Assembly (NCBI GenBank): GCA_958295815.1 | Contig: OY282374.1 | Coordinates: 514,856-578,855, forward strand | From: Candidatus Poribacteria bacterium | GTDB taxonomy: Bacteria; Poribacteria; WGA-4E; WGA-3G | Direction: 5' to 3' | Length of the DNA: 64,000 nt | Shown here: one piece after another, positions 1 through 64,000 of the stretch | How positions within the stretch are numbered: the stretch's first letter is position 1 | How the letters are laid out: each line of letters begins with the position of its first letter | The notes under the pieces: model-generated | Database searches by the model: none | Told to the model about the DNA's origin: nothing | What the model saw: only the letters and a program-made list of their open reading frames with translations | Position numbers and translations under genes: made by a program

Positions 1-7
1 GGGTAGA

Positions 8-505
8 TTGGGCACTTTCTTCGGTTATCAAAGTTACGGTGTTGTGCCGGATGTGATTACGATGGCAAAAGCACTCGGTAGCGGTGTGCCAATCGGCGCG
101 ATGTTAGCAAAACGGAAAATAGCAGAGAGTTTTGTCCCCGGCACCCACGCTGCGACATTCGGTGGAAATCCGTTGGTCACAGCAGCAGCAGCCACAACCG
201 TTAGAACCATCTTAGAAGAGAATCTTGCCGTGAACGCCGTCAAAATGGGGAATTACCTTGCTGGTGGGCTGATGGAACTAAAAGACAAGTATCCCGTCAA
301 AGAGGTGCGTGGGAAAGGCTTGCTTCGGGGCTTAGTCATGGATGTCGATGCCAAACCACTCGCTGCACAGTGTATTGAAAACGGGCTCGTCACGATATGC
401 ACTAACGATTACGTTCTCCGATTCTTACCGCCCCTGAATATCAACGCAGGTCATGTTGAGGAGGCTGTAGGTATCGTTGAAAAATCGATGTCGGAAGTTC
501 TTTAA
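8..505 (+). CDS. argD: class-III PLP aminotransferase, acetylornithine aminotransferase-like, C-terminal part (5' end outside window)
   Basis: translation matches ArgD-type C-terminus (GKGLLRGLVMD...VLRFLPPLNI). Confidence 0.7.
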   Translation: MGTFFGYQSYGVVPDVITMAKALGSGVPIGAMLAKRKIAESFVPGTHAATFGGNPLVTAAAATTVRTILEENLAVNAVKMGNYLAGGLMELKDKYPVKEVRGKGLLRGLVMDVDAKPLAAQCIENGLVTICTNDYVLRFLPPLNINAGHVEEAVGIVEKSMSEVL

Positions 506-1435
506 ATGCGATACATCGCTTCCACAATCTTGACAGGTAGGAGCGATCTCCGAATCGCGACTTCTTCACCCAACCATCGATCGCCGCTAAGTTTAAAAAA
601 CCTAGCTGCACGGGCAGAAATCTGTGTCTTATGTCTTTTCCTTGCAGTTGTTGGATGTGTTGGTACAAAGACGATTGAGTTGTCCCCCGCAACTCGTGCC
701 GAATTAGATACTATCCTCAACACACTGCAGGTGAGATACGATCTGACCGGTTCCTTGAAAATTATTCGGATGATGGTAACGATTGAGGAGGGCGAGCAGA
801 GCGAGGAGCTTCGCGAATTGTTATGGTATAAAAAATCGGAGAACGGTGGGGAATTGCTCCATATCCAAGCGTTAGGACCGATCAATGAACCGCGCGGGAT
901 CGCAATCGCCAATCAGGACAAAAACCAGTTCATGCTTCGTCTTCTGAACGAGCAGAAAGCGTACCTCGGTCCACTGTCCGACGGTGCTTTGCAGGAGATT
1001 TTCGGCATCGATCTACGCGTGTCGGATGTGTTAAGTGCCATTTTCGCGAATCCGTTTCTTGACGGACGCACTGATGAATTCATATCGGTTGAAAGTTCTG
1101 GGGCGAAATTTATCATTGCGCGTCCGGGTATCCAAGAGGGACATGTGGAGACCATTACGCTCTTTATCCGAGAGGAGGAACCGCGGGTTGCCGAGTGGCA
1201 TATCCACGATGAGAACGGAACGCTTCAGCAACGCGCCGCTTTCTCTGACTATCGCGAAGTCGGTGGCATTCTCCGAGCTCACAAGGTCGAAATTGAACGT
1301 CCGCTTGACGAGACACGAGTCGTTGTGAAAATTGCCAAAGTCGAACTGAATGTTGAGATTAAAGATAGTAAGTTCGATGTTGAACCCTTTCTGGGTGAAG
1401 ATATCGAAATTATCCCGTTGTCGGAGTTGGAGTAG
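506..1435 (+). CDS. LolB/LolA-like (DUF4292-like) lipoprotein; start codon uncertain
   Basis: hydrophobic h-region ending in lipobox-like VVGC; sits directly upstream of ispE as lolB does in lolB-ispE operons. Confidence 0.45.
   Translation: MRYIASTILTGRSDLRIATSSPNHRSPLSLKNLAARAEICVLCLFLAVVGCVGTKTIELSPATRAELDTILNTLQVRYDLTGSLKIIRMMVTIEEGEQSEELRELLWYKKSENGGELLHIQALGPINEPRGIAIANQDKNQFMLRLLNEQKAYLGPLSDGALQEIFGIDLRVSDVLSAIFANPFLDGRTDEFISVESSGAKFIIARPGIQEGHVETITLFIREEEPRVAEWHIHDENGTLQQRAAFSDYREVGGILRAHKVEIERPLDETRVVVKIAKVELNVEIKDSKFDVEPFLGEDIEIIPLSELE
538..562. repeat. solo degenerate copy of hairpin repeat family A (taggagCgatctccgaatcGcgac)
   Basis: 22/24 identity to the 26-nt unit found in arrays at 19.1, 35.9 and 62.7 kb; hairpin retained by compensatory change (gcgat/atcgc). 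Confidence 0.5.
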
Positions 1436-1446
1436 TAGCAAGAATT

Positions 1447-2325
1447 GTGCAAGACATACGGGTTCGCGCCCATGCGAAAATCAATCTCTATCTGGATGTC
1501 GTGGGCAAACGCGAGGACGGCTATCATAACCTCGAAACGATCTTCCACTCAATCGGCTTGCATGATGATGTCATCATTCGTAAACAGGAGACGAAGGGGA
1601 TAACGGTTCACTGTGAGCATCCAGCGGTTCCGTGTGATTCCAGCAACTTGGCACACCGTGCGGCACAATGCCTCAGCGATGAAGTCGGTGGCATTGGTGG
1701 CATCACAATTGACATCTGCAAGCGAATTCCGGTCGCAGCCGGTCTCGCCGGAGGAAGTGCCAACGCTGCCGCAGTTCTTCACGGTGTGAATCAACTCTTT
1801 GAACTCGGTTTAACACAGGACCTGTTGATGCACCTTGGGTCACAATTGGGTGCGGATGTTCCGTTTTGTTTGCACGGTGGGGCGGCGTTAGGACTCGGCA
1901 TTGGCGAGCGACTCACGCGCCTTCCCGCGCTTTCTGATATATCCCTCCTCCTTTTGAACCCGGGTATTGAAGTTTCGACGGCATCGGTTTTTAAGAAATT
2001 AAATTTTTCCTTGACAAAGCGCAAGCAAGCGGGTATAATTATAAAGACTTACGTGGAGAAGAGTGATGTTGTTGGCATCGGGGAAAACCTTTACAATTGT
2101 CTTGAGATGCCAGTATTTTCCGAGTATCCCGAAGTCGGTGTGCTGAAAGATGAGTTATCTACGCAGGCTGGGTGTTACGGCGCATTGATGTCGGGGAGTG
2201 GTGCTACGGTTTTCGCTATTGTGTATAATAGGGACGCTGCACACCGGAGCGAGTCACACTTCAAAAGTAGAGTCAGTTTTTGCACATCTACGGTAACCAG
2301 CCCTGTTGGTGTGTATGTATATTGA
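1447..2325 (+). CDS. ispE: 4-diphosphocytidyl-2-C-methyl-D-erythritol kinase
   Basis: N-terminal RVRAHAKINLYLDVVGKREDGYH and C-terminal MSGSGATVFAI GHMP-kinase motifs. Confidence 0.9.
   Translation: MQDIRVRAHAKINLYLDVVGKREDGYHNLETIFHSIGLHDDVIIRKQETKGITVHCEHPAVPCDSSNLAHRAAQCLSDEVGGIGGITIDICKRIPVAAGLAGGSANAAAVLHGVNQLFELGLTQDLLMHLGSQLGADVPFCLHGGAALGLGIGERLTRLPALSDISLLLLNPGIEVSTASVFKKLNFSLTKRKQAGIIIKTYVEKSDVVGIGENLYNCLEMPVFSEYPEVGVLKDELSTQAGCYGALMSGSGATVFAIVYNRDAAHRSESHFKSRVSFCTSTVTSPVGVYVY
2011..2039 (+). promoter_or_regulatory. perfect sigma-70 consensus TTGACA-N17-TATAAT embedded in ispE coding sequence
   Basis: ttgacaaagcgcaagcaagcgggtataat read directly from the sequence. Confidence 0.4.
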
Positions 2326-2333
2326 TGAATTGA

Positions 2334-2405
2334 AGGGCGGTGGCCAAGCGGTAAGGCACAGGTCTTTGGAACCTGCATGCGTAGGTTCGAATCCTACCCG
2401 CCCTG
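2334..2405 (+). tRNA. tRNA-Gln (anticodon TTG), CCA not encoded
   Basis: 7-bp acceptor stem AGGGCGG/CCGCCCT, D-loop GCCAAGCGGTAAGGC as in E. coli tRNA-Gln, anticodon loop CTTTGGA, T-arm GTAGGTTCGAATCCTAC. Confidence 0.85.
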
Positions 2406-2517
2406 TCTCCTTTTTAAACAAGATCTTCTAATCGCGACCTTTTCTTAAAGTAAAACACGGCGCGATTGTTATAGGACTATAGAACGCATCTTACCTAACG
2501 ATGCATGGACAAGAAAA

Positions 2518-3204
2518 ATGCAACAAGCAAAATTAGAAGTTCAATCACGCCACGCTTTCGGCAAGCAGAACACGCGGGCACTCCGGCGTGAAGGTGAAGT
2601 TCCAGCCGTTTTATATGGACGTGCGCAAGACACTGTAGCGATTCAACTTAACGCCCGGATTTTCAAGCAATTCCTACGCACGCACGGTGAAAACGTTATC
2701 ATTAATATGGAAGTTAGTGGTGGGAACGACGAAACTGTCATTATCAAAGAAATCCAGCGCGATCCGGTGGAGAAGCATCAACTCCTTCACGCTGATTTTA
2801 TCAGGATATCGCTCGATGAACCTGTAACCTCAACTGTTCCCCTGATTTTGGTAGGCACCCCTCTCGGTATTGAGGAAGGTGGCGTTCTTGAAGCCCCGCT
2901 CCGTCAACTGACCCTTCACTGTCTGCCTATGCAACTGCCCACGGATATTTCTATTGATGTCAGCGAATTGGATATAGGGGACACGATCCACATATCTGAT
3001 TTAAGCCTCAGTGATGAAATTGAGATCATGGACGAATCCGATCGGATTATTGCGATGGTGAGCCAACCGCGGATCCAACTCGAAGAAGAGGTTGAAGATG
3101 CTGAAGTTGAAGGTGAACTTGAAGGTGAAGAAGCCACTGAAGAGCAGCCCACGGAACCTGAGGTTATTTCCCGTAGGCGGAGCGATGACGAGGCAGAAGA
3201 ATAA
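2518..3204 (+). CDS. rplY: 50S ribosomal protein L25 / general stress protein Ctc, with acidic C-terminal extension
   Basis: L25/Ctc N-terminal domain (AFGKQNTRALRREGEVPAVLYG) plus Glu/Asp-rich tail. Confidence 0.9.
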   Translation: MQQAKLEVQSRHAFGKQNTRALRREGEVPAVLYGRAQDTVAIQLNARIFKQFLRTHGENVIINMEVSGGNDETVIIKEIQRDPVEKHQLLHADFIRISLDEPVTSTVPLILVGTPLGIEEGGVLEAPLRQLTLHCLPMQLPTDISIDVSELDIGDTIHISDLSLSDEIEIMDESDRIIAMVSQPRIQLEEEVEDAEVEGELEGEEATEEQPTEPEVISRRRSDDEAEE

Positions 3205-3214
3205 CGTTGTCTAT

Positions 3215-4387
3215 ATGCAAAAGAAGCCACGAGAAGTACGCGTGAACAGCCGTTCTGTAGCTGTTTGCGCGTTTTTTTTAGGTGTTCTTGCCTTGTCTAT
3301 TGCACCCAACGGTATTGCCCAAGAACCGGATGTTCATTTTATTGATGTTGATGGGAAAACAATCGCAAAGGTGCCCGCGCAGCTCAAAGATGAGAACGTT
3401 TACCTCTCCGTTGACGCTATAAAACGCGTTTTCGATCCCGCAATGATGCACCAGTATAACCACCCCCGAAAACGACTCACCCTCAAAACGAAGAACAAGC
3501 AGATTCGCTTGCAGATGGGCAGGCCGACAGTTAGTATTGATCCAGGTGGAAGGGTACTCACGCTTCCGACACCTCCGATAATTATTGCACAGCAGCCAAT
3601 GGTGCCGATTGCTTTCTTCATACAACTCCTGCCAATTCTCAATGATGTTGAGGTGATCTATAATCCGAGTCTAAGAAGAGTCCGGATGAGGCCTAAAGGG
3701 ACTTGGACACCTGTCGAGGAAACTAATTCCCAGAGTTGGGCGATCATCATCGACCCCGGACACGGTGGCACGGAGGATCGCGGATGCGAAGGGAACACTG
3801 GGCTTCTTGAAAAAGATGTCGTCCTTTCGCTTGCAAAACAGATCCAACAAATTAGTAAACAGGAGCGTATGCAGGTTTACCTCACCCGTAAGACAGATAC
3901 GAAAAAAACACACTTTGAGCGTATTCAGGTTGCTAACCGAAACGAAGGGAAACTTTTTCTCAGTTTACACTGCAACGCATCTTTTTCACCGCACGAGAAA
4001 GGTATCAAGATTTACCTCAATAACCCCAAAGGACAACTTCGGTTCCCAAGTACTGTCGGTCAGTCCGCCGCAGGACAGAGATTAAAGATCCTTGCCCAAG
4101 CCAATTTTTTGAAGCAGAGCCGAGACTTGGCAGCTGCCCTACAAACAGAACTAAATTTTCTAACAGAAATTCCAGTTGAGACTACCGAGTTACCGCTTGT
4201 GACGTTATCTGAAATTTATATGCCAGCTGTTGTTTTGGAACTCGGTTATCTTTCTAATGTTGAGGATTTAGAGAAACTCTCTAATCCTGAGTATGTTACG
4301 AGCATTGCACAAGCCGTCACCCGTGCTATCCGGCACTACGTCTCTTCTGTTAATCGGTCTGTTCCGACAACAGTGTCAGAACAGTAG
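3215..4387 (+). CDS. N-acetylmuramoyl-L-alanine amidase (Amidase_3) with N-terminal beta-domain and signal peptide
   Basis: AIIIDPGHGG...LSLHCNAS amidase_3 signature; ATG at 3215 chosen because the longer ORF (3092) overlaps rplY in another frame. Confidence 0.8.
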   Translation: MQKKPREVRVNSRSVAVCAFFLGVLALSIAPNGIAQEPDVHFIDVDGKTIAKVPAQLKDENVYLSVDAIKRVFDPAMMHQYNHPRKRLTLKTKNKQIRLQMGRPTVSIDPGGRVLTLPTPPIIIAQQPMVPIAFFIQLLPILNDVEVIYNPSLRRVRMRPKGTWTPVEETNSQSWAIIIDPGHGGTEDRGCEGNTGLLEKDVVLSLAKQIQQISKQERMQVYLTRKTDTKKTHFERIQVANRNEGKLFLSLHCNASFSPHEKGIKIYLNNPKGQLRFPSTVGQSAAGQRLKILAQANFLKQSRDLAAALQTELNFLTEIPVETTELPLVTLSEIYMPAVVLELGYLSNVEDLEKLSNPEYVTSIAQAVTRAIRHYVSSVNRSVPTTVSEQ

Positions 4388-4398
4388 TGTAACCCAAG

Positions 4399-5103
4399 TT
4401 GCTACTAACAAATTTTGGATATGTCAACAAGGTTTTTCATGCACTGTCCACACCCCAGAAGGGTGATATGTCTATAGAATCTTCCACAACATGTAACGAG
4501 GACAAAATAGTGGAATATAACAACAGTGCTGGCTTTTCGAGGCTCTTAGTGATATGGGGAATGACCCTTGTTGTTGTCGCAGTTGCTCTCGGTGTGACAT
4601 TGTACCTGATTAACCAATCAAAACAAGAGGTTATTCCTACTGCTCCACCGCCGTTACCTGTTGCTGCGAACCCATCAGATACACCACCGCCCCCTCAAGA
4701 AGTCAATTTGTTTCTGCTGGATCCGGCTGCGTTTACACTTGTCCCGGTTAAAATTGAACGGCGACTTCATACGGAACTTACCAAGCGTTTGAGTCAAGTG
4801 GTCAAGGCACTTATCCAAGAAACGCCTCCTAACTTTAGGAATCCCATTCCTCGTGGCACACTCCTCAACGAGGTCTATGTTGACAGCCAACAGACTGCCT
4901 ACTTGGATTTTTCAAGTCATCTTACTGACGGGCATATCGGTGGCACGACTGCTGAGGGTTTAACCGTCATGGCGATACTTAAGACCGTCTTTGATGCCTT
5001 CCCTGATGACATTAAACAGGTTCAGATTCTAATTGATGGTAACCAAGTGAAGACGCTTGCAGGTCATCTTAACCTCTCACAGCCTCTGCATTTTTTTGAT
5101 TGA
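4399..5103 (+). CDS. GerMN-domain membrane-anchored protein
   Basis: single TM, Pro-rich linker, GerMN-like C-terminal domain (YLDFSSHLTDG...ILIDGNQV); GerMN genes commonly partner amidases. Confidence 0.5.
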   Translation: MLLTNFGYVNKVFHALSTPQKGDMSIESSTTCNEDKIVEYNNSAGFSRLLVIWGMTLVVVAVALGVTLYLINQSKQEVIPTAPPPLPVAANPSDTPPPPQEVNLFLLDPAAFTLVPVKIERRLHTELTKRLSQVVKALIQETPPNFRNPIPRGTLLNEVYVDSQQTAYLDFSSHLTDGHIGGTTAEGLTVMAILKTVFDAFPDDIKQVQILIDGNQVKTLAGHLNLSQPLHFFD

Positions 5104-5178
5104 GGTATGTGTGAGGGAAATATAAGCAATCGCCACAAATTCTTAACCGACCACTAATAACTAACCACCACGAAAAAA

Positions 5179-5769
5179 ATGAAACTTATTGTTGGGCTTG
5201 GAAATCCCGGGCTGCGCTACCAATACACTAAACATAACATCGGTTTTCGCGTAATTGATGCCCTCCACGAAAAAACGCAACACAATCGGCAGATCTCGCG
5301 CCATATACAAACATCGGTCTGCAAATCGCTTGTTATGCAAACAACATGGCACGACACGTCCGTTATCCTCGCGAAACCGATGACATATATGAACAACAGT
5401 GGCGTCGCTGTTGCTGCACTCGTCAATCGGTTTGAGGTGCCGCTCTCGCAACTCTGTGTCGTCTATGATGATGTGCATTTGGACATCGGGGTCCTCCGAA
5501 TACGACAGAAGGGAAGCGATGGCGGACAAAAGGGGATGAAGTCTATCATTCATCGCTTGGGTACAAACGAATTTCCGCGCTTACGTATCGGTATTGGCGA
5601 ACCGGTCGGTAATATGGTGGATTACGTCCTAACAGAATTTTCGGAAGCCGAAGAGATAGAGATTGAACCGACTATTCATCGAGCAGTTGATGCTGTTGAA
5701 GCGTTTGTTACAGATGACATCCTTACAGTCATGAATCGGTTTAACAGACGCGAACCGGTCGGAAAATGA
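5179..5769 (+). CDS. pth: peptidyl-tRNA hydrolase
   Basis: MKLIVGLGNPG...HN.G, PMTYMNNSG and RLRIGIG motifs. Confidence 0.9.
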   Translation: MKLIVGLGNPGLRYQYTKHNIGFRVIDALHEKTQHNRQISRHIQTSVCKSLVMQTTWHDTSVILAKPMTYMNNSGVAVAALVNRFEVPLSQLCVVYDDVHLDIGVLRIRQKGSDGGQKGMKSIIHRLGTNEFPRLRIGIGEPVGNMVDYVLTEFSEAEEIEIEPTIHRAVDAVEAFVTDDILTVMNRFNRREPVGK

Positions 5770-5801
5770 GATAGCAGGACATTGGATATTAAATTTTTCA
5801 G

Positions 5802-5830
5802 TTGACGTGATCGCCAAGTTGTCGTATAAT
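5802..5830 (+). promoter_or_regulatory. sigma-70-type promoter TTGACG-N17-TATAAT upstream of hen1-pnkp
   Basis: ttgacgtgatcgccaagttgtcgtataat, about 45 nt upstream of the hen1 start. Confidence 0.5.
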
Positions 5831-5874
5831 GCGTTATATTCTCTTTTGACTCCCTGTATTTCTTACCTATCGCT

Positions 5875-7293
5875 ATGTTGCTGACAATATCAACCACGTA
5901 TCCTCCTGCAACCGACCTCGGTTATTTGTTGCATAAACACCCATCACGAATTCAATCCTTTAAGCTCGCCTTTGGTCAAGCACACGTCTATTACCCAGAG
6001 GCACATGCTGAGAGGTGCACGGCAGCACTGCTTCTTGATGTTGATTCGGTTGGACTTACCCGCCGTCCGCACGGACAGTTCTCGGAAAATTTCGCACTGG
6101 CGCAGTACGTCAGTGATCGTCCTTACGTTGCTTCGTCGTTTTTGAGCGTCGCGATCGCGCGGGTGTTTAGCAGTGCGTTGTCGGGCAAGTGCAAAGAACA
6201 TCCAGACCTCGCTGAGACCGCTATTCCTTTACGTGCAAAATTATCCATCTTGCCATGTCGTGGAGGAGAGGAATTGTTGCGACGACTTTTCGAGCCGCTG
6301 GGTTATATAGTAGAGGCAGAACGACATGCGCTGGATGCTCAATTCTCGGATTGGGGAGAGAGCCGTTATTTTACAGTGACGCTCGAAAACACCTGTCGCT
6401 TGAGCGAACTCCTCACACATCTTTACATTCTGATGCCTGTACTTGACGACGAAAAACACTATTGGGTTGACGATGCCGAGATCGAAAAACTGTCAAGGCG
6501 TGGTAATGATTGGCTTGCTGCGCATCCAGAACAAGAATCTATTGTCCGTCGCTATTTGAAACATCAACAAGGTCTTACGCGAAAGGCACTTGCCCAATTG
6601 CGCGAAGAAGATGTTCAACAAACTGACGAGCCGATTCAGCAAGAAGCAGAAGCGCAGGTTGAAGAACGAATGGGTCTCAACGATGTCCGTTTGGCTGCGG
6701 TCACTGAAGTCCTCAAACAATGTGGCGCGAAACGTGTTCTTGATTTGGGGTGTGGTGAAGGGAAACTTCTCCGAAGGTTATTGGCTGAAGACCAGTTTGA
6801 AGAGATCGTTGGAATGGATGTTTCACATCGCGCACTAAAGATCGCGCGGGAACGACTTCGTCACGATAGGTTGCCAGAGAAACAGAAAAAACGACTTCGT
6901 CTGTTCCAAGGGTCGCTCGGATATCGAGATAAACGCTTGGTTGGATACGATGCAGCTGTGGTTGTAGAGGTAATCGAACACTTAGATTTGCCACGACTTT
7001 CGGCTTTTGAGCGGGTGCTTTTTGAATCTGCCTGCCCCCGAACCGTGCTGCTGACAACACCAAACATAGAATACAACGTGAAATTTGAGAACCTACAGGC
7101 TGGACGCTTCCGACATAAAGACCACCGTTTCGAGTGGACGCGGGACGAATTTCAGTCCTGGGCAACCAGTATTTCTAACCGCTTTGGTTATACCGTTATG
7201 TTTCATTCAATCGGACCAGAGCATGAAGACGTCGGATCACCGACACAGATGGCAGTTTTTGTCCGAGAAGGTCGGGAAGGCAAAATAACATGA
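5875..7293 (+). CDS. hen1: bacterial Hen1 3'-terminal RNA ribose 2'-O-methyltransferase
   Basis: bacterial Hen1 N-terminal domain (ATDLGYLLHKHP) plus C-terminal SAM methyltransferase (VLDLGCGEGKLL); 4-nt ATGA overlap with pnkp. Confidence 0.85.
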   Translation: MLLTISTTYPPATDLGYLLHKHPSRIQSFKLAFGQAHVYYPEAHAERCTAALLLDVDSVGLTRRPHGQFSENFALAQYVSDRPYVASSFLSVAIARVFSSALSGKCKEHPDLAETAIPLRAKLSILPCRGGEELLRRLFEPLGYIVEAERHALDAQFSDWGESRYFTVTLENTCRLSELLTHLYILMPVLDDEKHYWVDDAEIEKLSRRGNDWLAAHPEQESIVRRYLKHQQGLTRKALAQLREEDVQQTDEPIQQEAEAQVEERMGLNDVRLAAVTEVLKQCGAKRVLDLGCGEGKLLRRLLAEDQFEEIVGMDVSHRALKIARERLRHDRLPEKQKKRLRLFQGSLGYRDKRLVGYDAAVVVEVIEHLDLPRLSAFERVLFESACPRTVLLTTPNIEYNVKFENLQAGRFRHKDHRFEWTRDEFQSWATSISNRFGYTVMFHSIGPEHEDVGSPTQMAVFVREGREGKIT

Positions 7294-9854
7294 TTATGCA
7301 AATTCCTGAACCTTCACTTGTCCTCCTTATTGGACCTTCCGGTTCAGGCAAGTCCACCTTTGCACGTAAGCATTTTAAGCCGACTGAGATTCTTTCATCG
7401 GATTTCTGCCGGGGGCTTGTTTCGGACGATGAGACCGACCAAACGGTAACGAAAGATGCATTCGAAGTGCTGCGTTTCATCGCAGCGAAACGGCTCGCTG
7501 CTGGGAAACTAACGGTCGTTGATGCAACAAACGTTCAGGCGGACGCACGAAAACCTTTGCTTGCATTGGCACGCGAATATCATTACTTAACTGTTGCCAT
7601 TGTATTTGACATGCCTACAAAACTTTGTCAGGAAAGAAATGAGGCGCGGCCCGACCGCGATTTCAAATCGTATGTCATCCGCCAGCAGCGTCAGCAACTA
7701 CGCCGTTCACTGCGTGGACTCAAACGTGAAGGTTTTCGGAACTTCATCTATGTGATGTCCACATCGGAAGCCGTTGAATCTGCATGTGTTGAGCGACAAC
7801 CACTGTGGACGAATCGTAGAGACGAGCAAGGACCATTTGACATCATTGGTGATATTCACGGCTGTTTTGACGAACTTGTTGAATTGCTCAAAGAACTCGG
7901 TTATGGAATCTCAACGCAGCCGAGCGGTGAAATCGTTGTTGAGCCGCCGCAGGGCAGAAAGGCGGTTTTCGTCGGAGATTTTGTTGACCGGGGTCCAAAG
8001 GTTCCCGAAGTGTTACGCTTGGTCATGGGAATGCAAAAGACTGGTGCAGCTATCTGCGTGCCCGGAAATCATGACGTGAAACTCGTACGTGCGCTCCGCG
8101 GCAAAAATGTGAAGCAAACACACGGGTTAGCGGAATCGTTATCTCAATTAGAGAAAACACCAACCGAATTTAAGACGCAAATCGCAGAATTCCTCGATGG
8201 TTTAGTGAGCCACTACGTACTTGACGACGGAAAGTTGGTCGTCGCACACGCTGGAATGAAGGCGGAATTACAAGGTAGGGCATCGGGACGCGTCCGAGAA
8301 TTCGCAATGTATGGAGAAACCACCGGGGAAACCGATGAGTTCGGCTTACCAATTCGGGTCAATTGGGCTGACGAATATCGTGGTGCTGCGATGGTTGTCT
8401 ATGGGCACACACCAGTTGCTGAGCCGCAGTGGGTAAACCAGACAATCAACATTGATACTGGATGTGTTTTTGGTGGCAAATTGACGGCGTTGCGGTATCC
8501 CGAAAAAGAACTCGTGTCTGTTCCCGCACACCAGACCTATTATGAACCGACCAAGCCGCTTCTTGATGAAGTGAACGAACTGCCTTCAGTCAAAACGCAG
8601 GCGTATGATGATGTCTTGGATATTAATGATGTGATGGGAAAGCGCGTTATCAGCACAAGGTTACATCACAACATAACAATCCGCGAAGAGAATACGATAA
8701 CCGCGCTTGAGACGATGAGCCGTTTCGCTGTGAATCCAAAATGGCTTATATACCTTCCACCGACAATGTCCCCAACTGAAACGACAAATAGCCCCGGTTT
8801 GCTTGAACATCCAGCAGAAGGGTTCACTTATTATCGTAGGCAGGGTATATCCAATGTCATCTGGGAAGAAAAACACATGGGATCCCGCGCTGTTGTTGTC
8901 GTTTGTCGGGATCCGGAAACTGCAAAAAGGCGATTTGGTGTTATCGGGGACACCCTCGGCATCTGTTATACACGAACCGGCAGACGTTTCTTTGAGGATG
9001 CCGCAATTGAAACTGAACTGTTAAGACAGGTAAAAGAAGCAATAGACAATGCCGATTATTGGAAAATCTTCGATACAGATTGGATCTGTCTTGACTGCGA
9101 GTTAATGCCTTGGTCGGTTAAGGCTCAGGAGCTGTTACGGCAACAATACGCGCCAGTGGGCACATCAGCTCGTATCGCTTTGGGAGAAGCTGTTGTCTCC
9201 TTAGAGATTGCCGCTGAACGAGATATTGACGTGAGCCATGTATTGGATGACTATCGTCAACGCACCGAAGCAGTGGCGGAATACGTTAAGGCTTATCAGC
9301 AATACTGCTGGCAGGTACAATCTGTCGCAGACCTGAAACTGGCTCCGTTCCATCTCCTTGCGACGGAAGGTGCCGTGTATTTCGACAAAGACCATCAGTG
9401 GCACATGCAAATGCTTACGAAACTCTGTCAAAGTTCTGAGAATGACCTATTGTTTGCAACTTCCTGCGGGGTAGTTGATGTGACTGATGACGCAAGTCAG
9501 GCTGAGGCGATTCGACTGTGGGAAGAACTCACGGCGCAGGGAGGCGAAGGCACAGTCATCAAACCTCTGGATTTTGTCGTTCATGGCAAACGAGGATTGA
9601 TACAACCCGCTGTAAAATGTCGCGGTCGTGAGTATCTCCGGATAATCTATGGACCTGAGTACACCTTGCCCCAGAACTTAGAACGTCTACGTTCCCGTGG
9701 GCTCTCTCGCAAACGTGCCCTCGCGCTCCGGGAGTTTGCATTGGGCGTTGAGGCACTTGAGCGTTTCGTTCGCCGTGAACCCTTATCTCGTGTTCACGAA
9801 TGCGTTTTCGGAATTTTAGCACTCGAAAGTGAGTCGGTTGATCCAAGGCTCTGA
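7290..9854 (+). CDS. pnkp: polynucleotide kinase-phosphatase Pnkp (kinase, metallophosphoesterase and ligase-like domains)
   Basis: P-loop GPSGSGKST kinase, calcineurin-like GDIHGC...GDFVDRGP...GNHD phosphatase, long C-terminal adenylyltransferase-like domain. Confidence 0.85.
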   Translation: MIMQIPEPSLVLLIGPSGSGKSTFARKHFKPTEILSSDFCRGLVSDDETDQTVTKDAFEVLRFIAAKRLAAGKLTVVDATNVQADARKPLLALAREYHYLTVAIVFDMPTKLCQERNEARPDRDFKSYVIRQQRQQLRRSLRGLKREGFRNFIYVMSTSEAVESACVERQPLWTNRRDEQGPFDIIGDIHGCFDELVELLKELGYGISTQPSGEIVVEPPQGRKAVFVGDFVDRGPKVPEVLRLVMGMQKTGAAICVPGNHDVKLVRALRGKNVKQTHGLAESLSQLEKTPTEFKTQIAEFLDGLVSHYVLDDGKLVVAHAGMKAELQGRASGRVREFAMYGETTGETDEFGLPIRVNWADEYRGAAMVVYGHTPVAEPQWVNQTINIDTGCVFGGKLTALRYPEKELVSVPAHQTYYEPTKPLLDEVNELPSVKTQAYDDVLDINDVMGKRVISTRLHHNITIREENTITALETMSRFAVNPKWLIYLPPTMSPTETTNSPGLLEHPAEGFTYYRRQGISNVIWEEKHMGSRAVVVVCRDPETAKRRFGVIGDTLGICYTRTGRRFFEDAAIETELLRQVKEAIDNADYWKIFDTDWICLDCELMPWSVKAQELLRQQYAPVGTSARIALGEAVVSLEIAAERDIDVSHVLDDYRQRTEAVAEYVKAYQQYCWQVQSVADLKLAPFHLLATEGAVYFDKDHQWHMQMLTKLCQSSENDLLFATSCGVVDVTDDASQAEAIRLWEELTAQGGEGTVIKPLDFVVHGKRGLIQPAVKCRGREYLRIIYGPEYTLPQNLERLRSRGLSRKRALALREFALGVEALERFVRREPLSRVHECVFGILALESESVDPRL

Positions 9855-20097: not shown

Positions 20098-20712
20098 TCA
20101 AGTTTGACTTCCGAGTTTCGCTAAATGCAAAACGAGTGTCGTATTACCAATGGCGAGCACTGCGCCAACAACGGTTTGTAGAAGTGTATGCCGTTTTCGG
20201 TAAACCCGTGCCCAAGCAATCAATGGAATCAGCAAGAATAACCAACCAAATTGTGGATTAACAAGCATCACGAGTACGGTGACACATCCGGTGGCAACGC
20301 TACTGTGAAAACTAATTTTCCACATTAGGGTGATTGCGAAAAAAACGACACTGTTTGTGATATAAGCGACGCCTGCCCAGACAATTTCACGTGCCGCACC
20401 CAGTTCGTGCAATAGAAAAGTTCCCACAATCATACTGATGAGTGTACAGCATAAAGGTAGGAACCGTTCTTCTCTATTTTTCAGGTGTAGATCGCTTACT
20501 TTGGCGAACCGGACCATTACTGCTATCGACAGGGCGGGTAGGACGGTAACAAATAATACTACGATCGCCAACCACCGGAGGCTGTCTTGAGGTGCTGCAT
20601 GTTTTTCGACAACTCCGAAGGCTGTCGCAATGGGTACCAAAAAAGGGCTAAAAACGACAGAGATACACCATGCTAACCGTGCCGTAATTGTCGATAGGGT
20701 CCTGCGCGTCAT
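20098..20712 (-). CDS. PAP2-superfamily membrane phosphatase (phosphatidylglycerophosphatase-like)
   Basis: five to six TM helices, KISFHSS and RVYRKRH resembling PAP2 motifs SGH and SR...H. Confidence 0.45.
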   Translation of the reverse strand: MTRRTLSTITARLAWCISVVFSPFLVPIATAFGVVEKHAAPQDSLRWLAIVVLFVTVLPALSIAVMVRFAKVSDLHLKNREERFLPLCCTLISMIVGTFLLHELGAAREIVWAGVAYITNSVVFFAITLMWKISFHSSVATGCVTVLVMLVNPQFGWLFLLIPLIAWARVYRKRHTLLQTVVGAVLAIGNTTLVLHLAKLGSQT

Positions 20713-20719
20713 CAATTAA

Positions 20720-21730
20720 TTAGTTTGACGTTTCCAACGTTTTGAAGAAATTAACTAAGTCTGTGCCGTGTGTGCTGGCGTTGACTTTTTTATCGATTTC
20801 CAGAATTTTCCCCTCTTTATCGATAATAATAGATAATCGATCGATCCTTCCTTCAAGGACATTTGTCGCACCATATAGGAGTGAAAGATTGCGACTGGTG
20901 TCTACTAAAAGAGGGAAATTCAACTGATTTTCTTCGGAAAATCTCTGGTGTGAATCGGCGTCATTTACAGTAATTCCAAAAATCTGAGCATCGTATTCGG
21001 CAAAACTACTCGACTCATCACGGAGCGAGCAAACTTCTGCCGTTCAGCCAGTACCAAAGTCGCGCGGATAAAACGCGAGTACAACGTTCTTTTTTCCACG
21101 AAATTCACTTAATTGGTGCGTTTTACCACTGCCATCAACAGCAATAAAATCAGGGGCAGTTTGTCCGGCTTCTACCTTCGGTAGCACCTCTTTAAGCTGG
21201 ACAACCACATCTTCGCCGTGTGTTTTAGTGTTAACTTCTCTATCAATAGCACGGATGTATCCGGATTTGTCGATGATAAAAGTTGTCCGTTTTGATGCTT
21301 TGAAGTTTTCGATGATACCGCTGTACTGCGTACTCACCTCAAATTCGGTATCTGCCAATAGAGAAAAGCCGAATTTTTGCGCTGCTCTGAATTGCTTGTG
21401 TGATTCGACGGAGTCAACACTCACGCCGAAAAGCACACTATCAGTTGCTTCTATCTCGCTCAAACTATCCCGGAGCGAGTTGAGTTCGGCTGTTCAGCCA
21501 CCGGTAAAATCCTTCGGATAAAAGGCGAGAACGACATTCTTTTTACCTAAGTAATCGCTGAGATTCCGCTCAACACCTTCTTCATCTTTGAGTGTAAAAT
21601 CTGGGGCTGTCATCCCCGCTGTTAGCGTATCTGGCGTTGTCACTGCTTCCTCCCCTGAAGCTGCTGGAATTATAAGGGCTGTCATGAGGATAGCAGCCCA
21701 GACGCTCGCATTAAGCCGCGTTAGAAACAT
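20720..21730 (-). CDS. secreted tandem-domain BCP/PrxQ-type peroxiredoxin with two in-frame TGA (putative selenocysteine) codons at the peroxidatic positions
   Basis: three ORF-track pieces (21494-21832, 21044-21463, 20720-20923) share one frame; FYPKDFTGG-TGA-TAELNSLRD and FYPRDFGTG-TGA-TAEVCSLRD align to the Prx motif FYP.DFT.GC(T)xxxC.FRD; N-terminal signal peptide. Confidence 0.75.
20999..21041 (-). promoter_or_regulatory. bSECIS-like hairpin downstream of second in-frame UGA (GCUCGCUC-CGUGAU-GAGUCGAGU, outer GGCA/UGCC)
   Basis: stem-loop with apical GU; shares CUCGCUCCGNGAU with the first hairpin. Confidence 0.45.
21455..21479 (-). promoter_or_regulatory. bSECIS-like hairpin 14 nt downstream of first in-frame UGA (CUCGCUC-CGGGAUAGUUU-GAGCGAG)
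   Basis: perfect 7-bp stem with GU-containing loop read from the mRNA strand. Confidence 0.5.
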
Positions 21731-21883
21731 CACATTATGCCTCCACGAATTTTTTATCGCAAGTTTTCGGCTTACAGCTTCGCCGAAAAATATTATTATC
21801 GAAATTATACGCCAATTTCCTGTGAGTGTCAAGAAAACTCCGATCGGCGTAGCACTGTTTCGTTTTTTGATAGCCTTGTAGTC

Positions 21884-22750
21884 TTAGTTTGAAAGAATGT
21901 CATGTTCTTCAAGCCATGTCTTCAAAGGCACGTCGTCATCCTTAGGTGAAAAATGCCCATTTGCATTAGTTCCACCACCGAGAAGCTGCTGTCGAATCGG
22001 GTCATTTCGTTCAAACATCTCTTTCGGGATGGTCATGTTATCTTTGCTCCGTAGCCATCGATAGCCGTATCCATAAAAGAGTCCCTTGCGGGTGATGTCT
22101 GAATCATTTTCGCTGCGGGAATGCCATAGACGTCGGTCGAAGAAGACCGCGTCACCAGGTTTACAACAGACGGGTATTGCCCCCTTCGGAAGCGAACCGT
22201 CTGTCGGACGGTCTTCGAGTTTATTCCATAGGTGACTTCCTGGGATGATATAGAAGTTTCCGCGTCCAGGCTCTGAGCAGTCAGATAGCCAGTAGACGAC
22301 TTTGATAGAGAGACGGGGTCGAGGTGAGCTTTCCATCTCAATATTAACACGTCCACTATCCTGATGCCAGCCGAGCGGTGTCGGTTTACCACGCACTTCC
22401 TCTGGACGTGGTGGTGTAATGATGAAATGGCTGTGGTAGGAGTAGATATTCCACCCCAAAATGCCCCAGATCTTCGGAAACGTTTTATACCAGTCCAAAA
22501 TGTTCACGAAGACCTGATCTGTGCCGAGGAAGTTCGGATAGAAAAAATTGTTATGCGCAGCCAGTTGGTTTTTGGTATATGGGTCGTAACCGGCATCGAG
22601 GTGTTGTTGATAGATGTTGTCCACCCGCGTTTCGAGCCGTTCAACGAGATCTGGCGGGAGTGCATTTTCGATGATTAAATACCCATCTTCATTCATAGCA
22701 CTGCGTTGTTCATCTGTGAGCTGGTGTTGTAGATGTCTTTCGTCAAGCAT
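21884..22750 (-). CDS. phytanoyl-CoA dioxygenase (PhyH) family Fe(II)/2-oxoglutarate oxygenase
   Basis: WHQDSG...H.D double-stranded beta-helix facial triad; PhyH-like length. Confidence 0.75.
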   Translation of the reverse strand: MLDERHLQHQLTDEQRSAMNEDGYLIIENALPPDLVERLETRVDNIYQQHLDAGYDPYTKNQLAAHNNFFYPNFLGTDQVFVNILDWYKTFPKIWGILGWNIYSYHSHFIITPPRPEEVRGKPTPLGWHQDSGRVNIEMESSPRPRLSIKVVYWLSDCSEPGRGNFYIIPGSHLWNKLEDRPTDGSLPKGAIPVCCKPGDAVFFDRRLWHSRSENDSDITRKGLFYGYGYRWLRSKDNMTIPKEMFERNDPIRQQLLGGGTNANGHFSPKDDDVPLKTWLEEHDILSN

Positions 22751-22797
22751 AGCTTAAATCTCCGATTTATGATGATTATCCGAGGTGCGTGAATAGG

Positions 22798-23751
22798 TTA
22801 ATCCGGTAAAGGACCTTCTATTTGGTCCACCAAGTGAATGGAATGGATGACATCACGGAGGTCTGTGAGCGGGACTTTCCGGTTACGGACGCAATCGGCG
22901 AAGTGGCGGTGCATAGTCAGGACGCCTTCATAATTTGCTGAGTCGCGTTCATCTACACCGTCAACTTCCCAACCGCCCATAACGCTTCTGTTATTGTCCT
23001 CATAAATTTCAATTTCTTCTGGGATTTTCATGTAACAACCAATGCCGACACCGTGCAATTCGGAACGAAGCACGCGTCCACCCGATGCGCGACTCCCGAA
23101 GAGTACACCTGTGACATTATTATCAAAACGGACGAAAGCAGTGTAGAAGTTACGTTGTTCTGCAGCGAACGTGTCTCGATGCGCCGTGACTTCCACGGGT
23201 TCGCCACCTGCCATATAGCGGAGTAGATCGACGACGTGACAAACATCGTTCCAGAGGGTTGTCGTAAATTCTCGGTTCTGACCGATCATTTGCTTGTTAA
23301 AGGTGGTGACGGCTAATGTAACAGGTCCCTTTTCTGCGACCCGTCGCATTGCTTCACGGGTGACAGCGGCATATCTGCGTTGAAACCCTACCATGCAGTA
23401 GACATCGTTGGCAATCGCTGCCTCGAGTAATTGTTGTGTTTCATCGCTGTTCGCACCCGGAGGCTTCTCGATAAACATGTGCTTGCCAGCGTTAAGGCAA
23501 TCCAAGGCGGGTTGCAAAATCCACTTTTCATTCATCACGCAATAGACGACGTCTAAGTCTTCTGTGTCCAACATCTTCCTGTGATCTGTGTAGGTATGTG
23601 GGAACTCATATTTCTGTGCGACTTGTGCGAGTTTTTCTTCATCCAGTTCGCATACCGCGAGCATCTCAACATCATCTTCGAGACGGTTAACACTTGGATA
23701 ATGTGCGCCTTGACTACGTCCCCCTGCACCGATAAATCCTGCTTTAAGCAT
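22798..23751 (-). CDS. Gfo/Idh/MocA family NAD(P)-dependent oxidoreductase
   Basis: MLKAGFIGAGGRSQ Rossmann N-terminus; the longer ORF extends to 23862. Confidence 0.8.
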   Translation of the reverse strand: MLKAGFIGAGGRSQGAHYPSVNRLEDDVEMLAVCELDEEKLAQVAQKYEFPHTYTDHRKMLDTEDLDVVYCVMNEKWILQPALDCLNAGKHMFIEKPPGANSDETQQLLEAAIANDVYCMVGFQRRYAAVTREAMRRVAEKGPVTLAVTTFNKQMIGQNREFTTTLWNDVCHVVDLLRYMAGGEPVEVTAHRDTFAAEQRNFYTAFVRFDNNVTGVLFGSRASGGRVLRSELHGVGIGCYMKIPEEIEIYEDNNRSVMGGWEVDGVDERDSANYEGVLTMHRHFADCVRNRKVPLTDLRDVIHSIHLVDQIEGPLPD

Positions 23752-24006
23752 TGGGACTCTCCTTTGTCTCAATATTCGTGAAACTTTGTCCATTTTGAAG
23801 TGTCCATACTTTAGCACAAATCTAAATTGATGGCAAGAGAATTTTTCGGGGTCGGAGGGCATTTAATTTCCTGAAGTATAGGTCAAAAAGTTTGATTCTC
23901 TGAATGTTTTGTGGTATTCTCTTAACACCACATTAATTTTCAGGCAATCGAGCGTACTATATTCGTAGAACCGCTTGGAACCGAACCGATTGGTAAGGAG
24001 ACACTC

Positions 24007-24825
24007 ATGCCAGTTTTTGATGCAGAAGCCTTAGAATTTTGGGAAGAGAATGGTTACGTTGTTGTGCCAGAAGCCGTCCCTCTTGAGAACTGCCGCGCTG
24101 CGGAACAAGCCGTTTGGGATTTTCTTGAAATGGATCGTGACGATCCAGACAGTTGGTATCCTGACCCACCGCGTCGGAGTATCATGGTAGAGATTTATCA
24201 GCACCAAGCCTTGTGGGATAATCGCCAATACCCGCGTATACATCAGGCTTTCTCAGAAATTTGGGAAAACGAGAAACTTTGGGTTAGTTTTGATCGCGCA
24301 AGCATGAATCCACCTGAACGTTCGGATTGGAAATTCACCGGACCTTACTTGCATTGGGATATGTCGTTGGACGATATGCCGGTGCGTTTAAAGGTACAAG
24401 GTGTGCTGTATCTGGCAGATACACCCGGCAATCAGGGGGCATTCACCTGCATTCCAGGGTTCCATCGGAAATTGGAGTCATGGTTAGATGACCTGCCTGC
24501 CGATACCAATCCACGGGAAGTCGTGCGAGACTACCAAGCCGAAGCGGTTCCGGTTGCCGGGAAAGCCGGTGATCTTGTAATCTGGCACAGTGCATTGCCA
24601 CACGGTAGTAGCCCGAATTCTGCCGAGCGTCCGCGGATGGCGCAATACATAACGATGTCACCAGCACCAACGAACGGAAATCCTGAGTCCCGGATTACCG
24701 GATGGCGCGAACGATTAACAGGTCTCGGCAAAGAGGCGAAAGAGAAGGAACATTACCAGGGGAAGACAGCCGAGTTGACACCTTTAGGGGAAAGACTCCT
24801 TGGGCTTGAATCGTGGGATGTCTGA
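24007..24825 (+). CDS. phytanoyl-CoA dioxygenase (PhyH) family protein
   Basis: PhyH-like N-terminus and HWDMS...H.H.S core. Confidence 0.7.
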   Translation: MPVFDAEALEFWEENGYVVVPEAVPLENCRAAEQAVWDFLEMDRDDPDSWYPDPPRRSIMVEIYQHQALWDNRQYPRIHQAFSEIWENEKLWVSFDRASMNPPERSDWKFTGPYLHWDMSLDDMPVRLKVQGVLYLADTPGNQGAFTCIPGFHRKLESWLDDLPADTNPREVVRDYQAEAVPVAGKAGDLVIWHSALPHGSSPNSAERPRMAQYITMSPAPTNGNPESRITGWRERLTGLGKEAKEKEHYQGKTAELTPLGERLLGLESWDV

Positions 24826-24913
24826 TGCGTCTTTAGTAGTTAAGTTAAATAGATAGGGTGGGTGCTGTGCCCGCTCACTGGTGTCCAGCTGGTGCATGAA
24901 GGAGATTTGCATC

Positions 24914-26206
24914 ATGACAGATTTATTGGCAGCACGGGCACAGATGGCAATGTCTCTCGCGTTTCACATTATTTTTGCAGCAGTCGGTATCGCAATGCCG
25001 CTGCTAATGGTGATTGCGGAGGGATTGTGGCTTAAAACGCGAGAAGAGGTATACCTGACGCTGGCGAAGCAGTGGGCAAAAGGCACCGCTGTGATGTTCG
25101 CTGTTGGTGCCGTCTCTGGGACCGTCCTATCTTTTGAACTCGGCTTGTTGTGGCCCAATTTCATGGCTTACGCCGGTCCAATCATCGGAATGCCGTTTTC
25201 GCTGGAAGGGTTGGCGTTTTTCGTTGAAGCAATCTTTTTAGGGCTTTATCTCTACGGTTGGGATCGCATCCCAAAATATGCACACTGGTTCGCTGGTATG
25301 ATGGTGCTGCTCGGCGGTACGTTTTCGGGCATCTTCGTTGTTACCGCGAATGCTTGGATGAATACACCCACCGGCTTTTCGATTGTCAATGGTGAAGTGA
25401 CAGACATCGATCCGATTGCGGCGATGCTCAATCCCTCCTCGTTCAGCCAAGCACTCCACATGACCATTGCTGCTTTTCTCGCTGTCGGATTTGCAGTGGC
25501 TGGTATTCACGCCTATTTCCTCAGACGCGATCCAAATAACCTTTTCCATCGCCGAGCATTCGCTATTGCGTTAAGTGTCGGCGCGGTGTTCGCACTCCTC
25601 CAACCAATTTCGGGAGACATCAGTGCTAAGAAATTGGCTAAGTATCAACCCGTTAAGCTCGCCGCAATGGAGGCGCAATGGGAGACAGAGCGTGGCGCGC
25701 CCTTACGCATTGGTGGTATTCCTAACGAGGATACTGAAGAAACCCGATATGCCCTTGAGATTCCGAAGGCACTCAGTTTCCTCGCACATTCCGACTTCAA
25801 CGCTGAGATTATGGGACTCAAGGCGGTCCCACGCGAAAATCGTCCACCTGTGGCAATTGTGCATTTCGCATTTCAGATTATGGTGGCGTGTGGGATTGTG
25901 TTGATTACCGCTGGTGTGCTCGGCGGTTGGCTGGCGTGGAGACGAAAAGGTCTGCCAAGCCAACCTTGGTATCTTCGATTTGTCACGTTCTGCACACCAC
26001 TTGGATTTATTGCGATTGAAGCAGGCTGGACGGTCACGGAGGTCGGACGGCAACCGTGGGTTATCTATGGTCTGATGCGTACAGCAGATGCGGTAACGCC
26101 AATGCCAAACCTTGTTGTTCCGTTTGTCAGTTTTACGGTGCTTTACATTTTTCTCTCAATTATTGTTTTCATATTATTACGCCGTCTTATTTTTACCTCA
26201 GTTTAG
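24914..26206 (+). CDS. cydA: cytochrome bd ubiquinol oxidase subunit I
   Basis: MTDLLAARAQMAMSLAFHIIFAAVGI...Q-loop; RBS aggag upstream of 24914. Confidence 0.9.
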   Translation: MTDLLAARAQMAMSLAFHIIFAAVGIAMPLLMVIAEGLWLKTREEVYLTLAKQWAKGTAVMFAVGAVSGTVLSFELGLLWPNFMAYAGPIIGMPFSLEGLAFFVEAIFLGLYLYGWDRIPKYAHWFAGMMVLLGGTFSGIFVVTANAWMNTPTGFSIVNGEVTDIDPIAAMLNPSSFSQALHMTIAAFLAVGFAVAGIHAYFLRRDPNNLFHRRAFAIALSVGAVFALLQPISGDISAKKLAKYQPVKLAAMEAQWETERGAPLRIGGIPNEDTEETRYALEIPKALSFLAHSDFNAEIMGLKAVPRENRPPVAIVHFAFQIMVACGIVLITAGVLGGWLAWRRKGLPSQPWYLRFVTFCTPLGFIAIEAGWTVTEVGRQPWVIYGLMRTADAVTPMPNLVVPFVSFTVLYIFLSIIVFILLRRLIFTSV

Positions 26207-26273
26207 AGACGGATGGTTTGCTGTCAGAGGATCCAGAACTTGTGCTTGTAGCGAGACTTAGTGGAGGGATTTT

Positions 26274-27314
26274 GTGTTTACACTTGAATTCTGCGTCGCT
26301 GGCGTGATGCTTATCTCCCTCGTTATCTATATGTTGACAGGTGGTGCTGATTTTGGCGGTGGGATTTGGGATCTGTTTGCGACGGGTCGCCGTGCAAAAG
26401 CGCAGCGTTCACTTATCATGGAAGCCATCGCTCCGATCTGGGAAGCCAACCATGTCTGGTTAATTGTGATTGTTGTGCTGCTCTTCGTGGCATTTCCGGT
26501 CGCATTCGCGTCGATTAGTACGGCTTTACATATTCCATTGACATTGATGCTCGTGGGTATTGTGCTTCGCGGCTCAGCGTTTGTGTTTCGGACCTACGAT
26601 GTCCAATCGGATACGACACATCGCCGTTGGAGCCGGATGTTCGCCGTCGCAAGTGCTATTACACCTATCATGTTAGGAATTACGTTAGGGGCGGTTGCGT
26701 CCGGCGCGATTCACGTTGACGTGGAGAGTGGACAAGTGGACACCGACTTTATCTCAGCGTGGTTTGCCCCGTTTCCGTTTGCAATCGGTTTTTTCACCTT
26801 GACGCTCTGTGCCTTCCTTGCGGCGGTGTATCTCACGCTAGAGACTGAGGATTCGGGATTAAAAGAGGATTTTCGGCGACGCGCACTCATCGCGGCGGTG
26901 AGTGTTGGGGCAATGGCAGGACTGAGTTTTCTCTTATCTGCTGAAGGCGCGCCAATGATTCGGCAGGGACTCAGTGGTGCCCCTTGGTCGATCCCGTTTC
27001 ATATTTTGACGGGTGCGGTAGCTCTGTGGGCAATCTGGACGATTTGGAAACGTCAATTTCGCCTTGCGTGTATTCTTGTTCCGATACAGGTTACACTGAT
27101 TGTTTTCGGCTGGGGACTTGCACAGTATCCATATCTTGTTACACCCGACTTAACCTTTTCAAACGTAGCTGCACCGGATGCTGTGTTGCGTCCAATGTTG
27201 ATTATATTAGGTGTCGGTGGGGTTCTGTTGGCACCTGCATTCTGGTATCTTTACGCTGTATTTAAGGGCGCGTCTCGAAAAACGAATGATGCTCCAGAGC
27301 AACTTGATACTTGA
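26274..27314 (+). CDS. cydB: cytochrome bd ubiquinol oxidase subunit II
   Basis: GADFGGGIWDL and IAPIWEANHVWLIV CydB motifs. Confidence 0.9.
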   Translation: MFTLEFCVAGVMLISLVIYMLTGGADFGGGIWDLFATGRRAKAQRSLIMEAIAPIWEANHVWLIVIVVLLFVAFPVAFASISTALHIPLTLMLVGIVLRGSAFVFRTYDVQSDTTHRRWSRMFAVASAITPIMLGITLGAVASGAIHVDVESGQVDTDFISAWFAPFPFAIGFFTLTLCAFLAAVYLTLETEDSGLKEDFRRRALIAAVSVGAMAGLSFLLSAEGAPMIRQGLSGAPWSIPFHILTGAVALWAIWTIWKRQFRLACILVPIQVTLIVFGWGLAQYPYLVTPDLTFSNVAAPDAVLRPMLIILGVGGVLLAPAFWYLYAVFKGASRKTNDAPEQLDT

Positions 27315-27429
27315 CACTGGTAAAACAACTCGATGTAAATCCTGCCTTTTCCTTGTTTTTCCCCTCATTTTCTGTTAAAATTAACGTGAGTTTGATAAAT
27401 ATTTAGAGTAGGCGCATTTCCGATTAAAG

Positions 27430-27470
27430 TCCCCCTGATAAGGGGGATTTAGGGGGTTAGATCCCTAAAA
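27430..27470 (+). terminator. two adjacent GC hairpins (tcccccT-gata-Aggggga, tttaggg-ggttagatc-ccctaaa) downstream of cydB; possible terminator
   Basis: inverted repeats read from sequence; no clean U-tract. Confidence 0.3.
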
Positions 27471-27658
27471 AACTCCTCATTCTGGGTGAATTTATTGCTT
27501 TTTTGCTCAATATGCGTCGGTCTTGGCTTCTAATATTTTTTTTCAAACTGGCGTTAAAATTAAAGAGATTTTAGGCAGTTCACTGCTTGTGGTTTCGTGG
27601 ACTCTGTACAAGTATTACCTGAACGCTTCAGCCCAAAAAACAGATTAGATTTAATCTA

Positions 27659-29677
27659 TTGGAACAAAAGTTGAAAGAGAATATCTTTCTGATAGTGTCG
27701 GTGCTGTTGTGCCTCTTTATCTTAGCTGAGGTCAACTATCCGCAGCTTACGCCACAAACTGAGTTGGCACTCTTCGCGATGTTTGGGTTGTTAGTAGTAT
27801 TTTTAAATTACCCTATTCATCAGCGTTTTGCCGACCGCCGCGCTTTCCAACTGTTTGATGTCGTGTTGATAGGAGCTGTGGTTGTCTGCTTCGGCTACGT
27901 CGTGGTTCAAACAGAGCCGATTTTTCAGAGGTTCTGGTTAGATGGTAAACCTCTCGGTGAACGGGCAGGGGCGGAACTGCAGATAGATTACATCATTGGT
28001 GGGTTTGGGCTTGTCTTAATCTTAGAAGCGACGCGCCGTTCTATTGGTATGACGCTTCCGCTACTCTCTCTCGCATTTCTGCTCTATGCCAGTTTTGGAC
28101 AGTTTATGCCGGATTGGCTATTTCCACATCGCGGGTATTCCATTCAACGTATTGTTAGTCAGACATTTTTGCATAGTCAAGGCGCGTTTGGCATCGCACT
28201 TCGGGTCATGTTCACTTACGTGTTCCTTTTTGTATTATTTGGTACGTTACTGGAACGCACCGGGGCTACCGGTTATGTCTTGGATTTGGCGAGACGCGTA
28301 TTCGGTTCGAGTGTAGGGGCACCTGCCAAGGTTGCGGTACTCAGCAGCGGTATGATGGGATCGCTATCAGGTTCGGCTGTCGCGAACACGGCAACAACTG
28401 GCACGTTTACGATTCCTCTGATGAAGCGTTCAGGATTTCAACCGGCGATGGCGGGTGGTATTGAGGCTGCGGCAAGTTCTGGTGGTGCATTGGTCCCGCC
28501 TATCATGGGCGCAGCGGCGTATATGATGCTGGAAATCGTAGAACCGGCTGTCACCTATTTGGAAATCATCAAGGCGGCACTGCTACCAGCGATCCTTTAC
28601 TACACCGGAATGCTGTGCATGGTGCACTTTTTTGCACGAAGCAGTAAGGAGTATGCTGTTCACAGTCCTGACGAAACAGATGGTGATGTACAAGAAGCAG
28701 AAGATAGAAAAATTATAACAGTACAAGGGGTTACCTTTCTGGCGGCGTTTGTTACGCTTATTGGATTTCTGTTGCTCGGTGCTACGCCGTTCCGTGCAGT
28801 GAGTTGGAGTCTTCTGGTAATTATTGGTATAAGCCTATTGAATTTCTTGGGACGGAGAATTCGTAAGCAAGATCCCACGACAGAAACGCGTATTGGAGTT
28901 CAGAATTTACTGAAGGGAATAGACTTCTTAGTATCGCCATGTAAGCGGGCAGCGCAGAGTGGTGTTTCTCTGATTGCAGCCGCTGCATGCGTTGGTATCA
29001 TTTTAGGTGTGGTGACGCTAACCGGCATCGGTGGCAAGTTACCATCAACACTCTTACCCCTTGCTGCTACAAATCTGATGTTGGCACTTTTCTTTCTCAT
29101 GATTTCAACAATTATTCTGGGGATGGGGTTGCCATCATCCGTCTGTTATCTACTGATGGCTATCTTGGTAGGTCCTGTGCTTCTCGACTTAGGGGTTGTC
29201 CCACTTGCTGCGCATTTTTTTATTTTTTATTTTGGGATGATGTCCATGGTGACACCACCGGTTGCCTTGGCGGCATATGCTGCGTCTGCTATTGCCGGGT
29301 CTGGAGTGATGGCGACGGGGTTCGCAGCGTTTAGGTTTGCCCTTGTCGGTTTTGCACTGCCTTACGCGTTTGTGCTACGACCGGCTCTGCTCTGGTTGAG
29401 TGCTGATGGTGGAACGCCAGAGGTCTGGACAGTTTTAGGAAACTTCTCTCTGACGTTGGTTGGAACGGTTATCTTTGCGGCAGCCATCGCTGGATACATC
29501 TTTAACAGAATGACCCTATTGACACGCGGTGTGTTGTTTATCGCTGCGTTTGTTCTCTTTTTTCTACCTATCAATGTGCAACTTGTTTGGATTCATGCGA
29601 TAGTAGTCGTTGCAAGCACCGCTATTTTCTATTATAATTGGCAGCGGAAGGAGGCGTTTCATGAAGAACCGAACTAA
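27659..29677 (+). CDS. TRAP transporter fused permease (TAXI-type DctQM-like, 4TM+12TM fusion)
   Basis: 672-aa polytopic protein with DctM-like core; no cognate binding-protein gene adjacent. Confidence 0.7.
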   Translation: MEQKLKENIFLIVSVLLCLFILAEVNYPQLTPQTELALFAMFGLLVVFLNYPIHQRFADRRAFQLFDVVLIGAVVVCFGYVVVQTEPIFQRFWLDGKPLGERAGAELQIDYIIGGFGLVLILEATRRSIGMTLPLLSLAFLLYASFGQFMPDWLFPHRGYSIQRIVSQTFLHSQGAFGIALRVMFTYVFLFVLFGTLLERTGATGYVLDLARRVFGSSVGAPAKVAVLSSGMMGSLSGSAVANTATTGTFTIPLMKRSGFQPAMAGGIEAAASSGGALVPPIMGAAAYMMLEIVEPAVTYLEIIKAALLPAILYYTGMLCMVHFFARSSKEYAVHSPDETDGDVQEAEDRKIITVQGVTFLAAFVTLIGFLLLGATPFRAVSWSLLVIIGISLLNFLGRRIRKQDPTTETRIGVQNLLKGIDFLVSPCKRAAQSGVSLIAAAACVGIILGVVTLTGIGGKLPSTLLPLAATNLMLALFFLMISTIILGMGLPSSVCYLLMAILVGPVLLDLGVVPLAAHFFIFYFGMMSMVTPPVALAAYAASAIAGSGVMATGFAAFRFALVGFALPYAFVLRPALLWLSADGGTPEVWTVLGNFSLTLVGTVIFAAAIAGYIFNRMTLLTRGVLFIAAFVLFFLPINVQLVWIHAIVVVASTAIFYYNWQRKEAFHEEPN

Positions 29678-29861
29678 ATGGTTGTTCTACTTTCTGATTG
29701 TGTTACTGTTCTTGCTTCACAACGATTTCTGGTTTTGGAAGTCACCGCAACTCGTTTTGGGACTGCCAGTAGGGCTGCTTTATCATATCGGATTCTGTCT
29801 TGCAGTAACATTACTAATGGCTATCTTTGTCAAAGGTGGTGAAGACTGGAGGAAGCGATGA
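29661..29861 (+). CDS. DUF3311-like small membrane protein preceding a sodium:solute symporter
   Basis: two-TM 66-aa protein immediately upstream of, and overlapping, an SSS transporter gene. Confidence 0.55.
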   Translation: MKNRTKWLFYFLIVLLFLLHNDFWFWKSPQLVLGLPVGLLYHIGFCLAVTLLMAIFVKGGEDWRKR

Positions 29862-31303
29862 GCATCGCTGTTATTTTTATCTACCTTATTATGGTGCTGG
29901 TGCTCGGTGCTCTGAGCCATAAACTGTTCCGAAATACTGGGGAAGACTACTTTGTTGCGAGCCGGACAATCAATTGGTTCGTCCTATTGATGACGCTGTT
30001 CGGTACGAACATGACAGCGTTCTCGATTCTCGGGGCATCGGGTGAAGCCTATCATAGGGGGATCGGTGTTTTTGCACTGATGGCTTCGTCTACTGCTATA
30101 GTCGCACCGTGTGTGTTTCTCTTTATTGGGACTCGTCTCTGGCGACTCGGAAAGCGGTTTGGTTATGTGACACAGGCGCAGTACTTCCGCGACCGATGGG
30201 AGTCCAGTGGCTTGGGTCTGCTGCTCTTCATCGTGTTGGTGCTACTGCTTATTCCATATCTGCTCATTGGGGTGATGGGCGGTGGTGGAACGTTGGCGAC
30301 GCTCACAGATGGTAAAATTCCACAGTGGATGGGTGGTTTACTCATTTGCGCTGTTGTCCTGAGTTACGTTACCTACAGTGGTATGCGAGGCACTGCTTGG
30401 GTGAACACTTTCCAAACACTCGTTTTCATGGCTCTCGGAGGCGTTACCTTCTTCGTCATTGTAAACAAGATGGGCGGGTTGTCAAACGCTGTTTCTAAAG
30501 TGGATCCGGGTTTGCTGATGCAAGCGGAGCATATTAAGCCCTTGGAACTATTAACGTATATCTGTATGCCGCTCTGTGTTGGTATGTTTCCGCATATCTT
30601 TTCACATTTCCTAACGGCAAAAGAGGCTGGAACGTTCCGCTATGCGATTATCTTATATCCGCTGTGTATTGCGGTTGTCTGGATTCCGAGCGTGCTGCTC
30701 GGCATATTTGGAAATGTGGATGTCCCCGATTTAAAGGGTTCTCAGGCGAACAACGTGCTGATTCAAATGATTCATATACACGCCCCTGGGGTCTTGGCTG
30801 GGTTTTTAGGTGCCGGTGTTTTCGCTGCGATTATGTCCTCGCTGGACTCACAGTCGCTTGCGATAGGGAGTATGTTTACACACGATATCGTTGCGCATTA
30901 TCGTCGAGAAGCGTTTTCGGAAAAACAGCGGGTGTGGGTAGGACGACTATTTGTGAGTGGTGTGCTTTGTATCACTTATCTTATATCGCTCGTCGCAACC
31001 CCGAGTATTTTCAGACTCGCCGTGTGGTCATTTACTGGATTTTCGGGGCTCTTTCCGATTGTGGTCGCGGCGTTGTTTTGGCGGCGTAGCACCAAGCACG
31101 GCGTGTTCGCCGCAATCATAAGTGTTATTGTATTATGGCTCTATTTCTTTCTCCGAAATTGGCAGACACCGGGGTATACTGTCGGTGGAACCGGGATTAT
31201 GCCTGTTGCGGTCTTGATTATTGTTTCCTCTTGTACGCTAATACTCGTTTCTCTGTTCACAAAACCGCCGAGCACACAAACACTTGGAAAATTTTTTGAT
31301 TAA
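29858..31303 (+). CDS. sodium:solute symporter (SSS) family transporter
   Basis: 13-TM topology with SSS N-terminal signature (YFVASRTINWFV...GASGEAY). Confidence 0.85.
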   Translation: MSIAVIFIYLIMVLVLGALSHKLFRNTGEDYFVASRTINWFVLLMTLFGTNMTAFSILGASGEAYHRGIGVFALMASSTAIVAPCVFLFIGTRLWRLGKRFGYVTQAQYFRDRWESSGLGLLLFIVLVLLLIPYLLIGVMGGGGTLATLTDGKIPQWMGGLLICAVVLSYVTYSGMRGTAWVNTFQTLVFMALGGVTFFVIVNKMGGLSNAVSKVDPGLLMQAEHIKPLELLTYICMPLCVGMFPHIFSHFLTAKEAGTFRYAIILYPLCIAVVWIPSVLLGIFGNVDVPDLKGSQANNVLIQMIHIHAPGVLAGFLGAGVFAAIMSSLDSQSLAIGSMFTHDIVAHYRREAFSEKQRVWVGRLFVSGVLCITYLISLVATPSIFRLAVWSFTGFSGLFPIVVAALFWRRSTKHGVFAAIISVIVLWLYFFLRNWQTPGYTVGGTGIMPVAVLIIVSSCTLILVSLFTKPPSTQTLGKFFD

Positions 31304-31619
31304 TTGTTAGTAACGCGACCACCAAAAGAATAAGAAAAAGGGCACAGCAAACTGGTAAGGTTTCGAGAGTATTCTAACGCAAGTTGCCGTTTTCTAAACA
31401 GGGTTCCTTTCCCTTGAATTTAGTTCTTGAACCGTGCTATTATCATATTGAGAAATCATTTACATTAAATGGAATTATCATTATAATGTTTTTGGAATTT
31501 AGTCAGCGTTGTTTTGCTTAGCGGACAACAAGATTGTTCGAATATCTTTCAAGGTTTTGTCAAGGAAAAAAGGAGGCGGACGGACCTCTCTAACCTGAGG
31601 GTTGAGGTTTTTAGTCCGA

Positions 31620-32405
31620 ATGTTGATGGCACCCAAAAAAACTATTTGTTTTCTTTTACTGATAACATGCATCTTCGCATGCGAGAAAGCTGAAGAACCA
31701 CTTGAACCGGAACCTGAAGAACCGATAGTTCTTGAGTATGGCACTGTTTCTGGTACTGTTACTGATGCTGGGACAGGAAACCCTATCCCTGGCGTCCTTG
31801 TAACCCTATTTGAGAAAGCAATCCTAACCGGTATAGATGGTGCTTACACTTTTCAAAACGTTCTTTACGGGGATGCCCATGCCCTGATGGCAGAGGATAT
31901 GCATTACAAGCCTCATAGTCAGTCTGTTGCCCTCAAACAAGAACGCTTGACCGTGAATGTTGCGCTAACACCGTTAAAGGATCCGGTGCTGGAAATAGAG
32001 GATTTTTTTGAGCATTTCTCCGACCTACTTGAGTCTGTAGATATGGAAAATATTGAAGCGATTCAGGCACTTTTTTCGGAAACTTATGCCGCTGCAGATG
32101 ATGATGCTACCGTCTTCGGTGTAGCGTCAGGAATAATTCCTGAAAATTATGAAGATATCGATCCAGCGATTAGCCAACTTTTTATGGAGTATACCTTCCT
32201 TGAATTCATATTCCAGGACGTGGAGATGGATGTGAAGCATGCCAAGAAAGCGGCTGTAACACTTCGGCTTGATGTGAACGCGAGAAAAGAGGGGGAAGAA
32301 GACTTAAGAGAAATCAAAGCCGATTGTAAATTTGAGTTCCGGCGTGAAGGCGCAGATTGGAAAATTGTATACTGGCAGCTTCTTGCAATAGACATCCGCT
32401 TGTGA
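31620..32405 (+). CDS. lipoprotein with carboxypeptidase-regulatory-like beta-sandwich and SnoaL/NTF2-like C-terminal region
   Basis: lipobox IFAC; GTVSGTVTDAGTGNPIPGVLVTL CarbopepD_reg-like motif. Confidence 0.45.
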   Translation: MLMAPKKTICFLLLITCIFACEKAEEPLEPEPEEPIVLEYGTVSGTVTDAGTGNPIPGVLVTLFEKAILTGIDGAYTFQNVLYGDAHALMAEDMHYKPHSQSVALKQERLTVNVALTPLKDPVLEIEDFFEHFSDLLESVDMENIEAIQALFSETYAAADDDATVFGVASGIIPENYEDIDPAISQLFMEYTFLEFIFQDVEMDVKHAKKAAVTLRLDVNARKEGEEDLREIKADCKFEFRREGADWKIVYWQLLAIDIRL

Positions 32406-32449
32406 TTTCGAGGGTGGGACTTTCAAACTCGCGAGCAACGATATAGTAT

Positions 32450-33295
32450 CTAACACTGAGATAGAAAATTCGCAAGGGCTGCGAATTCTGTGATGTCTAA
32501 TGTTTCAGGGCGTCGCTCTGGGGCTATGCCGAGTTCCTCAAACGCAGCTGCCAATCCATCTGCCGACGCGAATCTGCCGCGGACTAAGGCGTTTTTTAGC
32601 ATTTTTCGTCGTGTCCTGAACGCCGTCCGTACGACTTTAAAGAACAGTTCCTCATCTTCGACGTCAACCTTCGGACTTTTGTGCATCGTCAGTTTTAGAA
32701 CGGCAGAATCTACCTTCGGTGCGGGGTAAAAGTTTTCTGGCGATAGCGTGGCAATTAGCGTCGTTTCAGCATGATAAGCGACACCAATCGTCATGGCACC
32801 ATACTCCTTCCCTCCGGGTCCAGCAACAATCCTTTCCGCTACTTCCTTCTGCATCATTAATATACAACTGTGAATCTGTTTCTGATGGGCAAGAAGTTTC
32901 CACAAAATGGGTGTTGTGATATTGTAGGGCAGATTTGCGATGACTTTGTAGAGATGTGATGCGTCGTCAGATTCAAACAGTGAATTGAATTCCAGTTTAA
33001 GGATGTCTGCGTTAAGGAGGTGGACGCGTGAATCTATGGAAAATTGCGACACTAAAGCCTTGTATAACAATTCATCCACTTCAACGGCAATGACCTGTTT
33101 GGCACGCTCCGCCAAGGTATTGGTGAGATGACCTAACCCGGCACCGATTTCTATAACGGTATCACTGTCTGTGAGTTCCCCGGCTTCAAGAATAATATTG
33201 AGCACTTCTGGATTAACGAGGAAATTCTGTCCTAATTGCTTTTTAGGGCGTGTATGATTGAGGGCAAAAAAGTCACGGACCTGTTGTTGGTTCAT
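32450..33295 (-). CDS. rsmA: 16S rRNA (adenine1518/1519-N6)-dimethyltransferase
   Basis: LGQNFLVNPEVLN...IEIGAGLGHLT KsgA motifs. Confidence 0.9.
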   Translation of the reverse strand: MNQQQVRDFFALNHTRPKKQLGQNFLVNPEVLNIILEAGELTDSDTVIEIGAGLGHLTNTLAERAKQVIAVEVDELLYKALVSQFSIDSRVHLLNADILKLEFNSLFESDDASHLYKVIANLPYNITTPILWKLLAHQKQIHSCILMMQKEVAERIVAGPGGKEYGAMTIGVAYHAETTLIATLSPENFYPAPKVDSAVLKLTMHKSPKVDVEDEELFFKVVRTAFRTRRKMLKNALVRGRFASADGLAAAFEELGIAPERRPETLDITEFAALANFLSQC

Positions 33296-34530
33296 TTTGG
33301 GCTGTTCCGCAGCGTAACAACCTTTGTTAGAATAGTGTCTGCTATGTCGTGTTTGGAGGCACGTGGCAATTGTTCACAAGTACCGTGTCGGTCCAGCAAG
33401 GTGACGATGTTAGTGTCGGATTGGAATCCAGCACCTTCTGCGAGAATGTCGTTCGCGACAATTAGATCGCAATTTTTACGAATCAATTTCTTTTTGGCGT
33501 TCTCGAGAAGGTCGTCTGTTTCAGCAGCGAAGCAGACGAGGGTTTGATGCGTTTTCTGCTCACCAAGAGCCTGGGCTATATCTGGATTCCTTTCAAGTGG
33601 CAGTGTTAAGGGGGCATCAGTCTTTTTGATTTTATGGGGTGTAAATTCGCGTGGACGATAATCGGCAGGCGCAGCCGCCATAATAACAATGTCTGTTCCA
33701 TCGAATGCTTGCAGAACTTCGTCGTGCATCTGGAGTGTTGTCTCGACGTGTTGAGTTTTGATGCTAGCAGGTGGAGAGACAGTCGCGGCTCCGCTGATTA
33801 GACGCACTTCTGCCCCGCGCTGTGCTGCCGCTTGGGCGATAGCGTAGCCCATCTTACCGCTGGAGCGGTTGGTGATAAATCGGACTGGATCGATATACTC
33901 GCGTGTACCACCGGCTGTAACGAGGACGCGTGTGCCGCGCAGATCGTTTATTTCTGCTGTAAGCGCAGTTTCCGATTTTGCCGTGGATACCAGAATACCA
34001 CTTACGCCTTCGAGAATCGTCTCTACTGTATTCAAACGTCCTACACCTTCATAGCCGCATGCCAGATCACCGCTTGCGGGTTCAATGAAATGGAAACCGT
34101 GTGTTTTCAAAGTGTTGATGTTCCGTTGGACGATAGGATTATGATACATGTGCCCGTTCATTGCGGGTGCGAGAAGGACTGGACAATGGACGGAAACAGC
34201 AACAGTAGAGAGTGGATCATCGGCGATGCCGTTTGCGAGTTTACCAATAATATTCGCTGTTGCGGGGACAATCATGAGAAGATCGGCACGGTCGGCGAGA
34301 TCAATGTGCGGAGGTTTCCAATCTGTGCCTGTGTCAAATAAGTCCAGGAGAACCGGGTTTCGCGAGATAACTTGGAATTGCAAAGGTTGGACAAGACGGG
34401 TGGCACTCTCCGTCATAACGACGTGAACAGATGCACCGCTTTTGACAAGTTGGCTCGCCACATCAATCGATTTATGGATGGCTATACCACCTGTGACACC
34501 TAAGATGACGGTCCGATCTTTGAATTCCAT
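33292..34530 (-). CDS. coaBC: bifunctional phosphopantothenoylcysteine decarboxylase / phosphopantothenate-cysteine ligase
   Basis: flavoprotein N-domain (ILGVTGGIAIHK) plus DFP C-domain; 4-nt overlap with ksgA. Confidence 0.9.
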   Translation of the reverse strand: MEFKDRTVILGVTGGIAIHKSIDVASQLVKSGASVHVVMTESATRLVQPLQFQVISRNPVLLDLFDTGTDWKPPHIDLADRADLLMIVPATANIIGKLANGIADDPLSTVAVSVHCPVLLAPAMNGHMYHNPIVQRNINTLKTHGFHFIEPASGDLACGYEGVGRLNTVETILEGVSGILVSTAKSETALTAEINDLRGTRVLVTAGGTREYIDPVRFITNRSSGKMGYAIAQAAAQRGAEVRLISGAATVSPPASIKTQHVETTLQMHDEVLQAFDGTDIVIMAAAPADYRPREFTPHKIKKTDAPLTLPLERNPDIAQALGEQKTHQTLVCFAAETDDLLENAKKKLIRKNCDLIVANDILAEGAGFQSDTNIVTLLDRHGTCEQLPRASKHDIADTILTKVVTLRNSPK

Positions 34531-34580
34531 TTTTTCTGTCGTGAAGTTGTAGCGGTACTTGTAGATCGTAAAGTCTGAAT

Positions 34581-35243
34581 CTAATCTGTACAGTCAACAC
34601 CGAGCAACGGATTAATTGTTTCTATCAGTTGATCATCAATACGGGAGCGTTCGGCGGTAATGATACCTTGAATCTGGTTGACTGCTTGCTGGACTGCGTC
34701 TTCTGGATTGCTGACCCAGTAATCATAATGTTGAATCTCGAGGACTTCAGATTTAGCGATGGCTAAACGCTGTTTCAGTTCTTTTTCTGATTCTGTTTGT
34801 CTGCGACGGAGGCGTTTCTCTAAGATGGCAAAGGATGGTGGAATGATAAAGATGAAAAGGCTTCTTGCTGAATCAAGGTCTTGTGTTCGGATTTGCGATG
34901 CGCCCTGCACCTCGATCTCTAAAATAGCGTCTTTTCCGGCTTCGCGCGCTATCGAGATTTCAGATTTGAGAGTGCCGTAGAAGTTGCCTCGGTATTCTGC
35001 CCATTCTAAGAAGCTGCCCTGCTGAATGTGTTTTTCAAACTCTGCTTTTGATAGGAAATGATAATTAACACCATCCACTTCGTCGGGACGCGGATTGCGC
35101 GTCGTTGCAGAAACGGATAGTTTTAATGTTTGATCGGCTTTGCAAAGGGCACTAACTACAGTGCTTTTCCCTGAGCCAGATGGTCCGGAGATGACAATGA
35201 CAAGGTTCGGTTTGTAGGGATGTGTATTCGCCATTGGAAGCAT
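34581..35243 (-). CDS. gmk: guanylate kinase
   Basis: ISGPSGSGKST P-loop and SATTRNPRPDEVDGVNYHF. Confidence 0.9.
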   Translation of the reverse strand: MLPMANTHPYKPNLVIVISGPSGSGKSTVVSALCKADQTLKLSVSATTRNPRPDEVDGVNYHFLSKAEFEKHIQQGSFLEWAEYRGNFYGTLKSEISIAREAGKDAILEIEVQGASQIRTQDLDSARSLFIFIIPPSFAILEKRLRRRQTESEKELKQRLAIAKSEVLEIQHYDYWVSNPEDAVQQAVNQIQGIITAERSRIDDQLIETINPLLGVDCTD

Positions 35244-35283
35244 CGTGCCCTTGAAAAGATGTGTCTTGCGTCCGAGAGTGTTA

Positions 35284-35742
35284 TTAGTCTGCGGCTTCAG
35301 CCAGTTCTACAAGCACTGGCGATTCAACGCGGATAGCGTCTTTGATACAGACCTCTTCGCACAACTTGCAGCCGACACAATCCTTGGGTTTAACCAATTC
35401 GCAGATACCGAAGAAACTTTCGGCGTGTTCACCGGTGTCTGGATCTTTGAGTTCAAGGCAATCCCATGGGCAAATATGGACACAAAAGTCGCATCCAGAG
35501 CATAGTTCTTCGTAGATAACGGCGATAGGTCGGTGTGTTGGGCGGCGGATGAACTTGCACACCTCGCCGAATTGATCTCGGATTGCCTCGACGGGGCAGA
35601 CCATCCCGCACGCGCTGCAGTCAATACAAATGTTTGGATCGATGATGTGCAGCATGTTCCTATCGCCAGTTATTGCGTCAACTGGGCAGTTGGTTAAACA
35701 TGCCATACATCCGATACATTCGTCAGTGATATAGTATGCCAT
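35284..35742 (-). CDS. poly-4Fe-4S ferredoxin-domain protein (four CxxCxxCxxxCP-type clusters)
   Basis: four Cys clusters CIGCMAC..CP, CIDCSAC..CP, CSGCDFC..CP, CVGCKLC; start at ATG 35742 with RBS. Confidence 0.7.
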   Translation of the reverse strand: MAYYITDECIGCMACLTNCPVDAITGDRNMLHIIDPNICIDCSACGMVCPVEAIRDQFGEVCKFIRRPTHRPIAVIYEELCSGCDFCVHICPWDCLELKDPDTGEHAESFFGICELVKPKDCVGCKLCEEVCIKDAIRVESPVLVELAEAAD

Positions 35743-35866
35743 AAGTTCTTTTCCTGTTCGCTGGCGAGATTTCCTAACCTCGCAGACCTTCATGAAATTC
35801 TCAATGCATATATTTTATCACAATCTTTACAAATTGTCAAGTGTGTTTTGATTTGCCATAATTTTC

Positions 35867-36051
35867 CTGTAGGAGGGATCTCCGAATCCCGATATTAGCT
35901 TCTCTGTAGGAGGGATCTCCGAATCCCGATACATCTTTAGCTTTCCTGTAGGAGGGATCTCCGAATCCCGATACATCTTTAGCTTTCCTGTAGGAGGGAT
36001 CTCCGAATCCCGATATTAGCTTCTCTGTAGGAGGGATCTCCGAATCCCGAT
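35867..36051. repeat. five-copy tandem array of hairpin repeat family A (ctgtaggagggatctccgaatcccgat), with 11-15-nt linkers arranged A-B-B-A
   Basis: exact 27-nt unit five times; linkers attagcttct / acatctttagctttc / acatctttagctttc / attagcttct. Confidence 0.9.
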
Positions 36052-36187
36052 AACTGACAACCGAAAATCGAAGACTGGAAACTACACCGTTGACATTCTG
36101 GCGGTCGTAGACTATAATAACAGTGGTATAGCCCTATGAGAGGGTGCTTTCAAACCATATAAATTATAAAAGGATAAGGTGATTCTG

Positions 36188-36958
36188 ATGGATTTAGGAT
36201 TAAAAGACAAAGTGGTGGTTGTAACAGGTGCGAGTCGCGGGATCGGACGTGCGATCGCACACAGTTTCGCTGATGAAGCGGCGCGCCTGAGTATTTGTGG
36301 CAGAACCGAAGATACACTCCAAAGCGTAACGAGTGAACTCACGGCAAAAGGCGCACAAGTCTTCGCAAAACTCACGGATGTCACAGATACAGGTCAAGTT
36401 GAGGCATTTGTAACGGAAACGCTGGAAACGTATGGCAGGATTGATGTTGTTGTGAACAACGTAGGTGGTAGCCGATGGACCCCTTTAGAAGATATTTCGG
36501 ATACCGAGTGGCACGAGATTTTCGATCTGAACCTGGTTTCTGCAGCACGGGTTAACCAACTCGCGATCCCTGAGATGAAGAAGCAAGGCAGTGGCGTGAT
36601 TCTGATGATTACTTCCATCTACGGCAGGGAGGGTGGTGGACACATTACATATAACGCCGCGAAAGCCGCCGAAATCAGTATGACAAAATCGTTGGCAAGA
36701 GAACTCGCACCGGACAATATCCGTGTAAATAGTGTCGCACCCGGTTCGATTCTCTTTCCGGGCGGCGGTTGGGCGCGCCGGATAGCAGCGGATCCAGAAG
36801 CGATGGAAGCCTTTGTGAAGAGCGATATGCCGTTGGGTAGGTTTGGGAAACCTGAAGAGATTGCGAATGTTGTTGTCTTTCTTGCCTCCGAACGGGCGAG
36901 TCTTGTAACGGGTGCCTGTGTGAACGTTGATGGGTGCCAGACGCACTCAAATATTTGA
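36188..36958 (+). CDS. SDR-family oxidoreductase (3-oxoacyl-ACP reductase-like)
   Basis: TGASRGIGRAIA Rossmann motif and downstream Y..xK catalytic region. Confidence 0.85.
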   Translation: MDLGLKDKVVVVTGASRGIGRAIAHSFADEAARLSICGRTEDTLQSVTSELTAKGAQVFAKLTDVTDTGQVEAFVTETLETYGRIDVVVNNVGGSRWTPLEDISDTEWHEIFDLNLVSAARVNQLAIPEMKKQGSGVILMITSIYGREGGGHITYNAAKAAEISMTKSLARELAPDNIRVNSVAPGSILFPGGGWARRIAADPEAMEAFVKSDMPLGRFGKPEEIANVVVFLASERASLVTGACVNVDGCQTHSNI

Positions 36959-36982
36959 TGTGTCTTGTAGGTAGGTTGGTAT

Positions 36983-37028
36983 GCGGATTATCTCAGCTCA
37001 TTTTTTGTGAGATTATCCGCATTTTTTC
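36983..37028 (+). terminator. rho-independent terminator after the SDR gene
   Basis: perfect 13-bp inverted repeat gcggattatctca/tgagattatccgc followed by attttttcc. Confidence 0.65.
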
Positions 37029-37230
37029 CTTAACATCCTACAACTTTTGAAACTACCGTAGTAGGACTCGTAAACAACTTCTATTTTTCCAGTTGTAGTC
37101 GTTTTTCAGAAAAAAACGGCTCTTCTGTTTATCTTGATAGTGTACGCTTGTGTTCCGGTCATGCCGTGGTAAAGGATACCTTAAGATTTCAGTAGCAATT
37201 TCAACATAAACACTGCTTGTTGTTCGGCAT

Positions 37231-37245
37231 TGGCACGAAACTTGC
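37231..37245 (+). promoter_or_regulatory. sigma-54 (-24/-12) promoter TGGCAC-gaaac-TTGC
   Basis: exact consensus read from sequence. Confidence 0.55.
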
Positions 37246-37406
37246 CTAAGTACTAACATAGTTTGAACACAATGTTCTTGCTAACGAAACTCTAAGTGCT
37301 AACTTTACCTAAAAGGATGACTGAAAATGAAGATTATCTACGTTTTACTCACAACGAATAAGAAATCTTCGACGTAATGTAATTGGGCTGTTACAGAATA
37401 AATATA

Positions 37407-37482
37407 GGGAAACCAGTCTATGTACTGTTCTTGCAGAGAGGATATGTCTTTGCAAGATGAAACGTAGAACAGGTTTCCCTTT
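37407..37482 (+). other. long imperfect hairpin (gggaaacc...ggtttccc) followed by ttt; candidate terminator of a sigma-54-dependent small transcript
   Basis: 8-bp outer stem plus nested inner stems (ctgttc/gaacag, cttgca/tgcaag), T-run after 3' arm. Confidence 0.35.
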
Positions 37483-37797
37483 AGCATTTAAAAGGGGACT
37501 TTCTGTTTTATGGGATCTTGAGCGCGATGTGGAGTATTGCTTGGGTGGATACGTCAAAGTAGTGGAGTTAGCTGCGTCAATAAGACGTATTGCGTCAAAA
37601 TAGCGTGGTTAAAAATCGGTTTGAATTCGTAGCAATAATGGGGTTACGAGCGAGACTTTTATTCTTCAGTTTCAGGAAAACATCTCTTCTTTTTTTCCTG
37701 AATCGAGTGTTTACTTGTGTTTTAGGCACATCATAGTCGAAAAGACGTTTACGATTGTAACAGTTTTGACACAAATATTATGCTATGTTCAAGGGAA

Positions 37798-37812
37798 TGG
37801 CACGAAATTTGC
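37798..37812 (+). promoter_or_regulatory. sigma-54 promoter TGGCAC-gaaat-TTGC about 110 nt upstream of ORF 37925
   Basis: exact consensus read from sequence. Confidence 0.55.
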
Positions 37813-37924
37813 TCTATCAGTTTTATAGTATCATTATGAGAAACCATATACAACGTAGTTAACGTTGGTCAATCATCAGGAACAATGTCACATACTGGAT
37901 CTCTGAATCACAATTCTATAGAGT

Positions 37925-38701
37925 ATGATACCTGGTATAATACTATCGCCAATCCTTAATGAAGAGGGTAGGAGCAGGTGGGCAAAAATCTGCCTATTCC
38001 ACATTCACAGTGAGGTGAAACAAGTGAGAATTGTCATATATACAGCCGGTATTCTTGTCGTCTTAGCGGTTGCATGGACACTGTATCTTAACCTCGGCTT
38101 AAAAGACTTTGAAGCAAGGCTTTCACAGGTTCCTGCGTCTCCCACAACTCCACAGGAGACCTCGCAGGAGACAAAAGTTAGTGAGAGTGATACACAGCCT
38201 GAAACGGAAGTATCCAGTGATGTTTTGGAATTTGATGAGGCTGCTACTGTTGAAGATGTTTACCCGAAAATGGAATCAGAAGAGGATCAAGACTCCCTCG
38301 TTATCTGGACAGACTCGGATACCGAATCGTCCATTGATGCCGAAACAGCGATCGTTGAAGCACCTTTAACTCTTAACGAGGGCACACCGGTAGCAACAGT
38401 TGTGGGTCCCTGTGGTGAAATCTGCGAACCGTCGGAATCGAGTGTAGATATTCTAAGTCTCTCCAAGAATGAGCAGCGTGAGTTCTTCCGTGAAGGCTTG
38501 ATAAGGCGGTTCGGTGATATTCCTGAAGTCCACGTTTTCATTCATTACATGGAACTTGCACACAGTCATCAAACGATTTCAGAGAAAGAGGCTCTGGAAA
38601 ATGCCCGCGCGATTGCCACTCTGTTTCCAAATGAGGCAAACAAAAGACATCTCCAAGAAATGGAGTTGCATGTGGCGTCAAGTAGGGCAACGCGGAGATA
38701 G
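37925..38701 (+). CDS. hypothetical membrane-anchored acidic protein (single TM, Ser/Thr/Glu/Asp-rich extracytoplasmic region); start uncertain
   Basis: TM helix IVIYTAGILVVLAVAWTLYL followed by a low-complexity acidic region; no recognisable domain. Confidence 0.45.
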   Translation: MIPGIILSPILNEEGRSRWAKICLFHIHSEVKQVRIVIYTAGILVVLAVAWTLYLNLGLKDFEARLSQVPASPTTPQETSQETKVSESDTQPETEVSSDVLEFDEAATVEDVYPKMESEEDQDSLVIWTDSDTESSIDAETAIVEAPLTLNEGTPVATVVGPCGEICEPSESSVDILSLSKNEQREFFREGLIRRFGDIPEVHVFIHYMELAHSHQTISEKEALENARAIATLFPNEANKRHLQEMELHVASSRATRR

Positions 38702-38748
38702 CGATTCTTTTGATAAATAGCTTGTCAAAACAATTAATGCAAACAAAA

Positions 38749-38781
38749 ACGACAGGTTGCTCAATCTGTCGTTTTTGTTTT
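38749..38781 (+). terminator. rho-independent terminator (acgacag-gttgctcaat-ctgtcgt + ttttgtttt)
   Basis: 7-bp stem plus U-tract after ORF 37925-38701. Confidence 0.6.
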
Positions 38782-38954
38782 GAAAATTCGTCTAAGTAAG
38801 AAAATACGATTGCCATAGCGGCGGATGTCCCTGCGCCGAAACCTGAATCGAAAGTGAGCTGTTGGAGCGGAATTTTCAAAATGCGAAAGAAATGCGGATC
38901 TTCAAATCCAAACGGTTGATGTTACATACCATCAGAAATCCAACGGAGAGTCTG

Positions 38955-39671
38955 ATGAAATTAGTTATTATTCTAGGGATGTTTATTTTTTTGACTTTCT
39001 CTGCCTCAGCAGGGACGTTTGTAGAGACATTCGATGGTGGGGATTTGGATGAATGGCGGGAAATTATCTTGTTAGATCTTAAGATTAAGCCTGGGACTTG
39101 GGAAATTATTGACGGTGAACTTCACGGGACAATGCGTCATATAGGGCTGCCACGTCTGCTGACGACGGGTGATGAAAAGTGGCGTAATTACACCATTGAA
39201 GTTGATGTATTCCCTCTCGAAAAACACAGTCCCGGAAATATTGGAATAGCTGCGCGAATTCAGGGAACTGTCGGGATAATTAGTCTTATTGGGGATTATG
39301 CCTTCCCATTTCCGGCGAACCCCAACCCTGGACTAACAGTGACATGTTTTGGCGGTGATTTTCACGACAATATTCTCCACTTATTTGGGACTGAAGTTAG
39401 CCCATTGTTGGAATTAGGAACATGGTCTACTATGAAACTCCAGGTGAATGAAGATGTGTTTACGCTTTGGCTGAATGGTGAGCAAGTTTTGCTAGCGAGA
39501 GATGACACCTTTGACTTTTCTACAGGTCGAGTAGGTTTGGTTCTCACAGGTTATACGGTGAAGTTCGATGATTTGGTGATCACCGGCGATGGCATCCCAA
39601 ATAAGGGAAAATTATCAGTAACCCCGACAGACAAACTCGCGACAATGTGGAGTAGTTTGAAGCAGTTTTAA
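38955..39671 (+). CDS. secreted DUF1080-type (concanavalin-like / 3-keto-disaccharide hydrolase-like) protein with conserved C-terminal tail ...DKLATMWSSLKQF
   Basis: signal peptide MKLVIILGMFIFLTFSASA, WEIIDGELHG DUF1080-like motif; paralog of 41851-42597. Confidence 0.6.
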   Translation: MKLVIILGMFIFLTFSASAGTFVETFDGGDLDEWREIILLDLKIKPGTWEIIDGELHGTMRHIGLPRLLTTGDEKWRNYTIEVDVFPLEKHSPGNIGIAARIQGTVGIISLIGDYAFPFPANPNPGLTVTCFGGDFHDNILHLFGTEVSPLLELGTWSTMKLQVNEDVFTLWLNGEQVLLARDDTFDFSTGRVGLVLTGYTVKFDDLVITGDGIPNKGKLSVTPTDKLATMWSSLKQF

Positions 39672-39693
39672 ACTAAAAGAGTGAGGGATATCC

Positions 39694-40254
39694 ATGCTAA
39701 AATCTCCTGCTAAAATCCATCGTGTCCACAAATTTATACACAACAATAAGTTGTGTATCGCCGATCTAGATCGGTTCCGGTTGATAGAAATTAATCGGGT
39801 TGCGTGGGATGTCATCAATCTGAACGCAATGCAACATATCAACACATCACCTTTTTTTCTTATTAACGGCGATGTCCTTCTTGAGAACTTTTCACTACGA
39901 GAAATGTTAAAATGCTTTGATCAAAAGATGATGGGACTCCTGCTAAGTGTACGAGTAGATGATATTCGTCCTTACGGCGAAATCGTATCAGATAGCGATG
40001 GGAGAGTCCAAGCATTTCGTGAAAAACAGCCAATCTGCCGAGCTGGATACATTAACGGTGGCGTGTATCTCTTCAATCGAACTGTCATTGACGCGTTTCC
40101 TAAACACCGAGAGCATTTCTCTATAGAACGAGAGGTCTTCCCATACCTATCCAATCTTTACGCTTTGAAGACCGAAGCGAGTTGGATTGATATTGGAGTT
40201 CCAGAGCGATTAGCGTATGCGAGACAACACTTTCAAAACGGAGCCTGTCGATGA
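39694..40254 (+). CDS. sugar-phosphate nucleotidyltransferase (ManC/GMPP-like) lacking the N-terminal GxGTRL nucleotide-binding segment; possible truncated gene
   Basis: similarity begins about 50 residues into the family (FFLINGDVL ... GGVYLFNRTVID ... WIDIGVP); only 22 bp separate it from the upstream gene. Confidence 0.45.
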   Translation: MLKSPAKIHRVHKFIHNNKLCIADLDRFRLIEINRVAWDVINLNAMQHINTSPFFLINGDVLLENFSLREMLKCFDQKMMGLLLSVRVDDIRPYGEIVSDSDGRVQAFREKQPICRAGYINGGVYLFNRTVIDAFPKHREHFSIEREVFPYLSNLYALKTEASWIDIGVPERLAYARQHFQNGACR

Positions 40255-41720
40255 ATCCCGACATCTTTCGAGCATACGACATTCGCGGCATTCTTGGCGT
40301 GGACTTTGAACCGAAAGATTTTTATCGAATTGCCCGTGCTTTCGCTGCTCGATTTCAACCGAAAATTGTCGCCTTAGGACACGATGTCCGAGAAAGTTCT
40401 TCTCATCTATGGCAACAGGTCGCAGACGGACTCCGAGACTCGGGTGTTGACGTGCTTGATCTCGGTCAGATTTCAACCGATATGCTCTATTTCGCTGTAG
40501 TGCAATATCAGACGGATGGAGGTATTATCATTTCCGCCTCCCATAATCCAGCAGCTTATAATGGCATGAAACTGGTCCGTCAGCATGCTGTACCACTTTC
40601 TTCAGAAACCGGACTCTTTGATGTACGCGATGCCGTTGAAAGCAAAGACCAATTTGAAAAACATATCGCTAGCAAACGCGGCAATCTTCGGACTGCCCTG
40701 TTTTTGGACGCATACCTTGCACATCTGCGGTCTTTTGTGAATTTGCAGCAGCTTTTGAACAGGCGAATTGTCATCAATGCTAATGGTGGACTTGCTGGGC
40801 ATATTGCCGAATGCCTGTTAACATCAACACAGATTCAGATCTGTAAACGGCTATTTTGCAAGCCTGATGGAACATTCACCAACATTCCAGAGGATCGCCC
40901 CGACCCGCTACGCCCCGAGAATCGAAAATTAACGATAGAGACAGTCAAGCAGACAAGTGCGGATCTGGCGGTCGCATGGGACGTAGATGCAGATAGGTGC
41001 TTTTTTTATGATGAAAATGGAGAATTCGTTGAGGGATGTTACATTACGGCACTGCTCGCGGAATGCCTTCTTCAACAAAAACGAGGTGGAATTGTCATTT
41101 TTGACCCAAGAGCCATTTGGGCAGTGGAGAACTCCGTTACTTCTGCCAATGGCACACCACTTCTCAACCGATGCGGACACTCGTTTATCAAAATCCGCAT
41201 GCGGGAAACTGATGCCCTTTTTGCAGGAGAAACCAGTGGACACTACTATTTCCGTGACAATTTCTATGCTGATAACGGTATGCTCCCCTTTTTGTTTGTA
41301 CTTGAAATCCTCTGTGCAAAGAGGAGTTCACTCGCGGAACTGGTTAACCCTCTCCGAGCGAAATATCCGGTTTCTGGTGAAATCAACTTTGCGTTTGAAA
41401 GTCGTAATCTGATGCATGTTGCGATGAACACAGTCGAGCGTACACTGCACCAATTAGGGAGCCATTTCCACCTTGAAGCCCCTGTTGATGGCATGTCGGT
41501 CCGATTTCTCACAAACCGCCGAAGCGGCAATTTCAGTCGTCCAGAACCCGGCAGCTGGCGGTTCAATCTCCGAGAGTCAAACACTGAACCACTTTTGCGA
41601 TTCAATCTTGAAAACGTTGAGTCTCTCTCTCTTCATGTTGAAAAAACGGAGCAGCTTAGTGAAATGCTGGAGAACCTCGGCGGCAGACGAGAAACAAAAT
41701 TTCGTTGGGAAAATGGATAA
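40251..41720 (+). CDS. phosphomannomutase / phosphoglucomutase (alpha-D-phosphohexomutase)
   Basis: active-site SASHNPAAYNG, metal loop DVDADR, sugar loop GETSGH. Confidence 0.85.
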   Translation: MNPDIFRAYDIRGILGVDFEPKDFYRIARAFAARFQPKIVALGHDVRESSSHLWQQVADGLRDSGVDVLDLGQISTDMLYFAVVQYQTDGGIIISASHNPAAYNGMKLVRQHAVPLSSETGLFDVRDAVESKDQFEKHIASKRGNLRTALFLDAYLAHLRSFVNLQQLLNRRIVINANGGLAGHIAECLLTSTQIQICKRLFCKPDGTFTNIPEDRPDPLRPENRKLTIETVKQTSADLAVAWDVDADRCFFYDENGEFVEGCYITALLAECLLQQKRGGIVIFDPRAIWAVENSVTSANGTPLLNRCGHSFIKIRMRETDALFAGETSGHYYFRDNFYADNGMLPFLFVLEILCAKRSSLAELVNPLRAKYPVSGEINFAFESRNLMHVAMNTVERTLHQLGSHFHLEAPVDGMSVRFLTNRRSGNFSRPEPGSWRFNLRESNTEPLLRFNLENVESLSLHVEKTEQLSEMLENLGGRRETKFRWENG

Positions 41721-41850
41721 TTCCGTGAAATGAACCAAGAGAACTTCTCCTAGTAATGGTTTTGAATTATCTCATTATGCCAGGAAGTTCTCATTCTACG
41801 GTGTTGTTCTATTCTGAGGACTTACTTTGAACTCACGTCATAGGAGGATT

Positions 41851-42597
41851 ATGATGAAATCAATTATTATTATCGCCATACTTTTCCTTTTTCCCTTCTG
41901 TACATGGTCAGGCACGTTTCTGGAAACTTTCGATCACGGTGATCTTGAGGGTTGGCAGGAACTTAGTGCCCATGACGCTTTACCCGGTTCATGGGAGATC
42001 ATTGATGGCGAACTTCAGGCAATAATTCCTGGGGCATCTCGTTATCTCATAACGGGTGATGAGACATGGAAAGATTACAGTATCCAGGTTGATGTGATGC
42101 CTCTTGAAAAACCAGGTCCCGGAAATATCTCGATTCTCGCCCGTGTTAAAGGAAATTGGGCAGTTGATTGTGGGATTACCGACCTGATTTTCAATGATCC
42201 TGAATCAAAAGTGGTATGTTCTAGCCTTGATGTTCACGCAAATGAAGGCACCGTTCTGCACATTGAACCTTATCCGGCTTTAAGATCAAATAAATGGTCT
42301 AGACTGAAATTAAGTGTCAATGGAGATCACTTTAGTTTCTGGATAAATGAGAAGAAGATTGTGGAAACGGGAGGAGAGTTTGTCCTCATACAAGACGGTC
42401 GGGAATTTCAACTAAAGACAATGGATCTCTCACGCCACCCGGTAGACACAGGCGGGGCAGGTTTTGGTCTCGCGTATCATACAGCGAGATTCGATAATAT
42501 TACGATCATCGGCGATAGTATACCTGACAAAGGTAGATTACCAGTATCGCCTCAAGCAAACCTATCGACAATGTGGAGTAGTTTGAAGCAGTTTTAG
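41851..42597 (+). CDS. secreted DUF1080-type protein, paralog of 38955-39671, C-terminal tail ...NLSTMWSSLKQF
   Basis: RBS aggagg, signal peptide, SWEIIDGELQ motif, identical last 9 residues to the paralog. Confidence 0.6.
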   Translation: MMKSIIIIAILFLFPFCTWSGTFLETFDHGDLEGWQELSAHDALPGSWEIIDGELQAIIPGASRYLITGDETWKDYSIQVDVMPLEKPGPGNISILARVKGNWAVDCGITDLIFNDPESKVVCSSLDVHANEGTVLHIEPYPALRSNKWSRLKLSVNGDHFSFWINEKKIVETGGEFVLIQDGREFQLKTMDLSRHPVDTGGAGFGLAYHTARFDNITIIGDSIPDKGRLPVSPQANLSTMWSSLKQF

Positions 42598-42755
42598 AAG
42601 GTTGCCATTAAGAATGTCTCTGCTGGAATCAGATCTACATCAGCTGGGTAAATTCCACCACAATGATAGTTTATACATTGTTTAAATTTGAATATGCCTT
42701 TGGAGAAAAATAGGGTTACCGAGTTTTAAAACGACTTTGGATTGGAATAAATCAA

Positions 42756-43925
42756 ATGAGTTTCAGTGTTTTTGAACTATTAACGTACGAAAGAATGATT
42801 TTTTTCGCAATTTTGAGCTGTGGACTTTATGCCAGTTACACTGATTTCCGCTACGGGAAAATCGCTAACGGTTACACCGTGTTTTTAATCGGCTTTGGTA
42901 TAATCTGTCAAATGGTATTCGTAAGTGAAGGAGACATCACCTGGATACACAGTTGTGTTACCCTTTTCGGTGGATTAGGTATCTCTTTTGTATTGTTTTA
43001 TACCGGGATATGGGCAGCTGGGGATGCTAAACTGTTTTGGGGTATCAGTTTACTGATGCCACCGAGTGCTTTTACCCGTACCCCGGAGACGCAATTTTAT
43101 CCGTTGATCTTGATGGTGAATATTTTTCTCCTTTTTTTGGTCTATATCACATTACAGTCCGTCTATAAATTGACCTTTCAACAGCAGCGGATGCTGATTG
43201 TCAAAGGTTTTGTTGCACAAGCAAAGCAATTTCCGAAACGCCTTCTTCAGGTGCTTTCTTATGTCGGTGTAAGTGGACTGGCTTTTTATATTCCCGCACA
43301 CCTTGGTATAGAGTTAGATGTCGCAATCCGCATAGCTCTATTCATAGCGATTGCTTTTGCTTTCAATAGAGTAGTTGAAAAGTACATCCCTCAGAAATAC
43401 AGAATCACATTTCATATTCCGTTTCTCCTTTTAGCTCTCTTTTTGGCTATCCCTTCGCTAATTCAACTCGGTATTTTTATCGTCATTATCTTTGTTTTTC
43501 CATGGTTTCTAATCATGTTTGACTCTGTAGTCCGTTCCGTTTTTACAAAACAGGTTCCTATTGAAAGTCTTCGTCCTAACATGATCCCTGCGGAACGCAT
43601 CGTCAAAATTGAAGGACAAAACATGGACGATAAATACGTGAAAACTCCTGCAGGTTTTGCAAATCCGGCGCGAGATAGCATTATTGTGGATGTTTCATCT
43701 GAAGGGTTAACATCGCCCCAGGTTGAGCACTTGCGCCAACTTGCTGCAGAAGGTAGTTTGAAGGAATACGAAAATAGACTGCTTATTCAGGAAAAAATCC
43801 CATTTGCTTTGATGATTGTTTTGGGCGGCTTAGTGACACTACCTGCAAAGGGGATTGCTTATTCGTTTTTTCAGAGTGCAGAGATGCATCAGGTTTTGGA
43901 GAGAATAGGTTCGTTCTTTTCTTGA
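42756..43925 (+). CDS. A24-family (CpaA/TadV-type prepilin peptidase-like) aspartyl protease domain fused to a long C-terminal membrane/soluble extension
   Basis: YTDFRYGKIAN (first catalytic Asp motif D-x-R-x-x-x-I-P/A-N) and WAAGDAKLF (GGGDVKL-like second Asp); 389 aa versus about 170 aa for CpaA. Confidence 0.5.
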   Translation: MSFSVFELLTYERMIFFAILSCGLYASYTDFRYGKIANGYTVFLIGFGIICQMVFVSEGDITWIHSCVTLFGGLGISFVLFYTGIWAAGDAKLFWGISLLMPPSAFTRTPETQFYPLILMVNIFLLFLVYITLQSVYKLTFQQQRMLIVKGFVAQAKQFPKRLLQVLSYVGVSGLAFYIPAHLGIELDVAIRIALFIAIAFAFNRVVEKYIPQKYRITFHIPFLLLALFLAIPSLIQLGIFIVIIFVFPWFLIMFDSVVRSVFTKQVPIESLRPNMIPAERIVKIEGQNMDDKYVKTPAGFANPARDSIIVDVSSEGLTSPQVEHLRQLAAEGSLKEYENRLLIQEKIPFALMIVLGGLVTLPAKGIAYSFFQSAEMHQVLERIGSFFS

Positions 43926-44771
43926 TTAAAAAATAGCTGGAGTAATCGAGAATATTTACCTTACGTTACTCTCTGGTGTTTTTTGCCTTTGAGTTCTTGG
44001 GTATCCGTACTCTACAAATCTTATCATGTACGGATGATATATAATGACTGTCCCTCCTTGTATACATATCCTCCGTACCTACCACTTGTCACTCACCTTA
44101 CATATTTCCTTCTATTAATTGTGGATTCCACAAGGAAATGCCGATATACAAATCAATAGTGGAACAACTTTGGAGTATATGGGCAATTGACTTGCTATGC
44201 AATCCTTTCTATGCGTGAAATTTTTGCAGAATTTTATGGTATATAGTGGTAATTTTTGCGTGCTAATATCGGAAATGAATTACAAATGAATTTCATTATA
44301 ATGTTTTCAAGAAAAGATAATTACTTTGTTTCTTTTTGATAAACCCAGTGTGTGTCTGTGTTTTAGGGGAGTCTAAGCAATAAATATATACCATTATATG
44401 ATTTTTATATAAATAATGTATATTTATATATCAATTGGCACTAAATTTGCTTGTCTTAATATAGCAGTTCTCACTAAATTTGCATGCTTTTATTAACAAG
44501 GGCGTACTTTGATTTTAATTGAATAAAGTTGTTATCGACTGTGTGTAACTTTCTGAGGAATATATTTGCGGTGTTGATTGCTGATAGTTATCAGTGAAGT
44601 TGTTTTCGTCATAGATATTCAACTGGAAACAACGGTTTCTGACTCACCACTCATACGCGCTAAGTCCTTGAATCAAACTTACATTCGCAAGGAGCGCGCA
44701 TTGCAACGTGACAGGCAGTGAATTTCTTGAACCTGTTCAAAAGCATTAGATGAATCGGGTAGTGTGTAAAA
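43926..44771. other. about 850-bp AT-rich non-coding island (A/T tracts, sigma-54 promoter) upstream of a sigma-54 activator gene
   Basis: no credible ORF; very low GC; direct repeat cactaaatttgc x2. Confidence 0.6.
44436..44450 (+). promoter_or_regulatory. sigma-54 promoter TGGCAC-taaat-TTGC
   Basis: exact consensus; a degenerate second copy (ctcactaaatttgc) lies 40 nt downstream. Confidence 0.55.
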
Positions 44772-46031
44772 ATGAACGACCGAATCAGAGAAGAGAATAC
44801 CTCTAATGAAGTACACATTGTTATTATTAGTGATGTGCCTGATACAGCAAGAAAATTAAAGGACGAGCTTGAACAGAACGGATATAAAGTCTCTATTGCT
44901 ACCGATCGCGACACACAAATCTCGCTCCGCGCTGGCGATGCAATCTTGCGGGTGACCTACGAGGATAACGCTAACTTGCTAATTTCAGGACAACAAAGAG
45001 ATAGCGTGTTTGCGATTGTGGAAGAGGCTCAGTCTGCGCTGAGAAGAGATAAATTTTCAGGGGATTACGGAGAAATTATTGGAGAAAGTTCCCAAATTTT
45101 TGAGGTTCTACAGCAAATTGAAGATCTTGCAGCTACGCCGTTGAGAGTCCTAATTTCTGGTGAAACCGGAACAGGTAAGGGGGTGGTCGCGCGTGCCCTG
45201 CATGAAAATAGTGGCAGATCGGGTGAAATGGTTTCTATCAACTGTGCAGCAATACCAGTAAACTTACTGGAAAGTGAGTTGTTTGGACATGAGAGAGGCG
45301 CATTTACAAGTGCCGATGCCCGACGTATTGGTAGGTTTGAAAGGGCTCACAATGGGACGCTGTTTCTTGATGAAATCGTTGAGATGCCGCTCTCCATGCA
45401 ACCGAAGTTGTTACGCGCAATTGAGGAAGGCGAAATTGAACGCGTTGGTGGTGAAAAGCCAATTGCAGTGAATGTCCGAATTGTGGCGGCTACCAACAAG
45501 GATCTTGCGCGAGCTGTTAAAGATGGTATATTTCGTGAAGACCTCTATTATCGATTGAATGTTGCCTCTATATCTCTACCGATGTTATCAGAGAGAAAGG
45601 AGGATATCTATGTGTTAGTGTCGCATTTCCTTGAGAAATATCGACGATTTTTCAGTCCCTCAATTTTGCAAATCGCTAAAAGTACGCGAGCTCTCCTTGA
45701 AACCTATCCATGGCCCGGGAATGTGCGAGAGTTGGAGAATGCTATTGAGAGAGCTTCTTACCTTATTAAAAAAGGAGTGCTCTTACCGGAGCACCTACCA
45801 GAAGAGATTACGGCGTACCAAAGACAACCTGTGGATGTCTCCAAAGAGATTTCTACATTTGAAGACGAGCAAAAGGTGAGCGTGCCTCTTGGAACGAAGT
45901 TTGACGCAATGGAAGAAGCTTTCATTCGTACCACTTTGGAATGGCATGATGGGAATCGAACAAAAACGGCGGAGACACTCGGGATTGGTATACGAACGTT
46001 ACAGAGGAAGTTGAAAAAATATAACGCTTAA
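44772..46031 (+). CDS. sigma-54-dependent transcriptional activator (bEBP; AAA+ with GAFTSA variant of GAFTGA, C-terminal Fis-type HTH), atypical N-terminal domain
   Basis: Walker A GETGTGKG, GAFTSA, ESELFGHE, C-terminal HTH RTKTAETLGIGIRTLQRKLK. Confidence 0.85.
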   Translation: MNDRIREENTSNEVHIVIISDVPDTARKLKDELEQNGYKVSIATDRDTQISLRAGDAILRVTYEDNANLLISGQQRDSVFAIVEEAQSALRRDKFSGDYGEIIGESSQIFEVLQQIEDLAATPLRVLISGETGTGKGVVARALHENSGRSGEMVSINCAAIPVNLLESELFGHERGAFTSADARRIGRFERAHNGTLFLDEIVEMPLSMQPKLLRAIEEGEIERVGGEKPIAVNVRIVAATNKDLARAVKDGIFREDLYYRLNVASISLPMLSERKEDIYVLVSHFLEKYRRFFSPSILQIAKSTRALLETYPWPGNVRELENAIERASYLIKKGVLLPEHLPEEITAYQRQPVDVSKEISTFEDEQKVSVPLGTKFDAMEEAFIRTTLEWHDGNRTKTAETLGIGIRTLQRKLKKYNA

Positions 46032-46134
46032 TTTCGGTTATCAGAGAATATGATACTTTTCTCTTTGTCCAAATTTTCCCTTGTTTAAACAGAAGCAACA
46101 TGTTAAAATGGTGTGGATGTAGTAACTGAGGAGA

Positions 46135-47451
46135 GTGGACATGGACGCGAAATTGTGGGTTCCAGAATACGACACCCCGGAATTATGGCATAAGGAAATA
46201 TCGCGGCGCTCTTTTTTCAAGGGTGGAGTCACGAGTTTTCTGGGGCTTGTCGCGATGCAGCATTTCGGCTCCAGCAGCTTAGCGCAGCTTGAGGATGTTA
46301 TGCCGCGTGCCAAGCATTGTATCGTCCTGTTCATGAATGGTGGTGCAAGTCAGATAGACACTTTCGATCCGAAACCCGGCACTGAAAACGGTGGTCCCTT
46401 TGCAGCGATTCCAACGAGCGTTAAAGGTATAAAGGTTTCCGAACATCTCCCGCGGGTCGCGCAGCAGGCACATCATCTCTCTATCATTCGTTCCATGGTC
46501 TCACGTGAAGGGAATCATGAACGCGCACGGTATTTACTACATACCGGATATGCACCAGGTGGTGCAGTCAAACATCCAACCCTCGGTTCACTTACCTCTT
46601 ACTACCTTGACGATAGTTTATCGGATCTTCCGAGTTGTGTTAATATTAATGCGCCGACGTATTCTGGCGGATTTCTTGGTGCCACGCATGACCCATTTGT
46701 AGTCAATGATCCGATGCGTCCTGTGGAGGACCTCTCGTATCCGGCACAGATGGACACACACCGCTTTCGCGAACGGCTCAAGATGCTCAGAACAATCGAG
46801 AAGGATTTTATCGCCAAACGGACTGAACGCAGCACGGAAGCACACGAAGCGATTTACAAGAAAGCCGACCAACTCATCAACTCCCCTAAAATAGATGCGT
46901 TTCAACTTAACGATGAACCACTTGCTGTCCGCGAAGCCTACGGCATGAATAAATTTGGTCAAGGCTGCCTGATGGCGCGTCGTCTCGTGGAGGCTGGCGT
47001 CAAATTTGTAGAAGTTTCATTAGATGGATGGGATACACATCAAAATAACTTTGAGCGTACCAGAGAGCTCCTCGATATGGTAGATCCGGCGTTCGCGATG
47101 CTCCTGAAGGACTTGTCCGAGCGCGATCTCCTTGACCAAACTATTGTGCTCTGGCTCGGAGAATTCGGACGTACACCGAGGATTAACAACAACGATGGGA
47201 GAGATCATCATACTAACGGTTGGTCTGCTGTTGTGGCAGGAGGCGGCACAAGCGGTGGACAGGTAGTCGGAAGCACGAATGAAGATGGGACTAAAGTTGT
47301 CAGCGATCCACTCGGCGTGCCTGACCTTTTTGCGTCGCTCTGTTTTGCGTTTGGGATCAATGCAGACGAAGAGAACTACTCCCGCTCCGGACGACCGATT
47401 CGGGTTGTTAATGATGGCATGGTTATAGAGGAGTTATTTAAGACCTTATAG
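46135..47451 (+). CDS. DUF1501 (sulfatase-like) protein with twin-arginine signal
   Basis: RRSFFKGGVTSFLGLVA Tat motif; DUF1501-type core. Confidence 0.7.
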   Translation: MDMDAKLWVPEYDTPELWHKEISRRSFFKGGVTSFLGLVAMQHFGSSSLAQLEDVMPRAKHCIVLFMNGGASQIDTFDPKPGTENGGPFAAIPTSVKGIKVSEHLPRVAQQAHHLSIIRSMVSREGNHERARYLLHTGYAPGGAVKHPTLGSLTSYYLDDSLSDLPSCVNINAPTYSGGFLGATHDPFVVNDPMRPVEDLSYPAQMDTHRFRERLKMLRTIEKDFIAKRTERSTEAHEAIYKKADQLINSPKIDAFQLNDEPLAVREAYGMNKFGQGCLMARRLVEAGVKFVEVSLDGWDTHQNNFERTRELLDMVDPAFAMLLKDLSERDLLDQTIVLWLGEFGRTPRINNNDGRDHHTNGWSAVVAGGGTSGGQVVGSTNEDGTKVVSDPLGVPDLFASLCFAFGINADEENYSRSGRPIRVVNDGMVIEELFKTL

Positions 47452-47516
47452 CGCGCAGCTTGCAAGCGCATATTACTAAAGTATGGATTTTGAAGGCGCG
47501 CCAGCTGGGACAAACA

Positions 47517-48116
47517 ATGAGGGTTATTGCTGGCACATTCAGAGGTAGACGCTTGGCTGTCCCCAAAGGGAACCGTCTCGTCCGCCCAACCACTGATCGG
47601 GTAAAAGAGTCTGTGTTCAGTATCCTGCGAGAACAGGTTGTTGATGCGAATTTTCTTGACCTTTGTGCCGGTACTGGGAGTATGGGGATCGAGGCGTTAA
47701 GCCGTGGGGCGAAACACGTTACATTTTTGGATCGAGATCGGCGGTGCCTCGCAATTATAGAACGAAACTTAGATGTTTGTGGTCTTACAACTGAATCCCG
47801 TGCGAGGTATTATCTACTCTGTCGAGATATTCTAAAAGGGATTAAGTCCCTTCATAAGCAAGCATCTATATTTGATGTTATCTATTTTGATCCGCCCTAT
47901 GGTGTTGGTTTGGAGGACGGTTCGCAGGGCGGTATTGAACTATACACTACCAGTTTAGCACGACTTGCGGAGACCGCGTTACTTGAAATCGGTGGTATGT
48001 TACTTGTTGAACATGCAAAGCAGGTTGTTTTGCCTGACGCTGTTGGAAGTTTAAGTCGGGGCAGACAGGCACGCTACGGGGATACGATCGTATCATTTTA
48101 TCAAAGGAACGTATAG
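47517..48116 (+). CDS. rsmD: 16S rRNA (guanine966-N2)-methyltransferase
   Basis: MRVIAGTFRGRRL...DLCAGTGSMGIEALSRGA...FDPPY. Confidence 0.85.
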   Translation: MRVIAGTFRGRRLAVPKGNRLVRPTTDRVKESVFSILREQVVDANFLDLCAGTGSMGIEALSRGAKHVTFLDRDRRCLAIIERNLDVCGLTTESRARYYLLCRDILKGIKSLHKQASIFDVIYFDPPYGVGLEDGSQGGIELYTTSLARLAETALLEIGGMLLVEHAKQVVLPDAVGSLSRGRQARYGDTIVSFYQRNV

Positions 48117-48178
48117 GTACCTAAGCATTATTAAGGAATTTTTCCTTTTAAACACCGGAAAAAAATACTGGTGGAAGA

Positions 48179-48916
48179 ATGAACATGAAAATCTTGAATC
48201 TTCAATCCGGAACGCCCTTTCAGATGGGCAAAGGTAAAAACTGGCGTGTTGTGCATCCAGATATGGGTTCAACGCAGTTGACACTGAACCATGGGGTTCA
48301 CGCACCTGGTCAAGAATTCACACAGCATTACCACGATGCCTCAGAAGACGCGATTGTCGTATTAGAAGGTGGAGGGGCTATCCGACAAGGGAGTGTTTAT
48401 ACCCCAATTACTGCAGGTGATCTTATTTTTGTACCTGCGACGGAAGTCCATGGAACTGTCAACACCACACCGAACATGGCACGCTTAATTAGTTTCCAAT
48501 CCCCGCCGGATATGGCACTATACCGAGGCGAACGAGATACTCCTAATGAGGCACCGACACCAGCACATGGGCACCGAAGTAACGTTCAAGTCATTAATAT
48601 GGCGCGAAGCGGTCCTGTTTTTGGGAAGCCTGTCGATTGGCGAAGCGTCGTCTCACCGCACAAAGGCTCTGTGCATCTCTCCTTAGACTACATTCACCTA
48701 AATAAAGATGAAGGATTTACGCACGAACCGATAGAGACTGAATCGATCTACGTGCTAAGAGATGGATGTGCTGAAGTGACATCTGATGCTGAGACACGAG
48801 CGTTGGGACAACATGACGTTCTCTTCCTCGCTCCTGGAGACACTTTTTCGCTTTCCAACACAGGGGATGAGCCGACCACAATAATATATTGTTGGGCGGT
48901 TGTCTCTTCTCAGTAG
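48179..48916 (+). CDS. bicupin-domain protein
   Basis: two cupin-like segments with H.H...E...H metal motifs. Confidence 0.55.
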   Translation: MNMKILNLQSGTPFQMGKGKNWRVVHPDMGSTQLTLNHGVHAPGQEFTQHYHDASEDAIVVLEGGGAIRQGSVYTPITAGDLIFVPATEVHGTVNTTPNMARLISFQSPPDMALYRGERDTPNEAPTPAHGHRSNVQVINMARSGPVFGKPVDWRSVVSPHKGSVHLSLDYIHLNKDEGFTHEPIETESIYVLRDGCAEVTSDAETRALGQHDVLFLAPGDTFSLSNTGDEPTTIIYCWAVVSSQ

Positions 48917-49045
48917 CCTTGATGTCCTTAAAATGGTCACTTGCAAGATATATCAGGACGTGCGAATGCCAATCGGTGACGACTTCTGGACGCGTAAGAA
49001 CTGTTTTTGTATACTGGTGCTAAGACCAGAAAAGGAAATTGATGG

Positions 49046-51595
49046 ATGAAATCAGATGATGTAGCTGTCTCACGACGGGGAAACTTGGTCGTGGTAAACC
49101 ACAATAAATTTGAGATTAAATTCAACCTTTCAAAAGGAACATGGGATTACATTAATGAAAGTGGCAACACAATTATCCGCAATGGATGTACACAGATAGC
49201 CCTTAATGATGGGAGTGTTGTCAAAACCGAAGATGCTGGCACCCGCAACTTTATCACAGCGTCTCCACAGGAAGATGCATTCGGTACCTATCACCAGATC
49301 TGTTTCTCACACGAAGCTACTGGGAAGGGTATACGGATAAACACCTACCTCAATTGTTACGCTACACAACCTGCTATTCTGCTGAGAGTCGGTGTTGAAA
49401 ATCTCAGGCAAGGGCGTTCGTTGCAGTTAGGCAGTTTAACGGTACTTAGCGTTTCAACAAACCGCGGTGCGGTATTAGTTGACGGGGCTCCTTCAGATTG
49501 TCACCTTTTCATTAACATGCCGCCTGTTTCTCCGGGTGTAAGTAGAAAACTCTATGACGGGTTTTTGTTGAGCGAGGCAGATGCCAGACATCCTTGTCAC
49601 GATGGGATGCTTCACGATACTGAGAACGACAGGGCATTGGTTTTCGGATTTCTGACAGCAGAGAAATGGTGGCCGCGAATCCAGGTCGGTTGTCAAGGCG
49701 ATTCGGGGACCAACTCGCAATCCCGAGCTAAAAAGACGTCAACATCGGGTGCTAACCCTTGGGCACTCTATCATCTGTGTGACCAGCAGTGCAAATTCGG
49801 GGAAGAAATTACCTCAGAGACTGTGTACCTCAACTTTTCGGGTGATCCTGCAGCATGTTATGAACACTACACGCAGATGTTGGCACTGAAGAATGGTTGT
49901 GCTGAGGATCCTACCTCTCTTGCATGCGATACTCCTATCACTGCTTGGAATCTTCCTTCTGGGCAATCTCCACTGGACGCGGATACTATCTTAGCACAAA
50001 CCGACGAGCTTGCAGAAAATCCTTTTTTTCAACCAAACTTCCTCAGTGGGATGGGTTATATTCAATTGGATGCCGGGTTGGAACCGCGATTGGAAAGTTA
50101 TGCATCGGTTAAAAATGGATCGGGCGCACAGGCTGCTGACGAAATGCAGGCAGCTCTTAGTCAGATCCGGGCAAAAGGCTTCAAGACCGGGATTCGGATT
50201 AATCCCTTTTGTGCGACGCTTGATTCAGAACTCGTGCAGAAACATCCGAATTACTGCATACAGGAGGTGACGGAGCGAAGGGGGAAAGAGAGGACGCGTC
50301 GGCATTCAAGACGTAACACAAATAAATCCGCCACAACGCATCTACCGGAAAATAGTATGGAAGTCGCTCTGTTAGACGTTTCCCACCCCGGAGTGCAGCG
50401 ACATATCCGTGAACAGATTAAACAGATAGTCAACGGATACGGATGTACACTCATCAATGTAGATTTCACAGCTTATACGACCGGTCTCACCAATAGTACA
50501 CATAACTTGCGGTGGCATGACCAAACGCTCACATCTGTTCAACTGTATCGCCTTGCCGGTGAATTACTGAGAGATGCTATTGATGAAGCACGCTCGGCGA
50601 ACGCATCTGCTAATGGAGAGGTTTTGCTCGCTGGATATAATGCTGTTACGGGACCGTGTCTCGGGGACATCTTACTGAACGCTCCGTTACTTAACCCTCC
50701 ATTTTCCAGTATAGGCGCAGTCTCGAACCGCACAAATGACCCATGGCACCATCAGCGAGGAACGAAGCACCGCTTGAGCAGATATGGAGCACATATCCGT
50801 GAACATAATGTACTCTGGCGGCATGTCTTTGGCGAGCTTGCTGTTGATGAACCAAGACCCGTTAATGAGGCGATTGTGGAGATGACAGCTGCAGCGTTGA
50901 GTGGTGGGGCGGTCTTCTGCACTGACCAATTAACAACGCTCGCTTCGTCACGGGCGGCGCACTTGTCGCGAATCTTTCCACTCTTGGGTGACGCTGCCAC
51001 GCCAGTAAACCTTTATGATGAACCATTCCCACAAATCTGGAGCCTGCCTGTTTCAACGCAGAGCGAAACTTGGCACCTCGCGGCAATCTTTAATTGGAAT
51101 GACCACGAAGATGACGCTTACTTTGAACTTGATGTTCTTGGGTTAGACCAATCTAAAGAGTATCTCGTCCACGATTTCTGGATGCGGCAATACCTCGGAA
51201 AGGCGTCGCATAGTTTAACCTTACTGAATATTCCGCCTCGTTCTGTCAAGCTGCTCTGTTTTCGTGAAGAACAGAGCGTTCCACAGCTGCTGGCAACTGA
51301 TATGCATTATGCGCAAGGTGCTGTCGAAATTCTATCTGCGGGTTGGGATGGCAACAGCCAGAGTTACCTGATCGTTTGCAAACCGCTTAGACAAGCAGAT
51401 AGCACCTGCTTTATTCATGTCCCGGATGGATACATACCGGTAGGTGTGTCGGCTTATGGGAGCGGTTATCAATACAATTGGGATGCCCCAGTCTGTCAAC
51501 TAACGTTTACGAAGATTCAACCAGACAAACTGGTACAGGCAAGTATCCAATTTGCGAAAACCTCTGGTGGTTCTTCTGGTAGGCAGGGTTTATAA
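49046..51595 (+). CDS. large glycoside-hydrolase-like protein (GH36 / alpha-galactosidase-like TIM barrel) with a basic insertion
   Basis: GFKTGIRINPF and LLDVSHPGVQRHI resemble GH36/GH27 catalytic-domain motifs; 849 aa. Confidence 0.4.
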   Translation: MKSDDVAVSRRGNLVVVNHNKFEIKFNLSKGTWDYINESGNTIIRNGCTQIALNDGSVVKTEDAGTRNFITASPQEDAFGTYHQICFSHEATGKGIRINTYLNCYATQPAILLRVGVENLRQGRSLQLGSLTVLSVSTNRGAVLVDGAPSDCHLFINMPPVSPGVSRKLYDGFLLSEADARHPCHDGMLHDTENDRALVFGFLTAEKWWPRIQVGCQGDSGTNSQSRAKKTSTSGANPWALYHLCDQQCKFGEEITSETVYLNFSGDPAACYEHYTQMLALKNGCAEDPTSLACDTPITAWNLPSGQSPLDADTILAQTDELAENPFFQPNFLSGMGYIQLDAGLEPRLESYASVKNGSGAQAADEMQAALSQIRAKGFKTGIRINPFCATLDSELVQKHPNYCIQEVTERRGKERTRRHSRRNTNKSATTHLPENSMEVALLDVSHPGVQRHIREQIKQIVNGYGCTLINVDFTAYTTGLTNSTHNLRWHDQTLTSVQLYRLAGELLRDAIDEARSANASANGEVLLAGYNAVTGPCLGDILLNAPLLNPPFSSIGAVSNRTNDPWHHQRGTKHRLSRYGAHIREHNVLWRHVFGELAVDEPRPVNEAIVEMTAAALSGGAVFCTDQLTTLASSRAAHLSRIFPLLGDAATPVNLYDEPFPQIWSLPVSTQSETWHLAAIFNWNDHEDDAYFELDVLGLDQSKEYLVHDFWMRQYLGKASHSLTLLNIPPRSVKLLCFREEQSVPQLLATDMHYAQGAVEILSAGWDGNSQSYLIVCKPLRQADSTCFIHVPDGYIPVGVSAYGSGYQYNWDAPVCQLTFTKIQPDKLVQASIQFAKTSGGSSGRQGL

Positions 51596-51668
51596 CACCA
51601 GTGAATGTGGATGTCACCGACCGCGCTTCTGTGCGATCTTATGTTGCAATAAAATCGAGGATTGGACT

Positions 51669-52301
51669 GTGAGTACTATTCGGACGAAGCTGCAAACTCT
51701 CAAAACACAGGCAAGCGTCTGTACAGCGTGTGATTTGTCGAAAACTCGTGCGAATGTTGTTTTTGGCAGTGGGAGTGCTGATGCGAAATTAGCCGTTGTC
51801 GCGGAGGGACCGTCCGCCGCTGATAATCATACGACCCTTCCATTTTCGGGTCCTGCTGGGAATGTGCTTGATGAGGTGCTCGCTGCGAACGGTTTAACGC
51901 GCAGCCAAGTCTGGTTGACAAATATCATTAAGTGTCGAGCTGCAAGCCTTAAAGGGGGTGTGCTAAAAAATCGACCGCCGAAGGTGTCGGAAATTAAGGC
52001 ATGCTCTAAGTGGCTTGGTGGAGAACTGACCTTGATTCAACCTTCAGTGATTCTGTGTATGGGGGCACCCGCTGCAAAGGCACTCATCCATCGAAGCTTC
52101 CGTATTACCGAGGAGCGCGGCGTCTGGTTTACGGATACACTGTACGCGCCTTTCGCGATGGCGACCTTTAATCCGGCTTATGTCATGAGACAAGAAGGCG
52201 AGGATTTTGAGGCTGTCCGACAAATCGTCATTAACGATATCGCTGAGGCGCAGCGGAAATTAGATGAATCTGAGGCGTTACCGAAATTAACGCTTTTTTG
52301 A
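51669..52301 (+). CDS. uracil-DNA glycosylase, family 4
   Basis: CTACDL...VVFGSG...AVVAEGPSAADNHTTLPFSGPAGNVL; GTG start chosen to avoid a 44-bp overlap. Confidence 0.75.
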   Translation: MSTIRTKLQTLKTQASVCTACDLSKTRANVVFGSGSADAKLAVVAEGPSAADNHTTLPFSGPAGNVLDEVLAANGLTRSQVWLTNIIKCRAASLKGGVLKNRPPKVSEIKACSKWLGGELTLIQPSVILCMGAPAAKALIHRSFRITEERGVWFTDTLYAPFAMATFNPAYVMRQEGEDFEAVRQIVINDIAEAQRKLDESEALPKLTLF

Positions 52302-52347
52302 TGTTGAAATCTCTGATGTATGTAGACGTCCTGAAAAAACAAGGAAA

Positions 52348-53307
52348 ATGCCATTGAAGAAACAAATTGCTATTGATGCCGTGCTAAAAGCGATGCAGCT
52401 TTGTGAACAGGTGCAAGCTGAGATGGTGTCAACTGATGCGATCCAAAAGGTAGATCGGAGCCCTGTAACCGTTGCTGATTTCGGATCACAGGCACTGATA
52501 TGCAAAGCGATCGGGGACGCTTTTCCTGATGATGTTATTGTTGCTGAAGAAGATGCACAGGCACTTACGGAGAACGCAATACTTTTAGAACGTGTCACGG
52601 ATTATGTGAACCGCTTTGCAAAAGAGAACGTTTCTGCGGACACTGTCTGCGAGTGGATTGATCGGGGAAGCGGTGAGGTCGGACAGCACTTCTGGACGTT
52701 GGACCCAATTGACGGTACAAAAGGCTTTCTTCGCCGCGATCAATATGCAATTGCTTTGGCTTATATTGTTGATGGAATTGTTCAACTCGGTGTTTTGGGC
52801 TGCCCTAATTTGTCGTATCGTTTGGACGCTATGGACGCTGAGCGTGGGTGTCTTTTCGTTGCAGCCCGCGGTGAAGGCACGCAGCTTTATACAACAACGG
52901 GTGACTTTTTAAAGCAGGTCCACGTATCAGAGAAGACGCATCGCTTTGCAGAGAGTTTTGAGTCCGCGCACGGTGATAGCGATGCACATAGCAAAATCGC
53001 GGATGCACTCGGAATTACAGAAATCCCTGTTCGGATGGACAGTCAAGTGAAGTACGGCATTGTTTCCCGTGGTGAGGCGTCCCTCTATATCCGTCTACCG
53101 AACCCCGCATCCCCAGATTATCGCGAATGTATCTGGGATCACGCTGCAGGGATGATTGTTGTTCAGGAGGCGGGTGGGACAGTCACAGACGCTAATGGCG
53201 CACCGCTTAATTTTTTAACGGGGAAACGGATGCATGAGAATCGCGGTATTGTCGCAACTAACGGAAAACTTCATCAACACGTTTTAAACGCTTTATCTAA
53301 TCTATAA
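52348..53307 (+). CDS. 3'(2'),5'-bisphosphate nucleotidase / inositol monophosphatase family (HAL2/CysQ-like)
   Basis: WTLDPIDGTKGF and DVIVAEED metal-binding motifs. Confidence 0.75.
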   Translation: MPLKKQIAIDAVLKAMQLCEQVQAEMVSTDAIQKVDRSPVTVADFGSQALICKAIGDAFPDDVIVAEEDAQALTENAILLERVTDYVNRFAKENVSADTVCEWIDRGSGEVGQHFWTLDPIDGTKGFLRRDQYAIALAYIVDGIVQLGVLGCPNLSYRLDAMDAERGCLFVAARGEGTQLYTTTGDFLKQVHVSEKTHRFAESFESAHGDSDAHSKIADALGITEIPVRMDSQVKYGIVSRGEASLYIRLPNPASPDYRECIWDHAAGMIVVQEAGGTVTDANGAPLNFLTGKRMHENRGIVATNGKLHQHVLNALSNL

Positions 53308-53323
53308 GGAGCGAATAGAGAGT

Positions 53324-54289
53324 ATGAAAGCTGGGCAAATTGTCGCACCACATCAAATTGAGATTGTTGATATAGAACAACCGAATCTTGCCGATTATCC
53401 CGATGGTACAGTGAAGATAAAAACTGCTCATAGTGCCATCTGTGGCACTGATATGCCGTCGTTCGTCCTTGAACACCCGGCGGAAAGTTATCCACTTCAA
53501 CCAGGGCTTTCGATTCACGAGGCAATCGGCGTTGTCACAGATAGTAAATCGGACAGATTCAAAGCGGGGGACTCCGTCCTCGCACTGCCACGCTACATCG
53601 GTGGACTTTCGGAATACTTCCTGTCGGATGAGAGCGTCACGATGCCGTTGACGGATTTCCCACGGAAGGACTGCATCCTAATGTCTCAACCGCTTGGCAC
53701 TGTTGTCTGGGCGTGTCGGAAGCTGCCGAATCTGCTCAATCTTGATGTGGTTGTTGTCGGGCAGGGCCCCATGGGGCTTCTCTTTACGCACATGTTGAGC
53801 AATCTCGGTGCGAAGACGGTGATCACAACCGACGTTGTTGACTTCCGACTTACCGTTTCCAAGAAGATGCGTGCCACACACACAGTTAATGTTGAAAAGC
53901 AAGATCCAGTTGCTGTTGTTGAGAAAATTACGGAGGGCAGAATGGCGGATCTGGTTATTGAGGTGGTTGGACACCAGACAGAGACGATCAATGATTGCCT
54001 CCAGCTGCTAAAGCGCAGTGGAACGCTCCTCGCCTTCGGTGTGCCAGACGACCAGATTTACGATTTCCATTTCGCTGACTTCTTCCGAAAAAATATCAAC
54101 TTCATCGGATCCGTCGGACCAGATGCCCCAAACGACTTCCCACTGGCGATGGATATGATTGCTCAGGGTCGTTTGGATGTATCGCCGATTATCACGCATC
54201 ATCTGCCTTTTACAGAGGCGCAACTCGGATTTGAAATGGCTCTGAACAGGAAGCATGAAGCGATCAAGATTATTTTCGACTACGAATAG
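53324..54289 (+). CDS. zinc-dependent medium-chain alcohol dehydrogenase family
   Basis: CGTD catalytic zinc motif, VVGQGPMGLL Rossmann. Confidence 0.8.
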   Translation: MKAGQIVAPHQIEIVDIEQPNLADYPDGTVKIKTAHSAICGTDMPSFVLEHPAESYPLQPGLSIHEAIGVVTDSKSDRFKAGDSVLALPRYIGGLSEYFLSDESVTMPLTDFPRKDCILMSQPLGTVVWACRKLPNLLNLDVVVVGQGPMGLLFTHMLSNLGAKTVITTDVVDFRLTVSKKMRATHTVNVEKQDPVAVVEKITEGRMADLVIEVVGHQTETINDCLQLLKRSGTLLAFGVPDDQIYDFHFADFFRKNINFIGSVGPDAPNDFPLAMDMIAQGRLDVSPIITHHLPFTEAQLGFEMALNRKHEAIKIIFDYE

Positions 54290-54415
54290 TAGCAGGCACA
54301 CTCCGCTGTGCCGTCACATAGTAGCAGGCACACTCCGCTGTGCCGTAAAAGTAGTAGGCACACTCCGTTCTGCCGTCACATAGTAGTAGGCACACTCCGC
54401 TGTGCCGTTCACAAA
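54286..54415. repeat. four tandem copies of hairpin repeat family B (tagtagcaggcacactccgctgtgccgtcaca) between convergent genes
   Basis: 32-nt unit x4, each with hairpin ggcaca-ctccgc-tgtgcc (third copy mutated to gttctgcc). Confidence 0.85.
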
Positions 54416-55458
54416 GGCAATTCAATCGGACGTCCCTCACGGCTTGATTGGTAGATAGCGAGGATAATTTCCACAGCTTTGCGTCCTTCGCGTCCGTCAA
54501 CGAGGTGCGAGGCATCTTTCTCAAGTCCGTTAATTAGGTTTTCCATCTGCCGCCGATGATTTGCATGGTTTATAGCACGTGGGTCGGAGGCACCGCCGCC
54601 GGTATCCGTTTTTTGTGCGAATTGTTCTCGGATTTCCGCATCTTCAGGAAGTTCTGGGTCAAATTCCCAGGTCACGATGTCCTCTTCGGCTAAGACGACA
54701 GTCCCGTGTGTGCCGGAGATTTCAGTCTTCTTGAGCATGCCGGGGTAAGCGGCAGTCGTGCCTTCGATGACACCGAGTGCGCCGTTTTCAAACCGAAGTG
54801 CAGCAACAGCAGCGTCTTCGACTTCGATCCGTTCGTGCGCCAGTGTATCGGTAAAGGCTTGGACAGATTTGACGGGACCCATGAAATACTGGAGTAGGTC
54901 AATGGCGTGAATAGATTGGTTCATGAGCGCGCCGCCGCCATCGAGGTCCCACGTGCCGCGCCAACCGCCGCTATCGTAGTATTCTTGGGAACGATACCAT
55001 TTGATGTAAGCATCGCCTAAGGTGAGTTTACCGAACCGACCGCTCTCAATTGTGGATTTAACGAGTTGTGTGCTTTCGGTGAAACGAGAATTAAAGATGG
55101 CGCATAATCGGACACCCGCCGCGTCACAGGCTTCGATGATCGCATCGCACCGTGGTAAGGTGATTTCCAGCGGTTTTTCGACGATGACGTGTTTACCGGC
55201 TTCTGCGGCAGCGACAGCAGGTTCCAGGTGCGCACCGCTCGGCGTACAGATGCAAACGATGTCCAGATCGTCACGTTTGAGCATTTCCATATAGTCGATG
55301 TAGCTGTCAACGTTGTATCGGTCGGTGAGCCGTTTGGCATTTTCAGCGTTTCTTGAACTGACTGCGACGAGTTGACCGTGTTCTAATTCAGAAATTGCGG
55401 CGGAGTGAAAATCTGAAATCATTCCACATCCGATAATACCGAATCCGTAAGTCTTCAT
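54409..55458 (-). CDS. Gfo/Idh/MocA family oxidoreductase
   Basis: MKTYGFGIIGCGMIS Rossmann N-terminus. Confidence 0.85.
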   Translation of the reverse strand: MKTYGFGIIGCGMISDFHSAAISELEHGQLVAVSSRNAENAKRLTDRYNVDSYIDYMEMLKRDDLDIVCICTPSGAHLEPAVAAAEAGKHVIVEKPLEITLPRCDAIIEACDAAGVRLCAIFNSRFTESTQLVKSTIESGRFGKLTLGDAYIKWYRSQEYYDSGGWRGTWDLDGGGALMNQSIHAIDLLQYFMGPVKSVQAFTDTLAHERIEVEDAAVAALRFENGALGVIEGTTAAYPGMLKKTEISGTHGTVVLAEEDIVTWEFDPELPEDAEIREQFAQKTDTGGGASDPRAINHANHRRQMENLINGLEKDASHLVDGREGRKAVEIILAIYQSSREGRPIELPL

Positions 55459-55517
55459 ATTTTGTATATTCCTTTTGCGAAATCAAAGATTTGTGGCTGT
55501 AAGTTTAAAAATAAATT

Positions 55518-56156
55518 ATGACTTCCAACGAGAACCAAGTTCCAGAAGATCCAACAGCAGAGGAAACGGAAGCAGAGCAGACCTCTGGTAATAAAGTATT
55601 TAGAATTATCTGTATGACGTTTTGCCTTGCGGTAACGGTGCTGTTTCTTTGGGTTTGGCATCACCAAACGCAGTTCAACGACCACTATCGGAAAGCAACT
55701 TTTCTGATGCGCAACGGCGAAGCAAAACAGGCGATTGAAGTGTATCAGAAAGCAATCAAAAATAAGGCTCGCACGATTTTCTTCGCGAAAGAACCTTCAG
55801 CTTATAACAACCTTGGACAGGCGCATCTGTATGCAGAAGAATATGCCGAAGCGATCGCTAACTTTAAAACAGTAATTGAGATGGCACCCGATATAGCTGA
55901 GGGTTACATCAATCTCACAACTGCGTATCTCCGACAAAATTTACCAGCTGAGGCGCGGACTTCGTGTCTGCACGCCCTTCAAATTTTTCCAAAGACTGCT
56001 CTACTCCACTACAACCTCGCGTGTGCTTATGCGTTAGAGGGTGAATCCCAAAAAGCAGTTGACTCACTCACGCAAGCGGTAAGTCTCAACCCAGAACTCA
56101 AGACTTTTGCACAACAAGAAGACGCACTTAAAGGAGTTGTGTCTGAACTTCCGTGA
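55518..56156 (+). CDS. membrane-anchored tetratricopeptide-repeat protein
   Basis: TM helix plus three to four TPR units (AIEVYQKAIKN..., YNNLGQAHLY..., YINLTTAYL...). Confidence 0.7.
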   Translation: MTSNENQVPEDPTAEETEAEQTSGNKVFRIICMTFCLAVTVLFLWVWHHQTQFNDHYRKATFLMRNGEAKQAIEVYQKAIKNKARTIFFAKEPSAYNNLGQAHLYAEEYAEAIANFKTVIEMAPDIAEGYINLTTAYLRQNLPAEARTSCLHALQIFPKTALLHYNLACAYALEGESQKAVDSLTQAVSLNPELKTFAQQEDALKGVVSELP

Positions 56157-56210
56157 GTGTGTAGGTCTTTGTCTGAGTGAATTATACGCCTATTCCCCTC
56201 TATTTGCAAC

Positions 56211-56241
56211 GAAAAATGGGCGAGAATAAATCCCGCCCATC
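56211..56241 (-). terminator. rho-independent terminator (atgggcg-agaataaatcc-cgcccat) downstream of the LamG gene, A/T runs on both sides
   Basis: 7-bp GC stem, U-tract on minus strand. Confidence 0.5.
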
Positions 56242-56278
56242 TCGGTTACAATAGGCATCGGACAGATACAATCTACCA

Positions 56279-57067
56279 TTACCGCTTCAGTTTACCCCAT
56301 GTCGTTGTCAGTTTGCCGCGAGCAGAAACATCAAGCGTTTCGTTGATGATTTTCTGGATGTCAGCTTCAGAGAGTGCGTAGTTGGCTAACATCAATTCAT
56401 CGATTCGGCCCTGAAAGAAACGGGGGCAGCATCCATTATTTTCGCCTCCAAATTTCAACGATCTGTCCGGCATACTCCGACCAGGTCCCTTCTGTGAGAT
56501 AACTTTGCCATCAGATTCCCCGTTGATATAGAAACGCGCTTCGCTCCCATCCCACGCAAGCGCAACATGGGTCCACTCTTTCGCCTTCAGCTTACCGTCA
56601 GAAATATGGTAGCCGGGGTTATTGGTGTCGTAGAAATAGTAGGCAAGTTGGCCGGCACCGGGTTCGATTTGCAGATAATAGGTGTTTTTGAAGAAAATGG
56701 TGAATTTATTCTCTTGACCACCCGCTGGAAGTTCGTCAGGATAAACCCACGCCATCATCGTAATCTCTTCGTCCATATCGACTTCATCGGAGTGCGCAAC
56801 CTCAATAAAATCGGCTTTACCGACCTTACCAGCCATTTGCACAGCGTCCCCAGAAATGCCTTCAGCCCACTTTATATCGCCGTTGAATTCGCCGACTAAG
56901 CCAGCCGTTTCATCTTCAGTCTTATCCCCTTTGCCTTCGTCGAAATGCCAGACATATAACTTCTCACCGAGTTGTTTCACGTTGCCCTTTCCACCTGCAG
57001 TGAATCCTACTTGGCAGATAGATAGGCTGAGAAAAACGCATAGCATTAGAAAAACTTTGGTTCTCAT
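56279..57067 (-). CDS. secreted LamG-like (Laminin_G_3 / concanavalin-like) protein with C-terminal tail ...GKLTTTWGKLKR
   Basis: signal peptide MRTKVFLMLCVFLSLSI, LYVWHFDEGKGD LamG_3-like onset, RBS ggagg. Confidence 0.65.
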   Translation of the reverse strand: MRTKVFLMLCVFLSLSICQVGFTAGGKGNVKQLGEKLYVWHFDEGKGDKTEDETAGLVGEFNGDIKWAEGISGDAVQMAGKVGKADFIEVAHSDEVDMDEEITMMAWVYPDELPAGGQENKFTIFFKNTYYLQIEPGAGQLAYYFYDTNNPGYHISDGKLKAKEWTHVALAWDGSEARFYINGESDGKVISQKGPGRSMPDRSLKFGGENNGCCPRFFQGRIDELMLANYALSEADIQKIINETLDVSARGKLTTTWGKLKR

Positions 57068-57186
57068 CAGTAATTCCTCCGTATAGAATAAGAGAAGGGC
57101 GATGTAAGAACCCGCCCTTCCGGTAGAACTTGGCAATAGGCAGGCTTTGTGACGCTGCCACTATAACAGAGGGTGTTTAGCTGCTC

Positions 57187-57957
57187 CTACATTTTGAGCT
57201 TGCCCCATGTTGTAGCAAGTTTGTCACCGGGGTCCACAGCGAAGAAAACGCCGTTTTCCATATCCTGATTAATCTCATCAACAGAAAGGGCGCGATTGTA
57301 GATGGCTACCTCATCAACCAAGCCAATCATACCGGGGAGTCCCGTTTGTGCCTTGCCGATGCGGAAGACGACTTCAATGCTGTTAATTTTGCCCTTTGGT
57401 GGTGCGAATTCAACGTCCAATTTACCATCAATGTATTGACGAATCATATCCCCATCGAAGGTAGAAGAGACGTGGTGCCATGCTTCCAATTTCGGCTTAA
57501 TGGTCTGCTTGTTCCGGGAACCTTGCCATCCTCCGATGTTAATCCAGGTCTCAATTTGCGGAGCACCGGTAAACTGTGCGCTCCACTGGAGGCAATAACC
57601 ACCGACGTTTGCTGAACTCCTACGTCCCATCAGGTTGGAGTCCCCTTGAGATTCTTCAGGGAAGTACCATCCCTGAATTGTCAGTTCATCCGTGATGTCG
57701 AGTTCAGGGACTGCGTCAACCTCTACAAACTGATCGGAATTTTCAAGATGAACAGCACCGCCAATTTTGCCATCTTTCGACCAGACTGCACCTTCCAAGG
57801 TGCCTTCAATATTATTTCCACTTACATCTTTCACCTTGCCGCCGTCGTCTTCATCAAAAGTGAAGTACAACATGAGTGCCTTATCGTCATTTATTGCCCA
57901 CGTGTTGACACTTAGGCTCAAGGCGATAAGGCAGAAAACAGTGATAACGGATTTCAT
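57187..57957 (-). CDS. secreted LamG-like protein, paralog of 56279-57067, C-terminal tail ...GDKLATTWGKLKM
   Basis: signal peptide MKSVITVFCLIALSLSVNTWA, LMLYFTFDEDDGGKV LamG_3-like onset. Confidence 0.65.
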   Translation of the reverse strand: MKSVITVFCLIALSLSVNTWAINDDKALMLYFTFDEDDGGKVKDVSGNNIEGTLEGAVWSKDGKIGGAVHLENSDQFVEVDAVPELDITDELTIQGWYFPEESQGDSNLMGRRSSANVGGYCLQWSAQFTGAPQIETWINIGGWQGSRNKQTIKPKLEAWHHVSSTFDGDMIRQYIDGKLDVEFAPPKGKINSIEVVFRIGKAQTGLPGMIGLVDEVAIYNRALSVDEINQDMENGVFFAVDPGDKLATTWGKLKM

Positions 57958-57993
57958 TGAGAGTGAACTCCTTTTTTAGCGGGTGTCGGTTAT

Positions 57994-58104
57994 CGGTTAT
58001 CAGTTATGAGTTAAAGAGGGCACTGTAACAATTGACCGCTTTCTGGCGTCCCCAAGTTTGGGTAGATTGTTACAAAACGTCTCTTAACCGACAACTGATA
58101 ACCG
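57994..58104. repeat. nested inverted repeats forming an approximately 110-nt imperfect stem-loop (cggttatcagtt / aactgataaccg outer; tgtaacaat / attgttaca inner; cccaa / ttggg core)
   Basis: read from sequence, between the TPP-enzyme gene end and the LamG gene start. Confidence 0.5.
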
Positions 58105-58119
58105 AAGACTGGTCGCCAT

Positions 58120-59766
58120 TTAGAAACTGGAAATCTGAATTTCCTTTGAAGTGATAAACTCAAGGAGTGCCGGAACGCCTTCCTGAGTCTTCTGGATGCC
58201 GCGTTGAATAGCTGGAATAATCTGATCAGGTGTTTCGACACGCTCACCGTAGCCACCGAATGCTTTTGCCATGTCTGCATAGTGCCCAGAGATGTCTGTA
58301 GACCTGAATTTTTCGGTAGATACGGGCATAATCGGAATCTCAATCGCCATAGAGAAGTTATTGAAAAGCACTGACAGAATTGGGATTCTTTCTCGCACAG
58401 CAGTCTCGAAATCCATACCGGTAAAACCAATAGCGGCGTCACCCCAGACGTTGACACAGAGATGATCGGGTCTTGCCAGTTTCGCACCCATTGCGAGTCC
58501 GAGACCGTAACCGAGCTGCGTCGTTTTGCCCCAACCGATATAGGTGAGTGGTGCAACAGACTGCCAGAACGGAGACATTTGGTCGCGTGGACTCCCCGCA
58601 TCGTGCGTAATAATCGTATTTTTCACATCAACAGTATGAAGCAGATCCTGGATAACGCGATACGGCGTCATCGGCACTTCATCAGAGGTGAGTTTAGCCT
58701 TCCACTCTTCGAGCCATTCGGCTTTGACCGCACTAATTTCTCCAGTGACAGCTGCCGTCTGCTCCTCAGATGCGCCATTGGAGCGGTCGCGAACTGCTTC
58801 TATTAATCCTTCTAAAATCAAGCCTGCATCGCCGACGAGGGCAATATCAACAGGAACGTCTTTGTTGATATCCGCCGGATCTAATGTAGCGTGAATAACC
58901 CGTTTCCCCTCAGGAATCCTGACCCCGAATCCGGTTCGAGTGAAACTACATCCGATACCGAGAATCAGGTCAGTTTTTTGGAGGAAATGATGCACCGGTT
59001 TCGGAATCGCGCGTCCGCCAGAACCGAGTGCCAAAGGATGATCTTCAGGAAACGCACTCTTACCAGCCAAACTCGTCGTCACAGCAGCCCCAAGCAGCTC
59101 CGCCAATTCTTTCAAGGAGTCCCAAGCTTGTGCGTAATGTACACCTTGTCCTGCGTAGATGACGGGACACTCGGCATTGAGTAGTGCTTCTGCAGCTTCT
59201 TCGATTGCCTCGGTGTCAGGTCTGTAACGTACGGTAGGGACCGGTGACGGATCGAAAGAATCCGAAATTTCCTCACCAAAGATGTCCGATGGGAATTCAA
59301 CGAGCGCAGGACGAGGTCTGCCGTTCCGTACCTGTGTAAAGGCACGCCGCATGGCTTCCGGAACTGATTCAGGCGTCGTAACCTGTTCACACGATTTTGT
59401 CACGTGCCGATAATTCAGGGCAGAATTAAAATTCGGTTGGATTTGTGTTAGACCTCGGGAATAGCCACCCGGCAATACCACAATCGGTGCGGAATCGCCA
59501 AACGCTTGTGCGACACCACCGAATGCGTTTTCGGAACCCGGTCCACTCTGCATGCAGAACACACCGATCTTTTCGCCAGAGGTCATTCGGCTCATCGCAT
59601 CTGCCATGTGAAGTCCAATCCGTTCCTGTCTAACGATAATCGGGCGAATATCCAACTTCGCTGCTGCCTCGATTATTGGGTTGACGGGATAGGCGAATAA
59701 GTACTCTACTCCCTCCGCTTTAAGCACTTTTGCAACTGCATCGACAACTTTCATATTTTTCTCCAA
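58120..59766 (-). CDS. thiamine-diphosphate-dependent enzyme (acetolactate synthase large subunit / sulfoacetaldehyde acetyltransferase-like)
   Basis: three-domain TPP enzyme layout; GDAAIGF TPP-binding motif region. Confidence 0.75.
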   Translation of the reverse strand: MEKNMKVVDAVAKVLKAEGVEYLFAYPVNPIIEAAAKLDIRPIIVRQERIGLHMADAMSRMTSGEKIGVFCMQSGPGSENAFGGVAQAFGDSAPIVVLPGGYSRGLTQIQPNFNSALNYRHVTKSCEQVTTPESVPEAMRRAFTQVRNGRPRPALVEFPSDIFGEEISDSFDPSPVPTVRYRPDTEAIEEAAEALLNAECPVIYAGQGVHYAQAWDSLKELAELLGAAVTTSLAGKSAFPEDHPLALGSGGRAIPKPVHHFLQKTDLILGIGCSFTRTGFGVRIPEGKRVIHATLDPADINKDVPVDIALVGDAGLILEGLIEAVRDRSNGASEEQTAAVTGEISAVKAEWLEEWKAKLTSDEVPMTPYRVIQDLLHTVDVKNTIITHDAGSPRDQMSPFWQSVAPLTYIGWGKTTQLGYGLGLAMGAKLARPDHLCVNVWGDAAIGFTGMDFETAVRERIPILSVLFNNFSMAIEIPIMPVSTEKFRSTDISGHYADMAKAFGGYGERVETPDQIIPAIQRGIQKTQEGVPALLEFITSKEIQISSF

Positions 59767-59811
59767 TCCGTAGTCGCGATCTTGGGATCGCCTTATGTCT
59801 ATAGAAAAGAC

Positions 59812-60624
59812 CTATGAGGTCGGGTTCGTTGGTGTTCCAGCATCCATCACAAGAGGAAAATGGTCACCTACCAATTTATCACCATCGTTAACGGTAACAA
59901 AAGGTTTCATAACGTGGCTTCCGCTGGCATCGTATAGCGTTTCACCTGTCATATAATGCACTGCAATCGCACGCCGAGGACTACCACTGGTGTTGTCGTG
60001 CGAACCGTGCCATGTTAAGGAGTGATGGTAATGAACGTGTCCTTTCGGTACCGGGCAGAGTTCCACGGCTAATTCGTTATCTTCAAAGTGGTCGGGCATG
60101 GAATGGATGTCCTTGACGGAATGCAGAAACCCAATCTGATTGCCCCAATGATAAGAGCCAGGGACCATACGCATACATCCATTACTTTCATCAACATCGT
60201 CCAAGGCGACCCAAGCACTTACCTGACTCGTTTTTGGCGTAAGAATCGGCCAATACGGTGAATCCTGATGCCACATATTTACACCGCCCACTTTCGGTGG
60301 TTTATATTGGATCTGGTCGTGCCAGACGCGTAACTCTGTTGCTGATGTTAGTTGCCCGATTTCTTCTACGATAATTGGGTTATAAACGAGTCGATGGTAG
60401 GCTGGACTCGCCTCCCAAATGTTAACAACTTGCCAGACTGGACTCTCTTCTTTGCGACCGAGATTAGCGATGTGCACCGGCTGCGAAATATCCGCTTTCT
60501 CGTAATCGTCAATAACACGTGCCAATTCTGACCGTAGTTCCTCAACCTGATCATCGCTTAAAACACGGCTTCCAAGGAGAAAGCCTTTCTCACGAAATGT
60601 GTCAACTTGGGTTTGGTTGAGCAT
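59812..60624 (-). CDS. phytanoyl-CoA dioxygenase family protein (tandem paralog 1)
   Basis: WHQDSPYW...ALDD...HYHH...WHGSHDN; about 85% identical to the neighbour. Confidence 0.75.
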   Translation of the reverse strand: MLNQTQVDTFREKGFLLGSRVLSDDQVEELRSELARVIDDYEKADISQPVHIANLGRKEESPVWQVVNIWEASPAYHRLVYNPIIVEEIGQLTSATELRVWHDQIQYKPPKVGGVNMWHQDSPYWPILTPKTSQVSAWVALDDVDESNGCMRMVPGSYHWGNQIGFLHSVKDIHSMPDHFEDNELAVELCPVPKGHVHYHHSLTWHGSHDNTSGSPRRAIAVHYMTGETLYDASGSHVMKPFVTVNDGDKLVGDHFPLVMDAGTPTNPTS

Positions 60625-60645
60625 ACTTCCCTCCCATAAAAAGAC

Positions 60646-61458
60646 TTATATGTTAGCCTTCGTCGGCTTTCCCGCATCCATCACAAGCGGAAAATGGTGA
60701 CCTGCCAATTTATTACCACCATTAACGGTAACAAAACGTTTCATGATGTGATTTCCGCTTTCATCGTAGATGGTTTCGCTCGTCATATAATGCACCGCAA
60801 TTGCCCGACGCGGACTACCGCTGGCGTTGTCATGCGACCCGTGCCATGTTAAAGCGTGGTGATAGTGAACGTGTCCCTTCGGTACAGGACAGAGTTCTAC
60901 CTCCAACTCATTATCTTCAAAGCGATCTGGCAATGAATCAATGTCTGCGACCTCGCGCAAAAATGGCATCTGACTACCCCAGTGATAGGAACCGGGGACC
61001 ATACTCATACACCCGTTGCTTTCGTCAGCATCGTCCAACGCAACCCAAGCACTCACCTGACTCGTTTTCGGCATGAGAATTCCCCACAACGGCGAATCTT
61101 GATGCCAACGGTTGACACCACCAACTTTTGGCGGCTTGTATTGGATTTGGTCGTGCCAGACGCGCAACTCCGTCGCCGACATGAGTTGTCCAATCTCTTC
61201 CACAATGGTCGGGTTGTGAACGAGTCGGTGATAGGCAGCACTCGCCTCCCAAATGTTAACGATTTGCCAAACCGGGCTTTCTTCTTTACCGCCGAGGTTG
61301 GCAATACGAACGGGCTGCGGAACCTCAAGTTTTTCGTAGCTATCAATGACCCGCGCCAATTCAGCACGCAATTCATCAACCTGTTCATCGCTTAATACGC
61401 GGTTTCCGAGAAGAAAGCCTTTTTTACGAAATGTGTCAACCTGAGTTTGGTTGAGCAT
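60646..61458 (-). CDS. phytanoyl-CoA dioxygenase family protein (tandem paralog 2)
   Basis: same motifs; identical first 11 residues MLNQTQVDTFR. Confidence 0.75.
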   Translation of the reverse strand: MLNQTQVDTFRKKGFLLGNRVLSDEQVDELRAELARVIDSYEKLEVPQPVRIANLGGKEESPVWQIVNIWEASAAYHRLVHNPTIVEEIGQLMSATELRVWHDQIQYKPPKVGGVNRWHQDSPLWGILMPKTSQVSAWVALDDADESNGCMSMVPGSYHWGSQMPFLREVADIDSLPDRFEDNELEVELCPVPKGHVHYHHALTWHGSHDNASGSPRRAIAVHYMTSETIYDESGNHIMKRFVTVNGGNKLAGHHFPLVMDAGKPTKANI

Positions 61459-61529
61459 ACTCGCCTCCTATAGCATCTATATCTTAGTACTGAGAAATCT
61501 TGTGGTTTTCCACACTACTGTGTTGTATT

Positions 61530-62564
61530 TTACTTGCCGGTTACCTTATTTTTCAGTTCTACCCACTCTTCATCGCTGAGTTTTGGGGGCCATGCGATCC
61601 GCTCGCCGATGAGTGCGGAGCGATACGCCGCCATAATCACGTCGAATCCAAGCATCGCGAACTCCAATCTGTTGCGATGCGGTTGGTTTTCGTCATCGAG
61701 CCAAGTTGCGATGGCTTGTGTAAAGTCCCGTTGTCCCTGTTTGTCGTCTTCACCGAAGTGCGTTTTCTCGACGAAGTGGTGTGCCATACCCTCAAGCTGA
61801 TAACCCCATGAACCGTTTTCACGCCACCACATCCTGCCTTTGGTCCCCCAGAAATCGAGGTTACACCGTGGATTGCTGCCCGGAAAATCAATAGTTCCAA
61901 ATGCTGTCCGTGCGGATTCAAATAGGACGCGTGCACCGTTCTCAAATGTATAGATCGCCATCAAATTTTCAGGACATTGGCGGTGTGGAACATCATAAAT
62001 CTCGGCACCCTCAACGGCACCCCAGACGTGTGTAATTGGGATGTCTTTAAGCGCAAACAGTACAACGTCCATCAGGTGGGTATCCATGTCGGTGATGTCG
62101 CCTTCGGTACAGGCACGAATGAAGTGTATATCGCCGAGGCTATCGTCGGCAAAAAACTCAAGCAGTTTTTCAGCGAAGGGTAGGTAACGTCGTTGATGGT
62201 TGACGATAATCTTCAAACCTGTTTTCTCGTACGCTGCGGTGAGTGCGTCTGCTTCGCGAGGTCTGAGTGCGAGCGGTTTCTCTATCACCAGTGCCTTAAC
62301 ACCCGCTTCGGCGGCAGGCTCTACCCAAATATGTCGTGGCACCGTCGGCTCTGTTACGGCGTGGATAATATCGGGTTTTTCCATCTCCAACATCTCAGTG
62401 TAGTCTGTATACCCCGGGACGTTGAGTTCTTCTACTGCTGCATTTAACCGTTCCTCGTCAATTTCGCAGATGGCAATTACCTTCATATTTTCGATGCCTT
62501 CATAACGTCGGGCATGGTGTACACCGCGTCTTCCGCCAACGATCCCAGTTCGATACATCGCCAT
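61530..62564 (-). CDS. Gfo/Idh/MocA family oxidoreductase
   Basis: Rossmann N-terminus GIVGGRRG..., C-terminal GFO_IDH_MocA_C-like region. Confidence 0.75.
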   Translation of the reverse strand: MAMYRTGIVGGRRGVHHARRYEGIENMKVIAICEIDEERLNAAVEELNVPGYTDYTEMLEMEKPDIIHAVTEPTVPRHIWVEPAAEAGVKALVIEKPLALRPREADALTAAYEKTGLKIIVNHQRRYLPFAEKLLEFFADDSLGDIHFIRACTEGDITDMDTHLMDVVLFALKDIPITHVWGAVEGAEIYDVPHRQCPENLMAIYTFENGARVLFESARTAFGTIDFPGSNPRCNLDFWGTKGRMWWRENGSWGYQLEGMAHHFVEKTHFGEDDKQGQRDFTQAIATWLDDENQPHRNRLEFAMLGFDVIMAAYRSALIGERIAWPPKLSDEEWVELKNKVTGK

Positions 62565-62680
62565 AATATGCCTCCCAGTTGAAGCGTGCAGTTACAGGTT
62601 TCCGAAACTTGTCATTATATTAACACGCTCGCAAATTTGTGTCAATAGACTGTTTTTGTATCTCAGGGCATTCAGCTTTT

Positions 62681-62808
62681 CTGTAGGAGGGATCTCCGAA
62701 TCCCGACTCTTCTTTCTGTAGGAGGGATCTCCGAATCCCGACTCTTCTTTCTGTAGGAGGATCTCCGAATCCCGACTCTTCTTTCTGTAGGAGGATCTCC
62801 GAATCCCG
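62681..62808. repeat. four-copy tandem array of hairpin repeat family A with 9-nt linker ctcttcttt (last two units carry a 1-nt deletion)
   Basis: ctgtaggagggatctccgaatcccgactcttcttt repeated. Confidence 0.9.
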
Positions 62809-62861
62809 ATTCTGGTCTAAAGTGGGCAGCATACCATAAAGTCGAATTCCAACAAAAAAGC

Positions 62862-62905
62862 CCACCGTCAAAGGACGACAGGCTTTCTTTTTTTTTGCCA
62901 AGTAG
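62862..62905 (-). terminator. putative terminator downstream of the FGE-family gene (GC stem plus a run of nine Ts on minus strand)
   Basis: gcaaaaaaaaagaaagcctgtcgtcctttgacggtgggctttttt read on minus strand. Confidence 0.4.
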
Positions 62906-62979
62906 AAATATTCTTGGCATAGTTCTCTTTTTAATTCGAGATTTCAATGAATTCCTTTGCTGTGCCTGAATGGATTATT

Positions 62980-63873
62980 TCAAAAAACTTGGGACGTTAT
63001 ACCGTTTACACAGCGGAAACCGAAGTTGCTATAGGTGGGATTGCGCTTAGTACGATCAGCAACGCGCACGGCATGAGGGACGCAGCCATCACATCCATCA
63101 CGTACCGCCCGAGGCGTTCTAATCTTCGTAAAGTTATTAATGAGCCAACCTATGTCATAGGAACCAGAAAGTGGATTCCGGTATGGCGACTTTTTGTAGA
63201 AGTCCAAATCATATTCGTCAAGGCACCATTCAAAAACATTGCCTGTCATATCATACAAACCATACCCGTTAACAGGATATGTTCCTACAGGGGTCGTATC
63301 GCCAACTATCCCACCGTAGTTCGCCATGTTGGCATATATTGAATCGCCCCACGGAAACCTCTTACCTACCAGACCACCGCGCGCAGCCTTTTCCCATTCA
63401 GCTTCTGTCGGTAAACGTTTACCTGCCCACTGTGCATAAGCCATCGCTGCATACCAACTGACCCGCACCGGATGGTCGCCTTTGCCGTCGGGATAATTAT
63501 TTCCGTTCCAGTCTTTCAAGTACTGCCCGTTGTGGTATCTTCTCCTAATACGTTCTATTTGCCACCACTTACCTTTTTGCCACTGTGGATTAGCGTCAAT
63601 AAATTTTTTGTATTCCGCATTCGTTACTTCATGGATGTCCATATAGAATGCATCGACATAAACAGAATGCACGGGTTGTTCGCTTTCACCGCCTTCAGCA
63701 TCGTAGCTTCCCATCTGAAACTCACCCGCCGGAATCAGAGCCATACCTTCCGGTGCGACAAGTGCAGCAGTCCCGTCCTCAACAGGCTCATGAGCTTTTG
63801 GCTTAGATCCTATCACACAAACGCAGAGAACACTTATGACAACCAAAACTAAACTACTAATTCTATTGTTCAT
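62980..63873 (-). CDS. formylglycine-generating-enzyme (SUMF1/FGE-sulfatase) family protein with signal anchor
   Basis: GEFQMGS...HEVTNAEYKKF...RLPTEAEWEKAARGG...GNVFEWC motifs. Confidence 0.8.
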   Translation of the reverse strand: MNNRISSLVLVVISVLCVCVIGSKPKAHEPVEDGTAALVAPEGMALIPAGEFQMGSYDAEGGESEQPVHSVYVDAFYMDIHEVTNAEYKKFIDANPQWQKGKWWQIERIRRRYHNGQYLKDWNGNNYPDGKGDHPVRVSWYAAMAYAQWAGKRLPTEAEWEKAARGGLVGKRFPWGDSIYANMANYGGIVGDTTPVGTYPVNGYGLYDMTGNVFEWCLDEYDLDFYKKSPYRNPLSGSYDIGWLINNFTKIRTPRAVRDGCDGCVPHAVRVADRTKRNPTYSNFGFRCVNGITSQVF

Positions 63874-64000
63874 CAGAAATCCTTTCAAAAGACTTTTGGA
63901 ATGTTTCCTTCTGGGCAAATAGCATAACATGGGTTCGGCTTAAAAGTGTATCGCATAGGAATCGATAAAATATAGGCTTAACCATATTGTTAAGCAAATT

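What the first reader, a model, noticed from the sequence alone, without database searches (positions are those of the whole stretch)
37925..43925. Cluster linking the tail-motif DUF1080 proteins, sugar-nucleotide enzymes and a divergent A24 peptidase-like membrane protein
Gene order: sigma-54 promoters, then an acidic membrane protein, DUF1080-A, a truncated ManC-like nucleotidyltransferase, phosphomannomutase, DUF1080-B, and an A24 (CpaA/TadV-like) protease domain fused to a roughly 280-aa extension. No Flp pilin or Tad genes are present. The A24-like protein could therefore have another substrate. A speculative possibility is that it processes the C-terminal-tail proteins, with mannose activation (PMM) supplying a glycan.
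Basis: inference. Interest (0 to 1): 0.6.

Follow-up and report, generated by a model that had tools for sequence, protein, structure and literature searches.

The report
Decayed Poribacteria peptidase–glycosylation gene cassette

Summary
The gene order is as described. The organism is a Candidatus Poribacteria bacterium.

- **Peptidase.** The "A24 fusion" is not a new fusion. It has the known archaeal FlaK/EppA-type architecture (Peptidase_A24 plus Arc_PepC), and both catalytic aspartates are invariant.
- **Family.** It is expanded in Poribacteria. The 78 loci found form a recurring cassette: two GT4 glycosyltransferases with a maturase-like peptide-binding N-domain, small Cys-rich proteins with a highly conserved class-III/HxsA3-like leader ("c3"), tail-motif proteins, a methyltransferase, the peptidase, a heme/DsbA protein, NTP-transferase and PMM.
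- **Co-occurrence.** Tail-motif proteins do co-occur with the peptidase (46 of 78 loci; 113 proteins; none in 0.99 Mb of control DNA). They pair gene-by-gene with c3.
- **Tail.** It is short, predicted disordered, lacks a membrane helix and is inferred to be periplasmic. DUF1080-tail genes also occur without a nearby peptidase.
- **Distant relatives.** These peptidases sit next to leader-bearing or class III signal proteins, not tail proteins. The likely substrate is therefore the c3 leader.
- **Window copy.** It is decayed. It lies on a 9.1-kb low-GC island that two relatives lack. The "truncated ManC" is an in-frame fusion of a glycosyltransferase N-terminus to an NTP-transferase C-terminus, left by a roughly 7-kb deletion. 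No c3 gene lies in the window.

The wider cassette appears undescribed.

The parts
36963..46070 (.). 9.1-kb variable island carrying the whole cluster and its sigma-54 activator
   Evidence: Two relatives (L161, L163; about 83-86% nt identity, collinear on both sides) have SDR directly next to DUF1501 with only about 100-190 bp between the aligned blocks. GC is 0.41-0.46 here against 0.47-0.49 in the flanks.
37231..37246 (+). sigma-54-like -24/-12 element, one mismatch (TGGCACGAAACTTGCC)
   Evidence: intergenic
37798..37813 (+). exact sigma-54 -24/-12 consensus upstream of the first gene of the cluster
   Evidence: 2 exact matches in the window against 0.06 expected
37925..38701 (+). Glu-rich protein with one N-terminal hydrophobic helix; orphan; likelier start GTG 38024 after GAGGTG
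   Evidence: no family hit, no homologue in the other loci, no match to the c3-leader HMM
38955..39671 (+). DUF1080-A: Sec signal peptide, PF06439 beta-sandwich, C-terminal tail (tail about 39612-39668)
   Evidence: 72 of 76 homologues carry the tail; AF2 model: sandwich mostly pLDDT above 85 from about residue 80, tail residues 220-238 below 50
39694..40254 (+). Chimeric ORF (deletion scar): aa 1-45 are the N-terminus of the cassette's first GT4 glycosyltransferase; aa 44-186 are NTP-transferase residues 108-250
   Evidence: 58% identity to L003 GT aa 3-47; 75% identity to L003 NTP-transferase aa 108-250; Pfam profile positions 100-241 only
40251..41720 (+). Phosphomannomutase/phosphoglucomutase, intact; its start overlaps the previous stop by 4 nt, as in intact cassettes
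   Evidence: best NCBIfam hit CpsG-type PMM, E 2e-114, below the equivalog cut-off; same cluster as PMM in 36 loci
41851..42597 (+). DUF1080-B: paralogue of DUF1080-A with the same tail (tail about 42538-42594); this position between PMM and the peptidase is unique to the window
42756..43925 (+). FlaK/EppA-type A24 aspartyl membrane peptidase: about 10 TM helices, catalytic D30 (42843-42845) and G89-D90 (43023-43025), inferred cytoplasmic Arc_PepC beta-domain (about 43476-43766)
44436..44451 (+). exact sigma-54 consensus upstream of the activator gene
44772..46031 (+). sigma-54-dependent transcriptional activator (AAA+ plus HTH_8), part of the island; the same family recurs next to other cassettes
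   Evidence: cluster c14 in 9 loci including type-2 cassettes
56279..57957 (-). Two tandem LamG (Laminin_G_3) proteins with the same C-terminal tail, outside the cluster

Best explanation
The cluster is a degenerate copy of a Poribacteria-wide, multi-copy gene cassette. It sits on a 9.1-kb island that some close relatives lack.

**Intact cassettes.** The version closest to the window reads: DUF1080-tail, GT4, GT4, transglutaminase-like protein, ABC-2 permease, methyltransferase, NTP-transferase, PMM, A24 peptidase. The commoner version reads: GT4, GT4, [small Cys-rich 'c3' protein + tail-bearing PD40 propeller] repeated, methyltransferase, A24 peptidase, UshA-like/multihaem/DsbA protein, further c3-propeller pairs, (NTP-transferase), PMM, ECF-sigma-fused sensor.

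**What happened in the window.** An in-frame deletion of about 7 kb fused the first 45 codons of the first GT4 to codon 108 of the NTP-transferase. This removed both glycosyltransferases, the transglutaminase-like protein, the permease and the methyltransferase.

**The peptidase.** It is an intact archaeal-type (FlaK/EppA-like) GxGD-class aspartyl membrane peptidase.

**Inferred mechanism.**
- The peptidase removes the short charged N-region of the c3/HxsA3-type leader (consensus MKKNLRGKIREFLKSEEG|RVGVK-hydrophobic) at the cytoplasmic membrane face.
- Cleavage would fall after the invariant Gly, which has a second Gly at P3', as in archaellin FlaB2 (KKG|ASG).
- The soluble Arc_PepC domain, inferred to be cytoplasmic, may help recognise that N-region.
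- The sugar-nucleotide enzymes feed the two GT4 enzymes. Their N-terminal domain resembles the peptide-binding domain of rSAM/SPASM maturases, so they probably glycosylate a cassette-encoded peptide or protein.
- The C-terminal tail is a separate, portable, disordered linear motif on Sec-exported lectin and propeller proteins. It marks them as partners of the c3 proteins (docking, sorting or glycosylation tag). It is not the peptidase's cleavage site.

**Consequence for the window.** The peptidase has no cognate substrate in cis. It either acts in trans on c3 proteins encoded elsewhere or is on its way to loss.

**Shown:** gene content, deletion scar, island, family expansion, co-occurrence statistics, conserved catalytic residues, leader conservation across phyla.

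**Inferred:** cleavage of c3, the cleavage site, glycosylation, the role of the tail.
For: **Peptidase identity**
- Pfam A24 and Arc_PepC both score above gathering thresholds.
- D30 and G89-D90 are invariant in 57 family members.
- The AF2 model (pLDDT 75) has about 10 TM helices plus a beta-domain.
- FlaK 3S0X is the only protease among the top Foldseek hits.

**Cassette**
- The scan returned 78 loci, several per genome.
- Families were assigned.
- The GT-b N-terminus matches the N-terminal 90 residues of an ScfB-related rSAM maturase (E 2.7e-5).

**c3 proteins**
- Leader positions are 85-99% conserved over a variable Cys-rich core.
- Leader ORFs occur in 66 of 78 loci.
- The leader recurs beside the peptidase in Chloroflexota as an HxS-repeat protein.
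- It also recurs in a groundwater locus with HxsD and an HxsB-like rSAM enzyme (FLTSEEGKISKKS, E 2.5e-7).
- An archaeal-type relative sits with Class_IIIsignal pilins and T2SSF.
- FlaB2 is cleaved after Gly with a required Gly at P3', and the FlaK aspartates are cytoplasmic (PMC4985597).

**Decay in the window**
- Chimeric ORF.
- Island absent in L161 and L163.
- No c3 ORF in the window.

**Tail**
- Motif on at least six fold families.
- Predicted disordered.
- 60 of 93 tail genes have a c3 ORF within 1 kb upstream. Counts per locus correlate (rho 0.72).
Against: - No experiment bears on any of this. Cleavage of c3 is inferred from adjacency and sequence pattern only.
- c3 also has an AxA site after its hydrophobic segment. 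Ordinary signal peptidase I could suffice, and the conserved N-region could serve another purpose, such as binding by the glycosyltransferase N-domain.
- c3 has acidic residues before the Gly (SEEG) and charged residues after it (R at P1', K at P5'), unlike archaellins.
- The cassettes closest to the window (L001-L006, L008) show no c3 ORF within the DNA held. In them the only cassette-specific exported protein is DUF1080-tail.
- The similarity to FlaK by fold (prob 0.44) and to EppA by sequence (26 bits, and only for the Chloroflexota member) is weak.
- Whether the window's genome has c3 genes or other paralogues elsewhere could not be checked (inconclusive).
Confidence: 0.6

Rival explanations
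1. One reading: the A24-like protein is a sortase-like processing enzyme for the C-terminal tail of DUF1080, LamG and PD40 proteins, coupled to mannose-based glycosylation.
For: Tail proteins are strongly concentrated around the peptidase genes: 113 in 1.49 Mb and 46 of 78 loci, against 0 of 1340 long ORFs in control DNA. In the window and in the closest cassettes the tail protein is the only obvious exported cassette product. The set-up of an EPS-like locus, a sigma-54 activator and a C-terminal signal recalls PEP-CTERM/exosortase (weak TIGR02915 similarity).
Against: - The tail has no transmembrane segment or basic anchor and is a disordered roughly 20-aa peptide.
- It sits on Sec-exported proteins, so it is inferred to be periplasmic, while A24/FlaK active sites face the cytoplasm (PMC4985597).
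- DUF1080-tail genes occur with no A24 gene within 10 kb in 3 of 3 independent contexts and cluster among themselves.
- Relatives of the peptidase in other lineages pair with leader-bearing or class III proteins and no tail proteins were seen there.
Confidence: 0.07
2. The tail is the recognition or acceptor tag of the cassette's two GT4 glycosyltransferases, through cytoplasmic O-glycosylation of the Thr-rich TTWG segment before Sec export. On this reading the real functional link is between the tail and the sugar enzymes, and the peptidase is a separate module.
For: In the cassettes closest to the window the GT4 gene starts 10-23 bp after the DUF1080-tail stop (L003 875/892, L007 14678/14688; the window scar 39671/39694). 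The GT4 N-domain resembles a maturase peptide-binding domain. The tail is disordered and rich in Thr/Ser. PMM and NTP-transferase are conserved in the cassette.
Against: Minimal cassettes have c3, PD40-tail, peptidase and the haem/DsbA protein with no GT4 (for example L032, L034, L035, L042). Tail genes also lie far from any GT4. A maturase-type domain would conventionally bind an N-terminal leader such as c3's. No glycosylation data exist.
Confidence: 0.2
3. There is no working system in this window. The genes are leftovers of a decaying island, their juxtaposition has no present function, and the peptidase is a relic.
For: An in-frame deletion removed five genes and inactivated the NTP-transferase. 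The island is absent from two relatives. There is no c3 substrate in cis. The first gene is an orphan.
Against: The peptidase ORF is full length and keeps every invariant family residue. PMM, both DUF1080 genes and the sigma-54 activator are intact. Two exact sigma-54 promoter consensus sites are retained. The deletion is in frame and keeps the operon-style ATGA overlap with PMM.
Confidence: 0.15
4. It is an ordinary prepilin peptidase serving a Tad/type IV pilus or type II secretion system encoded elsewhere in the genome.
For: Membership of family A24. Some database entries for relatives are named 'prepilin peptidase' or 'FlaK'. An archaeal-type relative does sit in a pilus locus.
Against: None of the 78 Poribacteria/Chloroflexota loci nor the window holds a T2SSE-type ATPase motif or a T2SSF homologue. 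There are several paralogues per genome, each embedded in the same non-pilus cassette. The rest of the window's genome could not be searched.
Confidence: 0.05

Closest known systems
Archaeal class III signal peptidases FlaK / EppA / PibD (MEROPS A24; Pfam Peptidase_A24 + Arc_PepC)
   Same: Two-domain architecture with both Pfam domains above threshold. Two invariant aspartates, the second in a G-D motif. No N-methyltransferase domain. A soluble beta-domain. In related cassettes the neighbouring small proteins have a short charged N-region, an invariant Gly with Gly at P3', then a hydrophobic helix. A distant relative sits beside Class_IIIsignal pilins.
   Different: Bacterial (Poribacteria). 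About 10 predicted TM helices against 6 in FlaK. The motif is A-G-D or P-G-D rather than GxGD. No pilus or archaellum assembly genes nearby. Several paralogues per genome. The putative substrates have acidic residues before the Gly and Cys-rich knottin-like heads. Sequence similarity to EppA is far below NCBIfam's cut-off.
His-Xaa-Ser (HXS) system and its HxsA3 variant
   Same: The c3/c20 leader matches the N-terminal part of NCBIfam HxsA3. In Chloroflexota and a groundwater contig the same peptidase family sits with HxsA3-like precursors, HxsD and an HxsB-like rSAM maturase. The GT4 N-domain is homologous to rSAM-maturase N-domains. HxsA is N-terminally cleaved by a non-canonical route and acts in the periplasm (PMC13128918).
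   Different: Poribacterial cassettes have no rSAM maturases, and no HxsD was detected. Cores are Cys-rich rather than HxS repeats. Glycosyltransferases, a methyltransferase and a haem/DsbA protein take the place of the maturases. The published E. coli HXS system has no A24 peptidase.
Bacterial Tad/Flp prepilin peptidases (CpaA/TadV)
   Same: A24 catalytic core without a methyltransferase domain. The c3 leader motif F-L-x-S-E-E-G resembles the Flp leader F-L-K-D-E-S-G (from my own knowledge of Caulobacter PilA).
   Different: TadV/CpaA are short, single-domain proteins in tad loci. Here there is no tad locus, the protein has 389 aa with an Arc_PepC domain, and no EY motif follows the Gly.
C-terminal sorting systems (PEP-CTERM/exosortase, LPXTG/sortase, GlyGly-CTERM/rhombosortase)
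   Same: A short conserved C-terminal motif shared by many otherwise unrelated exported proteins of one lineage. Some carriers are encoded next to a membrane protease, glycosyltransferases and a sigma-54 activator.
   Different: The tail has no transmembrane helix and no basic cluster. No sortase-family enzyme is present. The A24 active site is on the wrong side of the membrane. No NCBIfam model matches the tail.
Glycocin-type RiPP clusters
   Same: Small Cys-rich precursors with a conserved leader and variable core, next to glycosyltransferases and a thiol-disulfide oxidoreductase.
   Different: The glycosyltransferases are GT4 rather than GT2 SunS-type. The leader contains a membrane-spanning segment. 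There is no C39 peptidase/ABC exporter. Precursors pair with large tail-bearing proteins.

Membership tests
Peptidase family A24 (type IV prepilin / preflagellin peptidases) | Sequence match to the A24 catalytic domain | tested here: met
   PF01478 E 5.4e-9, 36.9 bits against a 26.5 cut-off, residues 18-128
Peptidase family A24 (type IV prepilin / preflagellin peptidases) | Two catalytic aspartates, the second in a GxGD-type motif | tested here: met
   D30 and G89-D90 are invariant in 14 and in 57 homologues. The local motif is A-A-G-D (P-G-D in paralogues), not strict G-x-G-D.
Peptidase family A24 (type IV prepilin / preflagellin peptidases) | Cognate substrate with a class III signal peptide encoded nearby | tested here: not met
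   No c3-leader, Flp or Class_IIIsignal ORF in the 64-kb window. In 66 of 78 related loci a class-III-like leader protein is adjacent.
Peptidase family A24 (type IV prepilin / preflagellin peptidases) | Association with pilus, archaellum or T2SS assembly genes (ATPase, platform protein) | tested here: not met
   No T2SSE Walker-A motif and no T2SSF homologue in the window or in the related peptidase loci.
Peptidase family A24 (type IV prepilin / preflagellin peptidases) | Aspartate-dependent cleavage after Gly of a prepilin-like leader | not testable with these tools
   Needs co-expression or an in vitro assay
Archaeal FlaK/EppA-type subgroup (A24 + Arc_PepC) | C-terminal Arc_PepC domain | tested here: met
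   PF06819 E 2.1e-6, 28.3 bits against a 23.4 cut-off, residues 241-337. The AF2 model shows a beta-domain at 264-349 between TM helices.
Archaeal FlaK/EppA-type subgroup (A24 + Arc_PepC) | Equivalog-level similarity to EppA (NF053826) or structural match to FlaK (3S0X) | tested here: not met
   The window protein has no NCBIfam hit at E up to 0.01. The Chloroflexota homologue scores 26 bits against a 450 cut-off. Foldseek against 3S0X gives prob 0.44, TM 0.46 on the target, E about 1. Sequence and profile searches of PDB gave no FlaK hit.
Tad/Flp prepilin peptidase (CpaA/TadV) | Short single-domain A24 protein within a tad locus that has an Flp pilin | tested here: not met
   389 aa with an extra domain; no tad genes
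His-Xaa-Ser system (HxsA3 variant) | HxsA-type precursor, HxsB/HxsC rSAM maturases, HxsD | tested here: not met
   None in the window. Poribacterial cassettes have only a leader weakly matching NF038309 (24 bits against 65) and no rSAM genes. Full sets occur only in the distant loci L016 and L172.
C-terminal sorting signals of the PEP-CTERM / LPXTG / GlyGly-CTERM type | Motif followed by a hydrophobic transmembrane helix and a basic cluster, plus a dedicated sortase-family enzyme | tested here: not met
   The tail is ...V-[ST]-P-x(3-5)-L-x-T-T-W-G-x-[LIV]-K-x(1-7)-COOH, with 5-11 residues after the Trp and no helix. AF2 pLDDT is below 50. No NCBIfam C-terminal-domain model hits.
DUF1080 / 3-keto-disaccharide hydrolase (PF06439) | Domain match | tested here: met
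   E 4.4e-13 and 1.3e-11, above the cut-off. The AF2 beta-sandwich is mostly above pLDDT 85 from about residue 80.
Sugar-1-phosphate nucleotidylyltransferase (ManC-like) | Complete fold including the N-terminal nucleotide-binding region | tested here: not met
   Only profile positions 100-241 of 245 match. Residues 1-45 derive from a glycosyltransferase gene.
Phosphomannomutase/phosphoglucomutase | Four PGM_PMM domains | tested here: met
   Domains I-III at E 1e-19 to 5e-31, domain IV weak. Specificity for mannose is not established; CpsG-type score 383 against an 801 cut-off.

The most novel reading that the evidence does not exclude
Poribacteria (and, in rSAM-based form, some Chloroflexota and groundwater bacteria) have an undescribed maturation and export system. 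An archaeal-type class III signal peptidase is dedicated to HxsA3-type leaders. In Poribacteria the radical-SAM maturases have been replaced by glycosyltransferases carrying the maturase's peptide-binding domain. The products would be glycosylated, disulfide-rich mini-proteins that work in fixed pairs with lectin or propeller proteins tagged by a new portable C-terminal motif (V-S-P...T-T-W-G-x-L-K). The multi-copy, indel-polymorphic, hypervariable-core nature of the cassettes would fit an envelope-level defence or host-interaction function analogous to the HXS phage-entry barrier.
Probability: 0.35. Interest if true: 0.8.

Novelty: new variant of a known kind. Interest (0 to 1): 0.62.

Why it matters
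**If the model holds:**
- It assigns a non-pilus role to a large family of archaeal-type A24 peptidases. The family has about 1,500 50%-identity clusters at E up to 1e-10.
- It links that family to the recently characterised HXS class of periplasmic effectors, whose N-terminal cleavage enzyme is unknown.
- It identifies glycosyltransferases that have borrowed a RiPP-maturase recognition domain.
- It defines a new C-terminal tag shared by many exported proteins of an uncultivated sponge-symbiont phylum.

**For the window itself** the message is more sober. This copy is a deletion derivative on a dispensable island, so its gene order should not be read as a minimal functional unit.

Tried and rejected
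- **Acidic membrane protein as a degenerate c3 precursor** (it contains 'NEEGRS'). It gave no match to the c3-leader HMM even with filters off, and its likelier start lies downstream of that segment. Rejected.
- **Background control for tail frequency.** A metagenome scan with the window's CoaBC returned almost only non-Poribacterial contigs. It served only as a specificity control for the search pattern (0 hits).
- **CoaBC orthologue look-ups.** These turned out to be syntenic with the window. They revealed the island but gave only 42 kb of background, with 0 tails.
- **Inside/outside-cassette comparison.** It was uninformative because 'outside' tail genes abut the cassette borders.
- **Sigma-54 promoters as a general cassette feature.** Only 16 consensus sites were found in 1.5 Mb, with no consistent position. 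Not general.
- **PADLOC.** No defence-family hit apart from a generic methyltransferase domain.
- **Literature.** Searches for Poribacteria with prepilin peptidase or a sorting signal, and for A24 with precursor peptides, found nothing relevant.
- **Type-2 paralogues on the window's own 5.13-Mb contig.** Cluster membership showed none, but this is inconclusive.
- **Tail as an integral strand of the DUF1080 fold.** Rejected: the tail is predicted disordered and occurs on at least six unrelated fold families.

Full report
**1. Observation**

- Pfam and NCBIfam confirm two DUF1080/PF06439 proteins, at 38862-39671 and 41827-42597. Homologues place the true starts at about 38955 and 41851.
- 39694-40254 is an NTP-transferase that matches only the C-terminal 60% of its profile.
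- 40251-41720 is a PMM/PGM.
- 42756-43925 is a 389-aa membrane protein with Peptidase_A24 at its N-terminus.
- The first gene (37925-38701) is Glu-rich with one hydrophobic helix. It has no family and no homologue elsewhere.
- The exact sigma-54 consensus occurs twice in 64 kb against 0.06 expected. Both sites are intergenic and on the + strand, at 37798 and 44436. A near-match lies at 37231.
- A sigma-54 activator follows at 44772-46031.
- Both DUF1080 proteins and two LamG proteins at 56279-57957 end in the same motif.
- Best hits identify the organism as Candidatus Poribacteria.

**2. The peptidase is a known architecture, not a new fusion**

- The "280-aa extension" contains further TM helices and the Pfam domain Arc_PepC. 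This is the C-terminal domain of archaeal A24 peptidases, and it scores above its gathering threshold.
- D30 and G89-D90 are invariant across 57 homologues.
- An AlphaFold model (pLDDT 75) shows about 10 helices and a beta-domain at 264-349. By helix counting from the aspartates, which are cytoplasmic in FlaK, and by the positive-inside rule, this domain should be cytoplasmic. That placement is an inference.
- FlaK (3S0X) is the only protease among the top Foldseek hits, but the match is weak.
- A profile of the family finds 3,091 representatives at E up to 1e-3 and 1,485 at E up to 1e-10 among 1.84 billion. Most are full length.
- Database names for relatives include "prepilin peptidase", "FlaK" and "A24 family peptidase C-terminal domain-containing protein".

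**3. The family is embedded in a recurring cassette**

A scan of one genome per species returned 78 loci. Nearly all are Poribacteria and a few are Chloroflexota. Up to five or more come from one genome. My ORF calling and clustering plus family assignment give the commoner arrangement below.

| Order | Component | Notes |
|---|---|---|
| 1 | GT4, GT4 | Each about 560 aa. The N-terminal ~90 residues of the second resemble the N-domain of rSAM/SPASM peptide maturases. |
| 2 | [c3 + c1] repeated | See below. |
| 3 | Methyltransferase | |
| 4 | A24 peptidase | |
| 5 | c4 | UshA-like, cytochrome c554-like multihaem and DsbA-like domains. |
| 6 | [c3 + c1] repeated | |
| 7 | (NTP-transferase), PMM | |
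| 8 | c5 | ECF sigma fused to a sortilin/BNR propeller. |

- c3 is an ~85-aa protein with a strikingly conserved leader, MKKNLRGKIREFLKSEEGRVGVKSPLTLGVASGSLLLAQAMVTPSAQA. Its Cys-rich core is variable.
- c1 is a PD40/TolB-like propeller. 86 of its 103 members end in the tail motif.
- Nine loci add an archaeal STT3-like oligosaccharyltransferase.

Orthologues of the window's peptidase (60-80% identity) sit in a second arrangement: DUF1080-tail, GT4, GT4, transglutaminase-like, ABC-2 permease, methyltransferase, NTP-transferase, PMM, A24.

**4. The window copy is decayed**

- Residues 1-45 of the "truncated ManC" are 58% identical to the N-terminus of the first GT4 of an intact cassette. Residues 44-186 are 75% identical to residues 108-250 of its NTP-transferase.
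- An in-frame deletion of about 7 kb therefore removed two GT4 genes, the transglutaminase-like gene, the permease and the methyltransferase.
- The whole segment 36963-46070, including the sigma-54 activator, is missing in two collinear relatives. In them SDR abuts DUF1501. The segment is also lower in GC.
- DUF1080-B between PMM and the peptidase is unique to this window.
- No c3-leader ORF exists anywhere in the window.

**5.

The co-occurrence is real.

- There are 113 tail proteins in 1.49 Mb around the peptidase genes, and 46 of 78 loci carry at least one.
- The tail sits on PD40, DUF1080, two LamG groups, Kelch and one unassigned cluster.
- The search pattern finds nothing in 0.99 Mb of unrelated bacterial DNA or in 42 kb of Poribacterial control DNA.

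The tail is a poor substrate for an A24 enzyme.

- Its form is ...V-[ST]-P-x(3-5)-L-x-T-T-W-G-x-[LIV]-K with 5-11 residues after the Trp and no hydrophobic helix.
- It is predicted disordered behind a confidently folded sandwich.
- Its carriers have ordinary AxA signal peptides, so it should be periplasmic.
- FlaK's aspartates face the cytoplasm, and FlaK cleaves FlaB2 after Gly12 with a required Gly at P3' (PMC4985597).

The reverse look-ups and the c3 association point the same way.

- Three DUF1080-tail homologues have no A24 gene within 10 kb. There, tail genes cluster among themselves.
- c3-leader ORFs accompany the peptidase in 66 of 78 loci.
- c3 has Gly at the putative P1 and P3' (EEG|RVG), followed by a hydrophobic helix.
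- 60 of 93 tail genes have a c3 ORF within 1 kb upstream, and counts per locus correlate at rho 0.72.

**6. Cross-lineage evidence**

- In Chloroflexota an HxS-repeat protein with the same leader (NCBIfam HxsA3) lies directly upstream of the peptidase, and an HxsD-like gene follows.
- In a groundwater contig a 25%-identical peptidase sits with HxsD, an HxsB-like rSAM maturase and a 285-aa protein bearing FLTSEEGKISKKS. That protein matches the c3 HMM at E 2.5e-7.
- An archaeal-type relative sits with T2SSF and Class_IIIsignal pilins.
- The constant partner of this peptidase family is therefore an N-terminal class-III-like leader. Maturases and cores vary.
- The published E. coli HXS system exports an N-terminally cleaved HxsA to the periplasm, where it blocks phage DNA entry. 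Its cleavage route is described as non-canonical (PMC13128918). That system has no A24 gene, so the analogy is only a lead.

**7. Conclusion**

- Most likely the protein is a FlaK/EppA-type leader peptidase for c3/HxsA3-type precursors.
- The sugar genes served glycosyltransferases that have been deleted here.
- The tail is a separate tag of partner proteins whose function is unknown. The main alternative, that it is a glycosylation tag for the GT4 pair, remains open.
- In this window the peptidase is an orphan in a decaying island.
- No pilus-assembly genes occur in any locus. The rest of the genome could not be searched, and one search was inconclusive on paralogues.
- I found no description of the cassette or the tail in NCBIfam, PADLOC or the searchable literature.

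Noticed in passing
window 5875-9854 (+): A bacterial Hen1 (Hen1_L + methyltransferase) and Pnkp (kinase-phosphatase-ligase) RNA repair gene pair.
   Followed up: no
window 56279-61458 (-); also L164 18748-20470, L169 8856-11648: Tail-motif LamG and DUF1080 genes repeatedly lie next to PhyH (Fe/2OG dioxygenase) genes. In the window this is two LamG-tail genes, a TPP enzyme and two PhyH paralogues. A possible functional link between PhyH enzymes and tail proteins was not examined.
   Followed up: no
L059:12763-14793 and eight other A24 loci (cluster c17): An archaeal-type STT3/AglB-like oligosaccharyltransferase (PF02516 E 5e-13; TIGR04154 E 6e-15, below cut-off) lies a few genes downstream of the peptidase in nine Poribacterial loci. 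It adds a second 'archaeal' component to the cassette.
   Followed up: partly
L024:11582-13432 and 59 other loci (cluster c4): A ~620-aa fusion of an UshA-like domain with a CGC motif (NCBIfam 'UshA-like (seleno)protein', E 5e-61), four CxxCH haem sites and a DsbA-like domain directly follows the peptidase gene. It is a plausible dedicated oxidative-folding catalyst for the Cys-rich c3 proteins.
   Followed up: partly
L010:91-3063 and 43 other loci (cluster c5): ~1000-aa proteins with an N-terminal ECF sigma factor, a membrane segment and a large sortilin/BNR-type propeller end many cassettes. They may act as one-component trans-envelope regulators.
   Followed up: no
L068:16583-17731: An ORF in which a c3 leader (MKNNLRGKIREFMASEEGRVGVKGPLTL...) is fused directly to a PD40-tail protein. 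It is either a natural fusion or a deletion between a c3-c1 pair.
   Followed up: no
L018:2-1144 and eight other loci (cluster c16); L168 4292-5240: IS605 OrfB/TnpB-type and DDE transposase genes lie beside several cassettes and DUF1080-tail clusters. This fits the indel polymorphism of these regions.
   Followed up: no
L167 6771-10708 compared with L002/L008: At the PNPOx-TrkH-TrkA-GcvP locus one genome has a full cassette (DUF1080, GT4, GT4 ... A24). Another has only three tandem DUF1080-tail genes followed by the nuo operon. This is a second example of presence/absence variation of the cassette.
   Followed up: partly
window 11185-13137 (-): A 650-aa membrane protein of the DUF6785 + DUF6784 family (E 3e-150), function unknown.
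   Followed up: no
L172 421-11067 (groundwater metagenome): An Hxs-like locus containing an A24/Arc_PepC-type peptidase, HxsD, an HxsB-like rSAM enzyme, a second rSAM/SPASM enzyme, a PDZ protein and a 285-aa protein with the c3/HxsA3 leader. It suggests the unknown N-terminal processing enzyme of some HXS variants is this peptidase family.
   Followed up: partly

Follow-up and report, generated by a model that had tools for sequence, protein, structure and literature searches.

The window, i.e., the whole stretch of 64,000 nucleotides that was analysed, is part of contig OY282374.1 of a Candidatus Poribacteria bacterium. As the preliminary description had it, family B, one of two families of short hairpin repeats in the window, sits between convergent genes, here a dehydrogenase on the plus strand and an oxidoreductase on the minus strand:

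53324-54289, plus strand: Zn-dependent dehydrogenase (ADH_zinc_N), the upstream flank (genomic context).
54286-54415, plus strand: family B array of four head-to-tail, bulged B-type GTAG palindromes (from sequence, Tandem Repeats Finder and covariance model).
54409-55458, minus strand: GFO/IDH/MocA oxidoreductase, the convergent flank (genomic context).

Tandem Repeats Finder places the array at 54286-54413, with a period of 32, 4.0 copies and 87% matches. The unit of 30-32 nt consists of GTAG-YA-GGCACAC-TCC-G[C]TGTGCC-GT, with (A)TA before the GTAG, plus a spacer of 6-8 nt, and the four GTAG starts lie at 54289, 54321, 54351 and 54383. The upstream dehydrogenase gene takes its TAG stop (54287-54289) from the leader of the first copy. 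One of the four copies, the third (54351-54376), reads TTCTGCC for CTGTGCC, a stem change without compensation. Terminator-like sites, consisting of a GC-rich stem followed by a T run, number zero in 53900-54800, and there is no T-tract. Rfam (Rfam 15) returned no match on either array (A or B) even at E ≤ 10, the sole match at gathering score in the window being a tRNA (2334-2405).

The B array is one of five hairpin sites in the window. The pattern GTAGNAGN{4,5}CTCCG matched the window 14 times, whereas 100 shuffles gave an expectation of 0. A covariance model of the kind envisaged in the preliminary description, built from A and B variants and run over the window with filters off, found 16 copies at the five sites, all on the plus strand, and nothing more at E ≤ 1. 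Four of these are the B copies at 54286-54411, and the other 12 belong to family A (534-563, 19083-19162, 35866-36053 and 62680-62812), which is present with 1 to 5 copies per site and has the consensus CTGTAGGAGGGATCTCCGAATCCCGAC, i.e., GTAG-GA-GGGAT-CTCCGA-ATCCC-GAC. The family A features are:

534-563, plus strand: solo family A variant with the stem GCGAT/ATCGC, GTAGGAGCGATCTCCGAATCGCGAC (from pattern scan and covariance model).
19060-19194, plus strand: degenerate MITE copy with two family A hairpins at 19083-19112 and 19133-19162 (ends read from the letters).
35859-36056, plus strand: family A array of five hairpins (from Tandem Repeats Finder and covariance model).
62664-62846, plus strand: MITE-derived array of four family A hairpins (from Tandem Repeats Finder and covariance model).

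The solo copy bears out the third stem variant that had been described, and the same variant is also present in other genomes. The MITE copy at 19060-19194 ends in the right terminal repeat AAAACTGGATACCCTA (19179-19194); TCTATG on both of its flanks (19054-19059 and from 19195) is a possible remnant of a target duplication. In the array at 35859-36056, periods alternate between 37 and 42 nt and thereby form a super-unit of 79 nt, and the neighbouring genes are divergent (a ferredoxin-like gene on the minus strand and a short-chain dehydrogenase on the plus strand). The array at 62664-62846 opens with the left terminal repeat CAGGGCATTCAGCTTTTCT (62664-62682), continues with its hairpins, the last two of which are short of one G, and closes with a partial match to the right half of the MITE. 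Its units at 62678-62813 are 98% alike, spacers included, according to Tandem Repeats Finder. A CRISPR array was rejected as a reading of these sites: the spacers measure 6-17 nt and are themselves repeated inside each array. The one-strand orientation of the 16 window copies does not generalise, and a replication-strand bias was rejected as a general rule, the GC skew of the GTAG strand being positive at 52 and negative at 64 of 116 loci (p = 0.3).

Families A and B do share one architecture, as had been proposed. Each unit opens with GTAG and two unpaired nucleotides, continues with a short stem-loop and closes with a short conserved tail. The conserved loop CTCCG(A/C) that had been part of this proposal, however, needs to be redrawn. 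Relatives of the B type such as GGCATAC-TCC-GTATGCC and GGCACAC-GCC-GTGTGCC show a C...G pair closing a 3-nt apex, and B-type relatives in general (GGCAYAC-NCC-GTRTGCC) have a perfect 7-bp stem with a triloop of TCC, GCC, ACC or GCT. Because the C...G pair closes the stem in these relatives and the apex varies, CTCCG is not purely a conserved loop. The window B copies carry a 1-nt bulge, an extra unpaired C after the closing G; among the metagenome matches listed, the bulged form occurs in 29 copies with C and 9 with T. Family A is readable as a bulged stem too, GGGATC-TCC-G[A]ATCCC, and has a perfect variant, GGGATTT-CC-AAATCCC, at one locus elsewhere (L002). When only CTCCG was fixed, 154 of the 160 perfect hairpins had GTAG no more than 8 nt ahead of them; when only GTAG was fixed, a hairpin followed in 616 cases against 282 in shuffled DNA. 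Other GTAG-headed families occur in the same genomes, e.g., GTAG-GTGCGGTT-TCC-AACCGCAC and GTAG-GGGCAACC-CTTGT-GGTTGCCC. Folded as single-stranded DNA, family A reaches -3.1 kcal/mol (z = -0.3, no better than shuffled sequence), the window B form -5.4 kcal/mol (z = -1.4) and the perfect B form -7.4 kcal/mol (z = -3.0). By eye, CTCCTGTAGGAG round the GTAG head forms a near palindrome.

The stems of the two families had been said to differ by compensatory changes, and this was upheld beyond chance. The metagenome search for the B type imposed no letter at two arm positions or at the apex base, and it tolerated a bulge as well as mismatched arm combinations, so that the covariation test is unbiased. 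Counted per locus among the metagenome matches listed, the free stem position was A:T in 93 cases, G:C in 32, G.T in 7 and A.C in none (Fisher p = 3e-24), whereas 19% A.C would be expected from the marginal frequencies. When 21 different A and B variants, picked by hand, were aligned, 97.9% of the cells were paired, compared with 84% after shuffling of the 3' letters and at most 49% after sliding of the partners, and five of the seven stem pairs were altered on both sides. That the family A 24-mer does not vary is due in part to the way in which loci were fetched. Since compensatory change goes far beyond chance, something selects for the hairpin, and stem pairing is genuinely under selection. 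That G.T occurs whereas A.C does not suggests folding of the GTAG strand.

The two families differ in their spread across genomes. The exact family A 24-mer was found in at least 117 stretches of a species-level genome collection, from about 35 assemblies; all matches listed belong to Candidatus Poribacteria MAGs, and the viral contigs searched contained no family A. The B-type pattern was found in at least 120 metagenome stretches, with GC contents of 38-75% and from many non-sponge habitats, as well as in 18 viral-contig stretches, among them a 44-kb phage contig with a terminase gene and about 23 B-type copies. Judged by sequence, family B is a local variant of a widespread repeat with the consensus (A)AAGTAG-YA-GGCAYRC-NCC-GYRTGCC-GT, and family A is a Poribacteria-specific relative of the same design. 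Among the metagenome matches listed, 35 B-type inverted doublets occur, all with GTAG outward, and one locus (L221) carries a 22-copy B-type tandem array with a 33-nt period that parallels the array in the window. Copies of family A, like those in the window, are single or head-to-tail, inverted A copies being found only at two loci (L031 and L043). The dispersal over many genomes is beyond what slippage would produce, in agreement with the earlier argument against simple slippage repeats. That argument does not extend to the local arrays: here, hairpin and spacer have been duplicated in tandem, and slippage or unequal recombination accounts for the resulting structure.

Comparison with related genomes indicates how the B array came to lie where it does. 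The convergent dehydrogenase/oxidoreductase pair is syntenic in six related assemblies, and homologues of the gene neighbouring the array, 91-93% identical, lie on Poribacteria chromosomes. A look-up of the exact dehydrogenase sequence of the window retrieved no record. The content of the intergenic site varies between species. The two orthologues overlap at one site, leaving zero intergenic DNA (L248); others hold an inverted pair of other GTAG palindromes (L245, L246), GTAGGAGGGCTTTGTAAGCCCGCC (L249) or a GTAACAATT...AATTGTTAC palindrome with heptamer-like runs (L243, L244, L247). Among the orthologous sites compared, the B array is found in the window only. Sister species have either nothing or other repeats at this site, which makes the B array an insertion specific to its lineage and the site an intergenic hotspot for repeats.

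Placement relative to genes was evaluated with crude, longest-ORF gene models. Of 136 family A sites, 128 are intergenic, and of 118 placed sites, 58 lie between divergent genes, compared with 114 of 704 background gene pairs (p = 2.6e-15); the earlier statement that family A sits upstream of genes thus holds in a statistical sense. In tandem gene pairs, it has no orientation preference (29 sense vs. 24 antisense), and its distance from the flanking genes in the window is not fixed (76-239 nt). B-type repeats lie between convergent genes at 24 of 63 sites vs. 87 of 447 in the background (p = 0.0035).

In many cases, the family A hairpin belongs to a larger element, since its flanks are conserved over about 20 nt upstream, (T/C)AGGGTCATTTAGTTCTYCT, and over a longer distance downstream, ACCTCACT.... 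This element is a non-coding MITE with terminal inverted repeats, (C/T)AGGG...CCCT(G/A), and its full form comes in two sizes: 62 bp, comprising left end, hairpin and right end, and about 120 bp, comprising left end, hairpin A, a variable second GTAG module, an A-rich segment and the right end AAAACTRAATRRCCCT(A). With up to 3 mismatches allowed, both ends are present at 25 of 137 family A sites and a single end at 41, while 71 sites lack either. Of the 25 two-ended copies, 12 are flanked by exact duplications of 7-10 nt, compared with 1.7% when flanks were re-paired randomly; the target duplications are 9-10 bp long and varied in sequence. A parent IS of 1,382 bp with the MITE ends and a 10-bp duplication was found as one full copy (L106, 2679-4062). 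Its ORF of 398 aa matches the IS630-family transposase model NF033545 (170 bits, cutoff 100) and Pfam DDE_3, and its right end is the same as the right ~40 nt of the MITE. Its interior contains no GTAG hairpin. MITEs of 62 or ~120 bp, derived from this IS630-family IS, contain about half of the family A sites, and family A is mobile through the MITE; in the window, the ends are still recognisable at 62664-62846 and 19060-19194. A larger structured RNA spanning the whole MITE was rejected (RNAalifold covariation term of -0.12, folds at shuffle level).

Being short and non-coding, with terminal inverted repeats and target duplications, the family A element resembles MITEs derived from IS630/Tc1/mariner elements. 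It differs from them in its interior, whose GTAG hairpin modules are foreign to the parent IS. The TA target duplication typical of IS630/Tc1/mariner was not seen at the family A MITEs, which have 9-10 bp instead, in contrast to characterised IS630-family elements with their TA duplication (PMC2170065). The window copies of family B differ from IS630-type MITEs altogether, no terminal inverted ends of this kind being found on them. The nearest published precedent is GTAG-15 of Anabaena variabilis, dimers of which are embedded between long inverted sequences, TATAGGAnTnnnATTTGATT... (PMC3733652), much like the family A layout TAGGGTCATTTAGTT...GTAG hairpin...AACTAAATGACCCTA. GTAG-15, however, consists of dimers, with no target duplications or autonomous parent reported, whereas both were identified for family A, and its units are single or head-to-tail.

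All 16 window copies consist of GTAG followed by a hairpin, the repeats are high-copy and intergenic (16 copies at five sites in 64 kb; at least 117 stretches for A and at least 120 for the B type), and the A and B variants form sub-families with complementary stem changes. We interpret the A and B hairpins as GTAG-tagged REP-type palindromes and the array as a head-to-tail cluster of such palindromes in Poribacteria, and we put the probability of this reading at roughly 0.7. The nearest known systems are GTAG-1/GTAG-2 (Di Nocera et al. 2013, PMC3733652) and REP/REPIN-RAYT (Nunvar 2010, PMC2817692; Corneloup 2021, PMC8266576). In the published GTAG-1 and GTAG-2 repeats, two unpaired nucleotides follow GTAG and a 3-bp tail is conserved; sub-families with complementary stems and GTAG termini that supply TAG stop codons are on record in the same paper, as is the preference of REPs for convergent gene pairs (PMC3733652). 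Families A and B are alike in the GTAG head, the unpaired dinucleotide, a stem of 5-7 bp, an apex of 3-6 nt, the short tail, the many mostly intergenic copies and the complementary sub-families, and the window B array is alike in the TAG stop supplied by its GTAG end. The B type further resembles REPs in its GTAG-outward inverted doublets and its preference for convergent pairs. REP clusters, like the window arrays, also arise when the unit is reiterated in tandem together with flanking DNA, and group 2 REPs share the stem bulge of the window B copies.

The differences are equally specific. In ~1.7 Mb, the search for a cognate RAYT next to A or B copies came up empty, unlike in REP/RAYT systems; the window copies are all head-to-tail on one strand; and family A favours the space between divergent genes, contrary to classic REPs. 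BIMEs and mosaic clusters of E. coli and Neisseria are comparable in that modular small repeat families occupy intergenic hotspots, with occupancy differing between relatives, but BIMEs have alternating REP orientation and defined linker motifs, whereas the window arrays are direct repeats of a single unit. The A and B sequences were found neither in the searchable literature nor in the supplements of the 2013 catalogue. The repeats are thus a known kind of element represented by new sequence families, in a phylum for which no earlier description was found in the searchable literature.

For the RAYT search, E. coli RayT (identical to PDB 4ER8), two profiles and motif scans were applied to the ORFs of about 1.7 Mb sampled, and none of them revealed a RAYT beside A or B copies. 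A homologue search with E. coli RayT retrieved enterobacterial relatives only and no Poribacteria. Several candidate loci were rejected: the DNA enclosed by inverted A copies in L031 and L043, and by two B doublets spaced 700 bp from each other in L190, contains ordinary genes and no REPtron, the match in L081 is an ordinary IS200/IS605 element (TnpA and TnpB) located 4 kb from the repeat, and the RAYT match in L153 (3-803) is sub-threshold and 7 kb from the repeat. A Poribacteria chromosome (L098, 432-824) holds a sub-threshold match to NF047646 with a RAYT-like N-terminal half and the HuH motif. A GTAG-GGGCAACC palindrome breaks the gene, and GTAG-GGGCAGG palindromes lie ahead of it. On other Poribacteria chromosomes, the genes most closely related to it adjoin type I restriction-modification genes and are themselves rich in in-frame GTAG palindromes. 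These poribacterial relatives are truncated, without the C-terminal tyrosine motif of intact relatives. REPtron-like loci do exist in Poribacteria, and those seen are decayed and tied to other GTAG families.

By analogy with characterised REP systems, the hairpin would be selected as a single-stranded DNA recognition structure for a trans-acting REP-associated tyrosine (HuH) transposase, and it is from this analogy that we infer RAYT-mediated recognition of A and B. Arrays would grow as hairpin and spacer are duplicated together via slippage or unequal recombination, and family A would spread mainly via the DDE transposase working on the MITE ends. Effects on neighbouring genes, such as protection of mRNA 3' ends or promoter spacing, would be secondary.

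The preliminary description took the covariation as an argument for a functional structured element, either RNA or cruciform DNA. The part of this claim that stands is the selection for pairing; a dedicated RNA or a cruciform with a conserved loop is unsupported. As an RNA element, the hairpins would act at 3' ends (B) or in 5' leaders (A), through mRNA stability, pausing or termination, or as small RNAs, and RNA folding would produce the covariation. Such a role would suit the B array, which begins at a stop codon between convergent genes, and the enrichment of the B type between convergent genes in general, and REPs have been reported to affect mRNA stability and termination (PMC3733652, PMC8266576). 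Tolerance of G.T (7 loci) with A.C absent (0) fits folding of the GTAG strand, but this wobble asymmetry equally fits recognition of a single DNA strand. We nevertheless regard an RNA element as unlikely. Rfam has no match at E ≤ 10, a T-tract or terminator-like site is absent at the B array, the folds are weak and the orthologous site in sister species is empty or holds unrelated repeats. Nor is orientation tied to transcription: family A has no preference (29 vs. 24), the array at 62680-62812 is antisense to both neighbours, and the B type occurs mostly as inverted doublets, which puts the motif on both strands. Alternatively, double-stranded or cruciform DNA could serve as a site for a host protein (nucleoid-associated protein, gyrase or transcription factor), with family A modulating expression or topology of divergent genes. 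The share of family A between divergent genes (49% vs. 16%) and the near-palindromic CTCCTGTAGGAG at the GTAG head are in line with this, as is the binding of IHF, gyrase and Pol I by E. coli REP/BIME sequences, as summarised in PMC2817692. Yet about half of the A sites lie in elements with target duplications, for which insertion bias and tolerance of promoter spacers suffice as an explanation, and the gene distances in the window are unfixed (76-239 nt), the copy number per site varies from 1 to 5 and the flanking genes share no function. We consider a host-protein site very unlikely.

The repeats could also be an inert by-product, in which one inserted hairpin was amplified by replication slippage and the covariation reflects shared descent from a few founders. 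Units within an array are indeed near-identical including their spacers (98% at 62678-62813), the change in the third B copy is uncompensated, and the hairpins are thermodynamically weak. Such an origin is highly improbable in view of the loci from many unrelated metagenomes, at which A.C numbers 0 against 19% expected, the several independent stem variants, all of them paired, and the recurrence of the 25-mer in genomes of 38 to 75% GC. That same recurrence, near-letter-perfect and extending into phage, with no RAYT found near any copy and with the poribacterial RAYT genes seen being dead, could reflect an undescribed hairpin-binding system. The B type would then be the recognition site of a widespread system that binds single-stranded DNA or RNA hairpins, whether a mobilising enzyme or a host function, and family A would be the product of an unusual IS630-like transposon, one with target duplications of 9-10 bp, which took up this module and dispersed it. 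We regard this as a doubtful but conceivable extension.

For the interpretation of similar loci, stem covariation together with a semi-conserved apex is the look of REP-type selfish repeats and by itself no sign of a new regulatory RNA. On the REP-type reading, such repeats now extend to an uncultivated phylum of sponge symbionts, for which none were found in the searchable literature, and family A offers a clean case of a GTAG hairpin carried as cargo in a transposon-derived MITE with the parent element identified. In annotation, the repeats mark intergenic hotspots, which are likely break points of assembly or recombination in Poribacteria, and the B-type consensus can be used to flag this class of repeat in many environmental genomes. 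Leads for work on mobile DNA are the IS630-family transposase with its 9-10 bp duplications and the RAYT-like genes, which are invaded by their own GTAG repeats.

The repeat families combine as modules, as shown by a 234-bp composite at ~6780-7015 of L002, one of the fetched loci. Terminal repeats as in the family A MITEs bound it at both ends, and its interior joins one hairpin each of family A and of B type (GGCACAC-TCC-GTGTGCC) to a third hairpin, CCCCGAT-CTA-TCGGGG, and to an A-like module that is headless.

The 1,382-bp insertion sequence (IS) whose ends match those of the family A MITEs (L106, 2679-4062) carries a 10-bp direct repeat on both flanks, and its transposase falls into the IS630 family by profile score (NF033545, 170 bits). 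In characterised elements of the IS630/Tc1/mariner type the target duplication is the dinucleotide TA (PMC2170065), whereas it measures 9-10 bp in the MITE derivatives of this IS, copies of which occur as follows.

MITE copies of the L106 IS: L009, L018, L027, L034, L040, L057, L070, L099 and L109

All 16 copies of families A and B in the 64-kb window (five repeat sites, 534-62812) lie on the + strand, independent of the orientation of neighbouring genes. Since GC skew was not linked to repeat strand across 116 other loci, this uniformity may be due to chance, at about 1 in 16. At the gathering threshold, Rfam gave no match in the whole window besides one tRNA gene.

Window 2334-2405: tRNA gene

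Elsewhere, the bulged B variant forms 22 head-to-tail copies with a 33-nt period on a metagenome contig of 63% GC (L221), in a layout identical to that of the four-copy B array of the window. About 23 B-type repeats, a density far above expectation for a virus, are found on a 44-kb phage or prophage contig (IMGVR_UViG_3300031576_000108; L250-L267), which encodes a terminase large subunit (L258, 3318-5339).

Heptamer-like short runs recur beside palindromic repeats in several Poribacteria genomes, and a further recurrent repeat adjoins B-type hairpins.

CTGACYG and CCGATAG runs: window 19113-19130; L112; L020; L243/L244/L247 ~2966-3100
ACTATAGTAGATTTTAGAATTAATGATACAC... repeat: L025 ~1990-2060; L098 ~5210-5290; L038; L058

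Poribacterial RAYT-like genes, several of them flanked by type I restriction-modification genes (hsdS, hsdR), retain the HuH motif and are truncated.

RAYT-like genes: L098 432-824; L238 and L239-L242 4001-4516

Within such genes, in-frame GTAG-GGGCAACC and GTAG-GGGCAGG palindromes encode the peptides RATTRVAPT and VGAGLVPAQ. Other GTAG-like palindromes lie immediately outside an ordinary IS200/IS605 element (L081, 5557-7193) with a TnpA of 137 aa and a TnpB of 406 aa.

Follow-up and report, generated by a model that had tools for sequence, protein, structure and literature searches.

Known C-terminal sorting tags follow two designs. In the first, shared by LPXTG, PEP-CTERM, GlyGly-CTERM, MYXO-CTERM, and PGF-CTERM, a short signature is followed by a transmembrane (TM) helix and a basic tail; the second is a folded domain, as in the C-terminal domain (CTD) of T9SS cargo. 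In the MYXO-CTERM, GlyGly-CTERM, and LPXTG systems, dozens of carriers per genome are served by one dedicated enzyme. The tail described here comes from Poribacteria, an uncultivated and ecologically important phylum of dominant sponge symbionts with further pelagic, lake, and sediment members. It comprises about 17 residues, is non-hydrophobic and predicted to be unstructured, and occurs on hundreds of exported proteins; it thus matches neither known design, which would imply a different mechanism of recognition.

The tag resembles the PEP-CTERM/exosortase system (TIGR02595) in being a lineage-restricted C-terminal element with many paralogs on Sec-exported proteins of unrelated families, and in its short signature with Pro and Glu ([AP]-V-[ED]-P, akin but not identical to P-E-P) and basic extreme C-terminus. 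However, the 10–12 residues that follow the signature are polar and amphipathic (KLATTWGxLK), whereas PEP-CTERM continues into a hydrophobic TM helix. With the T9SS CTD (TIGR04183/TIGR04131), it has in common the absence of a TM helix, the pairing with an N-terminal Sec signal, and the labeling of numerous unrelated cargo proteins in a single lineage of phylum rank, but that CTD is a folded β-sandwich of 70–100 residues. T9SS-like C-terminal domains have been described in Poribacteria without T9SS genes, the Por structural genes being absent from the single amplified genomes (Kamke et al. 2014, PMC3909097). In the window carriers introduced below, TIGR04183 and TIGR04131 were unmatched, only 24–29 residues follow the Pfam domain, and AF2 places no extra domain there.

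The dockerin–cohesin system offers another likeness, since there, too, one C-terminal appendage on a flexible linker turns many different modules into interchangeable parts of one scaffold, and one tag carrier (L205) contains two cohesin modules. A dockerin, however, is a folded, Ca-binding domain about 70 residues long and found mostly on enzymes, whereas the tag is a short linear motif whose carriers are mostly binding modules and whose scaffold is putative. The phylum-wide occurrence and many-to-one pairing of MYXO-CTERM, GlyGly-CTERM, and LPXTG would find a parallel in a putative single reader of the Poribacteria tag; these systems are nevertheless tripartite (signature, TM helix, basic cluster), and the tag lacks the TM helix. 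Its profile contains neither the Gly-Gly of GlyGly-CTERM nor an invariant Cys as in MYXO-CTERM, and in comparison with LPXTG/sortase signals, the Gly of L-A-T-T-W-G is preceded by one residue more.

The original prediction proposed a comparison with TIGRFAM sorting-signal models; none of the curated sorting-signal HMMs matched any of the four proteins from the window, of 40 diverse carriers, or of 10 peptides comprising the tail alone, and TIGR02595 gave no match to the same set at E values up to 10. The tag has no match in Pfam, NCBIfam, or the PDB, its motif strings were not found in any paper, and the literature search returned no paper tying Poribacteria to a sortase or exosortase; the tag looks previously undescribed. 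As it has neither a TM helix nor a folded C-terminal domain, the known sorting mechanisms are not directly applicable. With a likelihood judged a little better than even, the tail is a short, Poribacteria-specific sorting or docking tag that is read by one dedicated, putative envelope partner.

Tagged proteins of the window and their conserved tail

The window is the whole stretch of DNA that was analyzed, 64 kb in length. Four signal-peptide proteins encoded in it, two LamG and two DUF1080, end in KL[AT]T[TM]W[GS]xLK plus 1–2 residues, and the four reading frames and tails first proposed were recovered as follows.

56279..57067, minus strand: LamG-1, Laminin_G_3 carrier of 262 aa, from the ATG at 57067 (mechanical ORF start, TTG at 57136); PF13385, 86.4 bits, residues 87–238
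56282..56335, minus strand: C-terminal tag of LamG-1, LDVSARGKLTTTWGKLK followed by R; upstream block an S-A variant of E/D-P
57187..57957, minus strand: LamG-2, Laminin_G_3 carrier of 256 aa, with signal peptide, ConA-like jelly roll, and tag; PF13385, 72.5 bits, residues 74–230
57190..57243, minus strand: C-terminal tag of LamG-2, FAVDPGDKLATTWGKLK followed by M
57895..57957, minus strand: predicted Sec signal peptide of LamG-2 (sequence heuristic), MKSVITVFCLIALSLSVNTWA, cleaved before IN at a site placed by eye; AF2 helix at residues 2–19
38955..39671, plus strand: DUF1080-a, DUF1080/3-keto-disaccharide-hydrolase-like carrier of 238 aa, with signal peptide, ConA-like jelly roll, and tag; PF06439, 50.7 bits, residues 22–209
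39612..39668, plus strand: C-terminal tag of DUF1080-a, LSVTPTDKLATMWSSLK followed by QF
41851..42597, plus strand: DUF1080-b, DUF1080 paralog of 248 aa, with signal peptide, jelly roll, and tag; PF06439, 45.5 bits, residues 25–219
42538..42594, plus strand: C-terminal tag of DUF1080-b, LPVSPQANLSTMWSSLK followed by QF; N for K at −5 and S for A at −3

LamG-1 and LamG-2 are 29% identical and the two DUF1080 proteins 45% identical; a protein identical to DUF1080-a (P0121) is present on a 5.13 Mb contig. A six-frame regular-expression scan of the 64 kb returned these four motif matches only, each in a long ORF and 1–2 residues short of its stop, and a stricter expression gave three matches against a mean of 0.0 in 200 shuffles.

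The motif exists as first described, but the conserved unit is longer and takes in an upstream block, so that the full tail of about 17 conserved residues reads [LTF]-[AP]-V-[ED]-[PA]-x-[GD]-K-L-A-T-T-W-[GA]-x-[LIV]-K, followed by 1–6 mostly basic residues that vary in length and sequence. The Val at −10 from the Trp recurs in 155 of 161 instances, although it lies outside the search pattern, and the upstream [AP]-V-[ED]-[PA], which resembles P-E-P without being identical to it, carries E/D in 116 and P in 103 of the 161. The Lys residues are near-invariant, at −5 in 158/161 and at +4 in 159/161. Among 48 LamG-2 orthologs, V241, P243, L247, T249, W251, and K255 either do not vary or reach at least 90% conservation; in 37 orthologs of DUF1080-a, L228, W232, and L235 never change, and conservation of K227, A229, T230, K236, and F238 is 90% or higher. 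The predicted lack of a TM helix was confirmed: KLATTWGKLK has a mean Kyte–Doolittle hydropathy of about −0.5, and the tails contain no hydrophobic stretch and no hydrophobic 19-mer. The linker that precedes the tag is flexible and rich in Gly, Pro, Asp, and Glu.

Carrier folds and the level of selection

All four carriers exceed the gathering thresholds of their Pfam models, 27.6 bits for PF13385 and 26.8 bits for PF06439 (DUF1080/3keto-disac_hyd). In Foldseek searches, the AF2 model of LamG-2 matched AbnA domain 4 and the lectin domains of BoNT Hc (lectin-like jelly rolls, E = 5e-12), and DUF1080-a matched CBM66, solved DUF1080 structures, and 3-keto-glycoside hydratases. An assignment of the LamG carriers to the TafC fimbrial protein (NF052521) was rejected, the match being of 32–36 bits to the LamG portion only, against a curated cut-off of 410 bits. 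By both Pfam and Foldseek, the two families are ConA-like jelly rolls, and the original prediction that the motif crosses two unrelated folds was thus incorrect for this pair.

A common superfold, to which most carriers (LamG and DUF1080) belong, suggests that the tail might be no tag at all but an integral part of the jelly roll, its last strand or helix, which came with the fold. This explanation is already contradicted and is regarded as extremely unlikely. The Pfam domains end 24–29 residues before the C-terminus in all four window carriers, and AF2 leaves the tail unpacked against the domain in both window families: residues 239–256 of LamG-2 (with a detached helix at 243–255) and 220–238 of DUF1080-a (with a short helix at 229–236) have pLDDT values below 50, while those of the domains exceed 90. 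The tail is accordingly not a conserved final β-strand of these families, and because the Pfam models end earlier and the modeled tail is detached and of low confidence, it is placed outside the carrier fold by these predictions. Furthermore, the LamG and DUF1080 families are very large, yet only 350 clusters with the tag were found among 1.84 billion protein representatives, all named carriers being Poribacteria, and Kelch propellers, ankyrin solenoids, and cohesin, Ig-like, and CBM folds bear the tag as well. The tail is kept in all LamG-2 orthologs (51–96% identity), and high conservation of a segment modeled at low confidence typically marks peptides that become ordered only upon binding a partner.

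The helices that AF2 draws in the tails of both families also bear on a second alternative, in which the tag would lie in the membrane plane as an amphipathic anchor, comparable to the C-terminal helices of PBP5/6 or the MinD membrane-targeting sequence (MTS). Those helices are likewise short, cationic, Trp/Leu-containing, predicted to be helical, and placed at the very C-terminus behind a flexible linker. In a helical wheel of the tag, L(−4), W(0), and L(+3) share a face; each end carries Lys, and a basic tail follows. In this model, the Leu-Trp-Leu face and flanking Lys would insert into the periplasm-facing leaflet, and the modules would be held without any protein partner. Nevertheless, the helices have pLDDT values below 50, the hydrophobic face amounts to three residues in a peptide of negative mean hydropathy, and the helical hydrophobic moment is modest and not above the strand moment. 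Membrane-targeting helices conserve amphipathicity and their sequence only loosely; in PBP5/6 and MinD, only the physicochemical character is conserved, whereas the tag is conserved residue by residue: in hundreds of unrelated proteins, the polar-face K, T, T, and G hardly vary, and neither does the upstream V-E-P. One carrier (L227) is, moreover, already anchored as a lipoprotein. An anchor of this kind is therefore considered rather improbable. Conservation in K-L-A-T-T-W-G extends to nearly every position and to all faces of a helix or strand, which points to a protein pocket and not a lipid surface, in line with the sorting or docking tag favored above.

The motif always adjoins the stop codon, and its conserved Trp and Gly near the C-terminus recall arrest peptides such as SecM and TnaC. 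It could thus be conserved as nucleic acid (a repeat, recombination site, terminator, or 3′-overlapping regulatory RNA) or act as a translational arrest peptide, although little probability, hardly above nil, is assigned to this explanation. In its DNA or RNA version it is already contradicted by the codon usage: every tag position draws on the full set of synonymous codons, unrelated window carriers have 1–3 identical codons at 6–9 identical tag residues, and their tail DNA is identical at only 22–28 of 45 nt and followed by unrelated sequences. Since all synonymous codons are in use and unrelated carriers have few codons in common, selection on the tag acts at the protein level. Arrest peptides regulate one specific downstream gene, whereas the gene contexts of the tag are heterogeneous.

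Distribution, export signals, and gene neighborhoods

The motif is far from confined to the four window proteins. Samples, not censuses, of genomes and metagenomes gave at least 159 instances in at least 118 genome blocks, with the motif ending 1–12 residues (mostly 1–5) from the stop, and at least 173 instances in at least 120 metagenome stretches, of which 163 of the 173 listed end 0–5 residues from the stop. The 350 tag-bearing clusters, defined at 50% identity, come from an exhaustive search; among its best 150 matches, 140 of the 145 with a recognizable core end 0–7 residues from the C-terminus. A tag-only query, built as a 40-column alignment for a word-indexed protein search, returned only 23 short gene fragments and was thus of little use for judging the variety of carriers. 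The predicted position at the extreme C-terminus is borne out, almost all instances lying 0–7 residues from the stop.

Among the matches listed, the tag is restricted to one phylum. The genome blocks (at least 118, as a sample) comprise 108 named Poribacteria, nine metagenome-assembled genomes without a name, and one 3.7 kb scaffold binned as Deltaproteobacteria; in the cluster look-ups, every organism name recovered was Candidatus Poribacteria, except for one "[bacterium]" and one sponge assembly. The Candidatus Poribacteria sources of tag clusters include lake, pelagic, and low-GC contigs. Paralogs are numerous, with four in the 64 kb window and at least 3–5 per chromosome among the matches listed, frequently in tandem arrays.

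After removal of the tag, the carriers fall into 24 BLAST clusters. Their Pfam families include Laminin_G_3, DUF1080, Kelch, Ank, CBM_4_9, CBM9_1, F5_F8_type_C (discoidin), DUF3108_like, DUF4960, Cohesin, and Big_5 (Ig-like), and many carriers have no Pfam match. In an alignment of 40 carriers with a mean column identity of 13%, the tag retains V, K, L, T, W, and K in every sequence. The tag is strictly C-terminal and common to unrelated folds; the argument from cross-fold sharing, which the LamG/DUF1080 pair does not support, holds only because the tag is also present on Kelch, ankyrin, cohesin, Ig-like, CBM, and discoidin proteins.

The anticipated enrichment among signal-peptide proteins was confirmed with a sequence heuristic, by which 127 of 139 tagged ORFs (91%) have a signal-peptide-like N-terminus as against 125 of 607 untagged neighbors (21%; Fisher p = 6e-57). 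The signal peptides of the carriers are class-I and not class-III. Poribacteria encode bacterial microcompartments, but a role as a microcompartment or encapsulin cargo peptide was ruled out, given the Sec-type signal peptides on 91% of carriers.

A co-occurring processing enzyme, which the original prediction had suggested, was not found near the carriers. The survey clustered 822 ORFs from at least 118 loci (1.5 Mb), and the recurrent neighbors are β-propellers, FG-GAP/ASPIC, TPR, PhyH, and Gfo/Idh/MocA proteins, i.e., families abundant in Poribacteria, among which no receptor, protease, or transporter of a sorting machinery was recognized. Two individual candidates were rejected: neighbor cluster 5, taken for a tricorn/S41 protease, turned out to be a PQQ/PD40 β-propeller lipoprotein, and the A24 prepilin peptidase beside DUF1080-b (42756–43925) has no homolog in the carrier loci (at least 118) and would not suit class-I signal peptides.

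These neighborhoods are relevant to the possibility, judged unlikely, that the tag is a cleaved transpeptidation signal of the sortase or PorU type. An envelope enzyme would cut inside the motif, the new C-terminus or an invariant Lys would be joined to peptidoglycan, LPS, or another envelope polymer, and the basic end would be released. Residue-wise conservation is what an enzyme recognition site would show, the Lys at −5 and +4 are available, the short variable residues after the last Lys resemble a leaving group, and the tag accompanies export signals. In addition, the T9SS-like CTDs without T9SS genes (Kamke et al. 2014, PMC3909097) suggest unrecognized surface-attachment routes in Poribacteria. 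However, the 1.5 Mb of clustered carrier loci yielded no gene for a sortase, exosortase, rhombosortase, or PorU-like protein, and the sorting-signal HMMs were unmatched. To our knowledge, all cleaved-attachment systems either hold the substrate at the membrane by a TM helix or employ a folded C-terminal domain, and the tag has neither.

An unstructured, exposed C-terminus could equally attract a periplasmic protease or quality-control factor (Prc/Tsp/CtpA-like or of the DegP/DegS PDZ type), with the tag serving as a degron or removable pro-peptide that would control the abundance or activation of the carrier modules, and the aromatic end of the DUF1080 subfamily (…LKxF) recalls PDZ ligands. 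Recognition of the PDZ type relies on the last 3–4 residues and the free carboxylate, whereas the last 1–6 residues of the tag differ between carriers in both number and identity, and the conserved block precedes them. A degron carried phylum-wide by hundreds of stable-looking binding modules would have no obvious rationale, and S41 or PDZ proteases are not recurrent near the carriers; this explanation is accordingly held to be quite improbable.

A putative dedicated reader of the tag

Under the favored reading as a sorting or docking tag, the carrier would leave the cytoplasm by the Sec pathway, its signal peptide would be cleaved, and the folded module would expose the unstructured tail. One dedicated envelope component, which may be a receptor, scaffold, translocon, or transpeptidase-like enzyme, would then read the tail residue by residue, and this recognition would either route the carrier to a common destination, e.g., the outer membrane or cell surface, or dock it there. 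The cell would thereby gain an exchangeable set of glycan- and protein-binding modules. The suggestion of a sorting or attachment signal stands as regards a family-crossing C-terminal tag on signal-peptide proteins without a TM helix, while the sorting function, like the single partner, is what we infer from these features. The carriers are for the most part small modules for binding or scaffolding, without catalytic function; as known sorting tags also mark many enzymes, this overwhelmingly non-catalytic set favors docking over general secretion.

More tentatively, and with a likelihood placed appreciably short of even, the tag might be the address label of an unrecognized sorting or surface-assembly pathway found in Poribacteria only, whose machine reads a short unstructured peptide and displays or exports lectin-like and Kelch/ankyrin modules. 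Such a pathway would command an interchangeable repertoire of lectin-like proteins and eukaryote-like repeats, classes through which sponge symbionts are believed to interact with their hosts. The tag also provides a one-line rule for listing the exported binding modules of an uncultivated phylum, Kelch and ankyrin proteins included. Being phylum-specific and present in multiple copies per genome, it is suited to phylogenetic profiling for its partner, and since it is near-invariant, a single antibody or mass-spectrometry search could track all carriers together.

Besides the carrier L227, which is also a lipoprotein, two sigma-factor fusions bear the tag or a degenerate copy of it on a domain tethered to the inner membrane; of these, P0342 lies on a contig of 1.4 kb and may represent two genes read through as one, and the tag of L196 is the degenerate one. 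As a clue to topology the fusions are ambiguous, and together with L227 they fit poorly with simple secretion through the outer membrane.

Anatomy and conservation of the tag

The four ORFs for which a shared C-terminal tail had been predicted are confirmed as described, each ending in a variant of the core K-L-A-T-T-W-G-x-L-K.

C-terminal tag carriers in the window
56279-57067, minus strand: LamG-1, ORF with Laminin_G_3 domain, C-terminal end …GKLTTTWGKLKR
57187-57957, minus strand: LamG-2, ORF with Laminin_G_3 domain, C-terminal end …GDKLATTWGKLKM
38955-39671, plus strand: DUF1080-a, ORF with DUF1080/3keto-disac_hyd domain, C-terminal end …DKLATMWSSLKQF
41851-42597, plus strand: DUF1080-b, ORF with DUF1080/3keto-disac_hyd domain, C-terminal end …ANLSTMWSSLKQF

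A six-frame regex scan of the window located the motif at these four ends only, each time with 1-2 codons left to the stop of a long ORF, and a stricter regex gave 3 matches versus 0 in 200 shuffles. The Pfam domains (Laminin_G_3, 86 and 72 bits; DUF1080/3keto-disac_hyd, 51 and 45 bits) end 24-29 residues before the C-terminus of each carrier, and all four carriers begin with a typical Sec signal peptide; the motif thus lies at the extreme C-terminus of signal-peptide proteins, as the original prediction held.

Relatives of LamG-2 (120 of 165 matches listed) and of DUF1080-a (63) were collected from 5.8 billion proteins; among these matches, identities range from 40 to 100%, and all named sources are Candidatus Poribacteria. 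The tail is kept by almost all full-length relatives and is among the best-conserved segments of both alignments: in the LamG alignment (mean column identity 64%), W251 and K255 do not vary, and V241, P243, L247, and T249 are at least 90% conserved; in the DUF1080 alignment (mean 50%), the invariant residues are L228, W232, and L235. The back-translated pattern K-L-A-T-T-W-[GA]-x-[LIVMF]-[KR], scanned against 185,579 species at one genome per species, yielded at least 118 eight-kb blocks with at least 159 motif instances, and in all 159 of these the stop follows after 1-12 residues, mostly 1-5. The carriers in these blocks comprise 210-300 aa among the matches listed.

Aligned on the Trp, the profile reads [LTF]-[AP]-V-[ED]-[PA]-x-[GD]-K-L-A-T-T-W-[GA]-x-[LIV]-K, followed by 1-6 residues among which Arg, Ser, Gln, and Lys are frequent. 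Since the upstream block is conserved outside the search pattern (counting from the Trp, Val at -10 in 155/161 and Pro/Ala at -8 in 144/161), the conserved unit spans about 17 residues; the predicted core stands, and its extent had been given too short. The Gly/Asp/Glu/Pro-rich region that precedes it would fit a linker. A protease or degron tail is very unlikely, given that the terminal residues vary in both length and sequence. At the DNA level, all synonymous Leu, Ala, Thr, Gly, and Lys codons occur at tag positions, and between the tails of unrelated window carriers only 1-3 of the 6-9 identical residues have the same codon, with unrelated DNA downstream. Selection targets the protein, not the DNA; a nucleic-acid element or arrest peptide is contradicted by the data and can practically be dismissed.

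Carrier families, folds, and taxonomic range

After removal of the last 30 residues, 136 carriers fell into 24 BLAST clusters among the matches listed (LamG, 83; DUF1080, 15; and 22 others), and Pfam searches with cluster representatives added CBM_4_9, CBM9_1, F5/8 type C, DUF3108-like, and one ankyrin-repeat protein; many representatives have no match. When 1.84 billion representatives (50% identity) were searched exhaustively by HMMER with a profile of 30 tail columns, 350 clusters matched at E ≤ 0.001; a recognizable core is present in 145 of the best 150, and in 140 of these 145 it ends 0-7 residues from the C-terminus, while the few that lie internally resemble read-through fragments. Among 40 full-length representatives (including 21 LamG, 6 DUF1080, 5 Kelch propellers, 2 ankyrin, 1 CBM9, and 1 DUF4960), mean column identity is 13%, yet the tag's V, K, L, T, W, and K do not vary. 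A metagenome scan provided at least 120 stretches with at least 173 instances, including a two-cohesin-module protein, a Big_5 lipoprotein, and further Kelch proteins. The motif is therefore far from confined to the four window proteins.

The great majority of the carriers are small binding or scaffold modules without catalytic function, with DUF1080 domains and a metzincin-ankyrin protein as possible exceptions. The latter (L066:5580-7445, plus strand), a tagged 622 aa protein, contains both ankyrin repeats and the zinc-protease motif HELGHAFGLGD, along with an additional C-terminal region; few other carriers have a likely catalytic domain. The cohesin carrier (L205:194-1675, plus strand; 494 aa) has a signal peptide, two cohesin modules, and the tag at its C-terminus; assemblies of the cohesin-dockerin type may thus exist in this lineage.

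The premise that the window carriers represent two unrelated folds fails for this pair, since Pfam descriptions and structure comparison identify both as ConA-like jelly rolls: the LamG model has structural counterparts in AbnA domain 4, botulinum-toxin Hc lectin domains, and the trans-sialidase lectin domain, and the DUF1080 model in CBM66, solved DUF1080 structures, 3-keto-glycoside hydratases, and GH16. It is through the Kelch, ankyrin, cohesin, Ig-like, CBM, and discoidin carriers that the tag crosses folds. AlphaFold2 with ortholog alignments modeled both domains confidently (most residues with pLDDT above 90), whereas the tail (residues 239-256 of LamG-2 and 220-238 of DUF1080-a) falls below 50 and forms a short helix without contact to the sandwich. 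In these models the tail lies outside the carrier fold and beyond the Pfam domain, not as a final β-strand; a fold element is contradicted by the data and has almost no likelihood. Such high conservation, paired with a lack of confident intramolecular structure, is the pattern that would be expected of a peptide folding on partner binding.

By name, the genome blocks (at least 118) comprise 108 Poribacteria, 9 unnamed MAGs, and 1 Deltaproteobacteria-binned scaffold. The last (JAFDHL010000343.1, 3.7 kb), the sole non-Poribacteria name among the genome matches listed, contains no more than a 28-residue ORF fragment with the tag at its end and is probably a mis-binned or pseudogenized piece. Among the matches listed, metagenome carrier contigs have a GC content of 0.35-0.64 and more often Thr/Ser at -3, and their identifiers suggest varied environments. 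Organism names were also sought in three cluster look-ups, which took in divergent tag variants, contigs of low GC or lake type, and carriers that are Kelch, DUF4960, or unclassified; because all names were Candidatus Poribacteria with two exceptions, a "[bacterium]" and a Geodia barretti sponge assembly, the tag looks phylum-wide, beyond sponge symbionts, among the matches listed. Among these matches, the feature is real, highly non-random, and phylum-specific.

Export, candidate partners, and interpretation

By a simple hydrophobicity heuristic (signal-peptide-like N-terminus, no further TM segment), 127/139 tagged versus 125/607 untagged ORFs of the same loci qualify (Fisher p = 6e-57), which bears out the anticipated enrichment; the tagged ORFs that fail are mostly truncated or mis-started, and lipoboxes are rare (3/147). 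With a mean hydropathy of -0.5, the tag is not hydrophobic and so cannot span a membrane, consistent with the predicted lack of a transmembrane helix. A protein-independent amphipathic membrane anchor is quite unlikely, as conservation is residue by residue and extends to the V-E-P block and to polar positions.

The supposed kinship with known sorting signals is partial. The tag resembles PEP-CTERM in layout (basic end, and a Pro/Glu signature akin but not identical to P-E-P) but lacks its defining TM helix; like the T9SS CTD, it has no TM helix and is paired with a Sec signal, but it lacks the defining folded C-terminal domain. Comparison with TIGRFAM sorting-signal HMMs gave no support: no NCBIfam/TIGRFAM model is common to the carriers, and tail-only peptides gave no match to any of them at E ≤ 10. 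Pfam has no match within the tails of the window carriers, and a PDB sequence search with the tag returned chance-level 10-mers only. Kamke et al. 2014 reported that Poribacteria have tails resembling TIGR04183 but no T9SS genes, and did not describe the present motif (PMC3909097). Our literature search found the motif strings in no paper and no paper tying Poribacteria to sortase or exosortase systems; the tag is apparently undescribed so far. A sortase-like cleaved attachment signal is, in our estimate, unlikely.

Clustering of 822 ORFs from the 118 tag-bearing loci listed revealed recurrent PhyH, Gfo/Idh/MocA, FG-GAP/ASPIC, PQQ/PD40 and WD40 propeller, TPR, methyltransferase, and ECF-sigma fusion neighbors, several of which are simply families abundant in Poribacteria. 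The co-occurring processing enzyme that had been envisaged did not emerge, there being no plausible sorting enzyme among these neighbors in the 118 loci listed; since sorting enzymes are usually encoded apart from their substrates, this is weak evidence against one. One candidate lies directly downstream of DUF1080-b:

42756-43925, plus strand: A24 prepilin peptidase, membrane protein with Peptidase_A24 and an archaeal-type A24 C-terminal domain (Arc_PepC)

Its link to the tag is unlikely because the 118 tag-bearing loci listed contain no homolog. A small membrane-anchored TPR protein (55518-56156, plus strand) is convergent with the LamG pair, and TPR proteins occur near tagged genes in 10 of the loci listed. 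TPR domains can bind C-terminal peptides, and the association may reflect mere abundance of TPR proteins. Separately, there are fusions in which a hydrophobic segment connects an ECF sigma factor with an extracytoplasmic domain of the Kelch, DUF1080, or BNR/Sortilin type (L196:10048-11961, minus strand; collection protein P0342; L036:5132-7999, plus strand). In the Kelch fusion the terminal tag is degenerate (KLPTKWGELR, followed by 11 residues); P0342, which may be a read-through of two genes, ends in a canonical one.

We infer, with a modest preference, a short linear sorting or docking tag that would be recognized by one dedicated envelope partner. This single component would read the tag, which would dock or retain interchangeable binding modules; such a role is preferred over general secretion because the carriers are almost all non-catalytic modules, because one is already a lipoprotein, and, anecdotally, because inner-membrane-tethered sigma-factor fusions bear the tag or a decayed copy. 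It would add a variant to the already known class of C-terminal sorting tags.

Other genes in the window

At 20986-21832 on the minus strand, a PrxQ/BCP-type peroxiredoxin gene encodes two domains in tandem, each with an in-frame TGA at the expected peroxidatic Cys (…FYPKDFTGG-TGA-TAE… and …FYPRDFGTG-TGA-TAEVC…), and the frame stays open past both. A strong hairpin begins 4 nt after the second TGA (-21.8 kcal/mol, z = -3.5; 0/200 shuffles as stable), the first is followed by a weak 7-bp hairpin only (z = -0.3), and the 64-kb window contains no tRNA-Sec. The gene may encode a double selenocysteine peroxiredoxin.

Tandem near-identical 270 aa paralogs are encoded at 59812-61458 (minus strand) and also at 21884-22750 and 24007-24825; we read their homologs in related loci as a putative PhyH-like neighbor family. 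The paralogs would fit the phyH expansion reported for Poribacteria (phyH tables in PMC3909097).
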